A stretch of DNA of 64,000 nucleotides, taken from NCBI GenBank assembly GCA_963696385.1, contig CAVOKF010000006.1, positions 224,001 to 288,000 on the forward strand, given 5' to 3'. This document shows positions 1 through 64,000 of this stretch, in pieces (positions within the stretch are counted from its first letter, which is position 1; each line of letters begins with the position of its first letter). The position numbers and the translations under genes were made by a program. The notes under the pieces were generated by a model, which ran no database searches, had not been told where the DNA came from, and was given only the letters and a program-made list of their open reading frames with translations. Source of the DNA: an uncultured delta proteobacterium (GTDB lineage: Bacteria > Myxococcota_A > Polyangia > Polyangiales > Polyangiaceae).

Positions 1-1334
1 GGCTTGCGGAAGCACTTCGACAGGGCCGTCCGACGCTTCCCCCGAAAGCTCTTCAAGCTCAAGCGAACAACCATCATCGAGCTCGACGTCTTCGACCGCT
101 TCAAGCTCGTCATCGAGTGAACTGGACGCGGGCAGGGCTGGGGAAACGGACGCATCCGACGGATTCGAGTTCAAGCTCGACGAGCAGTTCGTCGTCGAGT
201 GACTTGGACGGTGGCAAGGATGCAAACGTGCCCGATGGAGATGCAACCGTACCGGACATAATCGAGGAGCCGGACGTCGATGTAACTGTACCGGACGTAA
301 TCGAGGCAGATGTAATCGAACCGGATGGCGACGCGGATGCTTGCGCCAAGGATCCGTGCGGGGGCTGCACGACACCGACCGGTGGATCCACCGCGTGCGT
401 GACTCCGCCAACGACTTGCGATTCGACCCAGGGCACGTGCGAGTCGAGCGGCCTATGTTCGTACACTCAGGTGTCGAATTGTGACGCAGGACCGGATGCC
501 GATGCGGCTCCCACTTGTGTTTCGCCAAGCTTCTACGGGACCTGGTTGCACGTGGCCAGCGCTACATCCAGCGTTCAATTCGTCATCAACGCAGACGGCA
601 CGTATACACTCACGGTGTTGGACACAACGTCGGCCGTGACTGCAAACGAAACGCTTGAGACGGGCACTTGGGTACAGAGTGGGGGGTACCTCATTTTTAC
701 GCCCGTAAAGGCATCGTGTCCTGCTTCGCTTCCAATCGGGAACTCGACTTACTCATTCAACGGTACGGATCTCGTCCTGGATGATATAGTCTACGCATCA
801 ACGGCCCCTGAGACACTGGGATCGGGCCTCACGCTTGTCGTGGGATGCACAATCGCGGGAACGTTTACCGCTTCACCCTTGGCGCCCGTTGCTACGACCG
901 GAACACCGATCGGCACAGGGACTGTGGGGGAGCCGAGTATCTACGGCACCTGGCTCGATACGGTCACCCCCGACGGCATAACCTACAACTTGCAAACCGT
1001 ACTCAATAGCGATTGCACCTATCAACTAACGGTCTTTAACGAGACCTCAAACGCGACGGGGAACGAAACGATTGAGACGGGCACGTTCGCGTTGAATGGT
1101 GCAAATATCACATTTACGGAACTCAAGGCCACTTGCCCGGGTAACGTAACCGTGGGTACCACTGACTACTTTTTCAACGGGGACCAGCTCCTCACTGGAA
1201 CCGTGCTCTATACAACCGAGCCTACCACGGCCACATTGGGCGCTGGCCTTACGCTTGTCGTTGGGTGCTCTGTAAACAGCGGCCCGTTTACGCCCTATTC
1301 GTTGGCTCCTCTCACGGTGCCGGATGGGGGCTGA
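1..1334 (+). CDS. Secreted lipoprotein-like protein with Ser-rich linker and two tandem lipocalin-like beta domains; 5'-partial, apparent frameshift near 155
   Basis: Frame from nt 2 reads ACGSTSTG...ELDAGRAGETDAS and continues naturally into TDSSSSS... of ORF 117..1334 if one base is removed near 155. The C-terminal half has two homologous units (YGTWL...ETGT...CP...FNG...LGxGLTLVVGC). Confidence 0.7.
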   Translation, partial: LAEALRQGRPTLPPKALQAQANNHHRARRLRPLQARHRVNWTRAGLGKRTHPTDSSSSSTSSSSSSDLDGGKDANVPDGDATVPDIIEEPDVDVTVPDVIEADVIEPDGDADACAKDPCGGCTTPTGGSTACVTPPTTCDSTQGTCESSGLCSYTQVSNCDAGPDADAAPTCVSPSFYGTWLHVASATSSVQFVINADGTYTLTVLDTTSAVTANETLETGTWVQSGGYLIFTPVKASCPASLPIGNSTYSFNGTDLVLDDIVYASTAPETLGSGLTLVVGCTIAGTFTASPLAPVATTGTPIGTGTVGEPSIYGTWLDTVTPDGITYNLQTVLNSDCTYQLTVFNETSNATGNETIETGTFALNGANITFTELKATCPGNVTVGTTDYFFNGDQLLTGTVLYTTEPTTATLGAGLTLVVGCSVNSGPFTPYSLAPLTVPDGG

Positions 1335-1413
1335 ACGACGGCTTTCCACCACCCCGTGCACCGAGACGTAGATGAGATCAAGGATCGGGGACGGATTGTG
1401 CTTTAAGGCGTCC

Positions 1414-2045
1414 ATGCGGAAGACGACGCCACTGCGCCTGACATTTGCCCAACGGCGCAAGCTAGTACCCCGATTCCATGAAACGGAGGGGTGAGACCAC
1501 CCGATCCCGTCGGGAATATCGCGGAAAACGACCCTTCCATTCCGCGGAATCGAGGTACTAGAAAGCATCGTAAGTCGTCCGAGTGCTCCAGCGGGACACG
1601 TGCGGCGCGCCAGGGTCGTTCTTTTGAGCGGGGACGGTGTTGCTGGTACCGAGATCGCCCGCCGCGCGGGCTTGTCGCCGGAGCAGGTATCGCGGATTCG
1701 CGCTCGCTTCGTACGGGGCGGTGTGGACGGACTGGCCGACCGCGCGAAAGCTGGCCGCAAGGATCACGCTGTTCCGAGCGACGTTATCGAGCGGGTCGTC
1801 CAACTGGCGCTGTCTCCGCCGCCGGCCGGGCGCAGCCGGTGGACAAGTCGGCTGCTGGGGCGAGAGGTCGGGCGACCGGGAGCCACGGTGGCCAGGATTC
1901 TGCGCAACAACGGCCTCAAGCCTCACCTGGTTAGGAAGTACAAGGTGAGCCGCGACCCCGAGTTCGCCGCGAAAGTGCAGGACGTCGTGGGGGTCTACCT
2001 GAACCCGCCGGAGAACGTCGTGCCGAGCATCGACGAAAAGACCTA
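1414..2045 (+). pseudogene. IS630-family transposase, interrupted by a MITE and truncated at the first catalytic Asp
   Basis: Removing 1465-1560 restores MRKTTPLRLTFAQRRKLESIVSRPSAPAGHVRRARVVLL... The protein has typical IS630 motifs (RWTSRLL, LKPHL, SRDPEFAAKVQDVVGVYLNPPEN, SIDEKT), and homology stops after DEKT. Confidence 0.9.
1462..1561 (+). mobile_element. 94-bp MITE, copy 1, flanked by duplicated TA within CTAG
   Basis: Imperfect terminal inverted repeats GTACCCCGATTCC / GGAATCGAGGTAC. An identical reverse-complement copy lies at 18830-18929. Excision restores the host ORF. Confidence 0.92.
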
Positions 2046-2273
2046 TACGGTCCCTAGCATGTACATGGAATGGACCTGGTCAAGTACATCAGCCATCACC
2101 CGCCGCACCTTCGATTGTTGGGCCGGACGCTCGGGCTGCAGGAGAACGTCGGCGAGATTCGCGACAAAGCTTTCGATTTCCTTCGTCGCGGCTCCTACCC
2201 CCGCGGCCAGAAACCGGGAAGGTTCCCCGGGAGCGAGGGCGCTTTTCGCGTCCCTTACTGCAGTACACGTCAA
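2043..2273 (-). CDS. Small hypothetical protein or fragment downstream of the DUF5677-like gene
   Basis: 76-aa ORF whose start overlaps the stop of 2270..3013. No recognisable motif. Confidence 0.3.
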   Translation of the reverse strand: MTCTAVRDAKSALAPGEPSRFLAAGVGAATKEIESFVANLADVLLQPERPAQQSKVRRVMADVLDQVHSMYMLGTV

Positions 2274-3013
2274 GCGGTGGATGTGAAGGCTCCATCGATT
2301 CGCGCAGGCTCGGGGAAGCCAAGAGCCTTGCCCGCAACGAGCAGACCAAGTCCGAAGACGATTGGCGCGATCGTGAACGCGTTGGTTTCGGATGGTTCGT
2401 CCTCAATGCCCACGCGCGAAATGTCGGGCGCCGGCCCTTTACCGATGACTCCGTCGAGCGATGCAGGCATCGCGTGCACGAAAGCGCTGAACTGCCGGTA
2501 GATCACGACGTACATCGATCGTAAGCCGCGCGCCGAGAACGCTGCAATGCCGGCTGCAGCCCAGTGAAGGTCCGCGGCCTTCGCCATTTCCGGCAAGCCA
2601 GGCCATGGCCGTGTGGAGTCTCGTTCGGTCTCGTAGCGCTCGGTTATCTGCGGATCCAACACTTCCCCGAGCGCCCTCAACTCATTGCCGGTTTTCAGGC
2701 GCTCCACGCGATCCATACGCACCCATTGGCTCGCGTGGTTAGCCGGGTCGACCGCGATCCAGCAAAACAAGGCGATGTGCTCGTAGAGAACGCGGAGCAG
2801 GACGCCGGCCGCGACCTCGTGCTCGTCGGGGAGCCTAAGAGTGGCGTCGAGCAGCCTTCCGGATCGCGCAATGAACGCTGGACCAGCAACGGACCAATCG
2901 GTATGCGCCCCAGAAGTCCGGACTTCCCGCGGGAGGTGATCCTTCAGAATGCGCAGAAGCGCGGCTCCTCGTCGGCGAGCAAGCTGGATCCGGTCACGAA
3001 CTTCAGGTGTCAT
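2270..3013 (-). CDS. DUF5677-like (HEPN-related, all-helical) protein
   Basis: ATG at 3013 (MTPEVRDR). LLRVLYEH and YRQFSAFVH match the R..E and Y...S...H pattern of this family. Confidence 0.6.
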   Translation of the reverse strand: MTPEVRDRIQLARRRGAALLRILKDHLPREVRTSGAHTDWSVAGPAFIARSGRLLDATLRLPDEHEVAAGVLLRVLYEHIALFCWIAVDPANHASQWVRMDRVERLKTGNELRALGEVLDPQITERYETERDSTRPWPGLPEMAKAADLHWAAAGIAAFSARGLRSMYVVIYRQFSAFVHAMPASLDGVIGKGPAPDISRVGIEDEPSETNAFTIAPIVFGLGLLVAGKALGFPEPARIDGAFTSTA

Positions 3014-3128
3014 AGGGATAGATCTACTCGCAAAGCAGCCACGTCGACCGGGCCCATTACGTCCCGCGCATCGCCCGGAGCGCCCGTGCGAGAGCCGCCT
3101 CCGCGACGAGCGCGCATATCCGCCACTG

Positions 3129-3185
3129 CGCGGCATCGTGTAGGCGTGGAGCTTCTCCGCGATGTGGGTGTCCACCGGGTAGAGG
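3129..3185 (-). pseudogene. AbiEii-family nucleotidyltransferase toxin remnant
   Basis: Reads LYPVDTHIAEKLHAYTMPR, the conserved AEK segment of AbiEii proteins. The flanks are unrelated. Confidence 0.6.
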
Positions 3186-3450
3186 GTATCCCATCCCCGA
3201 CTGACGTGGTTTCGAGCCCGGCCAGGGTCGTGTACGCGCGATACCGGAGGTCGCGATGGACCGACGGCTGCGAAGTGGCGGGCAACAGTGGACGGAGCGG
3301 GAGGCGCGGGACGCTTTGGCGGAGCTGCAGGACCGCGGCGAGAGCGTGGCGGCCTTCGCGCAGCGACGGGGGATGTCCGTGCAGCGGGTTTACTACTGGC
3401 GAAGGCGCCTGAGGGAGACGGCTGCGCCGGCGTTCGTGGCGATGCCGCTG
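3186..3450 (+). mobile_element. IS66-family left-end remnant with truncated TnpA (HTH accessory protein, ATG 3256)
   Basis: WTEREARDALAELQDRGESVAAFAQRRGMSVQRVYYWRRRL...PAFV preceded by GGAGG. A possible GTA-starting end at 3186 abuts the AbiEii fragment. Confidence 0.7.
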
Positions 3451-3452
3451 AC

Positions 3453-3757
3453 GCGTATGCGGAACCGACCCCGATGGCCGATGGCTCGACATCGAGATCC
3501 CGCCCTTCTGCCCGGCAACGACGACGAGTCGGCGAGCCTCGCAGCCTTCAAAGAGGCGGTCATCGATCGCCTGTTCACCCTCAACGTGAAACGTGCCGGC
3601 GAGGAGCAGCGGACGGAAGCCGGTGCCTCGCGCCGCCGGAGCCACGCGCCTGGGACATCCGCGAGCGAGGAAGGCCGTCACGCGACAAAACGGCCGAGAC
3701 GGCGAGCCCACCGCGACGGGGGATCAGCTCAAGCTGGGCGGCGACGAAGAGAGCTAA
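3453..3757 (+). pseudogene. Relic 3' end of a paralogous DrmMI-like methyltransferase gene
   Basis: Across frameshifts it reads AYAE.DPDGRWLDIEIPPFCP..DDESASLAAFKEAVIDRLFTLNVKRAGEE...DQLKLGGDEES*, compared with AYAESDPEGRWFDVEVPPFCPMNDGDKAKLAAFEDAVIDRLFVLNAKRAEEE...DQLKLGADEEP* at 11034-11336. Confidence 0.85.
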
Positions 3758-3803
3758 CGAACGCGCGCCAAACGCGGTCGCGTCTCGCGTACGCTTTGCG
3801 ACC

Positions 3804-6800
3804 GTGAGCCCGTCCTCGCGAACGATTCTCGCCGGACTTCCGAAGCCCAGGTTGCTCGAGCTTGGGCGCGCGTTCGCGGTGGTCGTGCCGCCGAATGCGA
3901 ATCGGGAGGAGCAGGTCGACGCGTTGGTGCGCTCGGGAACCATCCGCTTTCGCGAGCTCCTCGGTGCGCTTGGGCGCGACGAACTCAAGGCCGCCTGTCG
4001 CGCCCACGAGCTCGACGACTCGGGTCGGGCCCGGCCTCTTCTGGCGGCGCGCTTGCTTCAGGCGCATGGCGCGGCCGAAAGCGCTCCGCCCAAGCCGCTC
4101 TTCGCGGCGCATGCCATTCCTCGGTACGCGCCGCGGCCGGGCGACATCGCTCGCGTGCGTCACCGGCAATGGCTCGTCGACGAGGTCGTGGCGCCGCCGG
4201 CCGAGGGCGACGGGACGCTCGTGAAGCTCGTTTGCCTCGATGACGACAACCAGGGGCGCAGTCTCGAGGTGGTCTGGGAGCTCGAGCTCGGGGCCAAAGT
4301 CCTTCAGCCCGAAGCGCACGGCCTGGGCGAGATCGATCGGATGGATCCGCCACGCCACTTTGCGGCGTACCTGCATGCGCTCAAGTGGAGCAGCGTCACG
4401 GCGACCGACGCCAAGCTGTTCCAGTCGCCGTTCCGCGCCGGGATCAAGCTGATGGCGCATCAGCTCACGCCCCTGCGCAAAGCCCTCTCGCTCCCGCGGG
4501 CGAACGTGTTCATCGCCGACGATGTCGGCCTGGGGAAAACGATCGAGGCGGGGCTCATCGCACAGGAGCTTCTTCTTCGGCAGCGGATCGAGTTCATCTT
4601 GATCGTGTGCCCGGCCTCGGTTTGCCTCCAGTGGCGAGACGAGATGCAAAAGCGCTTCGGGCTTCATTTCGAAGTGATGAACCGCGCGTTCATCGGCCGC
4701 CGCCGGCAGGAGCGAGGCTTCGGCGTCAATCCGTGGGGCACGCACACGCGATTCATCGTGTCGCACCCAATTCTCCGGCGTCCCGAGTACCGTGATCCAC
4801 TGTTGCAGCACCTCGGCGACCGAGCTGCGAAGAGCCTTCTCATCCTCGATGAGGCGCACGTGGCGGCTCCGGCCGGTGCGAACCGGTACGCGATCGACTC
4901 CAAGATTACCGACGTCATCCGCGACATCGGCCCTCGGTTCGAGAACCGCCTGTTTCTGAGTGCCACCCCGCACAATGGACACTCGAACAGCTTTTCGGCG
5001 CTGCTCGAGCTGCTCGACCCACAGCGCTTCACGCGCGGCGTCCCTGTGCGGGGACGGCAGCAACTGGACGCCGTGATGGTCCGCCGGCTCAAAGAAGATC
5101 TCCGCCTCCTGGGCGTCGAGCAGTTCCCCCGCCGAACGCTCGTCGAGCTCCTGGTCGGAACGAAAGAGACCCCGGAGCTTTTGCTGGCTGAACAGCTTGC
5201 CGCGTACACCGCGCTCGCGAGACCGGAGCGCGGTCAGGGCGCGCTCGTCTTCATCAATCTGCAAAAGCGGCTTCTCTCGAGCGTCGAGGCGTTTTACCGA
5301 ACGCTCCAGGCCCATCACCGGGCTGTGCTCGAAGGGCGTGCGAAAGTCACCGTCCCGCTCCCGCTCACCGCGGACGACGACGAGTATGGCGTGGACGACG
5401 ACTCCCTCGACGAAGCCGACGAAGCTCAGGTCGAGGCCGATTCTCGGCTGATCGTCCCGCCCGAAGACGCCAAGACCTTGCTCGAAGCGATGCTTCGCAG
5501 GGCCCAAGAGCGTCGAGGCGCCGCGGACGCCAAGGTCGAAGCGCTCGTCGCGTGGATGCGCCAACACCAGTGCCCCGCGGTGGCCGTCGGGGGCGTGGCG
5601 GCCCGATCGGCGAGGACCGCTCGAGCCTGGACCGACCGGCGCGTGCTCATCTTCACCGAGTACGGGGACACCAAACGGTATCTCCGCACCGTCCTAAACA
5701 CCGCCATCGACGGGACCGAAGGCGCGGAATCCCGCATTTTGGAGCTGCACGGCGGGATGTCCGACGAGCAGCGCGAAGAGGTGCAACGTGCGTTCAACTC
5801 GCCGCCCGACAAGCACCCCGTTCGCATTCTGATCGCGACCGACGCGGCGCGCGAAGGCGTGAACCTGCAGGGCCATTGCGCGGACCTTTTCCACTTCGAC
5901 GTGCCCTGGAACCCCGCCCGAATCGAGCAGCGCAACGGGCGCATCGATCGGACCCTGCAGCCCGAACCGGAAGTCCGGTGCCACTATTTCATCTACCCCG
6001 ATCGCGCCGAGGACATCGTCCTCCGGAAGCTTGTCGAGAAGGTCGATGTGATTCAGCGCGAGCTCGGATCGATCAGCTCGGTCCTCTTGGATCGGCTCGG
6101 CGAGGTCATGGACCGGGGCATCGACGCGAAGACCCCGGAGCGGCTCGAAGCGGCGGAGGAGGCCGGCGCCCTCAAAAGGACGGCACGCGAGGAGCTCGAG
6201 TCGGAGCGCGGCGAGTTGGCGCGCGTGCGGGACGACATCGAAGAAGCGGGCCAGATCCTCAACCGTTCCGCCCGCGTGATGAACTTCGACCCCGCGTTGC
6301 TTCGGGATGCCCTCGACGTCGGCCTCGAACTCGCCGGCGCCGCGAAGCTCAAACGCGCCGAGCAGGACGGGGAAGACGCATGGCACGTTCCGGACCTGCT
6401 GGAATCTTGGCAACCGACGCTCGACACGCTGCGGCCGCCGCGCGGTCGAGGCGAATACCTTTGGGAATTTCGCAAGAAGGCCCCGCTTCCGCTCGTCTTC
6501 CGGCCACCGCCGAAGATGAACAGCGAACTCGCCCACGTGCACTTGCAACACCCGTTCGTGCAACGGGTCCTCGGGCGCTTCTTGTCGCAAGGGTTCAGCG
6601 CCCATGATCTCAGCCGCGTCACGGTCGTGCGCACGCGTCACGACGCGCTCGCCCGCGTGATCGCCTTCGGGCGCCTCTCGCTCTTCGGGCGCGGCGCGAC
6701 GCGGCTCCACGACCAGATCATCTCGGTTGCCGCGCGATGGATCGAAGGCCACGATCGCGAGCTCCGGCCGTTCGCCGAAGACGCGGACCGCAAGGCCATC

Positions 6801-7256
6801 GAAATGCTCGAACAAGTGCTGGCCGAGTCTCCGTCGCTCGAAGGCGTCTCCGCCACAGTGCAACAAAAGCTGATCGCGGCCGCGCCGAACGTCTTCGCGA
6901 CGCTCTGGAAGCCCATTCGCGACGAAGCCGACGCGATCGCTCACGAGGCCGAGCGGATGCTTACCGCCCGCGGACAAGAAGAGTCCGACGCGCTCCGGGC
7001 CATCCTCGCGGCCCAGCGCGCGTCCATCCACGCCGAAATGGAGCGGCGCGCGCAGCTCTCGTTCGATGAACTCAACCTCGACAAGCGCGAGGAAGACCAG
7101 TTCAAGAAGGAGCGGGCGTTCATGGGGGACCGCCTCATTGCGATCGAGCGCGAGATCGAGCGCGAGCCCAACCAGATCCAGGCGATCTACGATGTGGCCT
7201 TGCGCCGCCTCGAGCCGGTCGGCCTCGTATTCCTTTGGCCGGAAACGCGGGGATGA
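3804..7256 (+). CDS. drmD: DISARM-type SNF2-like helicase DrmD
   Basis: PLRKALSLPRANVFIADDVGLGKTIEAG, LILDEAH, LSATPHNG, TDAAREGVNLQ, PWNPARIEQRNGRIDR. Probable GTG start at 3804; ATGA overlap with the methyltransferase. Confidence 0.88.
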   Translation: MSPSSRTILAGLPKPRLLELGRAFAVVVPPNANREEQVDALVRSGTIRFRELLGALGRDELKAACRAHELDDSGRARPLLAARLLQAHGAAESAPPKPLFAAHAIPRYAPRPGDIARVRHRQWLVDEVVAPPAEGDGTLVKLVCLDDDNQGRSLEVVWELELGAKVLQPEAHGLGEIDRMDPPRHFAAYLHALKWSSVTATDAKLFQSPFRAGIKLMAHQLTPLRKALSLPRANVFIADDVGLGKTIEAGLIAQELLLRQRIEFILIVCPASVCLQWRDEMQKRFGLHFEVMNRAFIGRRRQERGFGVNPWGTHTRFIVSHPILRRPEYRDPLLQHLGDRAAKSLLILDEAHVAAPAGANRYAIDSKITDVIRDIGPRFENRLFLSATPHNGHSNSFSALLELLDPQRFTRGVPVRGRQQLDAVMVRRLKEDLRLLGVEQFPRRTLVELLVGTKETPELLLAEQLAAYTALARPERGQGALVFINLQKRLLSSVEAFYRTLQAHHRAVLEGRAKVTVPLPLTADDDEYGVDDDSLDEADEAQVEADSRLIVPPEDAKTLLEAMLRRAQERRGAADAKVEALVAWMRQHQCPAVAVGGVAARSARTARAWTDRRVLIFTEYGDTKRYLRTVLNTAIDGTEGAESRILELHGGMSDEQREEVQRAFNSPPDKHPVRILIATDAAREGVNLQGHCADLFHFDVPWNPARIEQRNGRIDRTLQPEPEVRCHYFIYPDRAEDIVLRKLVEKVDVIQRELGSISSVLLDRLGEVMDRGIDAKTPERLEAAEEAGALKRTAREELESERGELARVRDDIEEAGQILNRSARVMNFDPALLRDALDVGLELAGAAKLKRAEQDGEDAWHVPDLLESWQPTLDTLRPPRGRGEYLWEFRKKAPLPLVFRPPPKMNSELAHVHLQHPFVQRVLGRFLSQGFSAHDLSRVTVVRTRHDALARVIAFGRLSLFGRGATRLHDQIISVAARWIEGHDRELRPFAEDADRKAIEMLEQVLAESPSLEGVSATVQQKLIAAAPNVFATLWKPIRDEADAIAHEAERMLTARGQEESDALRAILAAQRASIHAEMERRAQLSFDELNLDKREEDQFKKERAFMGDRLIAIEREIEREPNQIQAIYDVALRRLEPVGLVFLWPETRG

Positions 7257-10200
7257 GCGACGTCGATCGACGCTTTCACGAGACCTGGCTTGGGATGGTG
7301 CAGCCCATCGACGGGCTCGTCGTCTCGATTCCGGTCCTCGTCGACGCGCAATGCGCCGAGCGACAGCCGCCGCACGTCCAGGCTCAACTCGTCGACCTCT
7401 GTCCGCCCACGCGCCAGGGCGAGAGCGGGCCCGAGGGTTACGCGATCGCGAACGTAGCTACGTTTCTCTCGACGCTTCTCGGCTACGCCGCCGACGCGTT
7501 CAACGCCGGCGACGCGCTCCCGGAAGCGCTCTCGCTCTACGTACCCGAGGGGCGGCAGACGTTGCGAGCGACGCTCGGCCTCAAGAAAGCCGTTGCACCC
7601 GCCCAAGCAGAAACCAGCGACGCGACGCCGGCCAGCCTCGCGGGAGCCGCCTACGCGATGCTCGTTTGGGAGATCCCCGCCAGCCTGGACCTCGACAAGC
7701 CCGAGACTGTGACCGGCTCGTGGGACTACCCGCCAGCGGCCAAGTTTGATCGCCTGCTTCGGCATGTCCGCGTTCCGATTGGCCTTTTGACGAACCGCGA
7801 TGCGGTGCGACTCGTCTACGCGCCCCACGGCGAATCGTCGGGCGCGATCACGTTTCGCGTCGACGACATGGCGAGCGTCGGGGGCCGACCGATTCTCGAC
7901 GCGTTCGTGATGCTGCTCGCCGCGAACCGCTTCTTCGGCGTGGCCGAAGAGCGAACGCTACCGGCCTTGCTCGCCGAAAGCCGCAAGCGTCAGGCGAACG
8001 TCACGAACGATCTGGCCGATCAAGTCTTCGAAGCTCTGCAGATCCTGCTGCGCGGCTTCGAGGCGGCCGCCGAGCGGGACGGCCGCGACCTGCTCGACGA
8101 CGCGCTCGCGCGCGAGGGCGACCACCTCTACCGCGGACTTCTCACCGTCCTTCTGCGTCTCGTGTTTGTCCTTTACGCGGAGGATCGGGGGCTTCTGCCG
8201 GTCGAGCACCCGATTTACGCCGAGCATCTGTCGGTCGTGAGTCTGTTCGAGCAGCTGCTCACCGACCGTGGCGCGTATCCCGACTCCATGTCGCGTCGCT
8301 TCGGAGCGTGGGGCCGCCTCGTCGCGCTCTTTCGCGCCGTGTTCCTGGGCGTGTCGCACGGGGATCTCCGCATGCCGCCGCGGCGTGGGTCGCTCTTCAA
8401 TCCCCACGAGTACCCGTTTCTCGAGGGCTGGGGGCCGGCTGGAAGTGCCCCGATCACGCAGGCCGAGGACCGCGCCGCCGTGAACATCCCGAGCGTCGAC
8501 GACGAAACGGTGTTTCACGTGCTCGAGAAGCTCCTCGTCTTCGAGGGGCAGCGCTTGTCGTACCGGGCGCTCGATGTGGAACAGATCGGCAGCATTTACG
8601 AGGCGCTGATGGGTTTTCATGTCCAGCGGATTCGGTCCGCAGCGGCATGCCTGAAGCCACAGCACCTGTGGGTAACGGCCGACGAAGTGAAGGAGGTCGA
8701 ATCGACGGGACGCGCGAAGTGGCTCCGGGAGACGGTCGGCCTCAACGCGGCGCAGAGTACGAAACTGGCCACGGAGCTCGAGAGCGTGACGGACACCGAA
8801 GGCGTGCTCGAAGTGCTCCGCCCGTGCGCGGCGGCGGGCAAGCAGGCCGATCCCTCGCTCTGCCGGGCACGATCTGGCCAACTTGTGCTTCAACCAGGTA
8901 GCGAGCGCCGACGCACGAGCTCGCACTATACGCCGCGGAGCCTCTCCGAACCCATCGTACGGCGGACCCTCGAGCCACTGCTTGTGGTGTTGGGCGACGC
9001 GCCCGCGTCCGAGCGGATTCTTGAGTCTCAACGTGTGCGACCCAGCGATGGGCTCGGGCGCATTTCTCGTCGAAGCTTGCCGCTTTTTGGGTGATCGCGT
9101 GCTCGCCGCATGGACGCGGGAGGACAAAGTCGAGGCGATCGCGGCGGCGCATGGCGACCTGCTTCTTCATGCACGCCGGCTCGTGGCGCAGCGTTGTCTT
9201 TACGGCGTCGACAAGAACGAAGCGGCCGTCGAGCTCGCAAAGCTGTCGCTCTGGCTTGTGACCCTGTCGAAAACGCTCCCGTTCACGTTTCTCGATCACT
9301 GTCTGAGACACGGAGATTCGCTCGTGGGCCTCGACCTCGAGCAGATCCGGACCTTTCACTGGACGCCCCCGGCGAAGGATCCGTCGAATCAGCTCCAGCT
9401 CTTCGGCCGTGAGATTGCGGTGGCGCTCGATGAGGCCATTCTGATCCGCCAGAAGATCGGAAGTCTGGGCGATTTGCCGATCGACGATCGCGAGAAGGCA
9501 CGACTGCTCTGGGACGCGCAGGACGCCCTCGACCGAGTGCGACTGATCGCCGACGTCATCGTCGGCGCGTTCTTTGCCCACGACAGGATCACGCCCCGCG
9601 AGGCGGAACGCGTGAAGAGAGAGGAGATCGTGAGAACCTGGCTCGCGGTAGGGGGCCCACCCACGGAGGAGCTTCTCGCGATGCAGCGCGAGATCCGAGA
9701 GCGCCTGCCGGTATTTCACTGGATGGTGGAGTTTCCGGAAGTTTTTCATGCCGGCAGACGGGCTCCCCTGGAAGAAAAGCAGGACCATCGACCCGCGCAT
9801 ATGGACGCCTTCGTCGGCAACCCGCCGTTTTTGGGCGGGAAGCGCACGTCAACCGAGCTCGGCAATCGGTACGCCGATTGGCTCAGCGCCATCTGGCGAA
9901 CTTCGAAAAATGCGGACCTGGTGAGTCGCTTCTTCTTGCGAGCGAACGACCTTCTCGGCGCGCATGGAACGATGGGGTTCATCGCGACGCACGCCATCGG
10001 GCAGGGAGAGACACGCCGTGACGGGTTGCAGCGACTGGTCGCTGCGGGACTTCAAATCTACGACGCGACTCGTTCGGTCCCATGGCCCGGGGAGGCCAAC
10101 GTCCAGGTCGCCACCGTCCACCTCGCGAAGGGAAATGCCCGGAGTGGGTGTACCCCGTTGCGGCTCGATGGCCAGGCCGTCGAGGCCGTCGACAGTCACC

Positions 10201-11336
10201 TTCGGGAGGGCACGGAGCGACACGACGCGCGGCCTCTCGGAAGCAACGGTCATCTGGCGTTCGTCGGAAATTTTCTTCGTGGTGAGGGCTTTGTTCTTTC
10301 GTCCGAGCGCGCACTCGAAATCCTTGAAGCAGCACCCCACGAGCGACGCGTCGTCCTCCCCTTCCTCGGCGGCGAGGAGGTGAATACGGACCCGGGTCAG
10401 TCGTTTCATCGCTACGTCGTGGACTTCACCGGCATGTCGGCCGAGCAGGCCGAGCGCGATTACCCGATGTCCTTCCGCCACATCCTGGAACATGTGAAGC
10501 CGTATCGGGAATCTCTTCAGGACCACGGTCAAGACAAGACGCACAAGTGGCGCTGGTGGCAGTTCGCAAACTCGCGTGAGGACATGCGCAAGGCCCTGAC
10601 CCCCCTCGAGCGGTGCATGGTCGCTGCACGCGTGACGACCCACCTCGCCGTTTCATTTCAGCCCGCGGGCCGGGTGTTCTCCGACCAGCTCGCGGTCTTC
10701 GCCTTTTCCCGGCTCACGGATCTGGCCATTCTGCAATCCAGAGTTCACGAAGTGTGGGCCCGCTCCTTGTCGTCGTCTCTCGGTGTCGCGCTGCGTTATT
10801 CGGTCTCCGATTGCTTCGAGACCTTCCCCTTCCCTAAGCCCGATCCGCGCACCATCATTCCTGCACTCGAAGACATCGGCCAGCGCTTGTATGACTTCCG
10901 CGCCAAGTACATGATCGACGAGAACGTCGGCCTAACGATCGCGTACAACCGACTCAAGGATCCCGCGTGCACCGACGCGCGCATTATCGAACTGCGGGCT
11001 CTTCACGAGGAAATGGACCGCAAAGTTCTCGAAGCGTATGCCGAAAGCGATCCGGAGGGCCGGTGGTTCGACGTGGAAGTTCCGCCTTTCTGCCCGATGA
11101 ACGACGGCGACAAGGCCAAGCTCGCTGCGTTCGAGGACGCCGTGATTGATCGCCTCTTCGTGCTCAACGCGAAGCGCGCCGAAGAGGAGAATCTGCGAGG
11201 GCTCGGCGCGACCGGCGGAAAGAAGAAAGGGCCCGCGAAGAAGGGCGCGAGTCGCGAGAACGGCGAGAAGAAACCGCGGCGGGCGAAGAAAGCCGAGAAG
11301 GACCAACTCAAACTGGGAGCGGACGAGGAACCCTAG
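7253..11336 (+). CDS. drmMI: DISARM class I-type N6-adenine DNA methyltransferase (DrmMI / Eco57I-like), split by a +1 frameshift near 9021
   Basis: ORFs 7235..9094 and 8883..11336 join as SHYTPRSL...ERILSLNVCDPAMGSGAFL (motif I) if one T is removed near 9021. Also LYGVDKN, VGNPPF (motif IV) and a C-terminal target-recognition region. Confidence 0.82.
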
Positions 11337-11384
11337 GGTTTCTCGGGGGACGGCGCGGCCTTCGCCCGTTCAGCACGTACAAGG

Positions 11385-11830
11385 CTCAAACGCTGCGGGC
11401 GTGCGGAATGGCAAGCTCGTCCACCAAGGCAACGGCCGCGTCGCGGACCTCCGCTTCCCCGTCGTTCAGCGCGACGCGTATGCAGTTCGTGGAACCGCCA
11501 GGGTCCAATCCGGCGATGGCCCGAAGCAGACACGCTCGAACGGCTGTAGCCCGGGTCCCAATACGAGGCTCCGCATTCGGTGCGCGGCTGCCGGGTCTAG
11601 TCCCCGAAGCCGAGCTCGGCCTCGTCGAGGATGTCAGTCCGGGGGTGTTTCTGAATCAACTCTGCGATCGCATCGACCAACGCAGACTCACCAAAACCTG
11701 CCAGGGCTTGCCGAAGCCGCGCGCGATTCTCGGGTATCCACGCCCGACTGTTCGCCCCAAGAAATCGCGTGAGGTCCCGCAGGAGCGCGGGCGTGCCTTC
11801 ACCCGCTTCGAGAATTTGTTCGGCGTGGGC
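11385..11830 (-). pseudogene. HEAT-repeat protein remnant, 5' end cut by the IS1-like element end
   Basis: Minus strand reads ...LRQALAGFGESALVDAIAELI... then, after a stop, AVRACLLRAIAGLD...ALNDGEAEVRDAAVALVDEL. No start codon was found. Confidence 0.45.
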
Positions 11831-11886
11831 GGGTACTGGTCGTTTTGAAATGACGCGCTCTGCCGTTTGGCCCCTACGCGCGCGTC

Positions 11887-12218
11887 ATGACGATCTTGGC
11901 CGCGCCGAAGCCCTGGCGTTGTCCCGTCGAAGTTCGCGCCCGTCTCGCTCCCGGCCTTACGGACGACGAGACCGTGGCGGTGCGGCGGGCGCTCGTCTTC
12001 TTGCGGACGGTTCTCGGCGGAGCCGAGAAGCTAGCGGCCGCTCTCAAGGTGAGGACCAAGCTCGTCGAGAAGTACGGCGCGACCAGGGCCGCCCGAGTGC
12101 GGGCATAGCGATCCGGGTCGCGAAGGCCGGGGGCGTCAGCGTCGAGGACGTCTTGACCGGGGCTTGGCCCCCGGAGGGGGCGTGTCCGCATTGCGGGCGC
12201 ACCCGAAGCGATCGCTGA
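11887..12218 (+). CDS. XRE-like HTH regulator with C-terminal CPHCG zinc knuckle; frameshift near 12085
   Basis: LTDDETVAVRRALVFLRTVLGGAEKLAAAL joins RPSAGIAIRVAKAGGVSVEDVLTGAWPPEGACPHCG if one G is added in the GGG run. Confidence 0.65.
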
Positions 12219-12252
12219 TTGCTCACTCACCAGTCGCGCGGTACGATACAGC

Positions 12253-12699
12253 GTGCTTGCGCGTGGTCCGTACCTGATCGCTGCAGTAATTTGCGAGCGC
12301 GTTCTTCAGGAGCGGGACGGTGTTCCGAGCATCATCCGCATCGTTGATCGCATTACCTTCCACGGCCCTCCGGAACAAAGGGACGCGATCGTTACCGGGC
12401 TGCACTTATTCCTCGCTTTTCGAGGGAGCAGGGCGGGCGCGGTTCACTCCGTCCGAATCGCGCCGATCAATGCCGACGGTGTTGAGCTATCCCACGACAG
12501 GGAGCCCATCTCGGTCAAGGTTGCGGAGGGTCTAGACGGGGCGAACCTCGCGTTCGTGCTGGCATCGCCATTCCCGGGCCCCGGTCAGTACTTCTTCGAA
12601 GTGTCGATCGATGGCGAACTGCTGACCCGGATCCCCCTGGCTATCGCTATAGGCGAGCTTCCCGAGAGCCTTCGACCCACCCCGACCGAGTCCCAGTAG
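12253..12699 (+). CDS. DUF6941-like protein
   Basis: AVICERVLQERDGVPSIIRIVDRI ... FPGPGQYFFEVSIDGELLTRIPL pattern. Confidence 0.65.
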   Translation: MLARGPYLIAAVICERVLQERDGVPSIIRIVDRITFHGPPEQRDAIVTGLHLFLAFRGSRAGAVHSVRIAPINADGVELSHDREPISVKVAEGLDGANLAFVLASPFPGPGQYFFEVSIDGELLTRIPLAIAIGELPESLRPTPTESQ

Positions 12700-12886
12700 C
12701 TGGACCGTCCCAATTTTGGAAAATGCTCGGCGTGGCGCTGGCCTTTCGAGCCGACGCGCCAGAGGCCGTCACTTCCTTCTGACCTGCACGACGGACGGAG
12801 CGGACATGGCTCCACTGCGCCCAAAAGCCAGCGGCCGCTGTGAGCACGGCCGCGACTGAGAATGCATACTGAAGCGCGAGGATCAT
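12647..12886 (-). CDS. Small hypothetical membrane protein
   Basis: 79 aa with one N-terminal hydrophobic helix; start overlaps the stop of 12883..13317. Confidence 0.35.
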   Translation of the reverse strand: MILALQYAFSVAAVLTAAAGFWAQWSHVRSVRRAGQKEVTASGASARKASATPSIFQNWDGPATGTRSGWVEGSREARL

Positions 12887-13317
12887 TTGCCCGCCTTGCC
12901 TTCGGAAGACCTAGCCACGTGCCAAGGTCCGAGCGGTTCTTTGAGTGTGACATGAACGTACCATCTGTCGACGGTAAACGCGCCGATGTTTAGGGCCATC
13001 GCCGCCAAGAGAAAGATCCTCGCGCGCCTTCCCAGGTCCATATTTTCTCGGACATCGAGCCCAACCCCACGCATGGCAAGCATAAATACGCCCGTGACGA
13101 GACCCAGAACGAGGATGACCGGCACTGCGCAGGATGCGCCGAGGATGAACGTGTATAACGGAGCCACGACGATCAGGGATTGATCCCTGACCCTCGACTT
13201 CATCGCCCATTCGACGGCGAGTGGCGCCAGCGGCAGCACCACTTGCAGCAGCAGAGCGATCGTAAAGATCGAGATGGGGTTCGTTTCGGATAGATCCGGG
13301 CTATCGCCCCCGACCAT
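12883..13317 (-). CDS. Hypothetical membrane protein (about 4 TM helices)
   Basis: 144-aa ORF with four hydrophobic stretches. Confidence 0.6.
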   Translation of the reverse strand: MVGGDSPDLSETNPISIFTIALLLQVVLPLAPLAVEWAMKSRVRDQSLIVVAPLYTFILGASCAVPVILVLGLVTGVFMLAMRGVGLDVRENMDLGRRARIFLLAAMALNIGAFTVDRWYVHVTLKEPLGPWHVARSSEGKAGK

Positions 13318-13384
13318 TCGAGCATGGTGAACACGCCCCCTCCCCTTCGGTCAAGCGCGTCGTCCGTCGTGTCGCGGCGGAACG

Positions 13385-13591
13385 CTAGGTCGCCTTTGCG
13401 CGCCATGGCGACGAAGCCGTAGCGAGCAATATTTCGCGGGCCCACTGCGTCACCGGCTTGCCGTCGCGCTCCGCGGCCGCCGTGATCTCGTCCCGTTCCT
13501 TCGGGCTGATTCGGATCTTGAAGAAGACGTCCCGCACGTCCTCCTCCGCCAAGGGCGGCCGGCCCATCCTGGCCTTCTGCGCCGCGCTCAC
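13385..13591 (-). CDS. Ribbon-helix-helix DNA-binding protein (MobC/DUF1778-like)
   Basis: MGRPPLAEEDVRDVFFKIRISPKERDEITAAAERDGKPVTQWAREIL; GTGA overlap with the transposase stop. Confidence 0.7.
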   Translation of the reverse strand: MSAAQKARMGRPPLAEEDVRDVFFKIRISPKERDEITAAAERDGKPVTQWAREILLATASSPWRAKAT

Positions 13592-14199
13592 TGCGCCCCG
13601 TTCGACGCCCGGGCTGCGTCCAGAAGCTCGCCCATCGTCCACAAGGTGGTCGACAGACCCGCCGCCATCGCCGGCGTAGCGCGCAGCGTGGAGTGAACGC
13701 GAACGAAGTTGTAGTGGGCGAAGTGAAGCGCGATGGCCGCGCCATGGTTCTCCAGCTTCTTCGAGTGCCCGTTCGTGAGGCGCGTGAATCGGCGCATCGA
13801 CATGCGCATCGTGACGTTCTGGCGCTCCACGAAGCTCGTGGAGACAAGCTCCTCGACGGGCGCGCCGAACACGGGCGTCTTGAGCGTGGCAGTGACTTTG
13901 GTAGGCGAATAACGACCAGGGCCCGCGGCTTCTGCCTCGTATTCTTTTACGATGGTCGCGTAGTCGACGCCCTCGAACGCAGCGCCAATCGCGTCCGCGC
14001 ACATGCGGAGGTAGCGAAGGCGCGAGGCGAGATCGCCGATGAACGTGTTTGTCGTCTCGACGTTGCGCTTGCCCGTGAGGAAGCACGGAACGAGCTTGGT
14101 CTCCGCGTCGATCGCCACGTAGGTCCACGTATCGCCGACGCGTGACGCATCTTCGCTCGCGCCCACGCGGCGCTGCTTCTTCTGCACGAAGGCCCACTG
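13588..14199 (-). pseudogene. IS1-family DDE transposase, N-terminally truncated with an internal deletion
   Basis: WAFVQKKQ, GDTWTYVAIDAETKLV, STSFVERQNVTMRMSMRRFTRLTNGHSKKLENH, YNFVRVHSTLRATPAMAAGL. The TDG catalytic segment is absent. Confidence 0.85.
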
Positions 14200-14856
14200 G
14201 CTACACTCGGGCTCACCGCAGCGGTCGCCGCGATCGCACTCGCTCGCAGCCGGCGGCCCGATCCCGACGCGTATTGGCCGTCGCTTCCGGTCGTGGGGAC
14301 ACTCGCCGTCGATGTTCCCATCGATCTGCCGGACCGGCGACGGCTGACCTTGGCACCGGACGCCTGCAAACCTCTTGCATGGGGACCCGGCGACGAGGGC
14401 TCGGCGCCCGGCTGCCGCCTGAGCGGGATTCGATCCCCTTGCGTGATGTGCGCAACGCTGACCGTCCGACACGACGCCCTCTCCGACTTTTACTGGCTCT
14501 TCGGCGAGGGGAGGCGCCCAGCGCTCGTGTTTAAGGGAACCGACGTCGAAGCCCGCAAGGTGGTTCGCGTTCGTGACCTCGCGGGGGTCTTGGGTCCTCC
14601 CATCGCGTGGACACTGGGGGCCGCCTTCGGCGTGGCGATGGCCGGTGCGCTCGCCCTCGGCGCCCGCGGGATCGAGCGGGGCAGAGCCTCACTCGTCGCG
14701 GAAGCCGAAGCGCGCTCCGAGGGCGAAGCGCGCTCGGCGGACGAAGCAGCTGAGCTGCTCGACCTTCGCGCGGCACGCCTCTACGCGCTGGCCGCGACGA
14801 CGTGTGTGCTGTGCGCCGGCCCCTTGATCATCGGGGCGGCGCTCGGGCAATGGTGA
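14200..14856 (+). pseudogene. 3' fragment of a membrane protein gene
   Basis: The open frame begins at the transposase junction (TLGLTAAVAAIALARSRRPDPD...) and has several hydrophobic helices but no credible start. Confidence 0.45.
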
Positions 14857-14861
14857 CTCCA

Positions 14862-14930
14862 TCGAGTCAACGAGCACGCGATCGGCCAAGGCGCTCCTCG
14901 TAGAGTTCGTCACGGCTGATCTTGGGCTGC
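14862..14930 (-). pseudogene. Antitoxin C-terminus / PIN toxin N-terminus junction remnant
   Basis: KISRDELYEERLGR overlaps GAGGAG followed by TTG-ADRVLVDS, resembling a VapC start. Confidence 0.4.
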
Positions 14931-15130
14931 GACCAGGCAAGGCTGGTCCGAAAGGAGTAGGGAGATGCGGTAACTACGAAATTCGGAGAAGTCGTCCAGC
15001 GGGTGCGAAGCCCGTCCGACCAAGGAATAGCCCGCCAGGTCGGTAGCGAGCCTTGCGACGTCGTCGGCAACGACGGTGGCGATGCGTAGGCGCGCGAGCA
15101 TGTGGGCCGCGGCAATCCAGCCTCGAAATA

Positions 15131-15420
15131 GGCCTCCTTAGGCGAATTTGTGGGTGAGCCAATCGGGCTCGGGAAGGTTTCCGAGCGCGTGATAGAGGGC
15201 GATCTCGGCGTGTTCGTAGGTTCGGAAACCGTGGGCTTTTCGTGTCGTGATTCGAGCTTTATTATTGAATCCCTCGACGGCGCCGAGCGGGAGGAGCTTG
15301 CGGGCCTTGAACCAGTTCAAGATGAGCGGCTTGTGTTTGCGTAAGGGGGCGGCGAACTTCTTGAACGGGGGTAGCCGCGAGCGCATGGCCATGGTGGTCC
15401 ACCGGCCGAGGAAGCTCCAT
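15131..15420 (-). mobile_element. ISL3-family transposase C-terminal remnant with right end
   Basis: AMRSRLPPFKKFA..LRKHKPLILNWFKA...GAVEGFNNKAR...GFRT...ALYHALGNLPEP..THKF*. A GGC-starting end at 15131 lies beside an AT-rich flank. Confidence 0.85.
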
Positions 15421-15751
15421 CCGCGCTCGAAGACTGGGCGGGCACCACGATGCGGGGCCGAAATACATCCGCCAGGTATCGCCGTGCTCGCGGGCAATGA
15501 GCACGTCGAGGAAGGGCAATCGTTCGACCATGGGCGCGTAGGATACCATCAGCGCCACGCCTCCGGCGTGTGTTGACTCGCGCGTGACTGACCCAGTCCA
15601 CAGGCGGTGTCGCGAGCACTCGGTCGAGGTGCGTGTCGCGATCGCCCCACACGACGAGCGTCGGGAGACCGCTAGGGCCGCGTCCCTACGTCGGGCATCG
15701 AAGGCCCAAGGGTTGAGCTCGTTTGCGAATTTTCTCCTCCTAGCGTTAGCG

Positions 15752-16068
15752 TTAGCGACGCTCCGCCCAGTAGCCCGGCCGGCGCTTCCCGTGGGCGATT
15801 GCGAGAACGATCGCAGTGCCCGGCCGCACGTAGAAAAAGACCACGTAGGGCAAGGGCGGCGGCAGGACCGCACGCCGGACCAGGTAGACGAGGGGCCGCG
15901 CATTCGGCACGGCGAGCAAGCCATGCTCGGGGAACTGGCTTCGACGCAATCGAAGATGCCATCTACGACGCGACGAAACCGGAGTGCCGCGCGTGGGTCG
16001 CGCATGCGACGGACAACCTGCCGGCGCTCTTCTCGTGCGTCGGGGTGAAGCCGGAGCGGCGTCGTCAA
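15752..16068 (-). pseudogene. parE: RelE/ParE-family toxin, frameshifted
   Basis: LRLHPDAREE at the N-terminus and PYVVFF...IVLAIAHGKRRPGYW at the C-terminus lie in different frames. Confidence 0.75.
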
Positions 16069-16078
16069 TCGTCGTCGC

Positions 16079-16279
16079 TCACCAGAACTCCTCGCGGGTG
16101 AGGAGCTTCACTTCGCCGCGCTCGATCTGAGCCATCCGGTGCGAGAGCTCGTCATTCCAGGCAGCAGTCCATTCCGTCTCGTCGAGCTCGTCGCCGCCGA
16201 GCTTCGCACGAAGCTCGGAGCGCTCGTCCTCCGTCAATTCCGACACCAGGTCGAGAACGGCTCGGACGCGCGGCGACAT
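16079..16279 (-). CDS. Addiction-module antitoxin
   Basis: MSPRVRAVLDLVSELTEDERSEL...AAWNDELSHRMAQIERGEVKLLTREEF, directly upstream of the ParE-like gene. Confidence 0.8.
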   Translation of the reverse strand: MSPRVRAVLDLVSELTEDERSELRAKLGGDELDETEWTAAWNDELSHRMAQIERGEVKLLTREEFW

Positions 16280-16294
16280 ACTCCTAGCGTGGCT

Positions 16295-16503
16295 CTGAAG
16301 GGCGGCGGCGTCCAGTCCAATAGCGGGAGTGCGGGAACGTACGAGACGGGCTGGGATGCGGCGGACTGGAACACGTGTATCGCAACGGGCCCTGGCGCGG
16401 TGAGCACGTGGAACACGAACCTCAGCAGCGATGGCCCACTTCAAGGAAGCTTTTTTCCTGATGGGCAAGCGACGTGGACGAGCGCAGCCGGCAGTCAGGA
16501 GAC
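16295..16503 (+). pseudogene. Internal fragment of an FGE/SUMF1-domain lipoprotein gene
   Basis: GTYETGWDAADWNTCIATGPGAVSTW...TWTSAAGSQE matches 22851..24239 (GTYETGWDAADWNMDIATGPGAASTW...TWTSTAGTQE). Confidence 0.85.
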
Positions 16504-16830
16504 CGGCTTTCCTGTCACATCCGTCGCCATCGTGCCGTTGCAGGTTGACCTGAAAGCCGTGTGGGATCTGCGCGATCCGACGCTTCTGAGTGCGCTCAAA
16601 GTCACTCCGACGGACGTCGCCTTCAACTTCCGCTCGCTTCCTCGCGGGGCCGGTCCGACCGACATGCAGAGGCTCGGGGAAACCCTGGCCGCAAGCTTCC
16701 GCGTGGACGGCCTCCTCTACGGATCGCTCGCTCGCAACGGGAGCACCTGTCTCGCGATCTTTGAGGCGTCCCTGGCGGCGCTCGCCTCGCCCGTGGAAGT
16801 GAATGACCCGCCGGACCGCCTTCCGCAAGT
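16504..16830 (+). pseudogene. RES-domain toxin C-terminal fragment
   Basis: VWDLRDP..LSAL...MQRLGE.....VDGLLYGS.....CLAIF is the RES-domain C-terminal pattern. Confidence 0.65.
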
Positions 16831-16853
16831 CGACGCGTGCTATCCCTGTCGCC

Positions 16854-17357
16854 ATGAACCGGGCAACGTGGGTCATCGGTGCTCTGTCCGCCGCCATGGC
16901 TTTCGGGTGCGGCAAGACCGACGCGAACCGCAACTCGGCTACGGCGGCGTCTGCGCCTGCCGGTGGCTGCAGCCAGCATGCGGTTTGCGCCGACCACTAT
17001 TTCATCGACACCGTAGCTCCGGACCATTGCGCGGCGGGAGCCGAGTGCACTCTTTCGATCAAGCTCGGCGCGATGGGTGCATTTCACGTGAACGACGAGT
17101 ACCCCTACAAGTTCAAGGCGGACTTGGCACCCGGCGTACAGTTCGTCGGGACGGACCCGGCCGGCCAGAATGTCTTTTCGAAGCCAGCCGGAAACTGGCT
17201 CAAGGTCGACGACAAAAGTGGCCTGCTGAGCGTCAAGTTCTTCGTGGGCACGCCCGGGGAGCAAACCATCGCAGGCACCTTCAAGTTGAGCGTCTGCTCT
17301 GCCGCGAACTGTCTTCTCGAGGAGCGACCGCTGCACGCCCGCATCGTCGCGCTGTGA
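16854..17357 (+). CDS. Lipoprotein with DsbD-N/Ig-like domain
   Basis: Signal peptide with lipobox AFGC; FHVNDEYPYKF and GTFKLSVCS motifs. Confidence 0.75.
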   Translation: MNRATWVIGALSAAMAFGCGKTDANRNSATAASAPAGGCSQHAVCADHYFIDTVAPDHCAAGAECTLSIKLGAMGAFHVNDEYPYKFKADLAPGVQFVGTDPAGQNVFSKPAGNWLKVDDKSGLLSVKFFVGTPGEQTIAGTFKLSVCSAANCLLEERPLHARIVAL

Positions 17358-17400
17358 GGTTTAGGCGCGCGCGCCCGTGACCTCGGATCCGGCACGGTTG

Positions 17401-18543
17401 TTACTGGCAGCCGATGCGGGTGTCGTCGATGGCCAGATCGTCGAACCAGATCACGAAGGGGCTCAAGATGGTTCCGTTCTGCTGATACCAAGTGGCCCCG
17501 ACCACGACCGCCGTGTAATCGGACATCGTGGAATTCGCGTTCCCACTAAAAGCCAGAGCCGTGACCTCCGTGGAATCGTAGAAGAAGCGGTAGCTCTCGG
17601 TCGCGACATCGACCCACCATTCGGCACAGTGCCAATTGGACGCTCCGGTATCCGGACTGTCGAACGTATAGTCGTACGCTGAGTTGGTGCAGCACTTATC
17701 GGTAGGGATATTGAAGAGCCATTGGTACTCGCCCTGCATGTTTTCGACGATGTCGACGACGCGATTTTCGCCGCTCGGACCGATGAGGGACGTCCAGGTG
17801 ACGTGGAGCACGGTGTTCGTAGGAGTCTTTTGCACCGCCGGCGAGGGCTCCTGGACTTTATAAAAGATCCGCCCCCAGTGGGTGTAGGCCGTGGCGCCGA
17901 TGGGCGTGAGACTCCTTTGCGCCCTCGTTTGGCCCCGTTCCATCGAGTCGCTCTTGAGCGACATCTTGCCCGAATGCGCCTCGTCGTCGGCGAGGGCGAC
18001 GTCGGTGGCCCCAGCGGTGCCATAGCCCGCGTACTTGGTCCACATGGGCCCGAGGCTTCCGACCGTCCCAGTTTCGAAGTCCTCGCAGAGCTTGTACGTT
18101 TTCCCTGTGCATCCCGTTGCTGCGACGCTGCCGTAAACGGCCGCGCCGGAATCCGAATCGCTGGTCGCTGGGCCGGCATCCGACTCCGCCTGCGCATCCG
18201 GCTCGCCGCTCGAAGAGCTGCTGGCGCTGCTCGACCCGTTGCTCGACGTGCTGCTGCTGGACGTCGCCGAACCAGAGCTCGACGGGGCGACGGAGCTCGA
18301 GCTCGACGATCCGGGGCTCAGCGGCGAGGAGGACGAGGAGCTCGAACTCGGGGTCACGCTGCTGCTCGACGACGCGCTTTGCGGAGTCGTTGCGGACGAG
18401 CTGGTTGTCGCCTTCGAAGCTCCCGACGAGCATCCGGGATCGACCAGCAGCACCCACAGGCCCGCCATCGCGAGCGGGCTGAGGCGCACCCCGAGCGAGC
18501 GGCGGCCGGTACAAGCACGGGCGGGGGTGAAACTCATGCGCAT
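17401..18543 (-). CDS. Secreted lipoprotein with Ser-rich linker and Cip1/polysaccharide-lyase-like beta-sandwich
   Basis: LCEDFETG, HSGKMSLK, WGRIFY, WHCAEW, IWFDDLAIDDTRIGC. The upstream extension of the ORF track runs through the MITE and is not credible. Confidence 0.75.
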   Translation of the reverse strand: MRMSFTPARACTGRRSLGVRLSPLAMAGLWVLLVDPGCSSGASKATTSSSATTPQSASSSSSVTPSSSSSSSSPLSPGSSSSSSVAPSSSGSATSSSSTSSNGSSSASSSSSGEPDAQAESDAGPATSDSDSGAAVYGSVAATGCTGKTYKLCEDFETGTVGSLGPMWTKYAGYGTAGATDVALADDEAHSGKMSLKSDSMERGQTRAQRSLTPIGATAYTHWGRIFYKVQEPSPAVQKTPTNTVLHVTWTSLIGPSGENRVVDIVENMQGEYQWLFNIPTDKCCTNSAYDYTFDSPDTGASNWHCAEWWVDVATESYRFFYDSTEVTALAFSGNANSTMSDYTAVVVGATWYQQNGTILSPFVIWFDDLAIDDTRIGCQ

Positions 18544-18829
18544 TTGCGGACACTCCCCTCGCTCCTGCAGTTGCGTGGATCGACCGTTTCGGCTCAGAGA
18601 TGGGCACGACTTGCCCCGTGCCGATGACAATCCTACGGCAAATGCGGGACCGTCGCGGAAACGCTTACGCTTGCCCTCGGATTCTCGACTTCGCGCTCGC
18701 GGCCGCCCGCGGCGGCCTGGGAATGCGAATGGCGAAGCGACGGCGGGGAGGGCTTTCCCGGAAAACTCCGCCGTCCGCAGAAATCTTGCCCGGGTGCGGA
18801 ATCCACCGCTTCCCAACACGTTCGGCGCC

Positions 18830-18929
18830 CTAGTACCTCGATTCCGCGGAATGGAAGGGTCGTTTTCCGCGATATTCCCGACGGGATCGGGTGGTCTCAC
18901 CCCTCCGTTTCATGGAATCGGGGTACTAG
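18830..18929 (-). mobile_element. 94-bp MITE, copy 2 (inverted, identical to copy 1)
   Basis: Exact reverse complement of 1462-1561, with CTAG at both ends. Confidence 0.92.
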
Positions 18930-19509
18930 TAGCCGTTCCGTGAAGAAATTTCGATCGCCGATTCCCTTGGGGACTCGCCGCGAACAGGCCAAGGGCCAGG
19001 GCCCTCTGCGATCGGCTCACGAAGGTGTGAGAGGTCGTCCATCTTGGCAATTCAGCATCGGGTTTCTTTCCCTTCCACTCGCCACCGGGAACCATTTCGC
19101 TTGAGGCTCGTGGAAGTCTCTTATCACTTTGAGCATTTCTGCACCGTTGCTGTCGTGCTCTGCAAATCGCATTGAGATTCGAAATACGATTCCAAAGATA
19201 TTTATGTGTCGCTTCGAAGCAATGCTCCGAGAGCAGTGCGAATCCTGTGACATGGGCCCTCGGTCCTCGATCGTCCTGAATGACCAAAGGGCTCGCAAGG
19301 TTCTCAGGCAGCCGGGTCCCCGCCGCGGCCGCATCCGCCGAAAAATGGTCGCGGCCGTGGCCGTTTGGGCGAGTGCGGGCGACGCCGCCGCAGCGCGCGG
19401 GACGGCCCCCTTCGCGACGATCCGCCCAAGCCGTCGCACGCCCAATCGCGAGGGAAACCGCGGGCAGATCGGCCCGAACCGCCTTGTCCCCAGCGCGGGA
19501 AAAAGGTGA

Positions 19510-19740
19510 GTATCCTTGGCTCCCCGAAGCGGCTCACCCCGAAGCGAAGGGGCGACCGGCGGCCCGCCTCGTCGCGCCCGCAGCTCAGGCTTGCCACGAC
19601 GTTCGCAGGATGCGGGGAGTCGCCCGATAGGGGTGACCAACAGCTCTGAAGTATACTGCCCGAAGCCAAGGGGGTCCGCCGGGCGGTGTACTTCAATCGC
19701 CGGGAGGCCATTGGGGGTTTGGGGACGAAGCCCCAAGGAA
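19510..19740 (+). ncRNA. Candidate structured RNA or ssDNA element with several stems and a possible pseudoknot
   Basis: Stems 19520-26/19613-19, 19552-61/19565-75, 19619-25/19631-37, 19647-62/19680-95 (16 bp, two G-U) and 19719-24/19731-36. Loop 19664-71 is complementary to 19514-21. Confidence 0.45.
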
Positions 19741-20115
19741 ATCATCTTCTTCGTACAGCGTCAGCGGGCAACGCAGGCGTACCCAGCGGAGCTCGCGTAC
19801 CGTTCAACGGGGCGCGGTACTAAGCGGGAGTGCAAGCTCGAGGGTATAGAGAGGAGAGACGTGCCCGTCGGGTGGCGCGCGAACAAGGAGCGATCTTCGC
19901 GAAACGCCGTTATACGGGTACACTAGAATTCGATGGTCCGACAGGAACCAGCGACCCAACTAGGGGCGATTCGTCTCGGGCTAAGGCGCTGCGCGAAGAA
20001 GCGATTGACCTTGCTCGGTAGGGGATTCCGTCCGATACTACCGGCCAAGTCGCTCGTCTGGTTGTCATTGGCCAGATTGGATTGCACACTGGGACTCACG
20101 AGGTTAGGTCATAAA

Positions 20116-21234
20116 ATGCGATTCATCATCTCCCGCAGGGTTCCGTCGGCTTCCGCGTCCATGATGGTGTCGATGGTAACGGCTATCGTCGCATGCTCAT
20201 CCGGAGGCAACGTCATCGTCACTCCCCCGACCACGGACAGTGCGGGGTCCTCGGCGAACAACATGCCCACGTCCCTGGTCATGGGGACGGGCGCGAGCTC
20301 CAGCAGCAACCCGACATCCGCAGCGAGCTCCGTCGCGCCGAGCGCCGGATCGAGCTCGAGCAACCCAACCGTCGCAAGTGGCTCGAGCGCGAGCACCTCG
20401 GCGGGCGGGGGTCTCGACGACGGCGGAGCCGGTGGCGCGGGTACGGGCACCGGTACGGGGACCGGCACGGGCTCGGCCACGGGCACAGCCCCCGCGGGCG
20501 ACGCGGGCCAGGGGGGTCCGTCGCTGTGCGATACGGCCAAGATGCCTCCGATTTCGGCCACGATCTGCGATGGATTCGAGACCACGCCCTACGCGTTCAC
20601 GTCGGACCCGGCGGGGGCCATGACCGCGGACACGACGCAGTTTTACCGGGGTAAGACGTCGATGAAGTTCTCGTCGAGTTCGATGGCGTACTTGACCGAG
20701 ACGTCGACGTTTATGCAGGGCGCCGCTGCGACGAAGACGGCCAACAACAATTTTTGGGGTCGGTATTGGTTCTTGAGCGATGTCGCCACGACCGCGGCGG
20801 TCCCGCAGTCTCATGCCGTGTTTGGCACCATGATGGGAACCGATACCTCGAACGCGCAGGCGGATGCCTTTCACTTCGTAGGTGGTTCGCGAGGCAAGCT
20901 GCAAACGCAAATCGAGTTTGCCGGCGACGTGTTCAGCGACAACGAAAAAACTCCTGCGGCTACCGACCCGAGCTTTCCGCTCATGTCGGACGGTTGGCAA
21001 TGCTGGGAGTGGCAACTCACGGATGCCGACACGTACACATTCTATATCAATGGCGTGGCAATCCCGGAGATGGGAATCGTCGCCGGAAAGGGTACGAACA
21101 ACGGAGGGAACTTTTCTCCGCTGCCGACCGTCACCGAGCTCGAGATCGGATGGCAGTACTTCGGCACCGGCTTGTATGCCGGGTGGATTGACGAGGTCGC
21201 CGTCGGCCCGAATCGCATCCCGTGCGGCGATTAG
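20116..21234 (+). CDS. Secreted lipoprotein with Ser/Gly/Thr linker and Cip1-like domain (paralog of 17401..18543)
   Basis: Lipobox IVAC; ICDGFE, YRGKTSMKF, FWGRYWF, WQCWEW, WIDEVAVGPNRIPC. Confidence 0.78.
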   Translation: MRFIISRRVPSASASMMVSMVTAIVACSSGGNVIVTPPTTDSAGSSANNMPTSLVMGTGASSSSNPTSAASSVAPSAGSSSSNPTVASGSSASTSAGGGLDDGGAGGAGTGTGTGTGTGSATGTAPAGDAGQGGPSLCDTAKMPPISATICDGFETTPYAFTSDPAGAMTADTTQFYRGKTSMKFSSSSMAYLTETSTFMQGAAATKTANNNFWGRYWFLSDVATTAAVPQSHAVFGTMMGTDTSNAQADAFHFVGGSRGKLQTQIEFAGDVFSDNEKTPAATDPSFPLMSDGWQCWEWQLTDADTYTFYINGVAIPEMGIVAGKGTNNGGNFSPLPTVTELEIGWQYFGTGLYAGWIDEVAVGPNRIPCGD

Positions 21235-21255
21235 GGTTCTGAGACGCGCTGCGCG

Positions 21256-21525
21256 CTACTCCAGCCCGAACGCGAAAAGGAGCGCCGAGTCGAGTCTCGC
21301 AAGCTTGGCGCCGCCGAGCGCCCCCGCCTACGCCACCAGGTCGCCCTTCGGAATCGTCACGAGCCAGTCGCAGTTCACGACGCCGTCGCGCGGCAACGCC
21401 CTCGAGGCGTCCGAGCTTCACCTCCACTGCGTAGCCTCGCACGGTCGTCGGCGTGGGGGCAATCATCACGAGCGCCCGCACGTGGGCTTCGTCGCGCGAG
21501 ACCAGAACGACGGGACGCAGCCAGG
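21256..21525 (-). pseudogene. mazF: MazF/PemK toxin pseudogene
   Basis: RPVVLVSRD...VMIAPTPTTVRGYAVEVKLG..EG/LPRDGVVNCDWLVTIPK...LDSALLFAFGL. There is a frameshift near 21395 and an in-frame TAG at 21328-30. Confidence 0.8.
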
Positions 21526-21573
21526 GCGTGGCAATCCTTGCGATCGCGTCGGCTCACCGGCTACGATTTCGCC

Positions 21574-22854
21574 ATGAGGATGGGCGGGGCAGGATGGAAA
21601 GCGATGATGCGGACGGTGACCGTCGCCGCGTCGGTCGTTTCCGTCGTGAATGGCTGCGGGGGCAGAACGCGGGACGGCGCGTCGAGATCCCCTGCGGCTC
21701 AGGCAACCAGTTCGACCGCTACCGCGAGCTTTTCCTCCAGCGAGACCCCTGGGACGGCGGTGCGGCCGCTTCGAGCCGCTCGAGCGCCTCCAGTTCGAAT
21801 CTCTTCGACCTCCGCGAGCGGTGCGTCGGATTTGGCGAACCTCCCGCCGAGTTGCCAGCCGGGTGGCCCGGGCATGACCAACTGCGGCCCGGCAGGAAGC
21901 GGCAACGAGAGCTGCTGCACCAGCCTGGAGGTTCCGGGTGGGACGTACTATCGAACGTACGACCCCGTCGATGAGGACGGGGGCGTGCTCCTTGCGGCCG
22001 ATGGCGGTGCGACGGGCTTAGCCGATCCGGCAACCGTGAGCGGATTTCGCCTGGACAAGTACCTCGTGACGGTCGGACGGTTCCGGCAGTACGTGAACTA
22101 TGTGACGAGCACCACCGGCGCCCCACCCGCCAACGGCAGCGGCATCCACACTCACTTGAATGGAGGCCTTGGCCTCGCCAACAGTGCGAGCCCGGGGACG
22201 TACGAGACCGGATGGGACGCGACGGATTGGGACGAGGACATCGAGACGGAGCCTAGCGAGGCGGGCACGTGGGATGAGTACCTGAGTTGCACCGCGAATA
22301 CGGTCCAACCAACCGACGACGGGACGTGGACGAGCACTCCGGGTGCCCAAGAAAACCTGCCAATCACCTGTGTCCTCTGGCAATGGGCGTACGCGTTCTG
22401 TATTTGGGACGGCGGCTTCTTGCCGAGCGAAGCGGAGTGGGGGTACGCGGCGGCTGCGGGAAATCAGCAGCGAGAGTACCCCTGGGGTTCGGCGGATCCC
22501 GGTACGGGCAACCAATATGCCATTCAAGACCTCTCGGCCTTTCCGACGGGTCTCGCGTCGGTGGGCATGGCGCCTCTGGGAGCCGCCTATTGGGGGCAGC
22601 TCGACATGGCTGGGGAAGTCGCCGAGTGGGTGCTCGATGCGCTTGCGGTTGTCGACGCGGGGCGTGGGGCCAGTGAGGGCGCTCCCTATTTCAACCCGTG
22701 CACCAATTGCGCCTATCTGGAAACTGGCCCCCTGTTTGGATTCCAGAGGACGCGGGGTGGCAGCGTCAGCTTGTTCTCCGCTGCACGCATTGACACGCCC
22801 CCGCCCAATGTCTCTCAACCGAGCATTGGCTTCCGGTGCGCGAGAACGCCGTGA
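21574..22854 (+). CDS. FGE/SUMF1 (C-type lectin fold) domain lipoprotein
   Basis: FRLDKYLVTVGRF, AYAFCIWDGGFLPSEAEW, REYPWG, DMAGEVAEW, GFRCAR. Confidence 0.88.
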   Translation: MRMGGAGWKAMMRTVTVAASVVSVVNGCGGRTRDGASRSPAAQATSSTATASFSSSETPGTAVRPLRAARAPPVRISSTSASGASDLANLPPSCQPGGPGMTNCGPAGSGNESCCTSLEVPGGTYYRTYDPVDEDGGVLLAADGGATGLADPATVSGFRLDKYLVTVGRFRQYVNYVTSTTGAPPANGSGIHTHLNGGLGLANSASPGTYETGWDATDWDEDIETEPSEAGTWDEYLSCTANTVQPTDDGTWTSTPGAQENLPITCVLWQWAYAFCIWDGGFLPSEAEWGYAAAAGNQQREYPWGSADPGTGNQYAIQDLSAFPTGLASVGMAPLGAAYWGQLDMAGEVAEWVLDALAVVDAGRGASEGAPYFNPCTNCAYLETGPLFGFQRTRGGSVSLFSAARIDTPPPNVSQPSIGFRCARTP

Positions 22855-24239
22855 CCGATCCCACCCACGCGGAGGGCGCGATCGTCGGGAGGGCGAAGCG
22901 GATCCTGGCGAAAAGAAAGCGGCGGATGCGTCTGCCGATGGCCGCGCTCGCGGTCCTTGGGGTCGTGGACGGGTGCGGCAGAAGCGCCCTGCTCGACGGC
23001 GACGCTCCGTACGACGTGGACGCCGGCGCCCCGCAGCAGGGCCTGAGCGCAACGGGCGCGACGATGAGCGGCCCCAGTGCCTCGGCTTCGAGCGGTGCGA
23101 GTGGCTCTGCGGGCGGTTCGTCGTCGAGCCACTCGGGCGCCAGCGCTTCGGCGTCGAGCGGTGCGAGTGGCTCCGCGGGCGCTTCGTCGTCGACGAGCAG
23201 CTCGGGCGCCAGCGCTTCCGCGTCGAGCTCAGCGAGTGTTTCCACGAGCAGTTCGTCCTCTTTGGCGAGCGGGCCGCCCAGTTGTCAGCCCGGTGGACCG
23301 GGCATGACCAACTGCGGCCCCGGCGGCCTGGGCAACGAGAGCTGCTGCACGAGCCTGGAGGTGACGCCCGGGTCGTACAACCGGACGTACACGAACCTCG
23401 GCAACGGTCCGACCGCCGAGGCCGACCCGGCGACGGTGAGCGGCTTTCGTTTGGACAAGTACCTCGTGACGGTCGGACGGTTCCGGCAATACGTGAACTA
23501 CCTGACGGGCGAGGCCGGTGCGCCCCCCGCCAACGGCAGCGGCATCCACACCTACCTGAACAGTAGCCAGGGGCTGTCGGACAGCCAGAGCCCAGGAACG
23601 TACGAAACGGGTTGGGACGCCGCGGACTGGAACATGGACATCGCCACCGGGCCGGGTGCGGCGAGCACGTGGGACGAGACCCTAGGGGGCTGCGGCAACG
23701 ACGGCATCACCAGCACGTGGACGAGCACGGCGGGTACTCAAGAGAGCCTGCCGATCGACTGCGTGTCCTGGGACCAGGCGTACGCGTTCTGCATTTGGGA
23801 CGGTGGCTTCTTGCCGAGCGAGGCGGAGTGGGGGTACACGGCGGCCGCGGGGAGCCAAGAGCGGGAGTACCCGTGGGGCTCGACGGATCCGGGGACGGCG
23901 AACCAGTATGCGATTACCAACTGCGATTACCCGAGCGGCTCCAGTGCGTGCGCGAGCCCAGCACAAGGCAACATCGCCCCCGTCGGAACGACGGCGCTCG
24001 GAGCGGGTTATTGGGGTCAGTTCGACCTCGCGGGGGAGGTCTGGGAATGGACGCTGGATTGGTTTGGGTCCTATGTCGATCCCTGCACCGATTGCGCTGC
24101 TCTGACGAACGTCGGCTTTCCTCGGGCCATCCGCGGAGGCGACTTTGCCCCGGGGACTGGTCTGCTGTTTCCCACCACCCGCAGCTACGCCTTCGGGAGC
24201 GACGGTGGCATTGGCTTCCGCTGCGCCCGGGCACCGTGA
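22851..24239 (+). CDS. FGE/SUMF1 domain lipoprotein (tandem paralog)
   Basis: Same motifs and a Ser/Ala/Gly linker. GTGA overlap with the upstream gene; alternative start ATG 22926. Confidence 0.88.
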   Translation: MTDPTHAEGAIVGRAKRILAKRKRRMRLPMAALAVLGVVDGCGRSALLDGDAPYDVDAGAPQQGLSATGATMSGPSASASSGASGSAGGSSSSHSGASASASSGASGSAGASSSTSSSGASASASSSASVSTSSSSSLASGPPSCQPGGPGMTNCGPGGLGNESCCTSLEVTPGSYNRTYTNLGNGPTAEADPATVSGFRLDKYLVTVGRFRQYVNYLTGEAGAPPANGSGIHTYLNSSQGLSDSQSPGTYETGWDAADWNMDIATGPGAASTWDETLGGCGNDGITSTWTSTAGTQESLPIDCVSWDQAYAFCIWDGGFLPSEAEWGYTAAAGSQEREYPWGSTDPGTANQYAITNCDYPSGSSACASPAQGNIAPVGTTALGAGYWGQFDLAGEVWEWTLDWFGSYVDPCTDCAALTNVGFPRAIRGGDFAPGTGLLFPTTRSYAFGSDGGIGFRCARAP

Positions 24240-24249
24240 GAACTGCGGT

Positions 24250-24319
24250 TCACGCCAGGGCCCACGCGTTCCAGATCGCGGGCGCATCGGTCGTCGATTT
24301 CAACAAGCAATTGCTTCAT
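24250..24319 (-). pseudogene. N-terminal remnant of an RHH/CopG-type antitoxin
   Basis: MKQLLVEIDDRCARDLERV, cut off where the SUMF1 gene ends. Confidence 0.4.
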
Positions 24320-24401
24320 ATACTGGAGCGTATGCCACGACCCTGAGGACGCAAGCCATGACGCGAGGGGGCGACGCCCCATTTCGCCACCGAACGCGAC
24401 T

Positions 24402-25829
24402 TCACGGCATGAGCTCAGGCAAGGGCCCTCCGGTCGCCATGCCGAACGTATCCTGCATGATGCCGTGGGCCTGCAGTATCGAGATGAACACGCGTCCGGT
24501 CTCGATGCTGCTTTGTGGCCCGACGAGGGGCCGCGGAAACGGCATTTGGGGAATGTAGTTGATGTGGCGACCGTCCACCCGCAACCTGCCGCTCGCGCCG
24601 CCGGCGATGAGGACCGGCATGTCCCAGTGGTTGCCCGCCTGGCCGTCTGCCACCTCGCTGCTCAGGTAAAACGTGGTGTGGTCCAAGATGGACTGCCCGT
24701 CGGCCTCGATCACGCTGTCCAGCCGCTGAAGCAACGCGGCCGCCTGGGCGATCTCGAACGTATCGATCGTCGTCAGCGCGGCCAAGTTGGCGGCGCTGCC
24801 TTCGGCCTGAGACAAAGCGTACTGGGAAGAGTCGGCGGCGCCGCCAAGAAGAAACTGGTAGTTGTTGTCGCTGGCCGCCGACCCGATCATGAATGTGATG
24901 GCGCGCGTGATATCGCATTCGAAGGCGAGCGCCATCAAGTCGACCAGGATCGGGAAATTGGACTCGATCGCCGGCGGCGCGACGCTCGCGGGGGGCGACA
25001 CGGGGGACATGCAGCTTGCCCCCGTTGCGCTTGCGGCGCTGCTGCTCGACGCCAGTCGTTGCAGCCGGGTCTCGAGACCACGTACGAGTGTCGTGTGGCG
25101 GTCCAATTTGAGACGATCCGACGGGCTCAGTTTCAAGGACAGCGACTGCGCTTCGGCGACCACGGCATCGAGAATGCTCGTCCGTTGAGCGAAACGTGCG
25201 CTCGCCGCAGCCGCGCTCCCTGGCGTCGGCTGGCCGGCCGTCGCAGACGACCCGAACAACTGCTGGAAGACTTGCTGCGGATCGTAGATGTTGGTCAGCG
25301 GGACGCCTTCCGACCAGGAGATCATCCGAGAGAAATTGCAGTTCTCGCCGCCGCAGAGGCCGTTATCGCCCTGGAGCCCGATCTGCAGGCCCGTCGGCAA
25401 GAGCGGCGAGGGACCGGCGTTGAGCACCGGCAATAGGGCCTGGTCCAGGCTGGTTCGCGTCGCATTCGCGCCGTCGATCGAAATCATGTTGAGAAAGCAA
25501 GCGCACCCTTCGACGTTTGGGGTAGTGGCAGGAGTCGGCACAGGCGAGGCGATGTCCTGGTGGTCGAGACCTGTCACGATCAGGATCTTGTCTCGGATGG
25601 GCGCGAGCGGCGCGAGAATCGGCGTCACCTCCCAGGTGGAGCCCGAGGTCGTGGGCGTCCAGTTCGGCATGACCATGCCGTCCGGAGCGAACCACGCCAT
25701 GAAGCGTCGCGGCGGCGCGCATGGGGCGGCGCCCGCCCGGCGCGACCACAGCGCGGACGGCAAAAAGGGCAACGCCAGCGTGACGCCGGCACCCCGCAAA
25801 AACGATCGACGCGAGGGTCTCATGGTCAT
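24402..25829 (-). CDS. DUF1552 domain protein with Tat-like signal
   Basis: SRRSFLRGAGVTLALPFL, RTSLDQ, SILDAV, LAFECDITR, ILDHT, MPVLIAGG. Confidence 0.85.
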   Translation of the reverse strand: MTMRPSRRSFLRGAGVTLALPFLPSALWSRRAGAAPCAPPRRFMAWFAPDGMVMPNWTPTTSGSTWEVTPILAPLAPIRDKILIVTGLDHQDIASPVPTPATTPNVEGCACFLNMISIDGANATRTSLDQALLPVLNAGPSPLLPTGLQIGLQGDNGLCGGENCNFSRMISWSEGVPLTNIYDPQQVFQQLFGSSATAGQPTPGSAAAASARFAQRTSILDAVVAEAQSLSLKLSPSDRLKLDRHTTLVRGLETRLQRLASSSSAASATGASCMSPVSPPASVAPPAIESNFPILVDLMALAFECDITRAITFMIGSAASDNNYQFLLGGAADSSQYALSQAEGSAANLAALTTIDTFEIAQAAALLQRLDSVIEADGQSILDHTTFYLSSEVADGQAGNHWDMPVLIAGGASGRLRVDGRHINYIPQMPFPRPLVGPQSSIETGRVFISILQAHGIMQDTFGMATGGPLPELMP

Positions 25830-25897
25830 GCTCCGAGGGTGCCGGCCATCGCGGGCGGCTCGCGGATCGTCAGGGCGAAAAGCGATCGGCCGATCGT

Positions 25898-26830
25898 TCA
25901 TGGCGAAAAACCGAGCGCGTTCGCGCACGCGGGCAGGGTCGCGGCGGACGTTATGCTGCCGCCTTCCTCGGGCGCGGCCGCTGCATCCCCCCCCGCGTCG
26001 GGACAGGCCAGCATCGGAATGGCGCCAAGACACGCGTCGTAGCCGGGCCCGACCGAGGACGCGAGCAGGCATGGCAGTCCACCTTCCAGATCCGTGGTGA
26101 AGTCGTCCTCGCAGTCCTGAATCTGGCCGCACGTCGCGACCAGCCCCAGGCACTGGATGGTCTGCGAGCAAAGGGCGTCCACGAGCGCGTAGCACTTGGT
26201 TTGCGGATCGCTGAGCGGCGTGGAGGTGATGGGGGCCAAGCACGTTGGCGGCGGGGTCAAGCCGCCGTTCGGATAGAGCGCGTCGCAGACCGCCGATTCG
26301 CTGTCTCCGAGGCAGGCGGAAAAGCTCGACGCCGTGGCGGCGAGATCGCAGTCGAACTCCAGACTGAGCTGACCTTCGCAGTCGCTTGCCTGGATCCCGC
26401 TCACACATTGGGGCTCACGCGAACACAGCGTGGACGCCACCTGCTGGCACGTGGACGAGGCGGAAGCCGTCGGCCCGTCGTCTTCCCCCGCGTCGGCAGC
26501 GCCATCGACCTCACCCGCGTCGGCAGCGCCATCGACCTCACCCGCGTCGGTAGCGCCATCGACCTCACCCGCGTCGGCAGCGCCGTCGGCGACGGAGCCG
26601 TCGCCACCGGGACTCGACGAGTCTCGATCGCTGCCGGCTGCGTCGGGCGCGGTCGATCCGCTTCCGACGGAGGAACCGATTGCACCGGAGTCGGAAGCGC
26701 CGGACTTCGAAGGCATCGGATGCAAAGGGGGCGGATGCGTGGTGGAAGTCGAGCTCGTATCGGGCGATGGTCGTCCGCCGCACGAGCCACACAGCGTCGC
26801 GAGCCACACCGCGCGCGCGATCAGGCGCAC
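25898..26830 (-). CDS. Cys-rich lipoprotein with DGAADAGEV repeats
   Basis: Lipobox CGSC and two Cys-rich helical units. Confidence 0.7.
   Translation of the reverse strand: MRLIARAVWLATLCGSCGGRPSPDTSSTSTTHPPPLHPMPSKSGASDSGAIGSSVGSGSTAPDAAGSDRDSSSPGGDGSVADGAADAGEVDGATDAGEVDGAADAGEVDGAADAGEDDGPTASASSTCQQVASTLCSREPQCVSGIQASDCEGQLSLEFDCDLAATASSFSACLGDSESAVCDALYPNGGLTPPPTCLAPITSTPLSDPQTKCYALVDALCSQTIQCLGLVATCGQIQDCEDDFTTDLEGGLPCLLASSVGPGYDACLGAIPMLACPDAGGDAAAAPEEGGSITSAATLPACANALGFSP
26480..26590. repeat. 27-bp coding tandem repeat, about 4 copies
   Basis: Unit GCCATCGACCTCACCCGCGTCGG(C/T)AGC. Confidence 0.85.
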
Positions 26831-27181
26831 GGCCCATGCTCATCCGGCCGCACTTCATCCGGTCCCACTTGCGTGCCGTCGGTACGCGTTCGCATTCGCG
26901 CCTCCCTCCAGCAACAAGGGGGAAATCAGAGGCCGGCCTTGCCTTTGATAGGAATGGGGGCGAAAAAAGGCCAACCCGGCCGCGCCCTGGCTGCAGGGCG
27001 TTGCCGCCTGGTATCGCACAGTGAGGTCGCGGCGGGCGGCGCGTTCGCCGTGACGGTTTTGACGTTTTTCGTCATTCGATGCGCGCGAGCGCTCCGCCGC
27101 GGCGCGCCTGGCCCCAACGAAAACCGGACGGCTTCCACCGATAGGGGAATGCCCGTTTCCGGCCCGTTTCGAGAATGGCTT

Positions 27182-28045
27182 TCAGTTTTTTGGGATGGGG
27201 TTTGCCCGGCAGACGCCCAGCATGACGTAGTAGTGCGGACTGAGAAGCGACGATTGCCGGGTCGGCTCGTCGATGGGGCGTATCTGCGCGCGAAACGACT
27301 CGCCGAGCCCGAGCAGGTGGCTCACGATCATCGTCGGCGCCTTGTTGATCCGGTCCATGAGCGTAAACCAATGGTGGTTTCCGCGGCCATACTGAATCTT
27401 GGACGTCCAGTATCGCATGGGCAGGTCGCCGAGCGGCTTGAGCTGCAACGACAGTTCGCGTCGTTGCCCGAAAAGGTGCACTTGGGAGAAGTGCCGCGCC
27501 AACAGGCTCTGGAACTCCGCGCGCGTGAATTCGAGCTCGTGGTAGTCGCTGACGAAGGGACCGCCGACGTTGAGCGGGGTGGAGACGAGAAACGTGCCGC
27601 CCGGCTTGAGGGTCCTCCTGCATTCGCGGACGAATTGCTCCGGGTCCCTGAGGTGCTCGATGGTCTCGAACGAGATGACCACGTCGAACTCCGCATCGAA
27701 CGGCAAGGCGTAGGCGTCGCCACGGACCCAGCGAAGGCCGTCGGCGCCGTAGCGCTGGGCCGCATAGTCGAGCGCGGCCTGCTCCCGGTCGACGGCCACG
27801 ACCTCGCTGGCTCCCTGCTTACGGACGATGTGAGCGCCGTAGCCCGTTCCCGTGGCCACGTCGAGCACGCGCTTTCGCTGGCAGTACTTGGAGGCAAAGC
27901 GATAGCGCGCAAGGTGGTCTCTCATGAGCCACCCGTAGTGAACGTCCTCGACCACGCGTTCGCCCCCGAGGCCCGGCGACCAGGTCTCCAATTCGGCGGG
28001 TCGGAAGGCCTCGGATACGCCCGTCTCGACGATGGCGTTTTGCAT
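27182..28045 (-). CDS. Class I SAM-dependent methyltransferase
   Basis: HLARYRFA, RVLDVATGTGYG, FDVVISFETIEHL, LKPGGTFLVSTP. Divergent from the biosynthetic operon. Confidence 0.9.
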   Translation of the reverse strand: MQNAIVETGVSEAFRPAELETWSPGLGGERVVEDVHYGWLMRDHLARYRFASKYCQRKRVLDVATGTGYGAHIVRKQGASEVVAVDREQAALDYAAQRYGADGLRWVRGDAYALPFDAEFDVVISFETIEHLRDPEQFVRECRRTLKPGGTFLVSTPLNVGGPFVSDYHELEFTRAEFQSLLARHFSQVHLFGQRRELSLQLKPLGDLPMRYWTSKIQYGRGNHHWFTLMDRINKAPTMIVSHLLGLGESFRAQIRPIDEPTRQSSLLSPHYYVMLGVCRANPIPKN

Positions 28046-28311
28046 GTCGGTCCTCTCTTTGCGGTGACGACGCGGCTCGGGTGAAAACTAATCTTCGTGG
28101 CGACGAAAAGGGGCTGACCCCGGCCCGTAGAATCGACAGGACCGTGATCGGCTCACGCCCCAGGCCGCGCGACCATCGCCCATCCTCCGAAGAAAGTCCA
28201 TTTCATGGCATTTCAAATGGGCAGAGTGGGGGGGGAAGAAGCCGTGGTGTGTAATCGAATGAAATTATCGAAATGTGGACCTCGGCCAACCGGGCTCTAT
28301 ACTCGCTTTGC

Positions 28312-29454
28312 GTGGACCTGACGCCGTCTCAAAAAGAGCGCGTGAATGCGACACTGAAATTCGCGGGGACGCGCCTCGCGCCGGGCGCTCGCGAGCGTGA
28401 GGCGCGGGGGGTCTTCGATCGCCGCCTTTGGGACGAGGCGGCGGACTTCGGCCTCGCCGGTCTACCCATTCCCGAACGGTGGGGCGGCAGCGGCCTCGAT
28501 GCGGTCGATACGATGTTGACCGTGGAGGCGCTCGGAAAGGCTTGCGACGACGGAGGGCTCGTTTTTTCCCTTTGTGCCCATATGTTTGCGTCGGCGGTCC
28601 CCCTCTGGCGATCCGGGTCGGCGCCGCACCTCGAGCGGTATCTGGCCGACCTGGCCGCGGGAAAGGTGATTTGTGCCAACGGGACGACCGAGCCCGAAGC
28701 CGGTTCGGACGTTTACGCGATGAAGACTTCCGCCAAACGGGTCGGCGACGACTACGTGCTGAACGGCACCAAGTGCTTCATCACCAACGCACCGGTGGCC
28801 GATCTCTTTCTCATTTACGCGACGACGAATCCCGCGAGGGGCGTGCTCGGGATTTCTGCATTCGTCATCCCGCGGGATACTCCCGGTCTTCGCGTCGCGC
28901 CGGAGGGGCCCAAGACCGGCCTACGAACGTCGCCCTGGGGCACGGTGTACCTCGACGAGTGCCGCGTGCCGGTGAGCTCGCGAGTCGGCCCGGAGGGATG
29001 CGGCGCGTCGCTCTTCGGCGAGTCGATGATCTGGGAACGGGCCTGTCTGTTCGCGTACTACGTCGGGGCGATGGAACGTTCGCTCGAACGGTGCCTCGAC
29101 CACGTTCGATCGCGGCGCCAATTCGGTCAGCGCATTGGCTCCTTTCAATCGGTGTCCAACCGAATCGTCGATATGAAGCTCAGGCTCGAGGTCGGGCGTC
29201 TGCTCCTGTATCGCGCCGGACAGCTGCACCGGACGGGCAGGCGATGCGACGAGGCCGTCGCGCTCAGCAAGCTCTGGATCTCGGAGGCGGCGCTTCAGTC
29301 CGGCCTCGACGCGGTGCACGTTTTCGGGGGATCCGGCGTCGTCACCGATACCGGCGTCGATGCGTTGATGCGAGACGCCGTGCCGGCGCGAATTTTTTCG
29401 GGGAGCTCGGAAATGCAAAAAGCCGTGATCGCGCGAATGATGGGGTTGTCCTGA
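28312..29454 (+). CDS. Acyl-CoA dehydrogenase family, likely L-prolyl-carrier-protein dehydrogenase (PltE/RedW-like)
   Basis: FSLCAHMFA, TEPEAGSD, LNGTKCFITNAP, R.QFGQ.IGSFQSVSNRIVDMK, IFSGSSEMQK. Adjacent to a Pro-type A domain and PCP. Alternative start 28273. Confidence 0.85.
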   Translation: MDLTPSQKERVNATLKFAGTRLAPGAREREARGVFDRRLWDEAADFGLAGLPIPERWGGSGLDAVDTMLTVEALGKACDDGGLVFSLCAHMFASAVPLWRSGSAPHLERYLADLAAGKVICANGTTEPEAGSDVYAMKTSAKRVGDDYVLNGTKCFITNAPVADLFLIYATTNPARGVLGISAFVIPRDTPGLRVAPEGPKTGLRTSPWGTVYLDECRVPVSSRVGPEGCGASLFGESMIWERACLFAYYVGAMERSLERCLDHVRSRRQFGQRIGSFQSVSNRIVDMKLRLEVGRLLLYRAGQLHRTGRRCDEAVALSKLWISEAALQSGLDAVHVFGGSGVVTDTGVDALMRDAVPARIFSGSSEMQKAVIARMMGLS

Positions 29455-31046
29455 TGGGCCTCGAGCGGTGCGTGACCCCATGGGCCGAACGCGAGCCTAG
29501 CCGGATCGCCGTCGACGGACCCGACGAGGCGCTCACGTACCCGGAGCTCGACCGGCTCGCGAATCGCTTTGCGCGCGTGCTCCGAGCGATGGGCGTCGGC
29601 CCGGGCGACCGCGTAGGCATTCACGCGCACCGGTCGGCACGAACCGTCGCCGCGATGCTGGGCACACTGCGGGCGGGGGGAGTCTACGTACCGCTCGATC
29701 CCGGCTCTCCGCCGGCTCGACTGGGCCTCATCGTCCAGGACTGTGGCTTGGCCACCGTCGTGGTTTCGCCGCCGCTTTTTGGCCACTGGCACGCGGCGGG
29801 GGTCTCTGGATCGATTGAGCACTTCGTCCTGACGGGCCCGAGTGAGGCTCGCGCCGCCGACCTCGCGCCCATCCACGTCCATCCGTGGTCGGAGGTCGAG
29901 GCGGCCGCGGGCGCACCGATCGAGTCGCCGGGCCGATTGCCCGACGACTTGGCCTATGTGCTTTACACGTCGGGGTCGACCGGCATTCCCAAAGGCGTCA
30001 TGCTCTCGCACGGCAACGCCGCCGCCTTCGTCGATTGGGCTGCCGACGCAATCGGGCTTCGCGAGGGCGACCGCGTGGCCAGCGTCGCCCCCTTCCATTT
30101 CGATCTGTCGGTGTTCGACGTTTGGGCCACGCTGTCGCGCGGTGCAACGATGGTGGTGGTCGACGAGGCCACCGTCATGTCCGGCCGCCGCATGCTGGAC
30201 CGAATCCACGCGAAGAGCATCCAGGTTTGGTACTCGGTCCCGTCGGCGCTCATTCTGATGCTCGAGACGGGGGGGTTGGCCGAGCGCGGGGCACCGTCTC
30301 TACGGTCGATCTTCTTCGCCGGCGAAGTATTTCCGATGAAGCACCTGCGCAAGGTCATGGCGGCGCTGCCGCACGTCTGCTTTTTCAATCTGTTCGGGCC
30401 CACCGAGACGAACGTGTGTCTGGCCTACGAGGTGCCGGGCCCGCCGGCTCTGGACGCGGGGGCGATCCCCATCGGACGCGCGAGCTGCGGCAACGTCATC
30501 TCGATCGTCGACCCCGAAGGCAAGGAGGTCCCCGACGGCCACGTGGGGGAGCTGCTCGTGGACGGTCCCACCGTGATGGTCGGGTATTGGGACGGGGGTC
30601 GCCGCACGCCGGCGCGGCGCCCGTACCCCACCGGCGACATGGTGTCGCGGCGGCCGGACGGAGAGATCCTGTACCACGGTCGTCGGGATCACATGGTCAA
30701 GATCCACGGCTTTCGAGTCGAGCTCGGCGAGGTGGAGTCGGCGCTCTATGCCCATCCGGCGATCCACGAAGCCATCGCATTGGCCGTCGACCAACAGCTC
30801 GTGGCCGTCGCCGTGCCCTCCGACCCGGCGCTGTCCGTGCTCGAGGTCAAACGCCACTGTGCCGACCGCCTGCCGCGCTACATGATCCCGTCGGACGTCC
30901 GCCTCGTCGAAGGGTTGCCGCGGACATCCAACGGCAAGGTCGACCGCGTCCGCACCCGCGAGGCCATGCTGGCCGGAGACGGTTCGATCCTCAAGCCGCT
31001 GCGACGAGTCGAACCGCGAAAGGAGACCGAGTGGAAGCGCGCGTGA
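29454..31046 (+). CDS. Stand-alone adenylation enzyme, probably L-proline-activating (PltF/RedM-like)
   Basis: YTSGSTGIPKG, PFHFDLSVFD, WYSVPS, FAGEVFP, NLFGPTETNVC, TGD, NGKVDR. The specificity code read by eye is about DLFYFALVCK. Confidence 0.85.
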   Translation: MGLERCVTPWAEREPSRIAVDGPDEALTYPELDRLANRFARVLRAMGVGPGDRVGIHAHRSARTVAAMLGTLRAGGVYVPLDPGSPPARLGLIVQDCGLATVVVSPPLFGHWHAAGVSGSIEHFVLTGPSEARAADLAPIHVHPWSEVEAAAGAPIESPGRLPDDLAYVLYTSGSTGIPKGVMLSHGNAAAFVDWAADAIGLREGDRVASVAPFHFDLSVFDVWATLSRGATMVVVDEATVMSGRRMLDRIHAKSIQVWYSVPSALILMLETGGLAERGAPSLRSIFFAGEVFPMKHLRKVMAALPHVCFFNLFGPTETNVCLAYEVPGPPALDAGAIPIGRASCGNVISIVDPEGKEVPDGHVGELLVDGPTVMVGYWDGGRRTPARRPYPTGDMVSRRPDGEILYHGRRDHMVKIHGFRVELGEVESALYAHPAIHEAIALAVDQQLVAVAVPSDPALSVLEVKRHCADRLPRYMIPSDVRLVEGLPRTSNGKVDRVRTREAMLAGDGSILKPLRRVEPRKETEWKRA

Positions 31047-31306
31047 AGGCCGACGTCCTGCAGTTCATCGTCAGCTCCTGGCTGAGCGGCGACGAGCGAG
31101 GTTTCGACGAACAAACCGATCTGCAGCAAGCCGGCATTTTGGACTCCTTTTCGATGCTCTCTCTCGTCGCATTCTTGGAGGACACCTTTCGGATTCGCCT
31201 CGATCCGGCCGACGTGAACGCGGAGACGTTTCGGACCGTCGACTCGGTCGCTCGACTCGTCGTCCAGAGGCTCGGCACGAGCGGCGCCGGCGGCGCCATC
31301 GATTAG
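31031..31306 (+). CDS. Peptidyl carrier protein (PltL/RedO-like)
   Basis: GILDSFSMLSLVAFLE..F; AGGAG ribosome-binding site before GTG 31031. Confidence 0.85.
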   Translation: MEARVKADVLQFIVSSWLSGDERGFDEQTDLQQAGILDSFSMLSLVAFLEDTFRIRLDPADVNAETFRTVDSVARLVVQRLGTSGAGGAID

Positions 31307-31356
31307 CCATTCATTGCGGGATGCACGCTCGGTCGTGCGTGAGGAGCGAAAGCACC

Positions 31357-31629
31357 ATGGAAGAGACTCTCAGAACCATCATCGCAAAAATCGTGGAGAC
31401 CGCACCGGACTTCGATGGGGACGCGGATCTTCGAAATGATCTCGACCTGGATTCGCATCGTGCCGTCGAGTTGGTCTTCGAAATCGAGCGTGCGTTCGAT
31501 GTACGGGTGCCCGACGACGGCTTCGCGCAAATGCGCACGTTGAACAAGACGGTGCGTTTGGTCGAGCGACTGAAAGGCGCACCGGCCGCGCCGTCCGATT
31601 CGGGGACCGTGTGCAAAGACGCGTCGTGA
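31357..31629 (+). CDS. Acyl carrier protein
   Basis: DLDLDSHRAVELVFEIERAFDV; GAGGAG upstream. Confidence 0.85.
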   Translation: MEETLRTIIAKIVETAPDFDGDADLRNDLDLDSHRAVELVFEIERAFDVRVPDDGFAQMRTLNKTVRLVERLKGAPAAPSDSGTVCKDAS

Positions 31630-32831
31630 TCACCGGCTGTGGGGTGGTGACGGCCGCGGGCAACGATCTGTCGTCGTTCTGGGGCGCGCTTTTGAGCGGC
31701 ACGTGCTTCATCGGACCCCTGAAGCACTTTTCGGCGCCCGGGATCGAGCCCATCCTGGGCGCAGAAGTCGAACTCGACGCACGCGACGGCCTTCCTGCCG
31801 AGGTCGACACAGACGTCCGCCGGAGCCGAGCCGGTCACCTGGCTTTGGCCGCCACCCGTCGCGCCCTCAACGACGCCGCGTTGCGGCCCAGCGCCGACGA
31901 TCTCGAGCGCACGGGGCTCGCCCTCGGCACGACGCTCGGCGAAGAGCGTCAGGTCGGAGACCTGAGCGAGCGATGGGTCGGAAGCGGACCGAGCAGCGTC
32001 GACTCTGGGTTTTATCTCCGCAGCGACAACCACCATCTCGCGAGCCTCGTCGCGGCCCAATGGGGGCTGGGTGGCTCGGTCCAACTCTGCGCCGCGGCAT
32101 GCAGCTCCGGCAACGCCTCGATCGCGTCGGCTTACGATCTCATCTCATCGGGCGCGGCCGACACCATGATCGCCGGTGGGGTCGATGCCTTGACCCGCTC
32201 CATTTACTGCGGATTCCAGCGGATGGGCGCTTTGTCCAAGGGCATCTGTCGCCCCTTCGACCGGCGCCGAGACGGAGTCTCGTTCGGCGAGGGGGCTGGG
32301 ATGGTCGTGCTGGAGGAGCTCGAACAGGCCACCCGCCGGGGGGCACGCATTTACGCGGAGGTGGCTGGGTACGGAATGAGCAACGATGCCCATCATGTGA
32401 CCGCACCGGATCCGAGCGGCGACGGCTTCGCGCGCGCGATGACGCAGGCGTTGTCGAGCACCGGCCTGTCGCCGGCCTCGATCGACTACGTCAGCGCTCA
32501 CGGGACGGGCACGCCGTACAACGATCGGGCCGAGATTCGGGCCATGAAGACGGTATTCGGCGAGTGCGGCAAGCCCGTTCCGATGAGCTCGATCAAATCG
32601 ATGATTGGTCACACCAACGGAGCCGCCAGCGCGATCGAGGCGGTCGCTTGCGCCCTGGCGCTGACGCGCCAAGCCGTGCCGCCGACCGCCAACCTCACCG
32701 AGCCCGACCCCGACTGCGACTGGGATTGCGTCCCCGGCAAAGGGCGAGAGGCTCGGGTCGACCGCTGCCTCAATCTCGCCGCCGGATTTGGCGGTTTCAA
32801 TGTCTGTGTGGTTCTGACGAGGTTCGCGTGA
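31611..32831 (+). CDS. Type II ketosynthase (KS-alpha / FabF-like)
   Basis: Intact Cys-His-His triad: AACSSGN, HGTGT, KSMIGHT; also FGGFN. Confidence 0.92.
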   Translation: MQRRVVITGCGVVTAAGNDLSSFWGALLSGTCFIGPLKHFSAPGIEPILGAEVELDARDGLPAEVDTDVRRSRAGHLALAATRRALNDAALRPSADDLERTGLALGTTLGEERQVGDLSERWVGSGPSSVDSGFYLRSDNHHLASLVAAQWGLGGSVQLCAAACSSGNASIASAYDLISSGAADTMIAGGVDALTRSIYCGFQRMGALSKGICRPFDRRRDGVSFGEGAGMVVLEELEQATRRGARIYAEVAGYGMSNDAHHVTAPDPSGDGFARAMTQALSSTGLSPASIDYVSAHGTGTPYNDRAEIRAMKTVFGECGKPVPMSSIKSMIGHTNGAASAIEAVACALALTRQAVPPTANLTEPDPDCDWDCVPGKGREARVDRCLNLAAGFGGFNVCVVLTRFA

Positions 32832-34045
32832 CGCCCCTTGCCGGCGGCCCTGCCGCTCAGCCGATCGCGATCACCGGGGTGGGCCTCATCACGCCGCTCG
32901 GCGACGATCTCGATAAAGTGGGCGAAGCTCTGTGTTCGGGCCGACGGGCCGTCGTGGCCTCTGCCGACATCGCCGGGGCCGGCGAAGCGCACATCCCGGA
33001 CTTCGACTCGGCTCGCTACGCCACCATCCGCGGGATGCGTATGTACAATCGGACGACCCGCCTCGGCATTTGCGCCGCCCAGTTGGCACTCGTCGACGCC
33101 GCGGTGGAGGGCGAATCGTGCCCGGGTGAGCAGCTCGGCGTCGTGACGGCCTCGACCTCGGGCCATCTCGGAACGCTCATCGAATACGATCGCAGTTTGG
33201 TGGCGGTAGGTTTGCAGCGAACCAATCCCGCGTGGATGCCTTTGGCCATTCCGAGCGCCCCCGGCGCCATGATTGCCCTGTCGTTCGGAGCCAAAGCCTT
33301 CTCGATGACACTGAGCCAGGGTGCGGCTTCGTCCCTCGACGCGCTCGGGCTCGGAATGCGCTTCATCGAATCGCGGCGGGCGCGCGCGTGCGTGGTCGTG
33401 GGAGCTTTCTCCCCCTGCGCCGAGATTTCGCTGGCTGCGTCGCGAGCCGGCATGTTCGCGCCGGCTGGAGAGTTTCGCGTCTTCGATCGCCGGAGCCGCG
33501 GAACCGCGTTTGGAGAAGGGGCTGCCGCCGTGGTCCTCGAGCGGCTCGACGACTGCCACCATCGCGGGACTACGCCCAGGGCCGTTCTGCGCGGATACGG
33601 CTCTGCGTTTGCGACCCGCCCGTCGGAAATCACCTCGGCCCTCGCACGCGCAGCCGGCGCTGCCCTGCGAACGGCAAAGCTCGGACCGGCCGACATCCGC
33701 CTGGTCAGCTCGGGCGCCAACGGCTTGCCGGAGCGCGATCGATCGGAAGCGAGGGCGTTGGTCGCTCTGCTCGGAGACGCGGCGGCGCAGCCACCCGTGG
33801 TCGCGGCAAAGGCCAGCCTTGCCGAGTGCGTCGACGCGAGCGGCCTGCTGCAGACGCTCGTGGCGCTTTTCGCGCTCCGATCCGGCGCCGTCCCTCCGAT
33901 TCCGGACCTCGACGAGCCCGAGGTACCCGGTCTGCGGTACGCGCGGCCGCACATGACGGTCGACGACGGGCACGCGCTCGCAACCGCTGTCTCCAGCACG
34001 GGCGCGTGTTCGGCGCTCGTCCTTTCGGCGCGCCATGCCGCTTGA
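32828..34045 (+). CDS. Chain-length-factor-like non-catalytic ketosynthase (KS-beta)
   Basis: KS fold (ITGVGLITPLG, GEGAAAVVLE) but the catalytic positions read QGAASS, GANG and LAEC. Confidence 0.85.
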   Translation: MTPLAGGPAAQPIAITGVGLITPLGDDLDKVGEALCSGRRAVVASADIAGAGEAHIPDFDSARYATIRGMRMYNRTTRLGICAAQLALVDAAVEGESCPGEQLGVVTASTSGHLGTLIEYDRSLVAVGLQRTNPAWMPLAIPSAPGAMIALSFGAKAFSMTLSQGAASSLDALGLGMRFIESRRARACVVVGAFSPCAEISLAASRAGMFAPAGEFRVFDRRSRGTAFGEGAAAVVLERLDDCHHRGTTPRAVLRGYGSAFATRPSEITSALARAAGAALRTAKLGPADIRLVSSGANGLPERDRSEARALVALLGDAAAQPPVVAAKASLAECVDASGLLQTLVALFALRSGAVPPIPDLDEPEVPGLRYARPHMTVDDGHALATAVSSTGACSALVLSARHAA

Positions 34046-34793
34046 CGAGTCCAGCGCCAGGCGACCCGTGGCCATCGTGACGGGCGGATCGCGCGGCATC
34101 GGGAGGGCCATCGTCGAACGGCTCGCCCATGCGGGGTTCGACGTTCACTTCACGTTCTTGAACAACGAGCAGGCAGCCCGTGAGGTGATCGAGCCCATCC
34201 GCGCCGCCGGTCAAAGCGCGCGAGCGCTCCGGGTCGATTCCCGCGACGTCGCGGCGTGCGCCGCCCTGGTCGAGAAGACCCTCGCGGAGTGCGGACGTCT
34301 CGACGTCCTCGTCAACAATGCCGGTGTGACTGCCGATCGCCTCTTGCCGATGATGAGCCAGGCCGATTGGTCGGGCGTTCTCGACACGAGCCTCAATGGC
34401 CTCTTCGGGGCCACCAAGCCCGCCGCAAAACACATGATGCGCCAGCGCGCGGGACGGATCATCAATCTGACCTCCGTCTCCGGGTTGATCGGCATAGCCG
34501 GGCAGACCAACTACAGCGCTGCCAAAGCGGCCATCGTCGGCTTCACGAGGTCGCTCGCGAAGGAGCTTGCCCCCCGCGGCGTTTGCGTGAACGCCGTGGC
34601 TCCAGGCTTCGTCGACACCGACATGGTGGCTGCGCTTTCCCCGGCCCAGCGGGTGGCCGCGGTCGGACGAGTTCCCATGGGCCGCTTCGGCACCGCCGAC
34701 GAGGTCGCCGCCGTCGTCGCTTATCTTGCGGTGCAAGCGCCCCCCTATCTCACCGGCCAAGTTCTGGTGATTGATGGAGGTCTGGCCGCATGA
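34035..34793 (+). CDS. fabG: 3-oxoacyl-ACP reductase (ketoreductase)
   Basis: TGGSRGIG, LVNNAG, YSAAK, VAPGFVDT. Confidence 0.9.
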   Translation: MPLDESSARRPVAIVTGGSRGIGRAIVERLAHAGFDVHFTFLNNEQAAREVIEPIRAAGQSARALRVDSRDVAACAALVEKTLAECGRLDVLVNNAGVTADRLLPMMSQADWSGVLDTSLNGLFGATKPAAKHMMRQRAGRIINLTSVSGLIGIAGQTNYSAAKAAIVGFTRSLAKELAPRGVCVNAVAPGFVDTDMVAALSPAQRVAAVGRVPMGRFGTADEVAAVVAYLAVQAPPYLTGQVLVIDGGLAA

Positions 34794-35503
34794 CCGTCGG
34801 GAGCGTCAGGAGGCCGAGAAGCGGCCGACGCCCACCCCCGCCCAGGAGGGTCTCCAGGGGGCGCGCGGAGCACCCCACCCTCGACATGTCCCGTTCGATC
34901 CACCACGAGGCCCCCATGATGACTTGGCAACCGGGGCAAATGCCCTCACCGATTTCGGTCCTGAGCCAGGGCTTGTTCGCTCGAGTGCGCGACGTGGCGA
35001 GTCGCTTTAGGGTCGCCTACCAGTTTCGAGATTGCACGCGCGTCGGTCCACGCCCCGATGTCCTTGGGCGCCTCTGGGTCCACGGCGGCGGGCGGGTCGT
35101 ATTCGGCCAGCGGGTCCGGTTGGACGCGAGTTGCGCCCCGATCGAGATCCATTCGTTCGCGGGTGCGGAAATCGAGTTGGGCGACGACGTGGTCATCCAG
35201 GGCGGGGCGTCCATCGAAGCCATGCGATCGATCCGCATCGGTGCGGGCTGCCGGGTCGGAATGCATTGCAAGATCATCGACGGTCACTTCCACGCCATGG
35301 ACGGGCATCGGGGCGGTCTCGTCCCGGCCGGTCAAGTGGTCCTCGAGGCGGGGGTCGTCCTCGCGCCGAACAGCATCGTCGTCGCCGGTCACTTGGGCGA
35401 GGCCACGGTCGTCGCCGCACGGGCGGTCGTCACCCGTCGAGTGCGCCCCAACGCGGTGATCCGCGGCTTCCCCGCGACGACCGAATCCCGAAGGAGGCCG
35501 TGA
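34790..35503 (+). CDS. Hexapeptide-repeat (left-handed beta-helix) acyltransferase
   Basis: IELGDDVVI, IRIGAGCRVG, IIDGHFH, GFPA. The true start may be downstream, near 34917-34940. Confidence 0.75.
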   Translation: MTVGSVRRPRSGRRPPPPRRVSRGRAEHPTLDMSRSIHHEAPMMTWQPGQMPSPISVLSQGLFARVRDVASRFRVAYQFRDCTRVGPRPDVLGRLWVHGGGRVVFGQRVRLDASCAPIEIHSFAGAEIELGDDVVIQGGASIEAMRSIRIGAGCRVGMHCKIIDGHFHAMDGHRGGLVPAGQVVLEAGVVLAPNSIVVAGHLGEATVVAARAVVTRRVRPNAVIRGFPATTESRRRP

Positions 35504-36105
35504 TGCCGACGGCGAGTGCGCGAGTCCTGTTCGCCGAAGCGAGAGAGCTTTACCGTCTCATCTTCGCGGACGGCAGGGCGCCGTTGGACAAAGTTCAACG
35601 CGCGATTGGGGTGGCTCGAGCCAGCCTTCTTTTTCGACAGGTCGAGCACGGCGTTCGGGTCAACGCCACGGGCTACGTGCGGGTCGTCGCGCGCGGACGG
35701 ATCCAACTCGGGGATCAGGTGCAGTTCTTCGGCGGCATGGTTCCGACACGGGTCGTCTGTCAGGTCGGCGGAGAACTCCGGATCGACTCGCTCAGCGGCT
35801 TCAACTACGGTGTATCGATCGAATGCGCGCAGCGGATTCACATCGGCAAGCGGTGCATGTTCGGGTCCATGAGCTCTGTCCGGGATCGGTCTGAAGACCG
35901 AAGCGGACCTGTCGTCATCGAAGACGACGTGTGGGTCGCGCACGGTGCCATGATTGAACCGGGGATACGCGTCGGCGCCGGCTCGGTCGTTGCCGCGGGC
36001 TCTGTCGTGTTCGCGGACGTTCCCCCGCATTCGCTTGCCCTGGGCAACCCCGCGAAGTGCGTTGGGATGGACTTGCTCCGCAGCGTCATGCCGGCCGGTT
36101 CTTGA
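35503..36105 (+). CDS. Hexapeptide-repeat acyltransferase
   Basis: PVVIEDDVWVAHGAMIEPGIRVGAGSVVAAGSVV..DVPPHSLALGNPA; AAGGAGG ribosome-binding site. Confidence 0.85.
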   Translation: MPTASARVLFAEARELYRLIFADGRAPLDKVQRAIGVARASLLFRQVEHGVRVNATGYVRVVARGRIQLGDQVQFFGGMVPTRVVCQVGGELRIDSLSGFNYGVSIECAQRIHIGKRCMFGSMSSVRDRSEDRSGPVVIEDDVWVAHGAMIEPGIRVGAGSVVAAGSVVFADVPPHSLALGNPAKCVGMDLLRSVMPAGS

Positions 36106-36172
36106 CCGCCGGCCTGTCCCGCGCGCCGTCCTCAGCCCGATTCCTGTCCAAAGGGTCGGGATTCCTTCCGGC

Positions 36173-37210
36173 CTACGGCTGGGCTACGGCGCTGGTCGGA
36201 TCGGCAATGCTCAGCAGTTGCTTGCCCTGGTTTTGCCCGGCGAAGAGCCGCGCGACCACCGCCGGCGCGTTCTCCAAACCGCGCTGCACGTCGACGCGGT
36301 CTTTGAGTTTGCCCTCCAGCAGCCACTGCCTCAGCTGCGCGATGGCTTCGGGGGCGCGGTCCAGATAGTCGATCACGACGAACCCCTCCATCCGGCCGCG
36401 CTGCACGAGGAGCCTCAGGTAGTTCCTGGGCCCCGTCATACCGGTGACGTCGTTGTAGCTGGACATGGCGCCGCAGACCACGACCCGCCCATGAAGTGCG
36501 AGATGCGCGAGAGCGGCGTCGAGGATTCGCCCCCCGACATTGTCGAAATAGATATCGATGCCGTCCGGACACGTTTGCCGCAGACGGGTCATGACGTTTT
36601 CCGATTTGTAGTCGATGGCGGCGTCGAAGCCGAGTTCCGTCGTGAGCCAGGCGCATTTGTCGGGGCCTCCCGCGATGCCGATCGCTCTGCAGCCTTTTGC
36701 CTTCGCGATTTGACCGACCACCGATCCCGTCGCTCCCGCTGCCGCGGAGACGACCACCGTCTCTCCGGGCCGCGGGCGGCCCACATCGAGCAAACCAAAA
36801 TACGCGGTCATGCCGGTATTGCCGAGCGCGCTGAGGGCGCTCTCGACGGATACCCCCCGGGGTACGGGCAGGATGGGATAGAGGTCGTCTTCACGGGCCG
36901 CGCAGTATTCTTGCCAACCAAAAAGACCCTGCACCCGATCCCCAATGCGGTATTTGGCAATGTTGGATGCGATCACCTCGCCGACGGCGAACGAGCGCAT
37001 CACGTCGCCCATTTTCACGGCCGGCCAATAGGTGTCGCCGGCCATCCAGCCCCGCTGGGTGGGGTCGCAGGAAAGGCAGAGATTGCGCACCAGGATCTCT
37101 CCCTCGGCCGGCTCTCCGATCTCGCCCTCGTTCCACCGAAAGTCGGCGGCACGGATGAGACCTTGGGGACGCCGCACGAGAAGCCACTGATGGTTGGTCC
37201 GAAGCTGCAT
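36173..37210 (-). CDS. NADP-dependent oxidoreductase (MDR family, prostaglandin reductase/CurA-like)
   Basis: SCDPTQRGWM, GMTAYFGL, VSAAAGATGSVVGQIAK, DIYFDNVGG. Confidence 0.9.
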   Translation of the reverse strand: MQLRTNHQWLLVRRPQGLIRAADFRWNEGEIGEPAEGEILVRNLCLSCDPTQRGWMAGDTYWPAVKMGDVMRSFAVGEVIASNIAKYRIGDRVQGLFGWQEYCAAREDDLYPILPVPRGVSVESALSALGNTGMTAYFGLLDVGRPRPGETVVVSAAAGATGSVVGQIAKAKGCRAIGIAGGPDKCAWLTTELGFDAAIDYKSENVMTRLRQTCPDGIDIYFDNVGGRILDAALAHLALHGRVVVCGAMSSYNDVTGMTGPRNYLRLLVQRGRMEGFVVIDYLDRAPEAIAQLRQWLLEGKLKDRVDVQRGLENAPAVVARLFAGQNQGKQLLSIADPTSAVAQP

Positions 37211-37278
37211 CGGGGCCTCCTCCGTCGCGGCCGGAACGGTACACGAGCTCGCGGATCGCTGTCACCCGAGGGCGCCCG

Positions 37279-37435
<157 letters not shown>

Positions 37436-37495
37436 CGCAACCCGGACTATCGCGACCGCGACTGGGTCGGGTCCATTTTCCGGCCCTCGTTGGGT

Positions 37496-39355
37496 TCACC
37501 CCGGGTTTTCGACGACACTGATGGTGTACGCGGGGACGGTGATCGTGAACGAAGAAGGTTTGAATCCCGAGACGCTGGATTGAGTTACGCCGGACGACGG
37601 ATCGGTCCCGTTGAAATTGCCTTGTCCGAAATCGTAGCGCGTCCCGCAGTTGCCGAAGGTCGCGCCGCTGAGGCTCACCGTCACGCTGTAGCTGTTGCTC
37701 GGGTCTCGGTTGACCAGCATGATCGCGTAACCGCCGTTGGCCTTCTTGACGGCATGAACGCCGATGAGGGTCGATGCGGAGGTGGCGCCGACGAACGTGT
37801 CTCCCGCCGCCGCGAGGATCCCCGCCATCATCGCCCCGTAGTAGGGCCCTTCCGGAGCCCCCGGATCGGCGTTCGCCAAGAACCCATCGTGCAGTTCCTG
37901 ATACTCGACGTTGACGACGCCGTTTTCGAACCAACTCGCGTACTCGTCCGCCGCATAAAGAGCGGTAGCCGGTCCGGTGACGCTTCCTGCGCCGCTCTCG
38001 GTGATGAGAAGCTCGATCTGACTCGCCCGTGCAGGGAGGGCCGTAGCCAGCTCGGCCTGCTCGCCCGACACGATGGCCGGGATCAGCAAGGGCGACTGCA
38101 AGCAGGTCGGCACGTCCATGCCACACGGATACCAGTGAATGATGACGAAATCGATGACGTCGCCGACGCCCTGAAGGACTTGGGCGTTGTACGGGGGATT
38201 CGCCGTATTGGGATAGACGTCCGGCGCCAGTTGGTAGACGCCGCACTTGATCGTCGAGTCAACGGCCTTCATCGCATTGATGAAGGCAACCGAGTTCGTT
38301 CCGTAAGCGAGCGGGGCCAAGACCGCCTGGCCGACTCGGTCGGCCGCGGTCTGATCCAGGTAGTGCAGATCGTATTCCCAATCCTCGTTTTGATAAAACC
38401 CGTTGCCCACATTTTCGTTTCCGATTTCCCAATAGGTGATCCCCCATTTGTTCGTGATGTTGGCGTACGTCACCCACGCAGCCGCTTCGCTGGGGTCCGC
38501 GGGCCCGTTGTTGGTCGTGTTCGATCCGTAATTGACGGTGATGATCGGCTTGATACCAGCCGGAAGGATCAGGGTGTTCATGAAGCTGTCGAAGGTGTCC
38601 GCCGTCGCGACGTAGTCCCCGCCATTGATCGTCGTCGTCTGCCAATTGAAGATGTCCGCGTACGAACCTCCCGGGTAGCGCAGGGCTTGGACGTTGCCGG
38701 CCTTGAGCGTCGTGGCGACGGCGGAACTGATGAGGAAATTGTCGTAGACGGCGGTATCGACTCCGATGCCGAAGGAGGACATGGTGGATTTGGTGGTGCC
38801 GAAGTTGACGCTGACGGTCGCGGTCATGTTGCCTGTGCCGGTCAGGTTGGTCGCCCCGGTGCAGGTCGTTGTCGCGTCCGGGGTCGTGCTTGCTTCGGGC
38901 GCCGCGTCCTTGGTCGACGCCGCGTCCGCGGTCGCGTCGGTACCGGATGCGGCGTCCAAGCCGGACGTTGCCTGTGCGCTCGACGAGGCGCCCGTACTCG
39001 AGTCCGCGGCGGCGTCCGCAAGCCCGGACCGAGCATCCATGCCTTGGCTGGGCGCCGAATCGCTTTCGCCGAGCGAGGCGTCCTCGTTGGCGATCCCCTC
39101 GGAACTCGACCCGCTGGAACTCGACCCGCCGTAAATCGACCCGCTGGAACTCGACCCGCCGTAAATCGACCCGCTGGAACTCGACCCGCTGGAACTCGAC
39201 CCGCCGTAAATCGACCCGCCGTTCGAGCTCGGCGTCCCGCTGCTGTTTTCGCCGTTTTGGCCATTGTCGGGGGCGCTGGCGGACGTCCCGCAGGCTAAGA
39301 GCGTCGAAACGATGGCCGTGATGGCGAACTTCGGGATGCGCATGGAAGGCGACAT
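37496..39355 (-). CDS. Clan GH-A glycoside hydrolase lipoprotein (GH51/GH44-like, arabinofuranosidase-like)
   Basis: Lipobox LLAC; LRYPGGSYAD, ITVNYG, YWEIGNE, ITE, and a C-terminal beta-sandwich. Confidence 0.8.
   Translation of the reverse strand: MSPSMRIPKFAITAIVSTLLACGTSASAPDNGQNGENSSGTPSSNGGSIYGGSSSSGSSSSGSIYGGSSSSGSIYGGSSSSGSSSEGIANEDASLGESDSAPSQGMDARSGLADAAADSSTGASSSAQATSGLDAASGTDATADAASTKDAAPEASTTPDATTTCTGATNLTGTGNMTATVSVNFGTTKSTMSSFGIGVDTAVYDNFLISSAVATTLKAGNVQALRYPGGSYADIFNWQTTTINGGDYVATADTFDSFMNTLILPAGIKPIITVNYGSNTTNNGPADPSEAAAWVTYANITNKWGITYWEIGNENVGNGFYQNEDWEYDLHYLDQTAADRVGQAVLAPLAYGTNSVAFINAMKAVDSTIKCGVYQLAPDVYPNTANPPYNAQVLQGVGDVIDFVIIHWYPCGMDVPTCLQSPLLIPAIVSGEQAELATALPARASQIELLITESGAGSVTGPATALYAADEYASWFENGVVNVEYQELHDGFLANADPGAPEGPYYGAMMAGILAAAGDTFVGATSASTLIGVHAVKKANGGYAIMLVNRDPSNSYSVTVSLSGATFGNCGTRYDFGQGNFNGTDPSSGVTQSSVSGFKPSSFTITVPAYTISVVENPG
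39103..39225. repeat. 15-bp-unit coding repeat (SIYGG / SSSSG)
   Basis: Alternating TCGACCCGCTGGAAC and TCGACCCGCCGTAAA units. Confidence 0.85.
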
Positions 39356-39627
39356 TTACGTATGACTAGCAACATCGCGCCCTTCGAGCCCACAGATCGG
39401 ACGGCTCGCGGCCGGACTTTCCGGGGAACCATCTGCCCTCGGCGTCACTATCGAACCTGGCTGTACGCAAGGGGGGCGGCAGGTGGCTCCGGAAGGCTCA
39501 TCCGGTGGGACTCGGAGCCGAGGCGCGGCGCGTTTCGCCGTCACCGCGCGGACGTTCGGCAGCCGGCTCGGTCGGCCGACGGTCGTCGCCTGCAGCGTCC
39601 GCGAGCCGGCCGCATTACCCTCGCGTC

Positions 39628-40203
39628 GTGGCCCGAACCAAGACGGTGGAGAAGAGCGCGCGCGTCGCGGTCCGTGACGATGGGTCGTTGCGGTTGGCGG
39701 TCGTGGCCGATACGCACTCCGCGATGCACCCCGGGACGACGACGCACATCGCGTCGCTGCATCCCGATGCCATCCTGCATGCGGGCGACATCGGCGATCT
39801 CGCCGTGGTCGACCAGCTCGCATCGATCGCGCCGATCTTCGCCGTTCGTGGGAACGTCGACGTGCGGGTGCCCGGCCTGCCGGACGTCCTGACGCTCGAT
39901 GTCGTCTCGGGCGATAGCTGCCTGGTGCGTATCCTGCTCCTGCACATGGCCGTCGACGGCCCGAGGTTGCGCGCCGACGCCGCCCGCCTCGCTCGCGCGC
40001 GAGACGCTGCGCTCGTGGTGTGCGGCCACTCGCACGTGCCGCTCATGGCTCGCCAAAACGGCATCTCGGTGTTCAACCCGGGCTCCGCGGGGCCACGCCG
40101 CTTTCGCTTGCCGATCGTGTTCGGCGCCATCGACGTCACGCCCACCGCCGTTCGGCTCGCGCACTTCGACTGCGAGAGCGGACAGCCGTGGAAGCCGAAC
40201 TAA
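39628..40203 (+). CDS. YfcE-like metallophosphoesterase
   Basis: ADTH, HAGD, RGNVD, GHSH, NPGS. Confidence 0.9.
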   Translation: MARTKTVEKSARVAVRDDGSLRLAVVADTHSAMHPGTTTHIASLHPDAILHAGDIGDLAVVDQLASIAPIFAVRGNVDVRVPGLPDVLTLDVVSGDSCLVRILLLHMAVDGPRLRADAARLARARDAALVVCGHSHVPLMARQNGISVFNPGSAGPRRFRLPIVFGAIDVTPTAVRLAHFDCESGQPWKPN

Positions 40204-40634
40204 GCCGCGCACCGCTCGGAACGGCTGGCCTGGCGAGTCTTGGATGATGGGGGCTCCGGACCGGTGGCATCCGTCGACGGCGATCCCCGGCCCGTCGCCT
40301 CGCCGCGATGCCGCCCCGTCGCACCGCCGCGATCTCGTTGCCCCCCGCGCGGCCGTCGCGTTTCGCCCGGGGGGGCCATTGGCGCTTTTGTTGACCCCGC
40401 CCCCGGATTGCTGAAACGCTTGGGCAGGCGATGGCCCGTCGAACCAACTGCGTGTCGAAGCCACCCCCCGCGGCGATCGCGCGCCACGCGGTGCGGCATG
40501 CGGCCGTGGCGCCTGGTTGCGGTCGCGTCGCCCGTGGAAGGGTGCCGGAACACAACGCGGCCAGGCCGTTTGCGTAAGTGCTCAGGGCCAACGGGAGCGG
40601 AGGTGCCGGCAACCTCCGAAGAGCAGGAGCAAAG

Positions 40635-40970
40635 ATGTCGACCGGATCCAAGTTCATCCCCGAATCTCTCGACACGCCCGTTGCGCCCCGGGCCGAGCCC
40701 GCCTCGGGAATCGTACGCGTCGCCCCGCGACGGGGGCAGGCGATGGCGCGCATCGCGCTCGTCCAACGGGCGACGTCGGAAAAGCGGGTGCCGGCGACGT
40801 CGGAAAAGCGGGTGCACTGGTACGCCGCGCCCGCTGGCTTTTGCCCTTGGTGCGGTTACGCGCTGTCGTCCGACGCGGCCCCGCTGCCGTGGGCCATCCT
40901 GCGGTGCCCCGAGGGCGCGTGCGAATGCACCGAGGGGCGCTCGGGCGCGGAGCGAACCGCTCCGGCCTGA
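40635..40970 (+). CDS. Small hypothetical protein with CPWC...CxxxxC cysteine cluster
   Basis: AGGAG ribosome-binding site. Contains a 24-bp tandem duplication (ATSEKRV twice) at about 40769-40816. Confidence 0.45.
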   Translation: MSTGSKFIPESLDTPVAPRAEPASGIVRVAPRRGQAMARIALVQRATSEKRVPATSEKRVHWYAAPAGFCPWCGYALSSDAAPLPWAILRCPEGACECTEGRSGAERTAPA

Positions 40971-41138
40971 GCCCCGCCCCATGCGCGGCGCTTCGAGCGA
41001 AACCTCGAGCGGTGGCGCGAGGGACCTCGGCGGCCCGCGGGACTCGTGGCGCGTTTTCCAGGCCAGTCTCCCTCGACGGCGTCCGTTCGGGGCGGGCTCG
41101 GCGAGACGTGTCGATGGGATGCTGCATCTATTCGAGGC

Positions 41139-42392
41139 ATGAACTCCAGTCGAGACCGCGCGCTCGCGATTCAGGCCCCGGACATCGGCCATTCCGGGGG
41201 AGACGAAATCACCCAAACCCGCGTCCGGCGAGCCCCGGACCCGGCGCCAGCGGGGGTACCCGACAAGCTGCGGATCGCCCTGGTCGCCGACACGCTTCAA
41301 GGTTGGATCGGCGGCGGCATCATTGCCGGCCGGCGGTTCGCCGACAAATTGCGCGAGAATCACAGGGTCATCGTGATCGGTGCTGCGCTGCCCGACTCCG
41401 ATCCCGATTGCGTCGAGATGCCCGGGTTCCAGTTGCCGTCGCGGGCGATGCGACAAATGCAGTTTTTCATGGCTCGGCCCGATCGCTACCGCCTGCGGGA
41501 TGCGTTCGCGCAAGTGGACGTGGTCCACCTTCACTTTCCGTTCTGGCTCTCCTATGTGGCGCTCGAAGAAGCGCGGTCTCTCGGGAGACCCGTGGTGGCC
41601 AGTTTTCACGTTCAACCGGAGAACGCGCTGCTCAACGTCGGCATCCGTTCGGCGGCTCTGAGTCGCATGGTGTATCGGCTCTGGATCGATCGGCTCTACA
41701 ACCGAACCGACGCGGTGGTGTGCCCGTCGGCGTTCGCCGAGAAGAGGTTGCGTGCGTACGGCCTGACGGTTCCGACGTACGTGGTCTCGAACGGCACTCC
41801 GCCGGACTTTCAACGGCGCAGGGTGACGCGCCGGCCATCGCCCGACGCGATGATCACCGTGCTGTCGGTCGGCCGGCTCGCCGCGGAGAAACGGCACGAC
41901 GTCTTGATTGAGGCCGTGACGCGCTCTCGTCACCGCGATCGTATCCAGCTGGTCCTCGCCGGCCCCGGAACGCTCGACCGCAAGCTCCAGAGGCGCGTCG
42001 ATCGGTTGCCCCATCGTGCGCAAATCGGATTCGTCGACCGGCCAACGCTCCAGGGGCTCTACGAATCGGCCAGCCTCTTCGTGCACGCGAGCGACATCGA
42101 GCTCGAAGGGATGGCGGTCGTCGAGGCGATGTCGACGGGCCTGCCCGTCCTCGTTTCCGACAGCGCCGAGAGCGCGGCGGGCGACTTCGCCATGGACGAT
42201 CGCTTCCGCTTCCCATCCGGAGACCCGCAGGCCCTCGCCGATCGCCTCGACGCGCTCCTCGACGACCCGGACCTTTTGAGTCTGGCGGGTGCCCACTACG
42301 CCGAGTTCGCGCAAACGCTCGACTTCGGTCACAGCGTGGATCGGCTCGTCGATATTTACCGAAGCCTCGTCGGAGTGCGCGTCACGCGCTGA
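41139..42392 (+). CDS. GT4-family glycosyltransferase
   Basis: DVVHLHFPF, FHVQPEN, VGRLAAEK, ELEGMAVVEAMSTGLP. Confidence 0.9.
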   Translation: MNSSRDRALAIQAPDIGHSGGDEITQTRVRRAPDPAPAGVPDKLRIALVADTLQGWIGGGIIAGRRFADKLRENHRVIVIGAALPDSDPDCVEMPGFQLPSRAMRQMQFFMARPDRYRLRDAFAQVDVVHLHFPFWLSYVALEEARSLGRPVVASFHVQPENALLNVGIRSAALSRMVYRLWIDRLYNRTDAVVCPSAFAEKRLRAYGLTVPTYVVSNGTPPDFQRRRVTRRPSPDAMITVLSVGRLAAEKRHDVLIEAVTRSRHRDRIQLVLAGPGTLDRKLQRRVDRLPHRAQIGFVDRPTLQGLYESASLFVHASDIELEGMAVVEAMSTGLPVLVSDSAESAAGDFAMDDRFRFPSGDPQALADRLDALLDDPDLLSLAGAHYAEFAQTLDFGHSVDRLVDIYRSLVGVRVTR

Positions 42393-42488
42393 GGCCGAAG
42401 AGCATCGCCCGGGACTCGCCACGGCTGCCTCCGATCGGAGTGCAGGCCGCGGCATCGGCTAGTCTGGCGAAAGGCGGCGAGGTCAGAG

Positions 42489-43784
42489 ATGCAGCGAGCG
42501 CCGGACCCACGGCAAGAAGTACCGGAGCGCTCATTTCGCCAGGTGGCACGTTATTTCCTGATCCTGAACCTCGTGACGGGTCTCAGCGACCCCGACGGAG
42601 GCATTGCACAGATTCCTGTCCAATTCATCCTCAAGGATACGCTGAAGCTCGGTCCAAGGGATATGGCATTCGCGCAATTCGTGATCGCCATTCCTCTGTC
42701 GGTGAGCTTTCTTTTCGGGTTCGTGAGAGACCGGTGGTCGCCGTTCGCGCGGCGCGATCGCGGCTATTTCCTTCTCTTCGGACCGCTCACGGCCCTGGTC
42801 TACCTCGCTCTGCCGCTCGGACGCCGGAGCGTACTTGCGCTCGTGCTGTCGATGTTCGCCGCCAACCTCTTTTCCCTTTTCGTTTCTGCGTCCTTGGAAG
42901 CTCTCACGACCCTGGTCGGCCAGGAAATGGCGATGACCGGACGGCTCGGCGCGCTCACCCAACTGGTCGATTCGGGACTGACTGCGTCGTCCTTCGTGCT
43001 CGGCGGATGGTTGCAGAGTCACACGAGCCCCGACACGTTGTTCAGGGGGCTTGCCGCTTTGAGCTTGCTCATTCTGCCGTTGGGGCTTTGGCGGCCCCGA
43101 TCCGTGTACGCGGGGCATGACCGAGCGGCGCCCCAAGCGCACACGACGGGTCACGAGATCCTGCGCTTCGCACGGCATCGGCCCCTCTGGCCGGCCATGC
43201 TCGTCTGGTTACTCTGGCAGTTCAACCCCTGCTTCGCGACGCCACTTTTCTTCACCCTCACCGATCGGCTTGGAGCGACGAGCAACCAATACGGCTGGTT
43301 CATGGGGCTCTTCTATCTATCGCTCGTGCCCGCGCCGATTGCGTATGGATTTTTGTGCAAACGAGTCCCCCTCTCGAGACTGCTCTGGTGGAGCACGGCG
43401 CTTGCGATTCCTCAGGTTCTTCCGCTGCTCTTTCTCAAAACGCCGACGCAATCGCTGCTTTTGGCACCGTTACTCGGGCTGCTTGGCGGCCTGCCCACAT
43501 GCGCGTATTACGATCTGATCCTGCGGTCCTGCCCGAAGGGGCTGGAAGGTGCGGCGATGATGATGAGCGGCACGATGCTCTTCGTGGCCATTCGATTCGG
43601 CGACATCCTCGGCTCATGGTTGTATGACCGGGGCGGGTTCGCACTCGCGGCTTGGGTCACGACTGCGGTCTACGCGTGCATTCCGGTCGTTCTGGCGTTC
43701 GTGCCCCGATGGCTGACCGCGCACCCGGATGGGGCCGGAGTCCTTCGACCGGCGGACGCCGGGGGCCCGCGGTGGCCGCCGTGA
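42489..43784 (+). CDS. MFS transporter (BT1/folate-biopterin-like)
   Basis: About 12 hydrophobic helices; FLFGFVRDRW and SCPKGLEG. Confidence 0.8.
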   Translation: MQRAPDPRQEVPERSFRQVARYFLILNLVTGLSDPDGGIAQIPVQFILKDTLKLGPRDMAFAQFVIAIPLSVSFLFGFVRDRWSPFARRDRGYFLLFGPLTALVYLALPLGRRSVLALVLSMFAANLFSLFVSASLEALTTLVGQEMAMTGRLGALTQLVDSGLTASSFVLGGWLQSHTSPDTLFRGLAALSLLILPLGLWRPRSVYAGHDRAAPQAHTTGHEILRFARHRPLWPAMLVWLLWQFNPCFATPLFFTLTDRLGATSNQYGWFMGLFYLSLVPAPIAYGFLCKRVPLSRLLWWSTALAIPQVLPLLFLKTPTQSLLLAPLLGLLGGLPTCAYYDLILRSCPKGLEGAAMMMSGTMLFVAIRFGDILGSWLYDRGGFALAAWVTTAVYACIPVVLAFVPRWLTAHPDGAGVLRPADAGGPRWPP

Positions 43785-43903
43785 GTCGACCGGCAGGGGT
43801 GTCGGTGCGCCCGCCCCTTGCCGTTACTGTTGCCTGTAGCAGCCGAGTGCGTCGCCGCCGTCGCACCCGGTTCTGGGGCTCGTGCAGGACATACACGTTT
43901 CGC

Positions 43904-46087
43904 TCATGGCCCATCTTGCCGTCCTACGATCCGAGGATCGAGCGTCACTGGGTGGGGGGCCGCGCGCCGGACGATGCCGGCGATCAGTGCGGCCCATCGC
44001 ACGATGCGTTCGAGCGCGGCCCCGATGCCGGTGGGAGTCGGTGGCGGCGGGGCGTGGGTGTCGGAAGCCGATCGGCCGCGGATCGCGAAGGTCGCAGCGG
44101 TGCGCAGGACCGCGCAGAGGTAGTCGGCGACGACGTCGGCGCCCGCGGTGGCCGCACCGTGGGGATCGCTCTGTGCGAGCACATCGATCGAAGTGAGCGC
44201 CGTACCCAGCCGCCTCGCGTAGGTGAGGAGCAGCATCGCATCGGCGGCGTAACCCCGGTCGCCGAGCGGCTCGGCCAACAAGCGCTCGAGAGCCGTCTCT
44301 GCCGCGCCCAAGGCAAGGCCGGTCGCGCGCCGAGCCCAATCCGTTCGCTCGTTGCCCCGCCGGCCGTGACCGGTGGAAAGCGCCCCAAGAACGGCGGATG
44401 CGTAGCGACTCAGGCAAGAAAGCGCTTCGGAGAGCGCATCGGGAAGGCGCCGTCGTTCCGACGAGGGCGCCACCAGCACTCCGGCGACAAATGCGACGGC
44501 CCCGCCGAGGATCGCGTCGCTCGCCCGAAGGGCGGCGGTGTGCCAATCGTGCGCGTGGCCCGTGACCAAGACGAATACGGGCGTCAAGAAGAAGGTAAAT
44601 AGACGGTAGCTGCGCGGGCGTGTCGCGACGGCCGCCACGGACAAGGGCACGAGCAGGATCGTGAGGGCTAACGGCGAGCGGACCGTGGTCGTGATGAGCA
44701 GAGCGAGGACGCATCCGAGCAGCGTGCCGACGACCCGTTCGCTTGCGCGCTTGACGGTTGCGGCGGGATAGGGCTGCAGGATGGCAAGGGTCGTGACCGT
44801 GACCCAGTACGCGCGGCTGGGCGAAACGACGTCGCCGATGAGCGACGCGGCCCCCGCGGCCAGAGAGACGCGCAACGCGTGTTCGGCGAAAGGCGAATGC
44901 AAGGACAGCGCATCGCGCAGCGCCCGAACGCGGGTGCGAAGGGCCGGCGCGCCGCGCTCGCCGTCGAACGCGCCCGTGTCGACGGCCGCCGCAACGGCAG
45001 TGGGCGTACCCGGGGGGGGCCGCTGGGGGGCGGACCGCCGTACCGGCGCGGAGGCGTTTCGGACGCCGGCGAGACTTCGCACCGCATCGACGGCCAGGTC
45101 CGCGGCATCCTCCGAACGCGCGGCGAGCCGTTCCGCAAGCGACATCGCCGCGGTCGGCGCCGGCCTGGGGATCGGGCGCAACCGCGCTGCCGGTCCCCGA
45201 AAGTCGCTCGAAGAAAGCACCGCCGCCACGGCACGGTTGGTCGCGGCGAGTGCCTTCAGGCGTGTCATCTCGAGCGCGAGCGGCGTTTCATGCGACTCGA
45301 TCTCGACGACCAGCGATGCGAGCAGTGGGAACTGAACCTCCGCTGCGCCGAGCAGGGCGCGAAGGGTACCGCCGAACTGAGTCTCGCCTTGACGGCGAGC
45401 GCGCCCCGCCAGCGCGGCTTCCCGCGCTGCTTCCAATGCGGCGCGAATCCTACGGTGATGCATCCGCAGCAAGTCCGTCCAGTTCGCATCGCTGCCGCCC
45501 GTCGTCCTGCTGGCACGCTCCGCGTCCTCGAGATACGAAGCGAGTTCTTCATAGACGAGGGCTACCGCGCGCCGGATCGGAAGATGAGTCCAAACCGGCC
45601 AGACGACCGACGAAACGACGAGGGCGAGCGTCCCGCCAAGGGCCCAGTAGACGGCGTCGGCGCCGGAGATCGTCGTCCGTCCGGAGGCGATGGCCGCGAT
45701 GATCGTCAAGAACGTTCCAAGGGTGCCGGCGGAGCCGCCGACCGCTCGCAGAAGCGACATCGCGAACGCGAGAGCCATCAGCGCCCCAGCTGCGAGCCAC
45801 CGCCAGCGCGACAGCTCTTCGAAGACAAAGACGAGGGGAGTGCCCATCGCGACGAACGTCACGAGGACCCGCGCGCGCCGGGCGCGCGGACCTCCGGGGT
45901 CGGCGAGCGTGCCAAACCAGCCGCCGAGCGCCATCCACGAAAGCTCGGAACGAGCCAGGGCCGTGGCCGCATAGAACGGCACGAGAGTCACGAAGGCAGC
46001 GCGGACGCCCCGGGCCACGTCGGGGGCAACGCTCCGCCATCGCGCCGTCAGGGGCCGACCGGGTGCTCCCATCGCCGACCCGATCAT
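43904..46087 (-). CDS. FUSC/YccS-family membrane protein
   Basis: LADPGGP, HALRVSL, YWVTVTTLAILQP, ERVVGTLLG. Start uncertain (46072-46138). Confidence 0.88.
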   Translation of the reverse strand: MIGSAMGAPGRPLTARWRSVAPDVARGVRAAFVTLVPFYAATALARSELSWMALGGWFGTLADPGGPRARRARVLVTFVAMGTPLVFVFEELSRWRWLAAGALMALAFAMSLLRAVGGSAGTLGTFLTIIAAIASGRTTISGADAVYWALGGTLALVVSSVVWPVWTHLPIRRAVALVYEELASYLEDAERASRTTGGSDANWTDLLRMHHRRIRAALEAAREAALAGRARRQGETQFGGTLRALLGAAEVQFPLLASLVVEIESHETPLALEMTRLKALAATNRAVAAVLSSSDFRGPAARLRPIPRPAPTAAMSLAERLAARSEDAADLAVDAVRSLAGVRNASAPVRRSAPQRPPPGTPTAVAAAVDTGAFDGERGAPALRTRVRALRDALSLHSPFAEHALRVSLAAGAASLIGDVVSPSRAYWVTVTTLAILQPYPAATVKRASERVVGTLLGCVLALLITTTVRSPLALTILLVPLSVAAVATRPRSYRLFTFFLTPVFVLVTGHAHDWHTAALRASDAILGGAVAFVAGVLVAPSSERRRLPDALSEALSCLSRYASAVLGALSTGHGRRGNERTDWARRATGLALGAAETALERLLAEPLGDRGYAADAMLLLTYARRLGTALTSIDVLAQSDPHGAATAGADVVADYLCAVLRTAATFAIRGRSASDTHAPPPPTPTGIGAALERIVRWAALIAGIVRRAAPHPVTLDPRIVGRQDGP

Positions 46088-46304
46088 GGTTCGCAACGGT
46101 CGCAGAATAGGTCGGCAGCGGGGTCGGCGCATCGCCATTTCCCAGGTGCTCGACCCCGGCGCGAGCGCACCGACGAAAACTTCCCGAAGGTCACCCGTCC
46201 CCGGCGCAGGCCGCACTCCGTCCGCCCTGGGACGGTCGAACGCGGCGGTCACACCGGCGGCTCGGCAGGCGCCGGCCGCCTGCGCAACGAAAGCAGCCAA
46301 GCCC

Positions 46305-47354
46305 GTGCCCATCGTAGAGAGCCCATTTGGAACTTTGGACGGCCGAGAGGTGAGCGCATACACGCTGACCGGTGCGCACGGCTTGGTGATGAAGGTCATC
46401 GACTACGGCGCCGCCGTGACGGAGCTTCACGTGCCCGACCGGAACGGCACGCTCGGCGATGTCGTGTCGGGGTTCGACGACCTCCGTGGGTATCGGAAGG
46501 GCACCGCTTACTTCGGCGCCACCGTGGGCCGCGTCGGCAATCGAATCCGAGGCGGACAATTCGACCTTGCGGGACGACCCTACCGCCTTGCGATCAACGA
46601 CCCGCCCCATCACCTGCATGGCGGCTGGAAGGGATGGGACAAGGTCGTGTGGAACGCGGAGCCGAGCGAGACCTCGAACGGACCCGCCATCGCGTTCACC
46701 TATGTCTCGAAGGACGGCGAAGAGGGCTATCCGGGGACCGTCACCGCGCGCGTGACGTATGCGTTGACGAACGACAACGAGTTCAGGATCGACATGGATG
46801 CCACGGCGGACAGAACCACCGTCGTGAACATGCTGCACCATGCCTACTGGAATCTTGCCGGGTACGATTCGGGCCCCGTCTTCGACCACGAACTCACGCT
46901 CGACGCCGACCTGTACACGCCCGGCGACCCGGTGGTTCCGAACGGCACGATGAAGCCGGTCGGCGGAACCCCGTTCGACTTTACGAGTCCGAAAGCCATC
47001 GGCAAAGACTTGATGGCCGTCGTGGTGGCCGGTAACCCGCCCGGCTACGACACCAACTTCATCGTCAAGGGCGACCCCCACGCACTTCGGCGCGCAGGGC
47101 GTGTGAGAGATCCCCGGTCCGGTCGGGTCATGACGCTCGAAGCCAACCAGCCGGGCGTCCAGTTCTACGCGGGACTATTTCTCGACGGAACCATCACGGG
47201 CAAGGGACACACGTACAAGCCGTACGACGCATTCTGTCTCGAGACGCAGAAGTTTCCCAATTCCATCAACGTACCGGCGTGGCGGGGCGACGTCATTCTC
47301 GAACCTGGCACCCCGTACCGGCACGTCATGGTGCATCGGTTCTCGACCGAGTAG
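46305..47354 (+). CDS. galM: Aldose 1-epimerase (galactose mutarotase)
   Basis: YFGATVGRVGNRI, HHLHGG, EEGYPG, HAYWNL, QPGVQFY, FCLETQKFP. Start uncertain. Confidence 0.92.
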   Translation: MPIVESPFGTLDGREVSAYTLTGAHGLVMKVIDYGAAVTELHVPDRNGTLGDVVSGFDDLRGYRKGTAYFGATVGRVGNRIRGGQFDLAGRPYRLAINDPPHHLHGGWKGWDKVVWNAEPSETSNGPAIAFTYVSKDGEEGYPGTVTARVTYALTNDNEFRIDMDATADRTTVVNMLHHAYWNLAGYDSGPVFDHELTLDADLYTPGDPVVPNGTMKPVGGTPFDFTSPKAIGKDLMAVVVAGNPPGYDTNFIVKGDPHALRRAGRVRDPRSGRVMTLEANQPGVQFYAGLFLDGTITGKGHTYKPYDAFCLETQKFPNSINVPAWRGDVILEPGTPYRHVMVHRFSTE

Positions 47355-47455
47355 ATGCCCGCGCGGGCTTGTCCAGAGCTTGCCCGAAGAGAGATCCGGT
47401 GCTCCGTTCACGGCCTCGGGTGGCGAAAGTCTCCGCCAACAATAGGATACTTAGC

Positions 47456-47728
47456 ATGCCTCGTGGAAGACCGTCCCCCAAGCTCGCCATTACCGTCCAC
47501 CCCGATGTCCATGGCCAGGTCCTGGCCGCGGCCGCCGCTCAGGGGATGAGCATCTCGGCGTGGATGACGGACGCCGCTCGGCGCGCGCTTCGGCGCGAGG
47601 AAGGTCTCGCGGCCGTCGGTGAATGGGAGGCGCAACACGGGCAGCTGACCGACAAGGAAATGCAGGAGGCTCGCCGTCGCGTGCGTGCGGCCGGCGCCCG
47701 TCGAGACCGGGCGCGGCGCTCCGCGTGA
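47456..47728 (+). CDS. RHH-type antitoxin
   Basis: KLAITVHPDV...GMSISAWMTDAARRAL...WEAQHGQLT; GTGA overlap with the PIN gene. Confidence 0.8.
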   Translation: MPRGRPSPKLAITVHPDVHGQVLAAAAAQGMSISAWMTDAARRALRREEGLAAVGEWEAQHGQLTDKEMQEARRRVRAAGARRDRARRSA

Positions 47729-48105
47729 ACGACGTCGTTTACGATGCCGCGGTGCTCATTGCGGCCGACCGCAACGCCCGGGGCGTGTGCCGACCACAAG
47801 GCGCTGCTCGAAAGATGGAGTCGTTGCGTGGGTTCCACGCGCCTGTGGTGACGCAGGTGAGTCGACACGCTCGTCAGGCACAGCTGCAGCGCTTTTTGTG
47901 CGGCTGTATCATCGTTCCACTGGATGAGGCCAGCGCCCATGCCGCCGGACGCCTGCTCGGCGCGGCGCGCGCGTCCGACGTCGTGGATGCGTCCGTCGTG
48001 GCGCTCGCAGTGCGCCACCGCGCCCGAATCATGACCGGAGACCCCGACGACATCGAAAGGCTCGTCGCCGCTTCCGGCATTCGGCTTTCGGTCATCGCGA
48101 TCTGA
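47725..48105 (+). CDS. vapC: PIN-domain (VapC-like) toxin, with apparent compensating indels at about 47790-47840
   Basis: VVYDAAVLIA, DVVDASVV, MTGDPDDI. ADHKALLE and DGVVAWVP appear in alternative frames. Confidence 0.75.
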   Translation: MNDVVYDAAVLIAADRNARGVCRPQGAARKMESLRGFHAPVVTQVSRHARQAQLQRFLCGCIIVPLDEASAHAAGRLLGAARASDVVDASVVALAVRHRARIMTGDPDDIERLVAASGIRLSVIAI

Positions 48106-48114
48106 CCCGGTCGC

Positions 48115-49266
48115 CTAGGGTGCACTCTTGCGCTGCGATCCCGCGGCCGCAATGACCGACCGGTAAAGCTCTACGAGCTTTTCAATCGATGCATTGAAGT
48201 CGAAATGACGCGCGCGCTCTCGGTAGAGATCGCGTGCCGCCTCGAGCTTCGCCGGGTTGTCGATGAGCGCGTCGATCTTGGCGGCGAGCGCCGTCGCGTC
48301 GCCGGCCGGAAAGGTGAAGTCCTCATTCAGGGCAAGCTTCGAGGCGGCGCTCTCAGGGGCATTCGCAATGAGGGCGGGCAGCCCCGCACTCATGGACTCG
48401 AGGACCGACATCCCTTCGAGCTCGACCTCGCCCGCGTGGACGAAGAGGTCGGCTGTGCGATAGTCTTGGACGAGCTTCTCGCGCGACAGGAAGCCGATCT
48501 CGGCGCCGTTCGGAAGGCTGGATGCGAGGAGCTTGAGCTCGTCTTCGCGCGGCCCCCACCCGGAGAGCACGAGCCGGATCCGGTCGCGATGGCGGGAAAG
48601 CCGGACGGCCTCGATGATCACGTCTTGATGCTTTTCGGCCGCAAATCGCCCTACGGCGAGGATGAAAAAGCGACCGGAAGGATCGTGATAGGTCGCCGGC
48701 GGGTTGGCGGCCATCGCCCCGGCGACGTCGGGGGGGACGCCGTTGGAGATGACGACGGTGCGCGTCGTGAGGCCGTGCTCGCGCAGCTTTTGTGCTGCAA
48801 AATCCGTGGGGCACAGCACGGCGTCCACCTTGTCGTAGAAGCGCTTCACGAGCACGCCGTAAATGGCGTCGTTGAGCCATGCAGAGTGGATCCCCACGCT
48901 GAACAGAGCGTTTTCGGGCTGAACGTGGAAGGCGGCGACGACCGGTAAGCGGAGGCGGCGCGCATCCCGGAGGGCCGCGAACGAGAGCCAGAAGGGAAAC
49001 TGCAGATGGACGACGTCGACGTTCGCGAAAGCGCGCGCCAGAACGGCCCGATCGGGTTTCGCCATGACGAAGCCCATCTCCCGCATCGCCCGAAGAGGCA
49101 ATTGGAAGCTCGGCAGGACGTTGTCCCCGTCGGTGGCTACGGTGACCACCGTGTGCTCGTGCCGGAGTCGCTCGACCACGAATTCGGCGGAAAGGATCCC
49201 CCCCCCCGAGTGCGAGTGCAGGGTGTCCGCGACGAACGCGATCCGAAGACGGCTGTTGGGGCTCAT
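48115..49266 (-). CDS. GT4-family glycosyltransferase (paralog of 41139..42392)
   Basis: DVVHLQFPFWLS, FHVQPENAL, VGRFAAEK, ELEGMSVLESM. Confidence 0.9.
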   Translation of the reverse strand: MSPNSRLRIAFVADTLHSHSGGGILSAEFVVERLRHEHTVVTVATDGDNVLPSFQLPLRAMREMGFVMAKPDRAVLARAFANVDVVHLQFPFWLSFAALRDARRLRLPVVAAFHVQPENALFSVGIHSAWLNDAIYGVLVKRFYDKVDAVLCPTDFAAQKLREHGLTTRTVVISNGVPPDVAGAMAANPPATYHDPSGRFFILAVGRFAAEKHQDVIIEAVRLSRHRDRIRLVLSGWGPREDELKLLASSLPNGAEIGFLSREKLVQDYRTADLFVHAGEVELEGMSVLESMSAGLPALIANAPESAASKLALNEDFTFPAGDATALAAKIDALIDNPAKLEAARDLYRERARHFDFNASIEKLVELYRSVIAAAGSQRKSAP

Positions 49267-49310
49267 GACGCTCGGACCTCTGGCTGAGGCGTATCACGCC
49301 TATTCGGCCC

Positions 49311-50048
49311 TTACGGTGCGAACGACAGGCCCGTGTCGGTTCGATCGCCTCGGAGCGTCCGGGTGGCCGTTTCTGTGCCGACGGCCGTTCGAGTGACCGT
49401 ACCCGTGTCGGTGCCTGTGCCTCGAGCCGTCCGGGTGACGGTTCCGATCTCGGTTCGGGTGACGGTGCCGATCTCGGTTCGGGTCGAGGTGTCCGAACCC
49501 GTTTGGGTGACCGTTTGGGTGGCCGTTTCGGTGGCTGTTTCGGTGGCCGTTTCGGTGGCCGTTTCGGTGGCCGTTTCGGTGGCCGTTTGCGTGGCCGTTG
49601 CGGTGGCTGTGTCCGTGGCCGTTTGGGAGCCTCCGCCTGTCGTCGTATGAATGCCCGTCCCCGTGTCGGTCGGGGTCAAGGTGACGGTTTTCGTGTCGGT
49701 TGGGGAGGATGTGTCGCTGTGGGTCGAGCTGCCGGTTCCGACCTGGGTCGGGGTCCCGGTCCCGCTCGAGCCCCCGGCAGAGCTTGCCGTGGAACTGCCG
49801 GTGAGCATGCCCGTGAGGCTGCCCGACCCGGAACTGGCATTTGAGCTGCCGCTGGATCCGCCGCTGGCATCCGGCCCGCCCCCATTGGTTAGGGCCGGTC
49901 CCCCGTCGTCGGCCAAGTTGCTCCAGTCTCCGATGCCCAGCAGGTTGCCGCATCCGCCAAGCCAACACGTCGCCAGGATGCACACGGTACCGAGAGAGGC
50001 GGCCCGGATCCGTCCGCGCGTGCGCGAGCTCACGTCGCCGACTCTCAT
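49311..50048 (-). CDS. Lipoprotein with Thr-rich (TATE)n stalk
   Basis: LGGC-GNLLGI lipobox and 12-bp repeats at about 49500-49625. Confidence 0.7.
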   Translation of the reverse strand: MRVGDVSSRTRGRIRAASLGTVCILATCWLGGCGNLLGIGDWSNLADDGGPALTNGGGPDASGGSSGSSNASSGSGSLTGMLTGSSTASSAGGSSGTGTPTQVGTGSSTHSDTSSPTDTKTVTLTPTDTGTGIHTTTGGGSQTATDTATATATQTATETATETATETATETATETATQTVTQTGSDTSTRTEIGTVTRTEIGTVTRTARGTGTDTGTVTRTAVGTETATRTLRGDRTDTGLSFAP

Positions 50049-51034
50049 CAAAACGAACCTACCATCGTCATCCCTGCCGCGCCCGGGCCGCCCATCGCGG
50101 TGATTCGGATCCCTCGCGCCGACGCGGCAACCTCGCTCGATGAGCCTTTCGGCGCGGTCAGGAATACCACGACTCCGGTCGCGGCCAGTACCCCGCCGGC
50201 GATGAAGCTCACCGTCGAGAGGGTGGCCATCGTCTTGGCCGAGGCTTCGTCTTGGAATCCGGTCGACATCGGGCTCGTCGTGCACGATACGGGCTGGCCG
50301 TCGCAGGCCGTTTTCGCATTCGACCACTTGGAGGCGGCTAGACCGCCGAACACAGTCCCGAGTCCGAGTCCGACGATGCCGAGTGCGCCGACGGCCACGC
50401 CGGAGATGCGCTGGCCTGTCCCGGGCGCCGAGGCCACCGTGTGGGGGCCGCCCCCGGGCGGCTCGGCTGCGACCGCCACCGGATTCGCAGCGGGCGGTAG
50501 GTTCGTGAGGGTCGGCGTTGCCGCGGGCACGCTCGTGGGTGGCTCGCTCGCTGCCGCCGAGCCGACCGTGATGCTTTCGCGCCGGTCCTTCTGGCCCTCG
50601 CTGACCACGAACGACTGACTGACCGACGGCAGCCCATCCGCCTCGAACGTGAAAACGTGCTGCCCAGGGTCGACGGAGAGGGCGGCGCCATCGAGGCGGT
50701 CGCCGATCGGCTCACCGTCCATGGAGACCCGGACGGCGACGAGGTCATGCCCCGCGCCATCCTTGGCGAGGAACACGATGCTCGGAATCGCCGCGTTGAG
50801 GTCTTTGACACGAAGCTGGCAGGTGTCGCGCACCTCGCCCGGGCAGCTTGGCGCGGAGCAGACGAGCGCCTGGTCACGCGCCTGCCGGAGTCTGTGCTCG
50901 CCCCTGAGCTGGATCGAACCCTCGTTGGCAGCGAGGCACTCGGACATCGTGGGGTCGGCGGCCTGCGCCGGTCGGTCCGCGGCACATAAGACCGTCAGGA
51001 GCGCCCCGGTCGTCACGGCGGTACGCCGTTTCAT
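50048..51034 (-). CDS. Exported TPR/PEGA-like protein with C-terminal TM hairpin
   Basis: Signal peptide, C...CSAPSCP helical domain, VDPGQHVF Ig-like domain and two Gly-rich TM segments. Confidence 0.78.
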   Translation of the reverse strand: MKRRTAVTTGALLTVLCAADRPAQAADPTMSECLAANEGSIQLRGEHRLRQARDQALVCSAPSCPGEVRDTCQLRVKDLNAAIPSIVFLAKDGAGHDLVAVRVSMDGEPIGDRLDGAALSVDPGQHVFTFEADGLPSVSQSFVVSEGQKDRRESITVGSAAASEPPTSVPAATPTLTNLPPAANPVAVAAEPPGGGPHTVASAPGTGQRISGVAVGALGIVGLGLGTVFGGLAASKWSNAKTACDGQPVSCTTSPMSTGFQDEASAKTMATLSTVSFIAGGVLAATGVVVFLTAPKGSSSEVAASARGIRITAMGGPGAAGMTMVGSF

Positions 51035-51045
51035 TCCGATGGGGT

Positions 51046-51819
51046 TCACTGGCAGACCGCGCAGGGGCATGAAAAGTGGGCTTCACCTTGCTTGTCCAGG
51101 GTCTTGACCAACTTGCACGCGGCTGCCGTCTTCGAGGTCGCTGGCGAGGCGGCGGGAGCCTGGTTGAAGGGCAACCGCTTGGTCGTCATCGCGGCCGGAT
51201 GGCCTGCGGTCATGGGCGGATCGGGCCGCCGGGGCGGCGTCGCAAGGGCTGCCCGGGCCGCCTGAAGTCGCGTCGTGTCTGCGGCCGAGGGAAGGGCCGT
51301 CCCTTCAGCAGCCGCCGGCGGGGGCGGCGAAGCTGCCCCGACGGGTGCGCCGAGCGGCGCGTGGGCCTCGGGCACGTCGGCCGTCACCGTAGGTGCAGCG
51401 GTTTCGGCGACTTGGGGCAGCGGGCGCGAGAGCCCCGGTAGGGGTCCTGAAACGACCGACGCCGATGCGGCTGTCGTCGGTGTGGCCCAGGCCTTCGCCA
51501 GGCCCATGCGAACCGCCGCGGCGACGAGAATCACGCTGCACAAGCCAACGACGCCGACCACGACCGGAATCAGCCGTTGCCGGCGCGCCGCGTCGGGCAA
51601 CGGGCCCTGCGGTGGCTCTTCGATGCGATCCATCGTGCTTGGGGTCATGGTAGCGAAGTCGTCCCATCCCGCCCCCGTCTCGACCCGATCGGCTTGCACC
51701 CCGGGTTGGAGCACGGCCGGGGCGCGGACGGAAGTCGCCCGCGTCGTTTGGAGCGGTATCGCCGGCCCCCCATCGGCATCGACGCGTTCGGTCGGCATGC
51801 TTGCTCTGTCCATCCCCAT
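51046..51819 (-). CDS. Single-pass membrane protein with Pro/Ala-rich region and C-terminal Cys motif
   Basis: TM segment LIPVVVGVVGLCSVILVAAAV; ends CKLVKTLDKQGEAHFSCPCAVCQ. Confidence 0.65.
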   Translation of the reverse strand: MGMDRASMPTERVDADGGPAIPLQTTRATSVRAPAVLQPGVQADRVETGAGWDDFATMTPSTMDRIEEPPQGPLPDAARRQRLIPVVVGVVGLCSVILVAAAVRMGLAKAWATPTTAASASVVSGPLPGLSRPLPQVAETAAPTVTADVPEAHAPLGAPVGAASPPPPAAAEGTALPSAADTTRLQAARAALATPPRRPDPPMTAGHPAAMTTKRLPFNQAPAASPATSKTAAACKLVKTLDKQGEAHFSCPCAVCQ

Positions 51820-52068
51820 CGGTACCCACCGGGATCGGTACCCACAGGCCTGCTCGACCAGGCCGCGGCCCGCAAGCTCAGGCTGAAATTTTACGGCAAA
51901 TCCGGTGGCCCTGCGCGGTCCGCGCGCCCCGCGCGGAGGGATCCGCGGAACCTACGAAAGCAACGGCGCGTCAGAAGTCCGCGCTCCGCGGCGTCGGACG
52001 GGCATGCCCCGCCCGGGTCGTTCAGTGAACGCAGGTGGGGGCAGCGGGTGCGCTGGCGGCAGGGCTCT

Positions 52069-53484
52069 TCACTGCAGCGCGCTCACGAGGGCTGCGACGC
52101 TCTTCTTGGCGTCGCCGAACAGCATCAGCGTATTTTCGTTGTAGCAAATCGGGTTGTCCACTCCCGCGTACCCGGCGCTCAGTCCGCGCTTGAGCATGAT
52201 CACCTTAGCGGCTTTCCACGCTTCGAGGACCGGCATCCCGTAGATCGGGCTCGACGGATCGGACAGAGCACTCGGGTTCACGATGTCGTTTGCGCCGATG
52301 ATCATCACGACGTCGGTCGACGAGAAATCTTCGTTGATCTCATCCATCTCCTTGACGATGTCGTAGGGAACGTTGGCTTCTGCCAAGAGCACGTTCATGT
52401 GGCCCGGCAGGCGCCCGGCGACCGGATGGATCGCATAGCGAACCTGCACGCCGCGCTGGGCGAGAATCACCGTCAACTCGCGCACCGGGTGCTGCGCTTG
52501 CGCTACGGCCATTCCGTAGCCGGGCACCACCACGACTGTCCTCGCCGCACGCAGCAGATCGACGACCTGATCAACACTCGCCTCGTGCACGGGCAGCGCG
52601 GCCCCCGTTGCCGGCGGCGCGCCGGCGGCCGGCGCCGCCCCGAATCCGCCGAATACGACGTTCCAGATCGAACGGTTCATCGCGCGGCACATGATGGTGC
52701 TGAGAATCGCGCCGCTCGAGCCGACCAGCGCACCGGTGATGATGAGCAAGTCGTTCGAGAGCATGAAGCCCGCCGCGGCGGCCGCCCAACCGGAGTAGCT
52801 ATTGAGCAGGGAAACGACGACCGGCATGTCCCCGCCTCCGATCGCGGCTACGAGATGGATGCCGAGCAACGACGCGATGAGCGCGATGACGACCAGCGAT
52901 GCGATCCCTTCGGGCGCAGGCGCACGCAAAAACGCGACGCCGAGCCCGGCGCATGCGGCGAGCAGCACGGCGTTGATCGCGTGGCGTCCGGGCACGAGCA
53001 GCGGCCTGCTGCCGAACGTGCCGCGCAGCTTGCCGAACGCCACGACCGATCCGGTGAACGTCACGGCGCCGATGAACACCCCGGCGACGACCTCGAGATC
53101 GCGCACCGGGTCGGTTTCGCGGTTCGGCTCGAGGTAGTTCGCAATGCCCACGAGGACGGCGGCGGCTCCGACGAAGCTGTGCAGGGCGGCGACGAGTTCG
53201 GGCATGGACGTCATCGCGACGCGCGCCGCGAGCAGCGCACCGACCATCGTGCCGACGCCGATGGTGCCCACGAGCAGCGCGATGCCCGAGGTCGTCGTGA
53301 CGCTTGGACCGGATGGCGTCGGCGAGAACAAGGCCGCGATCGTCATGGCGACGGCGAGCAGCATGCCCACCATCCCGTAGACGTTGCCGCGCCGGGCCGT
53401 ACCCTGGCTCGACAGCCCGCGCAGGCTGAGGATGAACAGCAGCGCGGCGCCTATGTACGCCAGTCGTTGCAACGACGAGAGCAT
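52069..53484 (-). CDS. pntB: NAD(P) transhydrogenase subunit beta
   Basis: MPELVAALHSFVG, DMPVVVSLLNSYSGWAA, PGYGMAVAQAQH, HPVAGRLPGHMNVLLAEA. Confidence 0.97.
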   Translation of the reverse strand: MLSSLQRLAYIGAALLFILSLRGLSSQGTARRGNVYGMVGMLLAVAMTIAALFSPTPSGPSVTTTSGIALLVGTIGVGTMVGALLAARVAMTSMPELVAALHSFVGAAAVLVGIANYLEPNRETDPVRDLEVVAGVFIGAVTFTGSVVAFGKLRGTFGSRPLLVPGRHAINAVLLAACAGLGVAFLRAPAPEGIASLVVIALIASLLGIHLVAAIGGGDMPVVVSLLNSYSGWAAAAAGFMLSNDLLIITGALVGSSGAILSTIMCRAMNRSIWNVVFGGFGAAPAAGAPPATGAALPVHEASVDQVVDLLRAARTVVVVPGYGMAVAQAQHPVRELTVILAQRGVQVRYAIHPVAGRLPGHMNVLLAEANVPYDIVKEMDEINEDFSSTDVVMIIGANDIVNPSALSDPSSPIYGMPVLEAWKAAKVIMLKRGLSAGYAGVDNPICYNENTLMLFGDAKKSVAALVSALQ

Positions 53485-53489
53485 CGATG

Positions 53490-55037
53490 TCACCGGTGAA
53501 ACATTCGCAGCATACGCCGCGTCACGAGAAACCCCCCAGCGACGTTGATGGACGCGAGCAGGATGGCGAGTGCGGCGAGCGCCGTCGGCGCGGCGAGGCC
53601 GCCGGACCGCAGCAGCACCAAGGCGCCGACGAGAATGATGCCGCTGATGGCGTTGGTGACGCTCATGAGAGGCGTGTGAAGGGCGGGCGTGACGTTCCAG
53701 ACGACGTGCCAGCCGACCACGCACGCAAGAAGGAAAACGGTCAGGTGCTCGAGGAACTCACCCTGAGCGAACAAGCCGGCGACGAGCAGGGACGCGCACA
53801 CCGAGCCCACGAAGACGGCCCCGGTCCGACCGGCCCGCGAGTCCGGATGCACGGCCTGCGGCGTGGCCGCGGGCGGTGGCTTTACCGAGCGAGGCGGGGG
53901 CCGAGTCGGCGGAGGCCAGAGCAGTGTGCCCTTGTCGAGGACAACGACGCCGCGATGGATCTCGTCGTCGAGGTCGAGCGCAATGTTCGCCTTGTCGGCG
54001 TCGTAGACGTCGGCCAAAAGGTTGTAGACCGTCGTTCCGTAGAGATCGCTCGCTTGGCGTGCCATTCGGCTCGCGAAATCGGTGAGCCCGATGACTTTCA
54101 CCCCGAACCTCTCGACGATCTTGTCGCGTTCCGTAAGGGCGCAGTTTCCCCCCTGTTCGGCCGCCAGATCGACGATCACCGAGCCGCGGCGCATGCTGAC
54201 CACCGCTCCCGAGGTAATCAAGAGCGGAGCCGGGCGTCCGGGGACGACCGCGGTCGACACGATGATGTCGACGTCCTTCGCATGCTGCGCGATCAACGCT
54301 TGCTCGGCGGCGATGAACTCGGGGCTCATCTCCCTCGCGTAACCGCCTACGCCCTCACCGGATTCGGGAAACTCCAAAGGCAGAAATGTGGCGCCGAGGC
54401 TTTGCACCTGTTCGCGCACGCTCGGGCGCGTGTCGAAGGCGCGGACGACGGCACCGAGACTGCGTGCGCACGCCACCGCCGACAACCCCGCGACTCCTGC
54501 CCCGATGACCAGCACTTGGGCTGGTTTCACCCGACCGGCAGCGGTCGTCTGTCCGGACAAGAACATTCCGAAGTGGGCCGCGGCCTCAATCACGGCGCGG
54601 TATCCGACGATGTTCGCGAACACGCTGAGGGCGTCCATGCTCTGCGCGCGCGATATGCGCGGCATCACATCCATGGCCAGCACGGTCGCGCCGCGCGCGG
54701 CCAGCATTTCCACGAGCTCCGCATTCTGCCCGGGCCAGACGAAGCCGATGAGGCACGCCCCCTGCTTGAGCAGGACCGTCTCGTGACGTCCATCTTGGCC
54801 CATCTGGGGCGGGCGCACCTTGAGGACCACGTCCGCATCGCGATAGAGCGCTTCGGCGTCGGCGACGACGGTCGCCCCGACCTCCGCGTACTGGGCGTCG
54901 AGCGACTCCGAGGCCTCTCCGGCGCCCGACTGCACGATGACGTCGAGACCGAGCCGGGCGATCTTCGCGACGGTCACGGGCGTCGCGGCGACGCGTCGCT
55001 CGCCCGCGGCGATTTCCTTGGGGATGCCGACTTTCAT
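53490..55037 (-). CDS. pntA: NAD(P) transhydrogenase subunit alpha (unsplit)
   Basis: MKVGIPKE...[37 protein letters not shown]. Confidence 0.97.
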
Positions 55038-55320
55038 GGCCGAACGCGCTGTCAGCAAATGGCCCGGAGACCGGCTCCGCGTCAATCGCTTCTCGCTCGG
55101 CGGCAGGGCGGGCGCCTGAGACGGGCCGGACCGGGGTCCGAGTGGCAAATTCCAGCCATACGCTAGCCATGCCCTTTCGGCTGGGCGATTTTTCGAACAG
55201 CAGGAGAAGAATCGCGCGAGCGGCGGCTCGTCGTCCCCTTACGTTGTAGACTGATGGGTGCGGTCCGGATCCCGATCGCCGCCGTCCAGCGCGGCCGAGA
55301 GGCGAGAGGCGAGAGGCAAG

Positions 55321-57807
55321 ATGAAGACGACGAAGACACTCGCGGCTTTCGCTGCGACGCTTGTGGCAGTCGCGTGCGGCAGTCAGAACTCCGAGGCGCC
55401 GCCCGATGGCGGAAGCCCCGCTGCATCCTCGAACGCGAGCAGTGTGGCGACAGGGTCAGCGAGCACGGGTACGGGCTCCGGGGCTTCGACGTCCACGGTT
55501 GGCACGAGTACGGGCGGCAGCGGCGGTTCTTCGGCTGCAATGAGCACGGGCGGTAGCACCAGCGGCGCGACGGGATCGGGCACGAGCTCCACCGGAACCG
55601 CCGGCATGGGCACCGGCACCGGCACCGGTACCGGCACGGGTGAGGGCGGCACGGTCGGCAACCCGCCCGCGGCCCTGCCCAATCGAGTGCGGACGATCAT
55701 TCCCTTCGACACGGCCTGGCTGTTCAACTACGGCAACGCGACCGGTGCCCAGGCAACGGCATTTGCCGACACCACGTGGCGGACGGTGAACGTCCCGCAC
55801 GACTGGGCCATCGAGGGGTCGAGTCCGCCCGCCAACCCGTTCTCGCAGACGGCTGCGACCACGGGTCGTGGGGCCTACGTGTCGTCGGGAGTTTCCTGGT
55901 ACCGAAAGCATTTCACGCTGCCGCAAACCCTGTCGGGCGACAAGGTCTACATCGAGTTCGACGGGGTCATGGAAAATGCGACCGTCTACATCAACGGGAC
56001 CGCGCTCGGCGAGCATCCGTACGGGTACACGAGCTACCGCTACGACATGACGTCGGGCGTCACCTTCGGAACGACGGACAACGTGCTTGCGGTCGAGACC
56101 GATACGACGCTGCAGCCCGCCGAACGGTTCTACGCAGGGGCCGGAATCTACCGCCACGCCCGCATCCTCGTGACCAATCCGGTTCACGTCGATCAGTATG
56201 CGACGTTCGTCACCACGCCCACGCCCACGACCGCATCGGCGACGGTCAACGTGACGACCTCTGTGGTCAATTCCGGCACGACGTCCCAAAGCGTGACCGT
56301 CCAGGGCATCGTCAGCGGCCCCACGGGGACGGCGCTGCCCGCCGTCACGACGGCTGCTCAAACCATTGCGGCCGGAGCGTCGGCGACCTTCACGTTCACC
56401 GTTCCTGTCACGAGCCCCCAACTCTGGAGCCTCGCGACGCCGAACATGTACTCCTTGTTGACCAACGTCCAAGTCGGCGGGACCACCGTGGACGACGACG
56501 TGACGCCGTTCGGGATCCGGGAGATCCTCTTCGACGCGGGGCTCACCATCAATGGGCAGGTCACGAAACTCCAAGGCGTCGCCAACCACCAGGACTATCA
56601 CGCGCTCGGCGTGGCCGCGCCGCAGCGAGCCATCCAGCGACGCCTGGCACAGCTCAAGGCTCTCGGAGTCAATGCCATCCGCACCGCTCACAATCCGCCC
56701 AACCCGGATTTCCTCGATCTGACCGATCGCATGGGCATTCTCGTCCTCGACGAATTTGCCGACGTCTGGACCGGGCATAAGTACTCCGACGTGGGCGACT
56801 ACGCGGCGTACTTCCTGAAGACCGCGACCGCGCCCACGGGGATGCCGGCCGTGCCCGGGGTTGCCACCGGTGCCACGTGGTGGGAGGTCGACTTCACGGG
56901 CTGGATCATGCGCGATCGCAACCACCCGAGTGTAGTCGCGTACAGCATGGGCAACGAAATTCGCGATGCCATCGGTACGCGGACGCCCATCCTGACCGAA
57001 ATGGCCTCGATCGCGCATACCCTGAATCCTCCCGGCAAGATTACCCAGGCGCTTTTCAACCCGGCCACCGCCGGCGACGTCGGCGGAGCCACGAACACGC
57101 TCCTCGATGTCTGGGGCGACAACTACGACGTGGCCAGTTGCTTGAAGGCCGAGACGAGCGCTCCGACCAAGTCGAGCATGATCACCGAAGACGGCAGCAC
57201 CAATGGCGACTGGGCCAGCGTGAAGTCCAACGCCGCACTGACGGGCGAATTCATCTGGACGGGGGTCGACTACCTGGGCGAGGCCAATGGATCGTGGCCC
57301 GTCATAGGAAACCAAGATGATCTCGCTCCGGTGCAGGAAGGGGGAGCGTTGATGGACGAACTCGGCAACATCTACCCGAACGGAACCAAGTGGCAGGGCA
57401 CCTGGGGCGTGACGGCCAGCGCGAAGCCGGCCGCCGGAACGACCGCGTCGCAGATCGTTCTCACGGCGGATCACGCCACACTGACGACGGACGTCAACGA
57501 CATTTCGTTCATCCGGGCCGCGATTTCCGATGCTTCCGGCGCCGTCGTCACGAGCTCGGCCACGCCGGTGACGTTCGCCATCACGGGTCCGGGCACCATC
57601 GTCGGCGTCGACAGCGCGAGCATGACCCAGGAGACGTTCCGGGGCAATGTGCGCAATGCCTACCAGGGGCTGGCGTACGCTCTGGTTCAGGCCACCGGCG
57701 CGGGCACCATCACGGTGACGGCTTCGGCGACGGGGCTCACCGGCGGCACGGCGACCGTGATGGCGACCGTGGGGACGTTCGTCCCCTGCTCCGGCACCTG
57801 CAACTGA
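55321..57807 (+). CDS. GH2 glycoside hydrolase (beta-galactosidase-like) lipoprotein
   Basis: Lipobox AVAC; WYRKHF, EFDGVM, GIYR, NAIRTAHNPP, RDRNHPSVVAYSMGNE, ITE, WTGVDYLGE. Confidence 0.92.
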   Translation: MKTTKTLAAFAATLVAVACGSQNSEAPPDGGSPAASSNASSVATGSASTGTGSGASTSTVGTSTGGSGGSSAAMSTGGSTSGATGSGTSSTGTAGMGTGTGTGTGTGEGGTVGNPPAALPNRVRTIIPFDTAWLFNYGNATGAQATAFADTTWRTVNVPHDWAIEGSSPPANPFSQTAATTGRGAYVSSGVSWYRKHFTLPQTLSGDKVYIEFDGVMENATVYINGTALGEHPYGYTSYRYDMTSGVTFGTTDNVLAVETDTTLQPAERFYAGAGIYRHARILVTNPVHVDQYATFVTTPTPTTASATVNVTTSVVNSGTTSQSVTVQGIVSGPTGTALPAVTTAAQTIAAGASATFTFTVPVTSPQLWSLATPNMYSLLTNVQVGGTTVDDDVTPFGIREILFDAGLTINGQVTKLQGVANHQDYHALGVAAPQRAIQRRLAQLKALGVNAIRTAHNPPNPDFLDLTDRMGILVLDEFADVWTGHKYSDVGDYAAYFLKTATAPTGMPAVPGVATGATWWEVDFTGWIMRDRNHPSVVAYSMGNEIRDAIGTRTPILTEMASIAHTLNPPGKITQALFNPATAGDVGGATNTLLDVWGDNYDVASCLKAETSAPTKSSMITEDGSTNGDWASVKSNAALTGEFIWTGVDYLGEANGSWPVIGNQDDLAPVQEGGALMDELGNIYPNGTKWQGTWGVTASAKPAAGTTASQIVLTADHATLTTDVNDISFIRAAISDASGAVVTSSATPVTFAITGPGTIVGVDSASMTQETFRGNVRNAYQGLAYALVQATGAGTITVTASATGLTGGTATVMATVGTFVPCSGTCN

Positions 57808-57887
57808 GCGGGGCTATCCGGCACGATTTTCAACGGACACGGCAAGTCGGGTATCGTCCGCTTCTCCACGCGAGGAAGGGACCCACC

Positions 57888-58415
57888 ATGCACAGGCTCG
57901 GAGCGACAATTACGATCGCGGCGCTCGGGATATCGGTCGTCATCGGGTGCAAATCGGGCAGCGCCGGCGGCGGCGCGACCGGGAATGCGAGTGCCGCATC
58001 GGCAAGCGGTGGGGGACCCGAGAAACCGGCGGTCGCTTCCGGTGCCGTCGCGTCCGGCGGTCCGAGCGCCATGAGCGTCTGCCGTCAGCTCGAACGAGCG
58101 GGAATCGCCACCGGGTGCGCGCGGAAGGATGCGCCGAACTCGAACGTTGCGCCCGCGAGCTCGGCCGGCGATCGAGCCAGCTTCACCATTCCTACCGTCA
58201 TCTATCGGGGGATGTACGCGACCGGGTTGGTGGCGCGATTCCCGGACGACCAAATGTTCGGATTCATGACCCGCGTGGCAAAGGCAGACCCGAAGATGTC
58301 GCGCTACCCGATCTTGGAGTCGGAGAAGGCCCGCGTTCTCGTCTACCTCGTGTCGGATGGATCGATTCCGGACGAGATCCAAGCCAAAGCGAGGGCCGTC
58401 GTCCAAGGGCTCTAA
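57888..58415 (+). CDS. Hypothetical lipoprotein
   Basis: Signal peptide ending VIGC; GAGGAAGG upstream. Confidence 0.7.
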   Translation: MHRLGATITIAALGISVVIGCKSGSAGGGATGNASAASASGGGPEKPAVASGAVASGGPSAMSVCRQLERAGIATGCARKDAPNSNVAPASSAGDRASFTIPTVIYRGMYATGLVARFPDDQMFGFMTRVAKADPKMSRYPILESEKARVLVYLVSDGSIPDEIQAKARAVVQGL

Positions 58416-58470
58416 CTAACCCGATAAACGGTGCCCAGCTGCGCTGGGTCCTAATTTTCGGGAAGTTCGT
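58416..58470. terminator. Imperfect hairpin between convergent genes
   Basis: CCCAGC-TGC-GCTGGG core with outer CCCGA/TCGGG arms. Confidence 0.3.
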
Positions 58471-58513
58471 TGCCGGCTTGGGAAGGTGGCGGGGCGTTCG
58501 GGCCGCGGCCGAA

Positions 58514-61063
58514 TCATCGCGCGCCGAGGAGGATCTCGGCGCGTAACGCGTTCAGCGTGGCGGGCGACCCCACGAAGATCTCCCCCGGGGAATGCCTGAA
58601 TGCGAGAATGTTCCGGTAGATCTCGGCGCGTTGATCGAGGTTCATGCCGAGCCCAGCGAGGTATTGCAGATGCAGGTTGTCGTCGCGGTTGATTTCGGCG
58701 TCCTGGAGCCACGGTGCGAGGTCGGAGCCGCGACCGCCGTACGTGGAGAGCAGCAGGACCGCGGACCCCAACCCGATCTGTCGCAGCGATTTCAACACCG
58801 GCGCAAAGGCCGCGCTCTCCAGGCGGTTTTCCATCGCGTCCACGTCGATCCGAATGGGCTCGGCCTGCCCTAGGAGAACGAGGTCGTAGCCTTGTCCTTC
58901 GATCGTGTTGCCGAGGATGATCGCGTCTGGAAACGCTTGGAAAAACGTCGCAAGCTCGCTCTTTACCGCCGCCATGCCGCTGTCGTAAAGCTGCACGAAT
59001 ACGGTCACCGCACCGCCGGGATTGAGGTGCCGCTTGGCGATCTCCCAAAATTCGCGCGTATAGAGATTGGCCGTGCCCTTGACCCAGGGGTCGAACGGGT
59101 CCGAAGTGATGGCATCGAACCGATCCTTGGTCGTCGTCAGAAAATGACGAGCGTCGTCCACTTCGACGTGAACCTTGGGATTGTCGATCACGTTGAAGTT
59201 GTACTCGCCGAAGTATTTGGCCACGACAGCGGGGACGAGCGGTTCGATCTCCGCGATCGTCAAGCGTTCGACGCGCGGATCGAGGCTTGCGGCGCCCGCC
59301 GTCACCCCGGCCCCGCATGCGATGACCAGCACGTTGTGCGGATTGTCGGGCACCAACGTGGTCAAATGCCCGAGCATGCGCTGAAGCCGCATGTCCTGAG
59401 GGAGGCTGGACGCCTGAATTTTCCCGGCATTGTAGTAGCTTATCGTTCCATGGATATCCCGCGAAACAGCCGGGGATGAATTCATCCCTTCTCCCACGTA
59501 AAGAAACGTCTCTCCAATGTTCCGTTCGGCCGCCGAAAGGCGGCCGTGGGCGACGAGCAACGGGGGAACCGCGATGACGTTGCGTCCGAGCGTGGCCGTC
59601 ACCTCGAGGATGGCCAATGTCCAGATGGCATCGCGCGTCGTGAACCGCGGCGCTGCAGGACCGGGCGTAAGCGCGGGAATCAAGGTGATGGCGGCGGCCG
59701 TCGCCGAGAGCGCCATCAGAATCCGCTCGCTGTCTCGGGTCCCGACCGCGGCGATGAGGACCAGGCTCGTGCCGAGCGCGCCGACGATGGCCCCCACCGT
59801 GTTCGCCGCGTAGACGCGGCCTACGACGCCGCCGCCATCGGCTCCCTTGGACGCGACCGCCGCAAGCGCCAGTGGAAAGCTGGCGCCCCAGAGGCAGGTC
59901 GCGGGCAGAATGGCCCAAAGGCAGCGGACGAAGTCGATTTGAAATTGAGGCCACGGGCCGACCGCGAGCCGCGGATTGACGGGCCAGTACGGCAGGGAGC
60001 TCGTGATGTTCCACGACGTCCAGGCGATCGCCAGGACGAGTGCGAGTTGCACGAAACCGAGGGCACGCCGCGGATCCAGCAGCCGGCGCGCCATGAACGA
60101 GCCGAAGGCGCTGCCGAGCCCGATCCCAGTCAGGAAGACCGCAAGGATGATCGAAAACGTGTACGTCGTGCCGCTCAAGAGCAGCCCGAAGAGCCGTGTC
60201 CAGATCACCTCCGCCCCGAGAGCGCTCATCCCCGACAGCCCGATCGCGAGATGAATGATCCAAGCGGGTGACCTTGGGGGGCAGGAGCCCCGAGCCACGG
60301 GGTCGGGTCTCGCGTCGGCTAGCGAGACTCCGGGGTGGATGTGCGCGAGCGCAAACGCCCCGGCCGCAACCGCGGTGTTCAAGGCAACGGCAACGAACGT
60401 CGTTCGGTGCATGTCGTACACTCGGAGAAGGTAGAAGCCCGCCAGCAGACAGCCGAACACCGCGCCGAGCGTGTTGCCGCCGTACAAGTACCCAAGTCGC
60501 GAGACGCCCCGCGGAGTCATTTCCACCCAGCGGGAGACGGCGGGCAGCGTGGCCCCCATCATGACCGTCGGAGGCAGCAGACACATCGCCGCCAAGAGGC
60601 CGCGCAGCATTTGCCCGACCGCGGAAGGACCCCCGACCGCCGTGTAGACCACCCGGACCAGCGGAACGGCGCCCAGCATGAGGAGTCCGCAAATGCCGAT
60701 CGAGATTTCCAAAACGCCGTAGACGCGCAAAGGGTGCCACCGGCGTGCGACGAAGCGCGAAAGCGCAAGACTGCCCGCGCACATCCCGCCCATGAAGGTG
60801 CCGAGGAGCACTCCGATCGAGACCGCCGAAGAGCCGAGGACGAGTTCGAGCATCTGAAACCAGACGATTTCGTAGATCAGCGCCGCACAGCCGCTGGCCA
60901 CGAAGAGCGCGAAGAGGAGCGACAGGGCGCGGTCGTCCGCGCCGCTGCGGCCCGCAGCCGACGGCGCGCGGCGGCCCCGTCCCGAGCGGATTTGCGATGC
61001 GGCAAGCGCCGCAATCGCCACGGCCAGCAGAAGCTCGAGCCAGCCGACGGGTCCCTCGCCCAC
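58514..61063 (-). CDS. Fused MFS / spermidine-synthase-like membrane protein
   Basis: SGCAALIYEIVW, YGGNTLGA, GAGVTAG, EIEP, DDARHFL, DAITSDPFDPW, LYTREF. Confidence 0.92.
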   Translation of the reverse strand: MGEGPVGWLELLLAVAIAALAASQIRSGRGRRAPSAAGRSGADDRALSLLFALFVASGCAALIYEIVWFQMLELVLGSSAVSIGVLLGTFMGGMCAGSLALSRFVARRWHPLRVYGVLEISIGICGLLMLGAVPLVRVVYTAVGGPSAVGQMLRGLLAAMCLLPPTVMMGATLPAVSRWVEMTPRGVSRLGYLYGGNTLGAVFGCLLAGFYLLRVYDMHRTTFVAVALNTAVAAGAFALAHIHPGVSLADARPDPVARGSCPPRSPAWIIHLAIGLSGMSALGAEVIWTRLFGLLLSGTTYTFSIILAVFLTGIGLGSAFGSFMARRLLDPRRALGFVQLALVLAIAWTSWNITSSLPYWPVNPRLAVGPWPQFQIDFVRCLWAILPATCLWGASFPLALAAVASKGADGGGVVGRVYAANTVGAIVGALGTSLVLIAAVGTRDSERILMALSATAAAITLIPALTPGPAAPRFTTRDAIWTLAILEVTATLGRNVIAVPPLLVAHGRLSAAERNIGETFLYVGEGMNSSPAVSRDIHGTISYYNAGKIQASSLPQDMRLQRMLGHLTTLVPDNPHNVLVIACGAGVTAGAASLDPRVERLTIAEIEPLVPAVVAKYFGEYNFNVIDNPKVHVEVDDARHFLTTTKDRFDAITSDPFDPWVKGTANLYTREFWEIAKRHLNPGGAVTVFVQLYDSGMAAVKSELATFFQAFPDAIILGNTIEGQGYDLVLLGQAEPIRIDVDAMENRLESAAFAPVLKSLRQIGLGSAVLLLSTYGGRGSDLAPWLQDAEINRDDNLHLQYLAGLGMNLDQRAEIYRNILAFRHSPGEIFVGSPATLNALRAEILLGAR

Positions 61064-61098
61064 TCATCTAACCTCGGCCTCGACCCCGAGGCCTTCTC

Positions 61099-63058
61099 TC
61101 AGTTCCAGGGCGGCATCGCATAGGGCGTCGTCGGCGAGATGCCGTCGTACCGGTGCAGCTGCGTGACGTACGACTCGTCGAGCCAGGACTGCAAGGTCGC
61201 AATCTGGCATGCGGTGAGCGCTGCGTGGGGGGGCGTCGTGGCGCTAGGCATCTTGTCGCACATCGAACACGAGGGGGGATCGGCCTCTTGCATGACTGCC
61301 ATCACCACTTGAAAGCGGAACGGGGTCGGCGTCTCGGGACAAGACGAGGCGTGAGCGGTTCCTGTAATCCAATCGTAGGCGTGGTTTTTTCCTCCCTCCA
61401 CCAGGGTCGACTCGTCGTCCAGCACATGGCAGCCGCCGTTGCTGGCATTGGCTGTCCCCGTTTTTCCGCAGGAGGTGTTCAGGAAGCTCTGTACGTCGGC
61501 CTGGAAGCTCACCGGCGATGGCAGTGTGCAACCGGCGGGTACCACCACGGCGGCGTCCATACCGGGCGTCGTTCCGCCTTGCGATCCCGCGGCCGGCCCC
61601 GTCGTCGTTCCGGTCGTGGTCCCCGTCGTCGCGACGGTGGTCGTACCCGTGGTGGTAGTCGTGGTGGTCGTGGTGCTCGTGGTGGTCGTGGTGCTCGTGG
61701 TGGTCGCCGACGGGGTCCTGGCGCACCGGAAGCCGAGGTTGACCGCTCGGTAGGACGGGTCCACATCGAAGCGGTCCGGGGGAAGGAGCTCGGTCGCGTC
61801 GTTGAGCAGGTCACCGCGCATGACCCGATTGGAAGCCGTCGTCAAGTAGGCGCAATCGGTGCATGTCGCGTAGGTCGCGTACCAATCCAGATTCCACTCA
61901 AACACTTCCCCCTCGAGATCGAGCTGGCCCCACAGTCCGGCTCCGAGCGTTGGAGTCCCCACGGGGGCGATGTTCGTTACGCCCGTACAGGACACCGCCG
62001 TGCCGGTCGGATAGTAACATTCGCTCTCGCCATCACCGTAAATCGCGTACTGGTTTCCCAACCCTGGATCGGTCGATCCCCAGGGATATTCTCGCTGCTG
62101 GCTGCCTCCTGCCGCGGCGTATTCCCATTCCGCTTCGCTCGGCAAGAAGCCCCCGTCCCAGATGCAGAACGCGTATGCCTCGTACCAATCGACGCAGTTG
62201 ACGGGCAGGTTCTCGTCGGGGCCCGCCGAGGTCGTCCACGTCGCGTAGTCCGGGTCGCAGGCCAGGTTCGTGTTCCATGAGAATCGCCGCCCCGGACCCG
62301 GTCGCGATGTCCGGCAGCTCGGTGATGGAGTCGGCGAGTGCGTTCCAGTCGGTCGCGTTCCAACCCGTCTCGTAGGTCCCCGGGCTGCCGCTGTTGGCCA
62401 GTCCGCGGCCCGCGTTCAAATGCGTGTGAATGCCGCTGCCGTTCGCCGGCGGCGCGCCCGACGCGCTCGTCAGGTAGTTCACGTATTGCCGAAACCGTCC
62501 GACCGTCACCAGGTATTTGTCCAGGCGAAACGCGCTCACAGTGGCTGGATCGGCCAGGCCCGTCGCTCCGGCTCCGCTGTTCGTGTACGTTCGGTCGAAC
62601 GTTCCGCCTGTCACCGGCAAGCTCGTGCAGCAGCTCTCGCTGCCACTGCCGCCCGCCCCACAGTTGGTCACGCCCGCGGTACCCGTTGCGCAGTTCGGCC
62701 TCGACACCGTCGCGGCCGAGCCCGTCGAAGCCGCCGCACCGCTATCGCCAAGTCCCGTGCTGGCGGAACCGCCGCCGGTCGAACCCGTGTCGGCCGAGTC
62801 GCTGGCGGTCAATCGCGCATCGGCCGCGCCGCTGCCCATCGCTTCCGTGCCGGCCGCGCCACTTTCGGCAGGCCCCGTAGTGGCCGGCCCCGGGTTGGAC
62901 GAGCCCGTCGGTGAGCCGCCCGCCTGCGCGGCTACGGCGGTCGCGTCCGTCCCGGCGTCCATGACACTGGCTCCCGTCGGACTCGAACAGCTCGCAAGAC
63001 CCCCTACGGCGACGATCAGCGTCGTCATGGCCGACAGCATCCCCCTCGTGTCGTTCAT
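61099..63058 (-). CDS. FGE/SUMF1 lipoprotein fused to a C-terminal cytochrome-c-like domain; frameshift near 62280
   Basis: ORFs 62033..63190 and 61099..62145 join through SWNTNLACDPDYATWTTSAGPDENLPVNCVDWYEAYAFCIWDGG. After GFRCAR come a Thr linker and SFQADVQ..C-x12-CH...MP...LT..QI..L..W. Confidence 0.8.
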
Positions 63059-63331
63059 CGCGCTACCTCCCAATAGGCACGGCCGGTCGTCGCGAGTCCC
63101 TGCTCGGGCGGAGTGGTTGGGGACACGACCTGCGGCTCGAGCCATTCGCCTGACGCGCGCAACTTCCACCGATTGCCGGGCCGTCGTCAAGAGCCGAGGC
63201 TTTCGCGCTCCAATCGCGATGCTTCACGGCGCCCGATTCGCGGGCGCGCGGTCTTTACGGCGCCCGATTCGCGGCGTGGTCGAAGAATGGGCGCGAGCGG
63301 ACCCGAACTCGTCGCAAAAATCCCGGCGCGG

Positions 63332-64000
63332 CTACTGAATGACGACGGTATCGATGAAAATGTCGGCGGCGGAGCACGAGGACACGGCCGCGCCGTCGGG
63401 TATGCCGAACTCGACGCCGACGTTGTGGATGGCGGCAGGGGAGAAGCCGCTCGCGACGTTGCCCTTGGGGTGGTCCAGGCTCATCGTCAGCGTGATCCAT
63501 CCCGCTCCGGCATGGAGGTCTACGACGCCATTGTCGGCCCAGTTGGATTTGACGTCCTGCGTGAACTGCAGGGCGTACCCGAGATGGTTCGTGTCCGACG
63601 ACAACCCCGCCGAGAGCTTCACGTTCATCGTCACCGTCCGACCCGTGAGATCGACGCCGCCATCCCCGTACACGACGCCCATGATGAGGCTCTCACTCGG
63701 GCCATTGAAGGGCGCCTCGAGATCGAGGCTGCCGGGTGTCGGGTCTCCCTCGGTCGTGGAGAGCGTGAGCGAGCAGGCTTCGGCACCGGCGTCGCCGAGG
63801 CCCGCCCAGAAGACACTCCAGCCCTGCGTGCTCGTATCGAATGGATAACTGAACAGGGGGGCAGCCGCGTCGGACGGGGCATCCTTCGCCCCATCGGCGA
63901 GGCGACTCGCGTCGGATCCGATGGCGGAGCCCGAGTCGGTATCGTCCGAGCCGGCATCGTCCGAGTCGGCCGTTTCTTGTCCGGTGCCATCGCCCGGTTC
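63332..64000 (-). CDS. Secreted protein with CBM-like beta-sandwich (5'-partial)
   Basis: The frame is open to the window edge: Asp/Ala/Gly linker, YPFDTSTQGW, DLTGRTV, WITLT, IFIDTV. Confidence 0.7.
   Translation of the reverse strand, partial: EPGDGTGQETADSDDAGSDDTDSGSAIGSDASRLADGAKDAPSDAAAPLFSYPFDTSTQGWSVFWAGLGDAGAEACSLTLSTTEGDPTPGSLDLEAPFNGPSESLIMGVVYGDGGVDLTGRTVTMNVKLSAGLSSDTNHLGYALQFTQDVKSNWADNGVVDLHAGAGWITLTMSLDHPKGNVASGFSPAAIHNVGVEFGIPDGAAVSSCSAADIFIDTVVIQ

Follow-up and report, generated by a model that had tools for sequence, protein, structure and literature searches.

In aminocoumarin biosynthesis (CloN1-7/CouN1-7) a pyrrolyl group on a peptidyl carrier protein (PCP) reaches a sugar hydroxyl by way of a second carrier, the transfer being made by a KSIII-like protein and an alpha/beta-hydrolase with no chain extension or ketoreductase (KR). 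In the MBC branch of prodigiosin biosynthesis (PigI/PigG/PigA/PigJ/PigH; RedM/O/W/X/N), according to excerpts of PMC11188435, pyrrolyl-S-PCP is condensed once with malonyl-ACP by a ketosynthase (KS). Highly reducing type II polyketide synthases (PKSs), such as the ishigamide (Iga) and aryl polyene (Ape) systems, are defined in excerpts of PMC10698177 as including a dehydratase. Finally, an active FabF-like KS together with a full-length paralogue with a dead catalytic triad is described for the anammox proteins amxFabF2/amxFabFmut (bioRxiv 10.64898/2026.05.19.726425, in excerpt).

The locus described here, which resembles each of these systems in part, comes from an uncultured delta proteobacterium of the Polyangiaceae (assembly GCA_963696385.1, contig CAVOKF010000006.1, positions 224,001-288,000 of the forward strand). 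This whole stretch of 64,000 nt is the window, and the feature studied occupies its positions 27182..37210 (Table 1). A search limited to the literature found no characterised cluster with a matching gene set. The nine tightly spaced, mostly overlapping genes and the divergent methyltransferase listed in an earlier note on this DNA are all present; six of the eight junctions overlap, or seven if the longer start of LbH1 is taken, and the remaining gaps are 50 and 92 nt.

Table 1. Genes of the studied feature, in positions of the window
Feature	Position	Strand	Basis or remark
Class I SAM methyltransferase	27182..28045	-	Domain match; lineage-specific neighbour, probably not core
L-prolyl-PCP dehydrogenase (DH), PigA/RedW type	28273..29454	+	NCBIfam prodigi_MBC_PigA; best solved relative 5zw0
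Stand-alone adenylation (A) enzyme, proline type	29454..31046	+	Best solved relative 6o6e; pocket code
PCP, predicted prolyl/pyrrolyl carrier	31031..31306	+	PP-binding; LDS motif
Acyl carrier protein (ACP), predicted extension carrier	31357..31629	+	PP-binding and ACP models; DS motif
KS, intact Cys-His-His	31611..32831	+	Motifs; own clade; best solved relative 9s5h_B
Chain-length-factor-like (CLF) inactive KS paralogue	32828..34045	+	Triad replaced; best solved relative 9s5h_C
KR, FabG-like SDR	34035..34793	+	Domain/family models; conserved motifs
LbH1, beta-helix acyltransferase subunit, loop His136	34886..35503 (start may be 34790)	+	His alignment
LbH2, beta-helix subunit without loop His	35503..36105	+	Alignment; natural fusions
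NADPH-dependent ene (alkenal/enone) reductase, CurA/PGR family	36173..37210	-	Family models; candidate trans-acting enoyl reductase

The DH, A, PCP, ACP, KS, CLF and KR genes are a real, conserved myxobacterial cassette. All 25 unique related loci with at least 4.7 kb of DNA upstream of CLF carry DH, A, PCP, ACP and KS, which shows that the gene set is not due to chance, and this upstream part is colinear. KR belongs to the cassette in 38 of 42 loci. Three full-length loci lack it next to the core, and in genomes where KR is not beside the core, orthologues of it sit elsewhere. The DH clade (at least 68% identity) and the CLF clade are found in an identical set of 11 genomes out of 401 in the order, and the co-conservation of the pyrrole trio with KS-CLF that had been claimed is borne out by these counts. 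In a draw of 401 genomes across the phylum the CLF clade turned up in two, one of them the present genome. Plasmid searches gave no CLF- or KS-clade member (all 748 and 494 records were below 60% identity), and the three plasmid dehydrogenase matches examined belong to prodiginine-type clusters. The methyltransferase, correctly reported as present and divergent, is not a conserved member: it was found in one of 19 loci, that of a close sibling, and was ruled out as a core gene.

An A enzyme, PCP and dehydrogenase for pyrrolyl-S-PCP are common to the cassette and the prodigiosin MBC branch, and homology supports the pyrrolyl starter proposed earlier: the cassette appears to convert proline into it. 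The dehydrogenase passes the prodigi_MBC_PigA equivalog (561 bits, cut-off 500), scores 434 with the RedW model, below its cut-off of 650, and is 59% identical to a prodigiosin-type PigA homologue. Its best solved relative (5zw0, E 1e-113) is followed by the prolyl-ACP dehydrogenase 4irn (E 8e-94). The A enzyme is closest to the L-proline--[carrier] ligase 6o6e (E 1e-119), with equal residues at eight of ten pocket positions, and its pocket code DLFYFALVCK is present in 28 of 32 rows. The PCP, 24-27% identical to PigG homologues, matches the PP-binding model and keeps the LDS motif with its phosphopantetheine serine in 38/38 rows. There is accordingly strong homology behind a putative first step in which the A enzyme would load L-proline onto the PCP and the dehydrogenase would oxidise it to pyrrole-2-carbonyl-S-PCP. 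In the anatoxin pathway the dehydrogenase stops at pyrroline, and such a stop here, or the loading of another imino acid by the A enzyme, could be read from the rank of 4irn and from the two pocket positions that differ from 6o6e; given the PigA equivalog match, the identity to the PigA homologue and the stronger match to 5zw0, a starter other than aromatic pyrrole is most improbable.

Beyond the starter the cassette differs from prodigiosin. Its KS (406 aa) stands free, its CLF is encoded separately, and the KS shares only 28-38% identity with part of PigJ homologues; KR, ene-reductase and LbH genes take the place of the oxoamine synthase. A prodiginine cluster was rejected: the KS reaches 110 bits with the PigJ model, whose cut-off is 900, and no oxoamine synthase of the PigH/RedN family occurs among the neighbours scanned. 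The KS retains Cys164, His297 and His334, the three motifs being kept in 46/46 KS rows, while the CLF carries Ala166, Gly296 and Glu333 at these positions and is catalytically dead, which confirms the intact KS with a CLF-like partner. The claim of a dissociated pair is likewise supported. Like the Iga and Ape systems, the cassette joins KS-CLF, ACP and KR to a non-acetate starter, and the active KS and inactive CLF genes, the dedicated KR (38/42) and the ACP (25/25; DS motif in 41/41 rows, matches to both PP-binding and ACP models) of a highly reducing type II PKS are present. The aryl-polyene likeness proposed for KS-CLF did not survive phylogeny: KS and CLF each form their own clade (support 100 and 99, respectively) outside the ApeO/ApeR branch, which consists of long branches. 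With this tree, 31-34% identity of the KS to ApeO/ApeR, and no ApeI/P, ApeK or export genes (no MMPL/Lol-type export set of aryl polyene type among the neighbours scanned), Ape membership, which calls for an ApeO/ApeC/ApeR-type KS set together with those genes, was ruled out.

The best solved sequence match of both proteins is instead a pair of chains in one structure, 9s5h_B for KS (E 1.5e-100) and 9s5h_C for CLF. PDB 9S5H/9S5I appears to be the anammox amxFabF2/amxFabFmut heterodimer: 14 of 15 KS residues and all three CLF residues cited in the preprint excerpts, where the PDB code is unnamed, match 9S5H-type chains. Unlike the cassette, the anammox pair is described in these excerpts with a hydrophobic tunnel, a ladderane cluster and no pyrrole starter. 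Polar Glu112 and Asn336 of the cassette KS are invariant in 46/46 rows. In sequence alignments Asn336 corresponds to Met337 in the tunnel of the anammox KS, and Ile/Leu141 of the CLF to Val139, which the excerpts place near substrate C8; these residues of the pocket give a hint of a short chain. The CLF model has a thiolase/FabF fold (Z 47, rmsd 3.0, 369 aligned); searches with Foldseek and VIA, started from the KS and CLF models, gave generic FabF folds, 9S5H not being among the results, and both models have low-confidence interface loops. The anatomy of the pair makes a strong case for a predicted KS-CLF heterodimer that would take the pyrrolyl group on Cys164 and condense it with malonyl-ACP, one to about three rounds of extension being expected.

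Aminocoumarin CloN2 shuttles pyrrole-2-carbonyl between carriers without extension, and KS-CLF might likewise merely move it from PCP to ACP, plain pyrrole-2-carboxylate then going to a sugar. The two carriers do recall the aminocoumarin set, as do a B12 radical-SAM gene in L077 and the alpha/beta-hydrolases of L023 and L074, and KR is not adjacent in the three full-length loci mentioned above. The cassette shares with aminocoumarin pathways the pyrrolyl-PCP, the second carrier and, in the reading favoured below, transfer to a sugar hydroxyl, and has KS-CLF and LbH instead of the KSIII-like protein and hydrolase. Retention of both decarboxylation histidines in every KS row, the dedicated KR (or its orthologue elsewhere) and a malonyl-type acyltransferase next to L082 make a pure shuttle very improbable.

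In contrast to the Iga and Ape systems, the cassette has neither a dehydratase nor an Ape-type thioesterase. The absence noted earlier was corroborated: searches of the window and of 63 related loci for hotdog genes like FabZ, ApeI/P or ApeK came up empty; the same queries matched this genome's own FabZ, its only one and situated on another contig, and a thioesterase elsewhere. No dehydratase family was found among the neighbour genes scanned either. Pyrrolyl carbinols lose water easily. KR would give 3-hydroxy-3-(pyrrol-2-yl)propanoyl-ACP, this carbinol could dehydrate spontaneously or via housekeeping FabZ, and the ene-reductase could saturate the resulting acryloyl thioester. An orthologue of the ene-reductase is present in all 11 cassette genomes; of 19 loci, 13 have it beside the cassette, at four different positions, and six do not. 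In two split cassettes (G062, G107) KR, LbH and reductase remain together, away from the core. Of the 26 other genomes of the genus, nine have homologues of 60-64% identity. The window's copy groups apart from the solo copies of its genus, and the cluster-borne reductases do not form one supported clade (14% of bootstrap trees). Solo genes were also considered as split genes, which was rejected: their single in-frame stops were read as natural ends because the open frames are as long as their matches. The earlier note, whose span includes the ene-reductase gene, does not mention it. Of the products proposed there, a pyrrolyl-(hydroxy)acyl or a pyrrolyl-polyene conjugate, the reductase favours a short, reduced acyl group over a polyene.

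The loop histidine of LbH O-acyltransferases of the maltose/galactoside/WcaF type is catalytic. The LbH1 histidine aligns with that of maltose transacetylase and is kept in 9/9 rows, and it is missing from LbH2 and nearly all its close relatives; neither protein passes an NCBIfam cut-off. Natural LbH1-LbH2 and LbH2-ACP fusions exist elsewhere. Both genes reported as acyltransferases are present, but they resemble two subunits, one with the histidine and one without it, rather than two enzymes. A predicted complex of two LbH2 and one LbH1 scored 0.78 against 0.01 for the best control, a mark reached by 116 of 157 solved pairs and two of 215 mismatched pairs; its runs share at least 69% of contacts with partner pLDDT of at least 81, and this prediction may pass through likeness to solved LbH trimers. 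The same His+/His- pairing is found in LbH-ACP and LbH-FkbH fusions of this genome's exopolysaccharide locus. In other genomes LbH2 relatives adjoin a ligase/ACP/AsnB/NadE cassette, and EpsV- or EpsZ-like genes accompany it in three of the five loci. The window's pair derives from such ACP-linked exopolysaccharide modules (FkbH/ACP/LbH; ligase/ACP/AsnB/NadE/LbH), in which the pair is fused to or beside ACP in Wzx/Wzy-type loci; the cassette differs in that its donor would be a PKS-extended heteroaryl acyl. The chemistry of these modules is not established in any paper that a literature search brought up.

An LbH gene stands beside the cassette in 17 of 35 loci, compared with a 2-3% background. 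It usually comes right after KR, KR and LbH are relocated together inside L018, and the operon LbH of many loci best matches serine O-acetyltransferase models, below cut-off; the EpsC-like copies in operons form nearly one group (93/93, unstarred). Serine O-acetyltransferases acetylate a beta-hydroxy acid. It could therefore be proposed that the beta-helix enzyme replaces the dehydratase, O-acetylating 3-hydroxyacyl-ACP with acetyl-CoA, after which acetate is eliminated and the ene-reductase closes the loop, other genes setting the final acceptor; the KR-LbH-reductase blocks of G062 and G107 fit this. We consider it decidedly unlikely, as LbH comes after CLF with no adjacent KR in L127 and L129, LbH is not adjacent in 18 of 35 loci, the window's pair has its kin in ACP-fused polysaccharide modules, and pyrrolyl carbinols dehydrate readily anyway.

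Polysaccharide genes of GT2/WecG/Wza/Wzc/WcaJ type lie beside nine of the 23 loci with at least 8 kb of flank, against 4.2-6.5% of random windows, the latter being drawn from this one genome and the loci being kin. In L092 a GT2-LbH fusion follows KR. The window's cassette lies outside polysaccharide loci, this genome's exopolysaccharide locus being on another contig. These neighbours and the LbH kin in ACP modules support the glycan link in the LbH release proposed earlier, while the acceptor, given the 18 of 35 loci without LbH alongside and the position of the window's copy, is still conjectural. The earlier interpretation is retained in its pyrrolyl starter, dissociated KS-CLF, co-conservation and glycan link, and abandoned for the methyltransferase, the Ape likeness and two LbH enzymes.

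We tentatively favour, with a little less than even confidence, a cassette that builds a short pyrrolyl-acyl group on ACP which is passed to a surface glycan. The LbH1/LbH2 hetero-trimer would take the acyl off ACP and place it on a hydroxyl group of a sugar from which exopolysaccharide is built, and in other lineages an EpsC-like LbH or a hydrolase pair may take this role. A fuller version, possible though rather doubtful, is an exopolysaccharide decorated with polyketide-extended pyrrole, in which a type II PKS branch lacking a dehydratase, derived by duplication of an order-wide lipid KS-CLF pair, feeds modular ACP-to-glycan transfer by a His+/His- hetero-trimer that FkbH or ligase/AsnB cassettes feed in other lineages. 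The release parts, on the other hand, differ between loci, with A-T-TE NRPS genes in L022 and L111 and C-A-T-TE in L025, which suggest an amino-acid conjugate there, and a double alpha/beta-hydrolase in L023 and L074. Together with the patchy distribution in the order (11/401) and the 14 of 23 loci with no polysaccharide marker in their flank, this could indicate a small molecule that diffuses or lodges in the membrane (a pyrrolyl polyene pigment, or a pyrrolyl-alkanoate ester or amide), for which LbH, hydrolase and NRPS are interchangeable means of release onto small acceptors. Such a product is unlikely, since no locus has a dehydratase or ApeK-type thioesterase, the MMPL/Lol-type export set was not seen among the neighbours scanned, and the models that best fit the double hydrolase, below cut-off, are those of exosortase-system hydrolases.

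Two recent papers on myxobacterial type II PKSs treat aromatic products, and a term search of their main texts shows no mention of pyrroles. The cassette suggests a second kind, one that is reducing and starts from a heteroaryl group. Its compactness suits it to in vitro rebuilding, and three questions become testable: by what means KS-CLF picks out a pyrrolyl starter (Glu112 and Asn336 being invariant), how a type II system that reduces its chain copes without a dehydratase, and what cargo the beta-helix/ACP modules of exopolysaccharide loci move. If the favoured reading is true, a glycan acylated in this way with pyrrole would be unusual among surface modifications, and for it adhesion, redox protection and avoidance of phages or predators are possible, if speculative, roles.

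A promoter and terminator scan gave signals at chance level, and Rfam had no match for the stretch. Small shares of it were found in eight RNA runs. Because contigs tell nothing of transcription, strand or level, we left out as evidence a single 5.8-kb contig in run X4 that comes from a relative (about 93% alike) and covers the dehydrogenase to the start of KR.

The nine plus-strand genes that the earlier note had described were all confirmed: a dehydrogenase, an A enzyme, a PCP, an ACP, a KS, a CLF-like KS, a KR and two hexapeptide-repeat beta-helix genes (LbH1 and LbH2). Their spacing is as tight as had been stated, with overlaps at six of the eight junctions, and the GC content of the operon is similar to that of its flanks. 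The source of the window is a myxobacterium, with Polyangiaceae MAGs as its closest named relatives. The divergent methyltransferase is indeed present upstream of the operon, but it is not conserved (1 of 19 loci). A gene that converges on the operon, and that the earlier note had not named, encodes an NADPH ene-reductase (CurA/prostaglandin-reductase family).

Location of features in the window, in its genome (G000, contigs C3 and C8) and in one further cassette locus (L077)
Feature	Location	Content
Operon	window 28273-36105 (+)	nine genes
LbH1	window 34886-35503 (+)
LbH2	window 35503-36105 (+)
Ene-reductase	window 36173-37210
(CCCCGA)n hexamer array	window 37275-37434	about 27 copies, between reductase and following gene
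Helicase/methylase block	window 3804-11336	SNF2 helicase, 613-aa ORF and Eco57I/MmeI-type methylase, consecutive
Formylglycine-generating-enzyme-domain proteins	window 21538-24239 and 61099-62145	several in tandem, Ser/Gly-rich linkers
Wzx/Wzy-type exopolysaccharide locus (L147-L149)	G000:C3:about 743000-800000	LbH-FkbH fusion (794 aa), LbH-ACP fusion (272 aa), EpsC-like LbH, two OafA-type acyltransferases
Order-wide KS + inactive-KS pair, one copy (L171)	G000:C8:46106-52879	three carrier proteins, fatty acyl-AMP ligase-like and oxoamine-synthase-like genes
Further KS locus	G000:C8:200983-205336	757-aa KS protein, split KS-like ORFs, long ACP-bearing ORF
B12-binding radical-SAM gene	L077:11948-13726	within operon, between KR and reductase

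Searches with KS or CLF gave 63 cassette loci, of which ten were removed as duplicates of at least 95%, leaving 53; a further near-copy of the sibling locus (L016) stands outside this set. Where at least 4.7 kb of sequence precedes the CLF, as in 25 unique loci, the dehydrogenase, A enzyme, PCP, ACP and KS were found in every one; the ACP of L075 is encoded upstream on the opposite strand. A KR was present inside the cassette in 38 of 42 loci, LbH in 17 of 35 and the ene-reductase in 13 of 19. Among 401 genomes of the order, 11 contain the CLF clade, and exactly these 11 have dehydrogenases of at least 68% identity, while 17 more genomes have relatives of 42-52% only; in a phylum-wide draw the clade was found in 2 of 401 genomes. 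The unpublished genome G010 enters the counts solely as a row without the cassette. Of 8000 candidates, 182 matched the CLF profile at E 1e-60 or better; those with an organism name are few and come from uncultured bins. The pyrrole trio and the KS-CLF genes, on whose joint conservation in other genomes the earlier note had staked its proposal, are thus co-conserved, and there is good support for a conserved type II KS-CLF cassette that is pyrrolyl-primed and lacks a dehydratase. Two genomes carry two or more core copies each (L127, L128 and L165 in G062; L131, L169 and L170 in G051). The A gene of L127 and the KR match of L166 each appear in two pieces.

The proposed pyrrolyl starter is supported by homology. 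The dehydrogenase passed the PigA equivalog model (561, cut-off 500) and, among solved structures, is closest to prolyl-carrier dehydrogenases; the best solved relative of the A enzyme is 6o6e, an L-proline carrier ligase. The ten residues taken to line the pocket of the A enzyme are DLFYFALVCK in 28 of 32 rows, with eight of ten matching 6o6e. Neither gene has a close paralogue in the window's genome. On this homology the starter is likely to be pyrrole-2-carbonyl-S-PCP. The radical-SAM gene of L077 is a candidate pyrrole C-methyltransferase. L163 and L164, from Methylocystis iwaonis and Thioclava sp., are plasmid-borne prodiginine-type clusters.

The KS keeps the intact C-H-H triad (Cys164, His297, His334) in 46 of 46 rows, and its partner is CLF-like as proposed, with Ala, Gly and Glu at the triad positions and a FabF fold. 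A quick 55-row tree places the KSs of the cassette in one clade and the CLFs in another (support 100 and 99). Closest to them branches an order-wide KS/CLF pair (93, unstarred, on the KS side and 100 on the CLF side). The suggested likeness to aryl-polyene KS-CLF was not borne out, as ApeO and ApeR fall elsewhere in this tree, which contained no Iga sequences, on long branches flagged as unsure. A possible product of the order-wide pair is a sphingolipid-like lipid or another amino-lipid; at L171 the oxoamine-synthase-like assignment passes no model cut-off. Relatives of the KS of the further locus, open frames of about 750-880 aa, recur across the genus. PDB 9S5H is the best solved match to both KS and CLF. 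The residue numbers in main-text passages of a preprint (bioRxiv 10.64898/2026.05.19.726425) fit its chains, from which we infer that this entry is the anammox FabF2/FabFmut heterodimer. Aligned to the anammox pair as numbered in those passages, tunnel Met337 corresponds to an invariant Asn336, a neighbouring position is an invariant Glu112, and the position near substrate C8 is CLF Ile/Leu141. Judged from this alignment, such a polar pocket would fit the pyrrole N-H and few extension rounds, and a short product chain is slightly favoured.

Neither the window nor any of the 63 loci gave a match to FabZ, ApeI, ApeP or ApeK queries, in agreement with the noted lack of a dehydratase and thioesterase. 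A dehydratase is part of the definition of highly reducing type II PKS in the main-text passages of PMC10698177, therefore the cassette misses a defining feature of that class. The window's genome has a single FabZ and a single phosphopantetheinyl transferase, both away from the cassette; a phosphopantetheinyl transferase adjoins the cassette in eight loci. A 3-hydroxy group beside a pyrrole ring should eliminate readily; dehydration may proceed in this way, with a borrowed FabZ, or through acetylation of the 3-hydroxyl by an LbH protein. The ene-reductase may precede or follow the core, on either strand, and in two genomes (G062, G107) the KR is away from the core, yet KR, LbH and reductase are grouped elsewhere. 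Its orthologue is present in 11 of 11 cassette genomes; against this, a homologue of 60-64% occurs in 9 of 26 other genomes of the genus. In a 30-row tree eight solo genus copies form their own starred clade without the window's copy, and the cluster-borne copies do not make one supported clade. The reductase is likely to act in trans as an enoyl reductase or to scavenge a reactive pyrrolyl-acryloyl species, the first role taken alone having about an even chance.

Both genes that had been called LbH acyltransferases are present, but only LbH1 has a loop His, which aligns with that of maltose transacetylase, while the loop is absent from LbH2. Among LbH2 relatives a loop-pattern search matched 92 of 120, with D-x-x-F-H kept in a distant group and not in the close group (four chance His calls). 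One protein (P0282) is a natural fusion, its first half 50% identical to LbH1 and its second 60% to LbH2. Fusions to ACP were found among several LbH2 relatives, and in the exopolysaccharide locus of the window's genome the His-positive LbH-ACP fusion adjoins the His-negative LbH-FkbH fusion. An LbH2 relative adjoins NadE- and AsnB-like genes in four of five other genomes that have one; in three of these four the ligase/ACP set is complete and EpsV- or EpsZ-like genes are also present. At L157, L158, L159 and L160, LbH2 relatives or LbH1-LbH2 fusions adjoin a NadE-like/asparagine-synthase-like/ligase/ACP cassette and EpsV-/EpsZ-like genes, which we read as a second ACP-loading module with the same beta-helix pair. 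A predicted complex of two LbH2 and one LbH1 scored 0.78 versus 0.01 for the best control, at a mark reached by 116 of 157 solved pairs and 2 of 215 mismatched ones; at least 69% of contacts are shared between its runs, and the pLDDT of the partners is at least 81. Solved LbH trimers exist, so this pass may reflect likeness to them. Other lineages have an EpsC/CysE-like LbH instead of LbH1/LbH2, and 11 such copies from operons form a group together with two paralogues from the same loci (93/93, unstarred).

Release by LbH onto a glycan, as the earlier note had it, is in part upheld. For 23 unique loci the flank is 8 kb or longer; genes of GT2, WecG, Wza, Wzc or WcaJ type were found in 9 of them, which make up eight groups at 75% CLF identity, and in 7 with GT2 set aside, compared with 4.2-6.5% and 0.9-1.5%, respectively, of random 12-20 kb windows in a control of this one genome whose markers omit Wzc. 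Among the neighbours scanned, which were a part of the total (72 of 142 in one set), the other 14 loci have no marker. For the window copy the glycan-type neighbours are limited to a pair of GT4 genes that lie 5 and 12 kb past the operon. NRPS release genes occur in three loci and a double hydrolase in two. A glycan acceptor is roughly a balanced proposition, and the whole reading, a short pyrrolyl-acyl group passed to a surface polysaccharide, is put forward tentatively.

No cluster with this gene set was found in the full-text literature covered, which included few subscription papers and not MIBiG, so that absence from print does not follow. Main-text passages were consulted for PMC13213394, PMC13454183, PMC10698177, PMC11188435, PMC12664062, PMC8253772 and the anammox preprint; the terms pyrrol, proline and polyene are all absent from PMC13213394, and pyrrol is absent from PMC12664062. 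Supplementary cluster inventories of PMC13213394 and PMC13454183 could include this cassette. Fungal rumbrins (PMC9643285) came up among the search matches.

Elsewhere in the window, apparent transposase fragments follow the helicase/methylase block and reach about 16 kb. This block probably serves in defence, as a locus of DISARM-like or BREX-like type.
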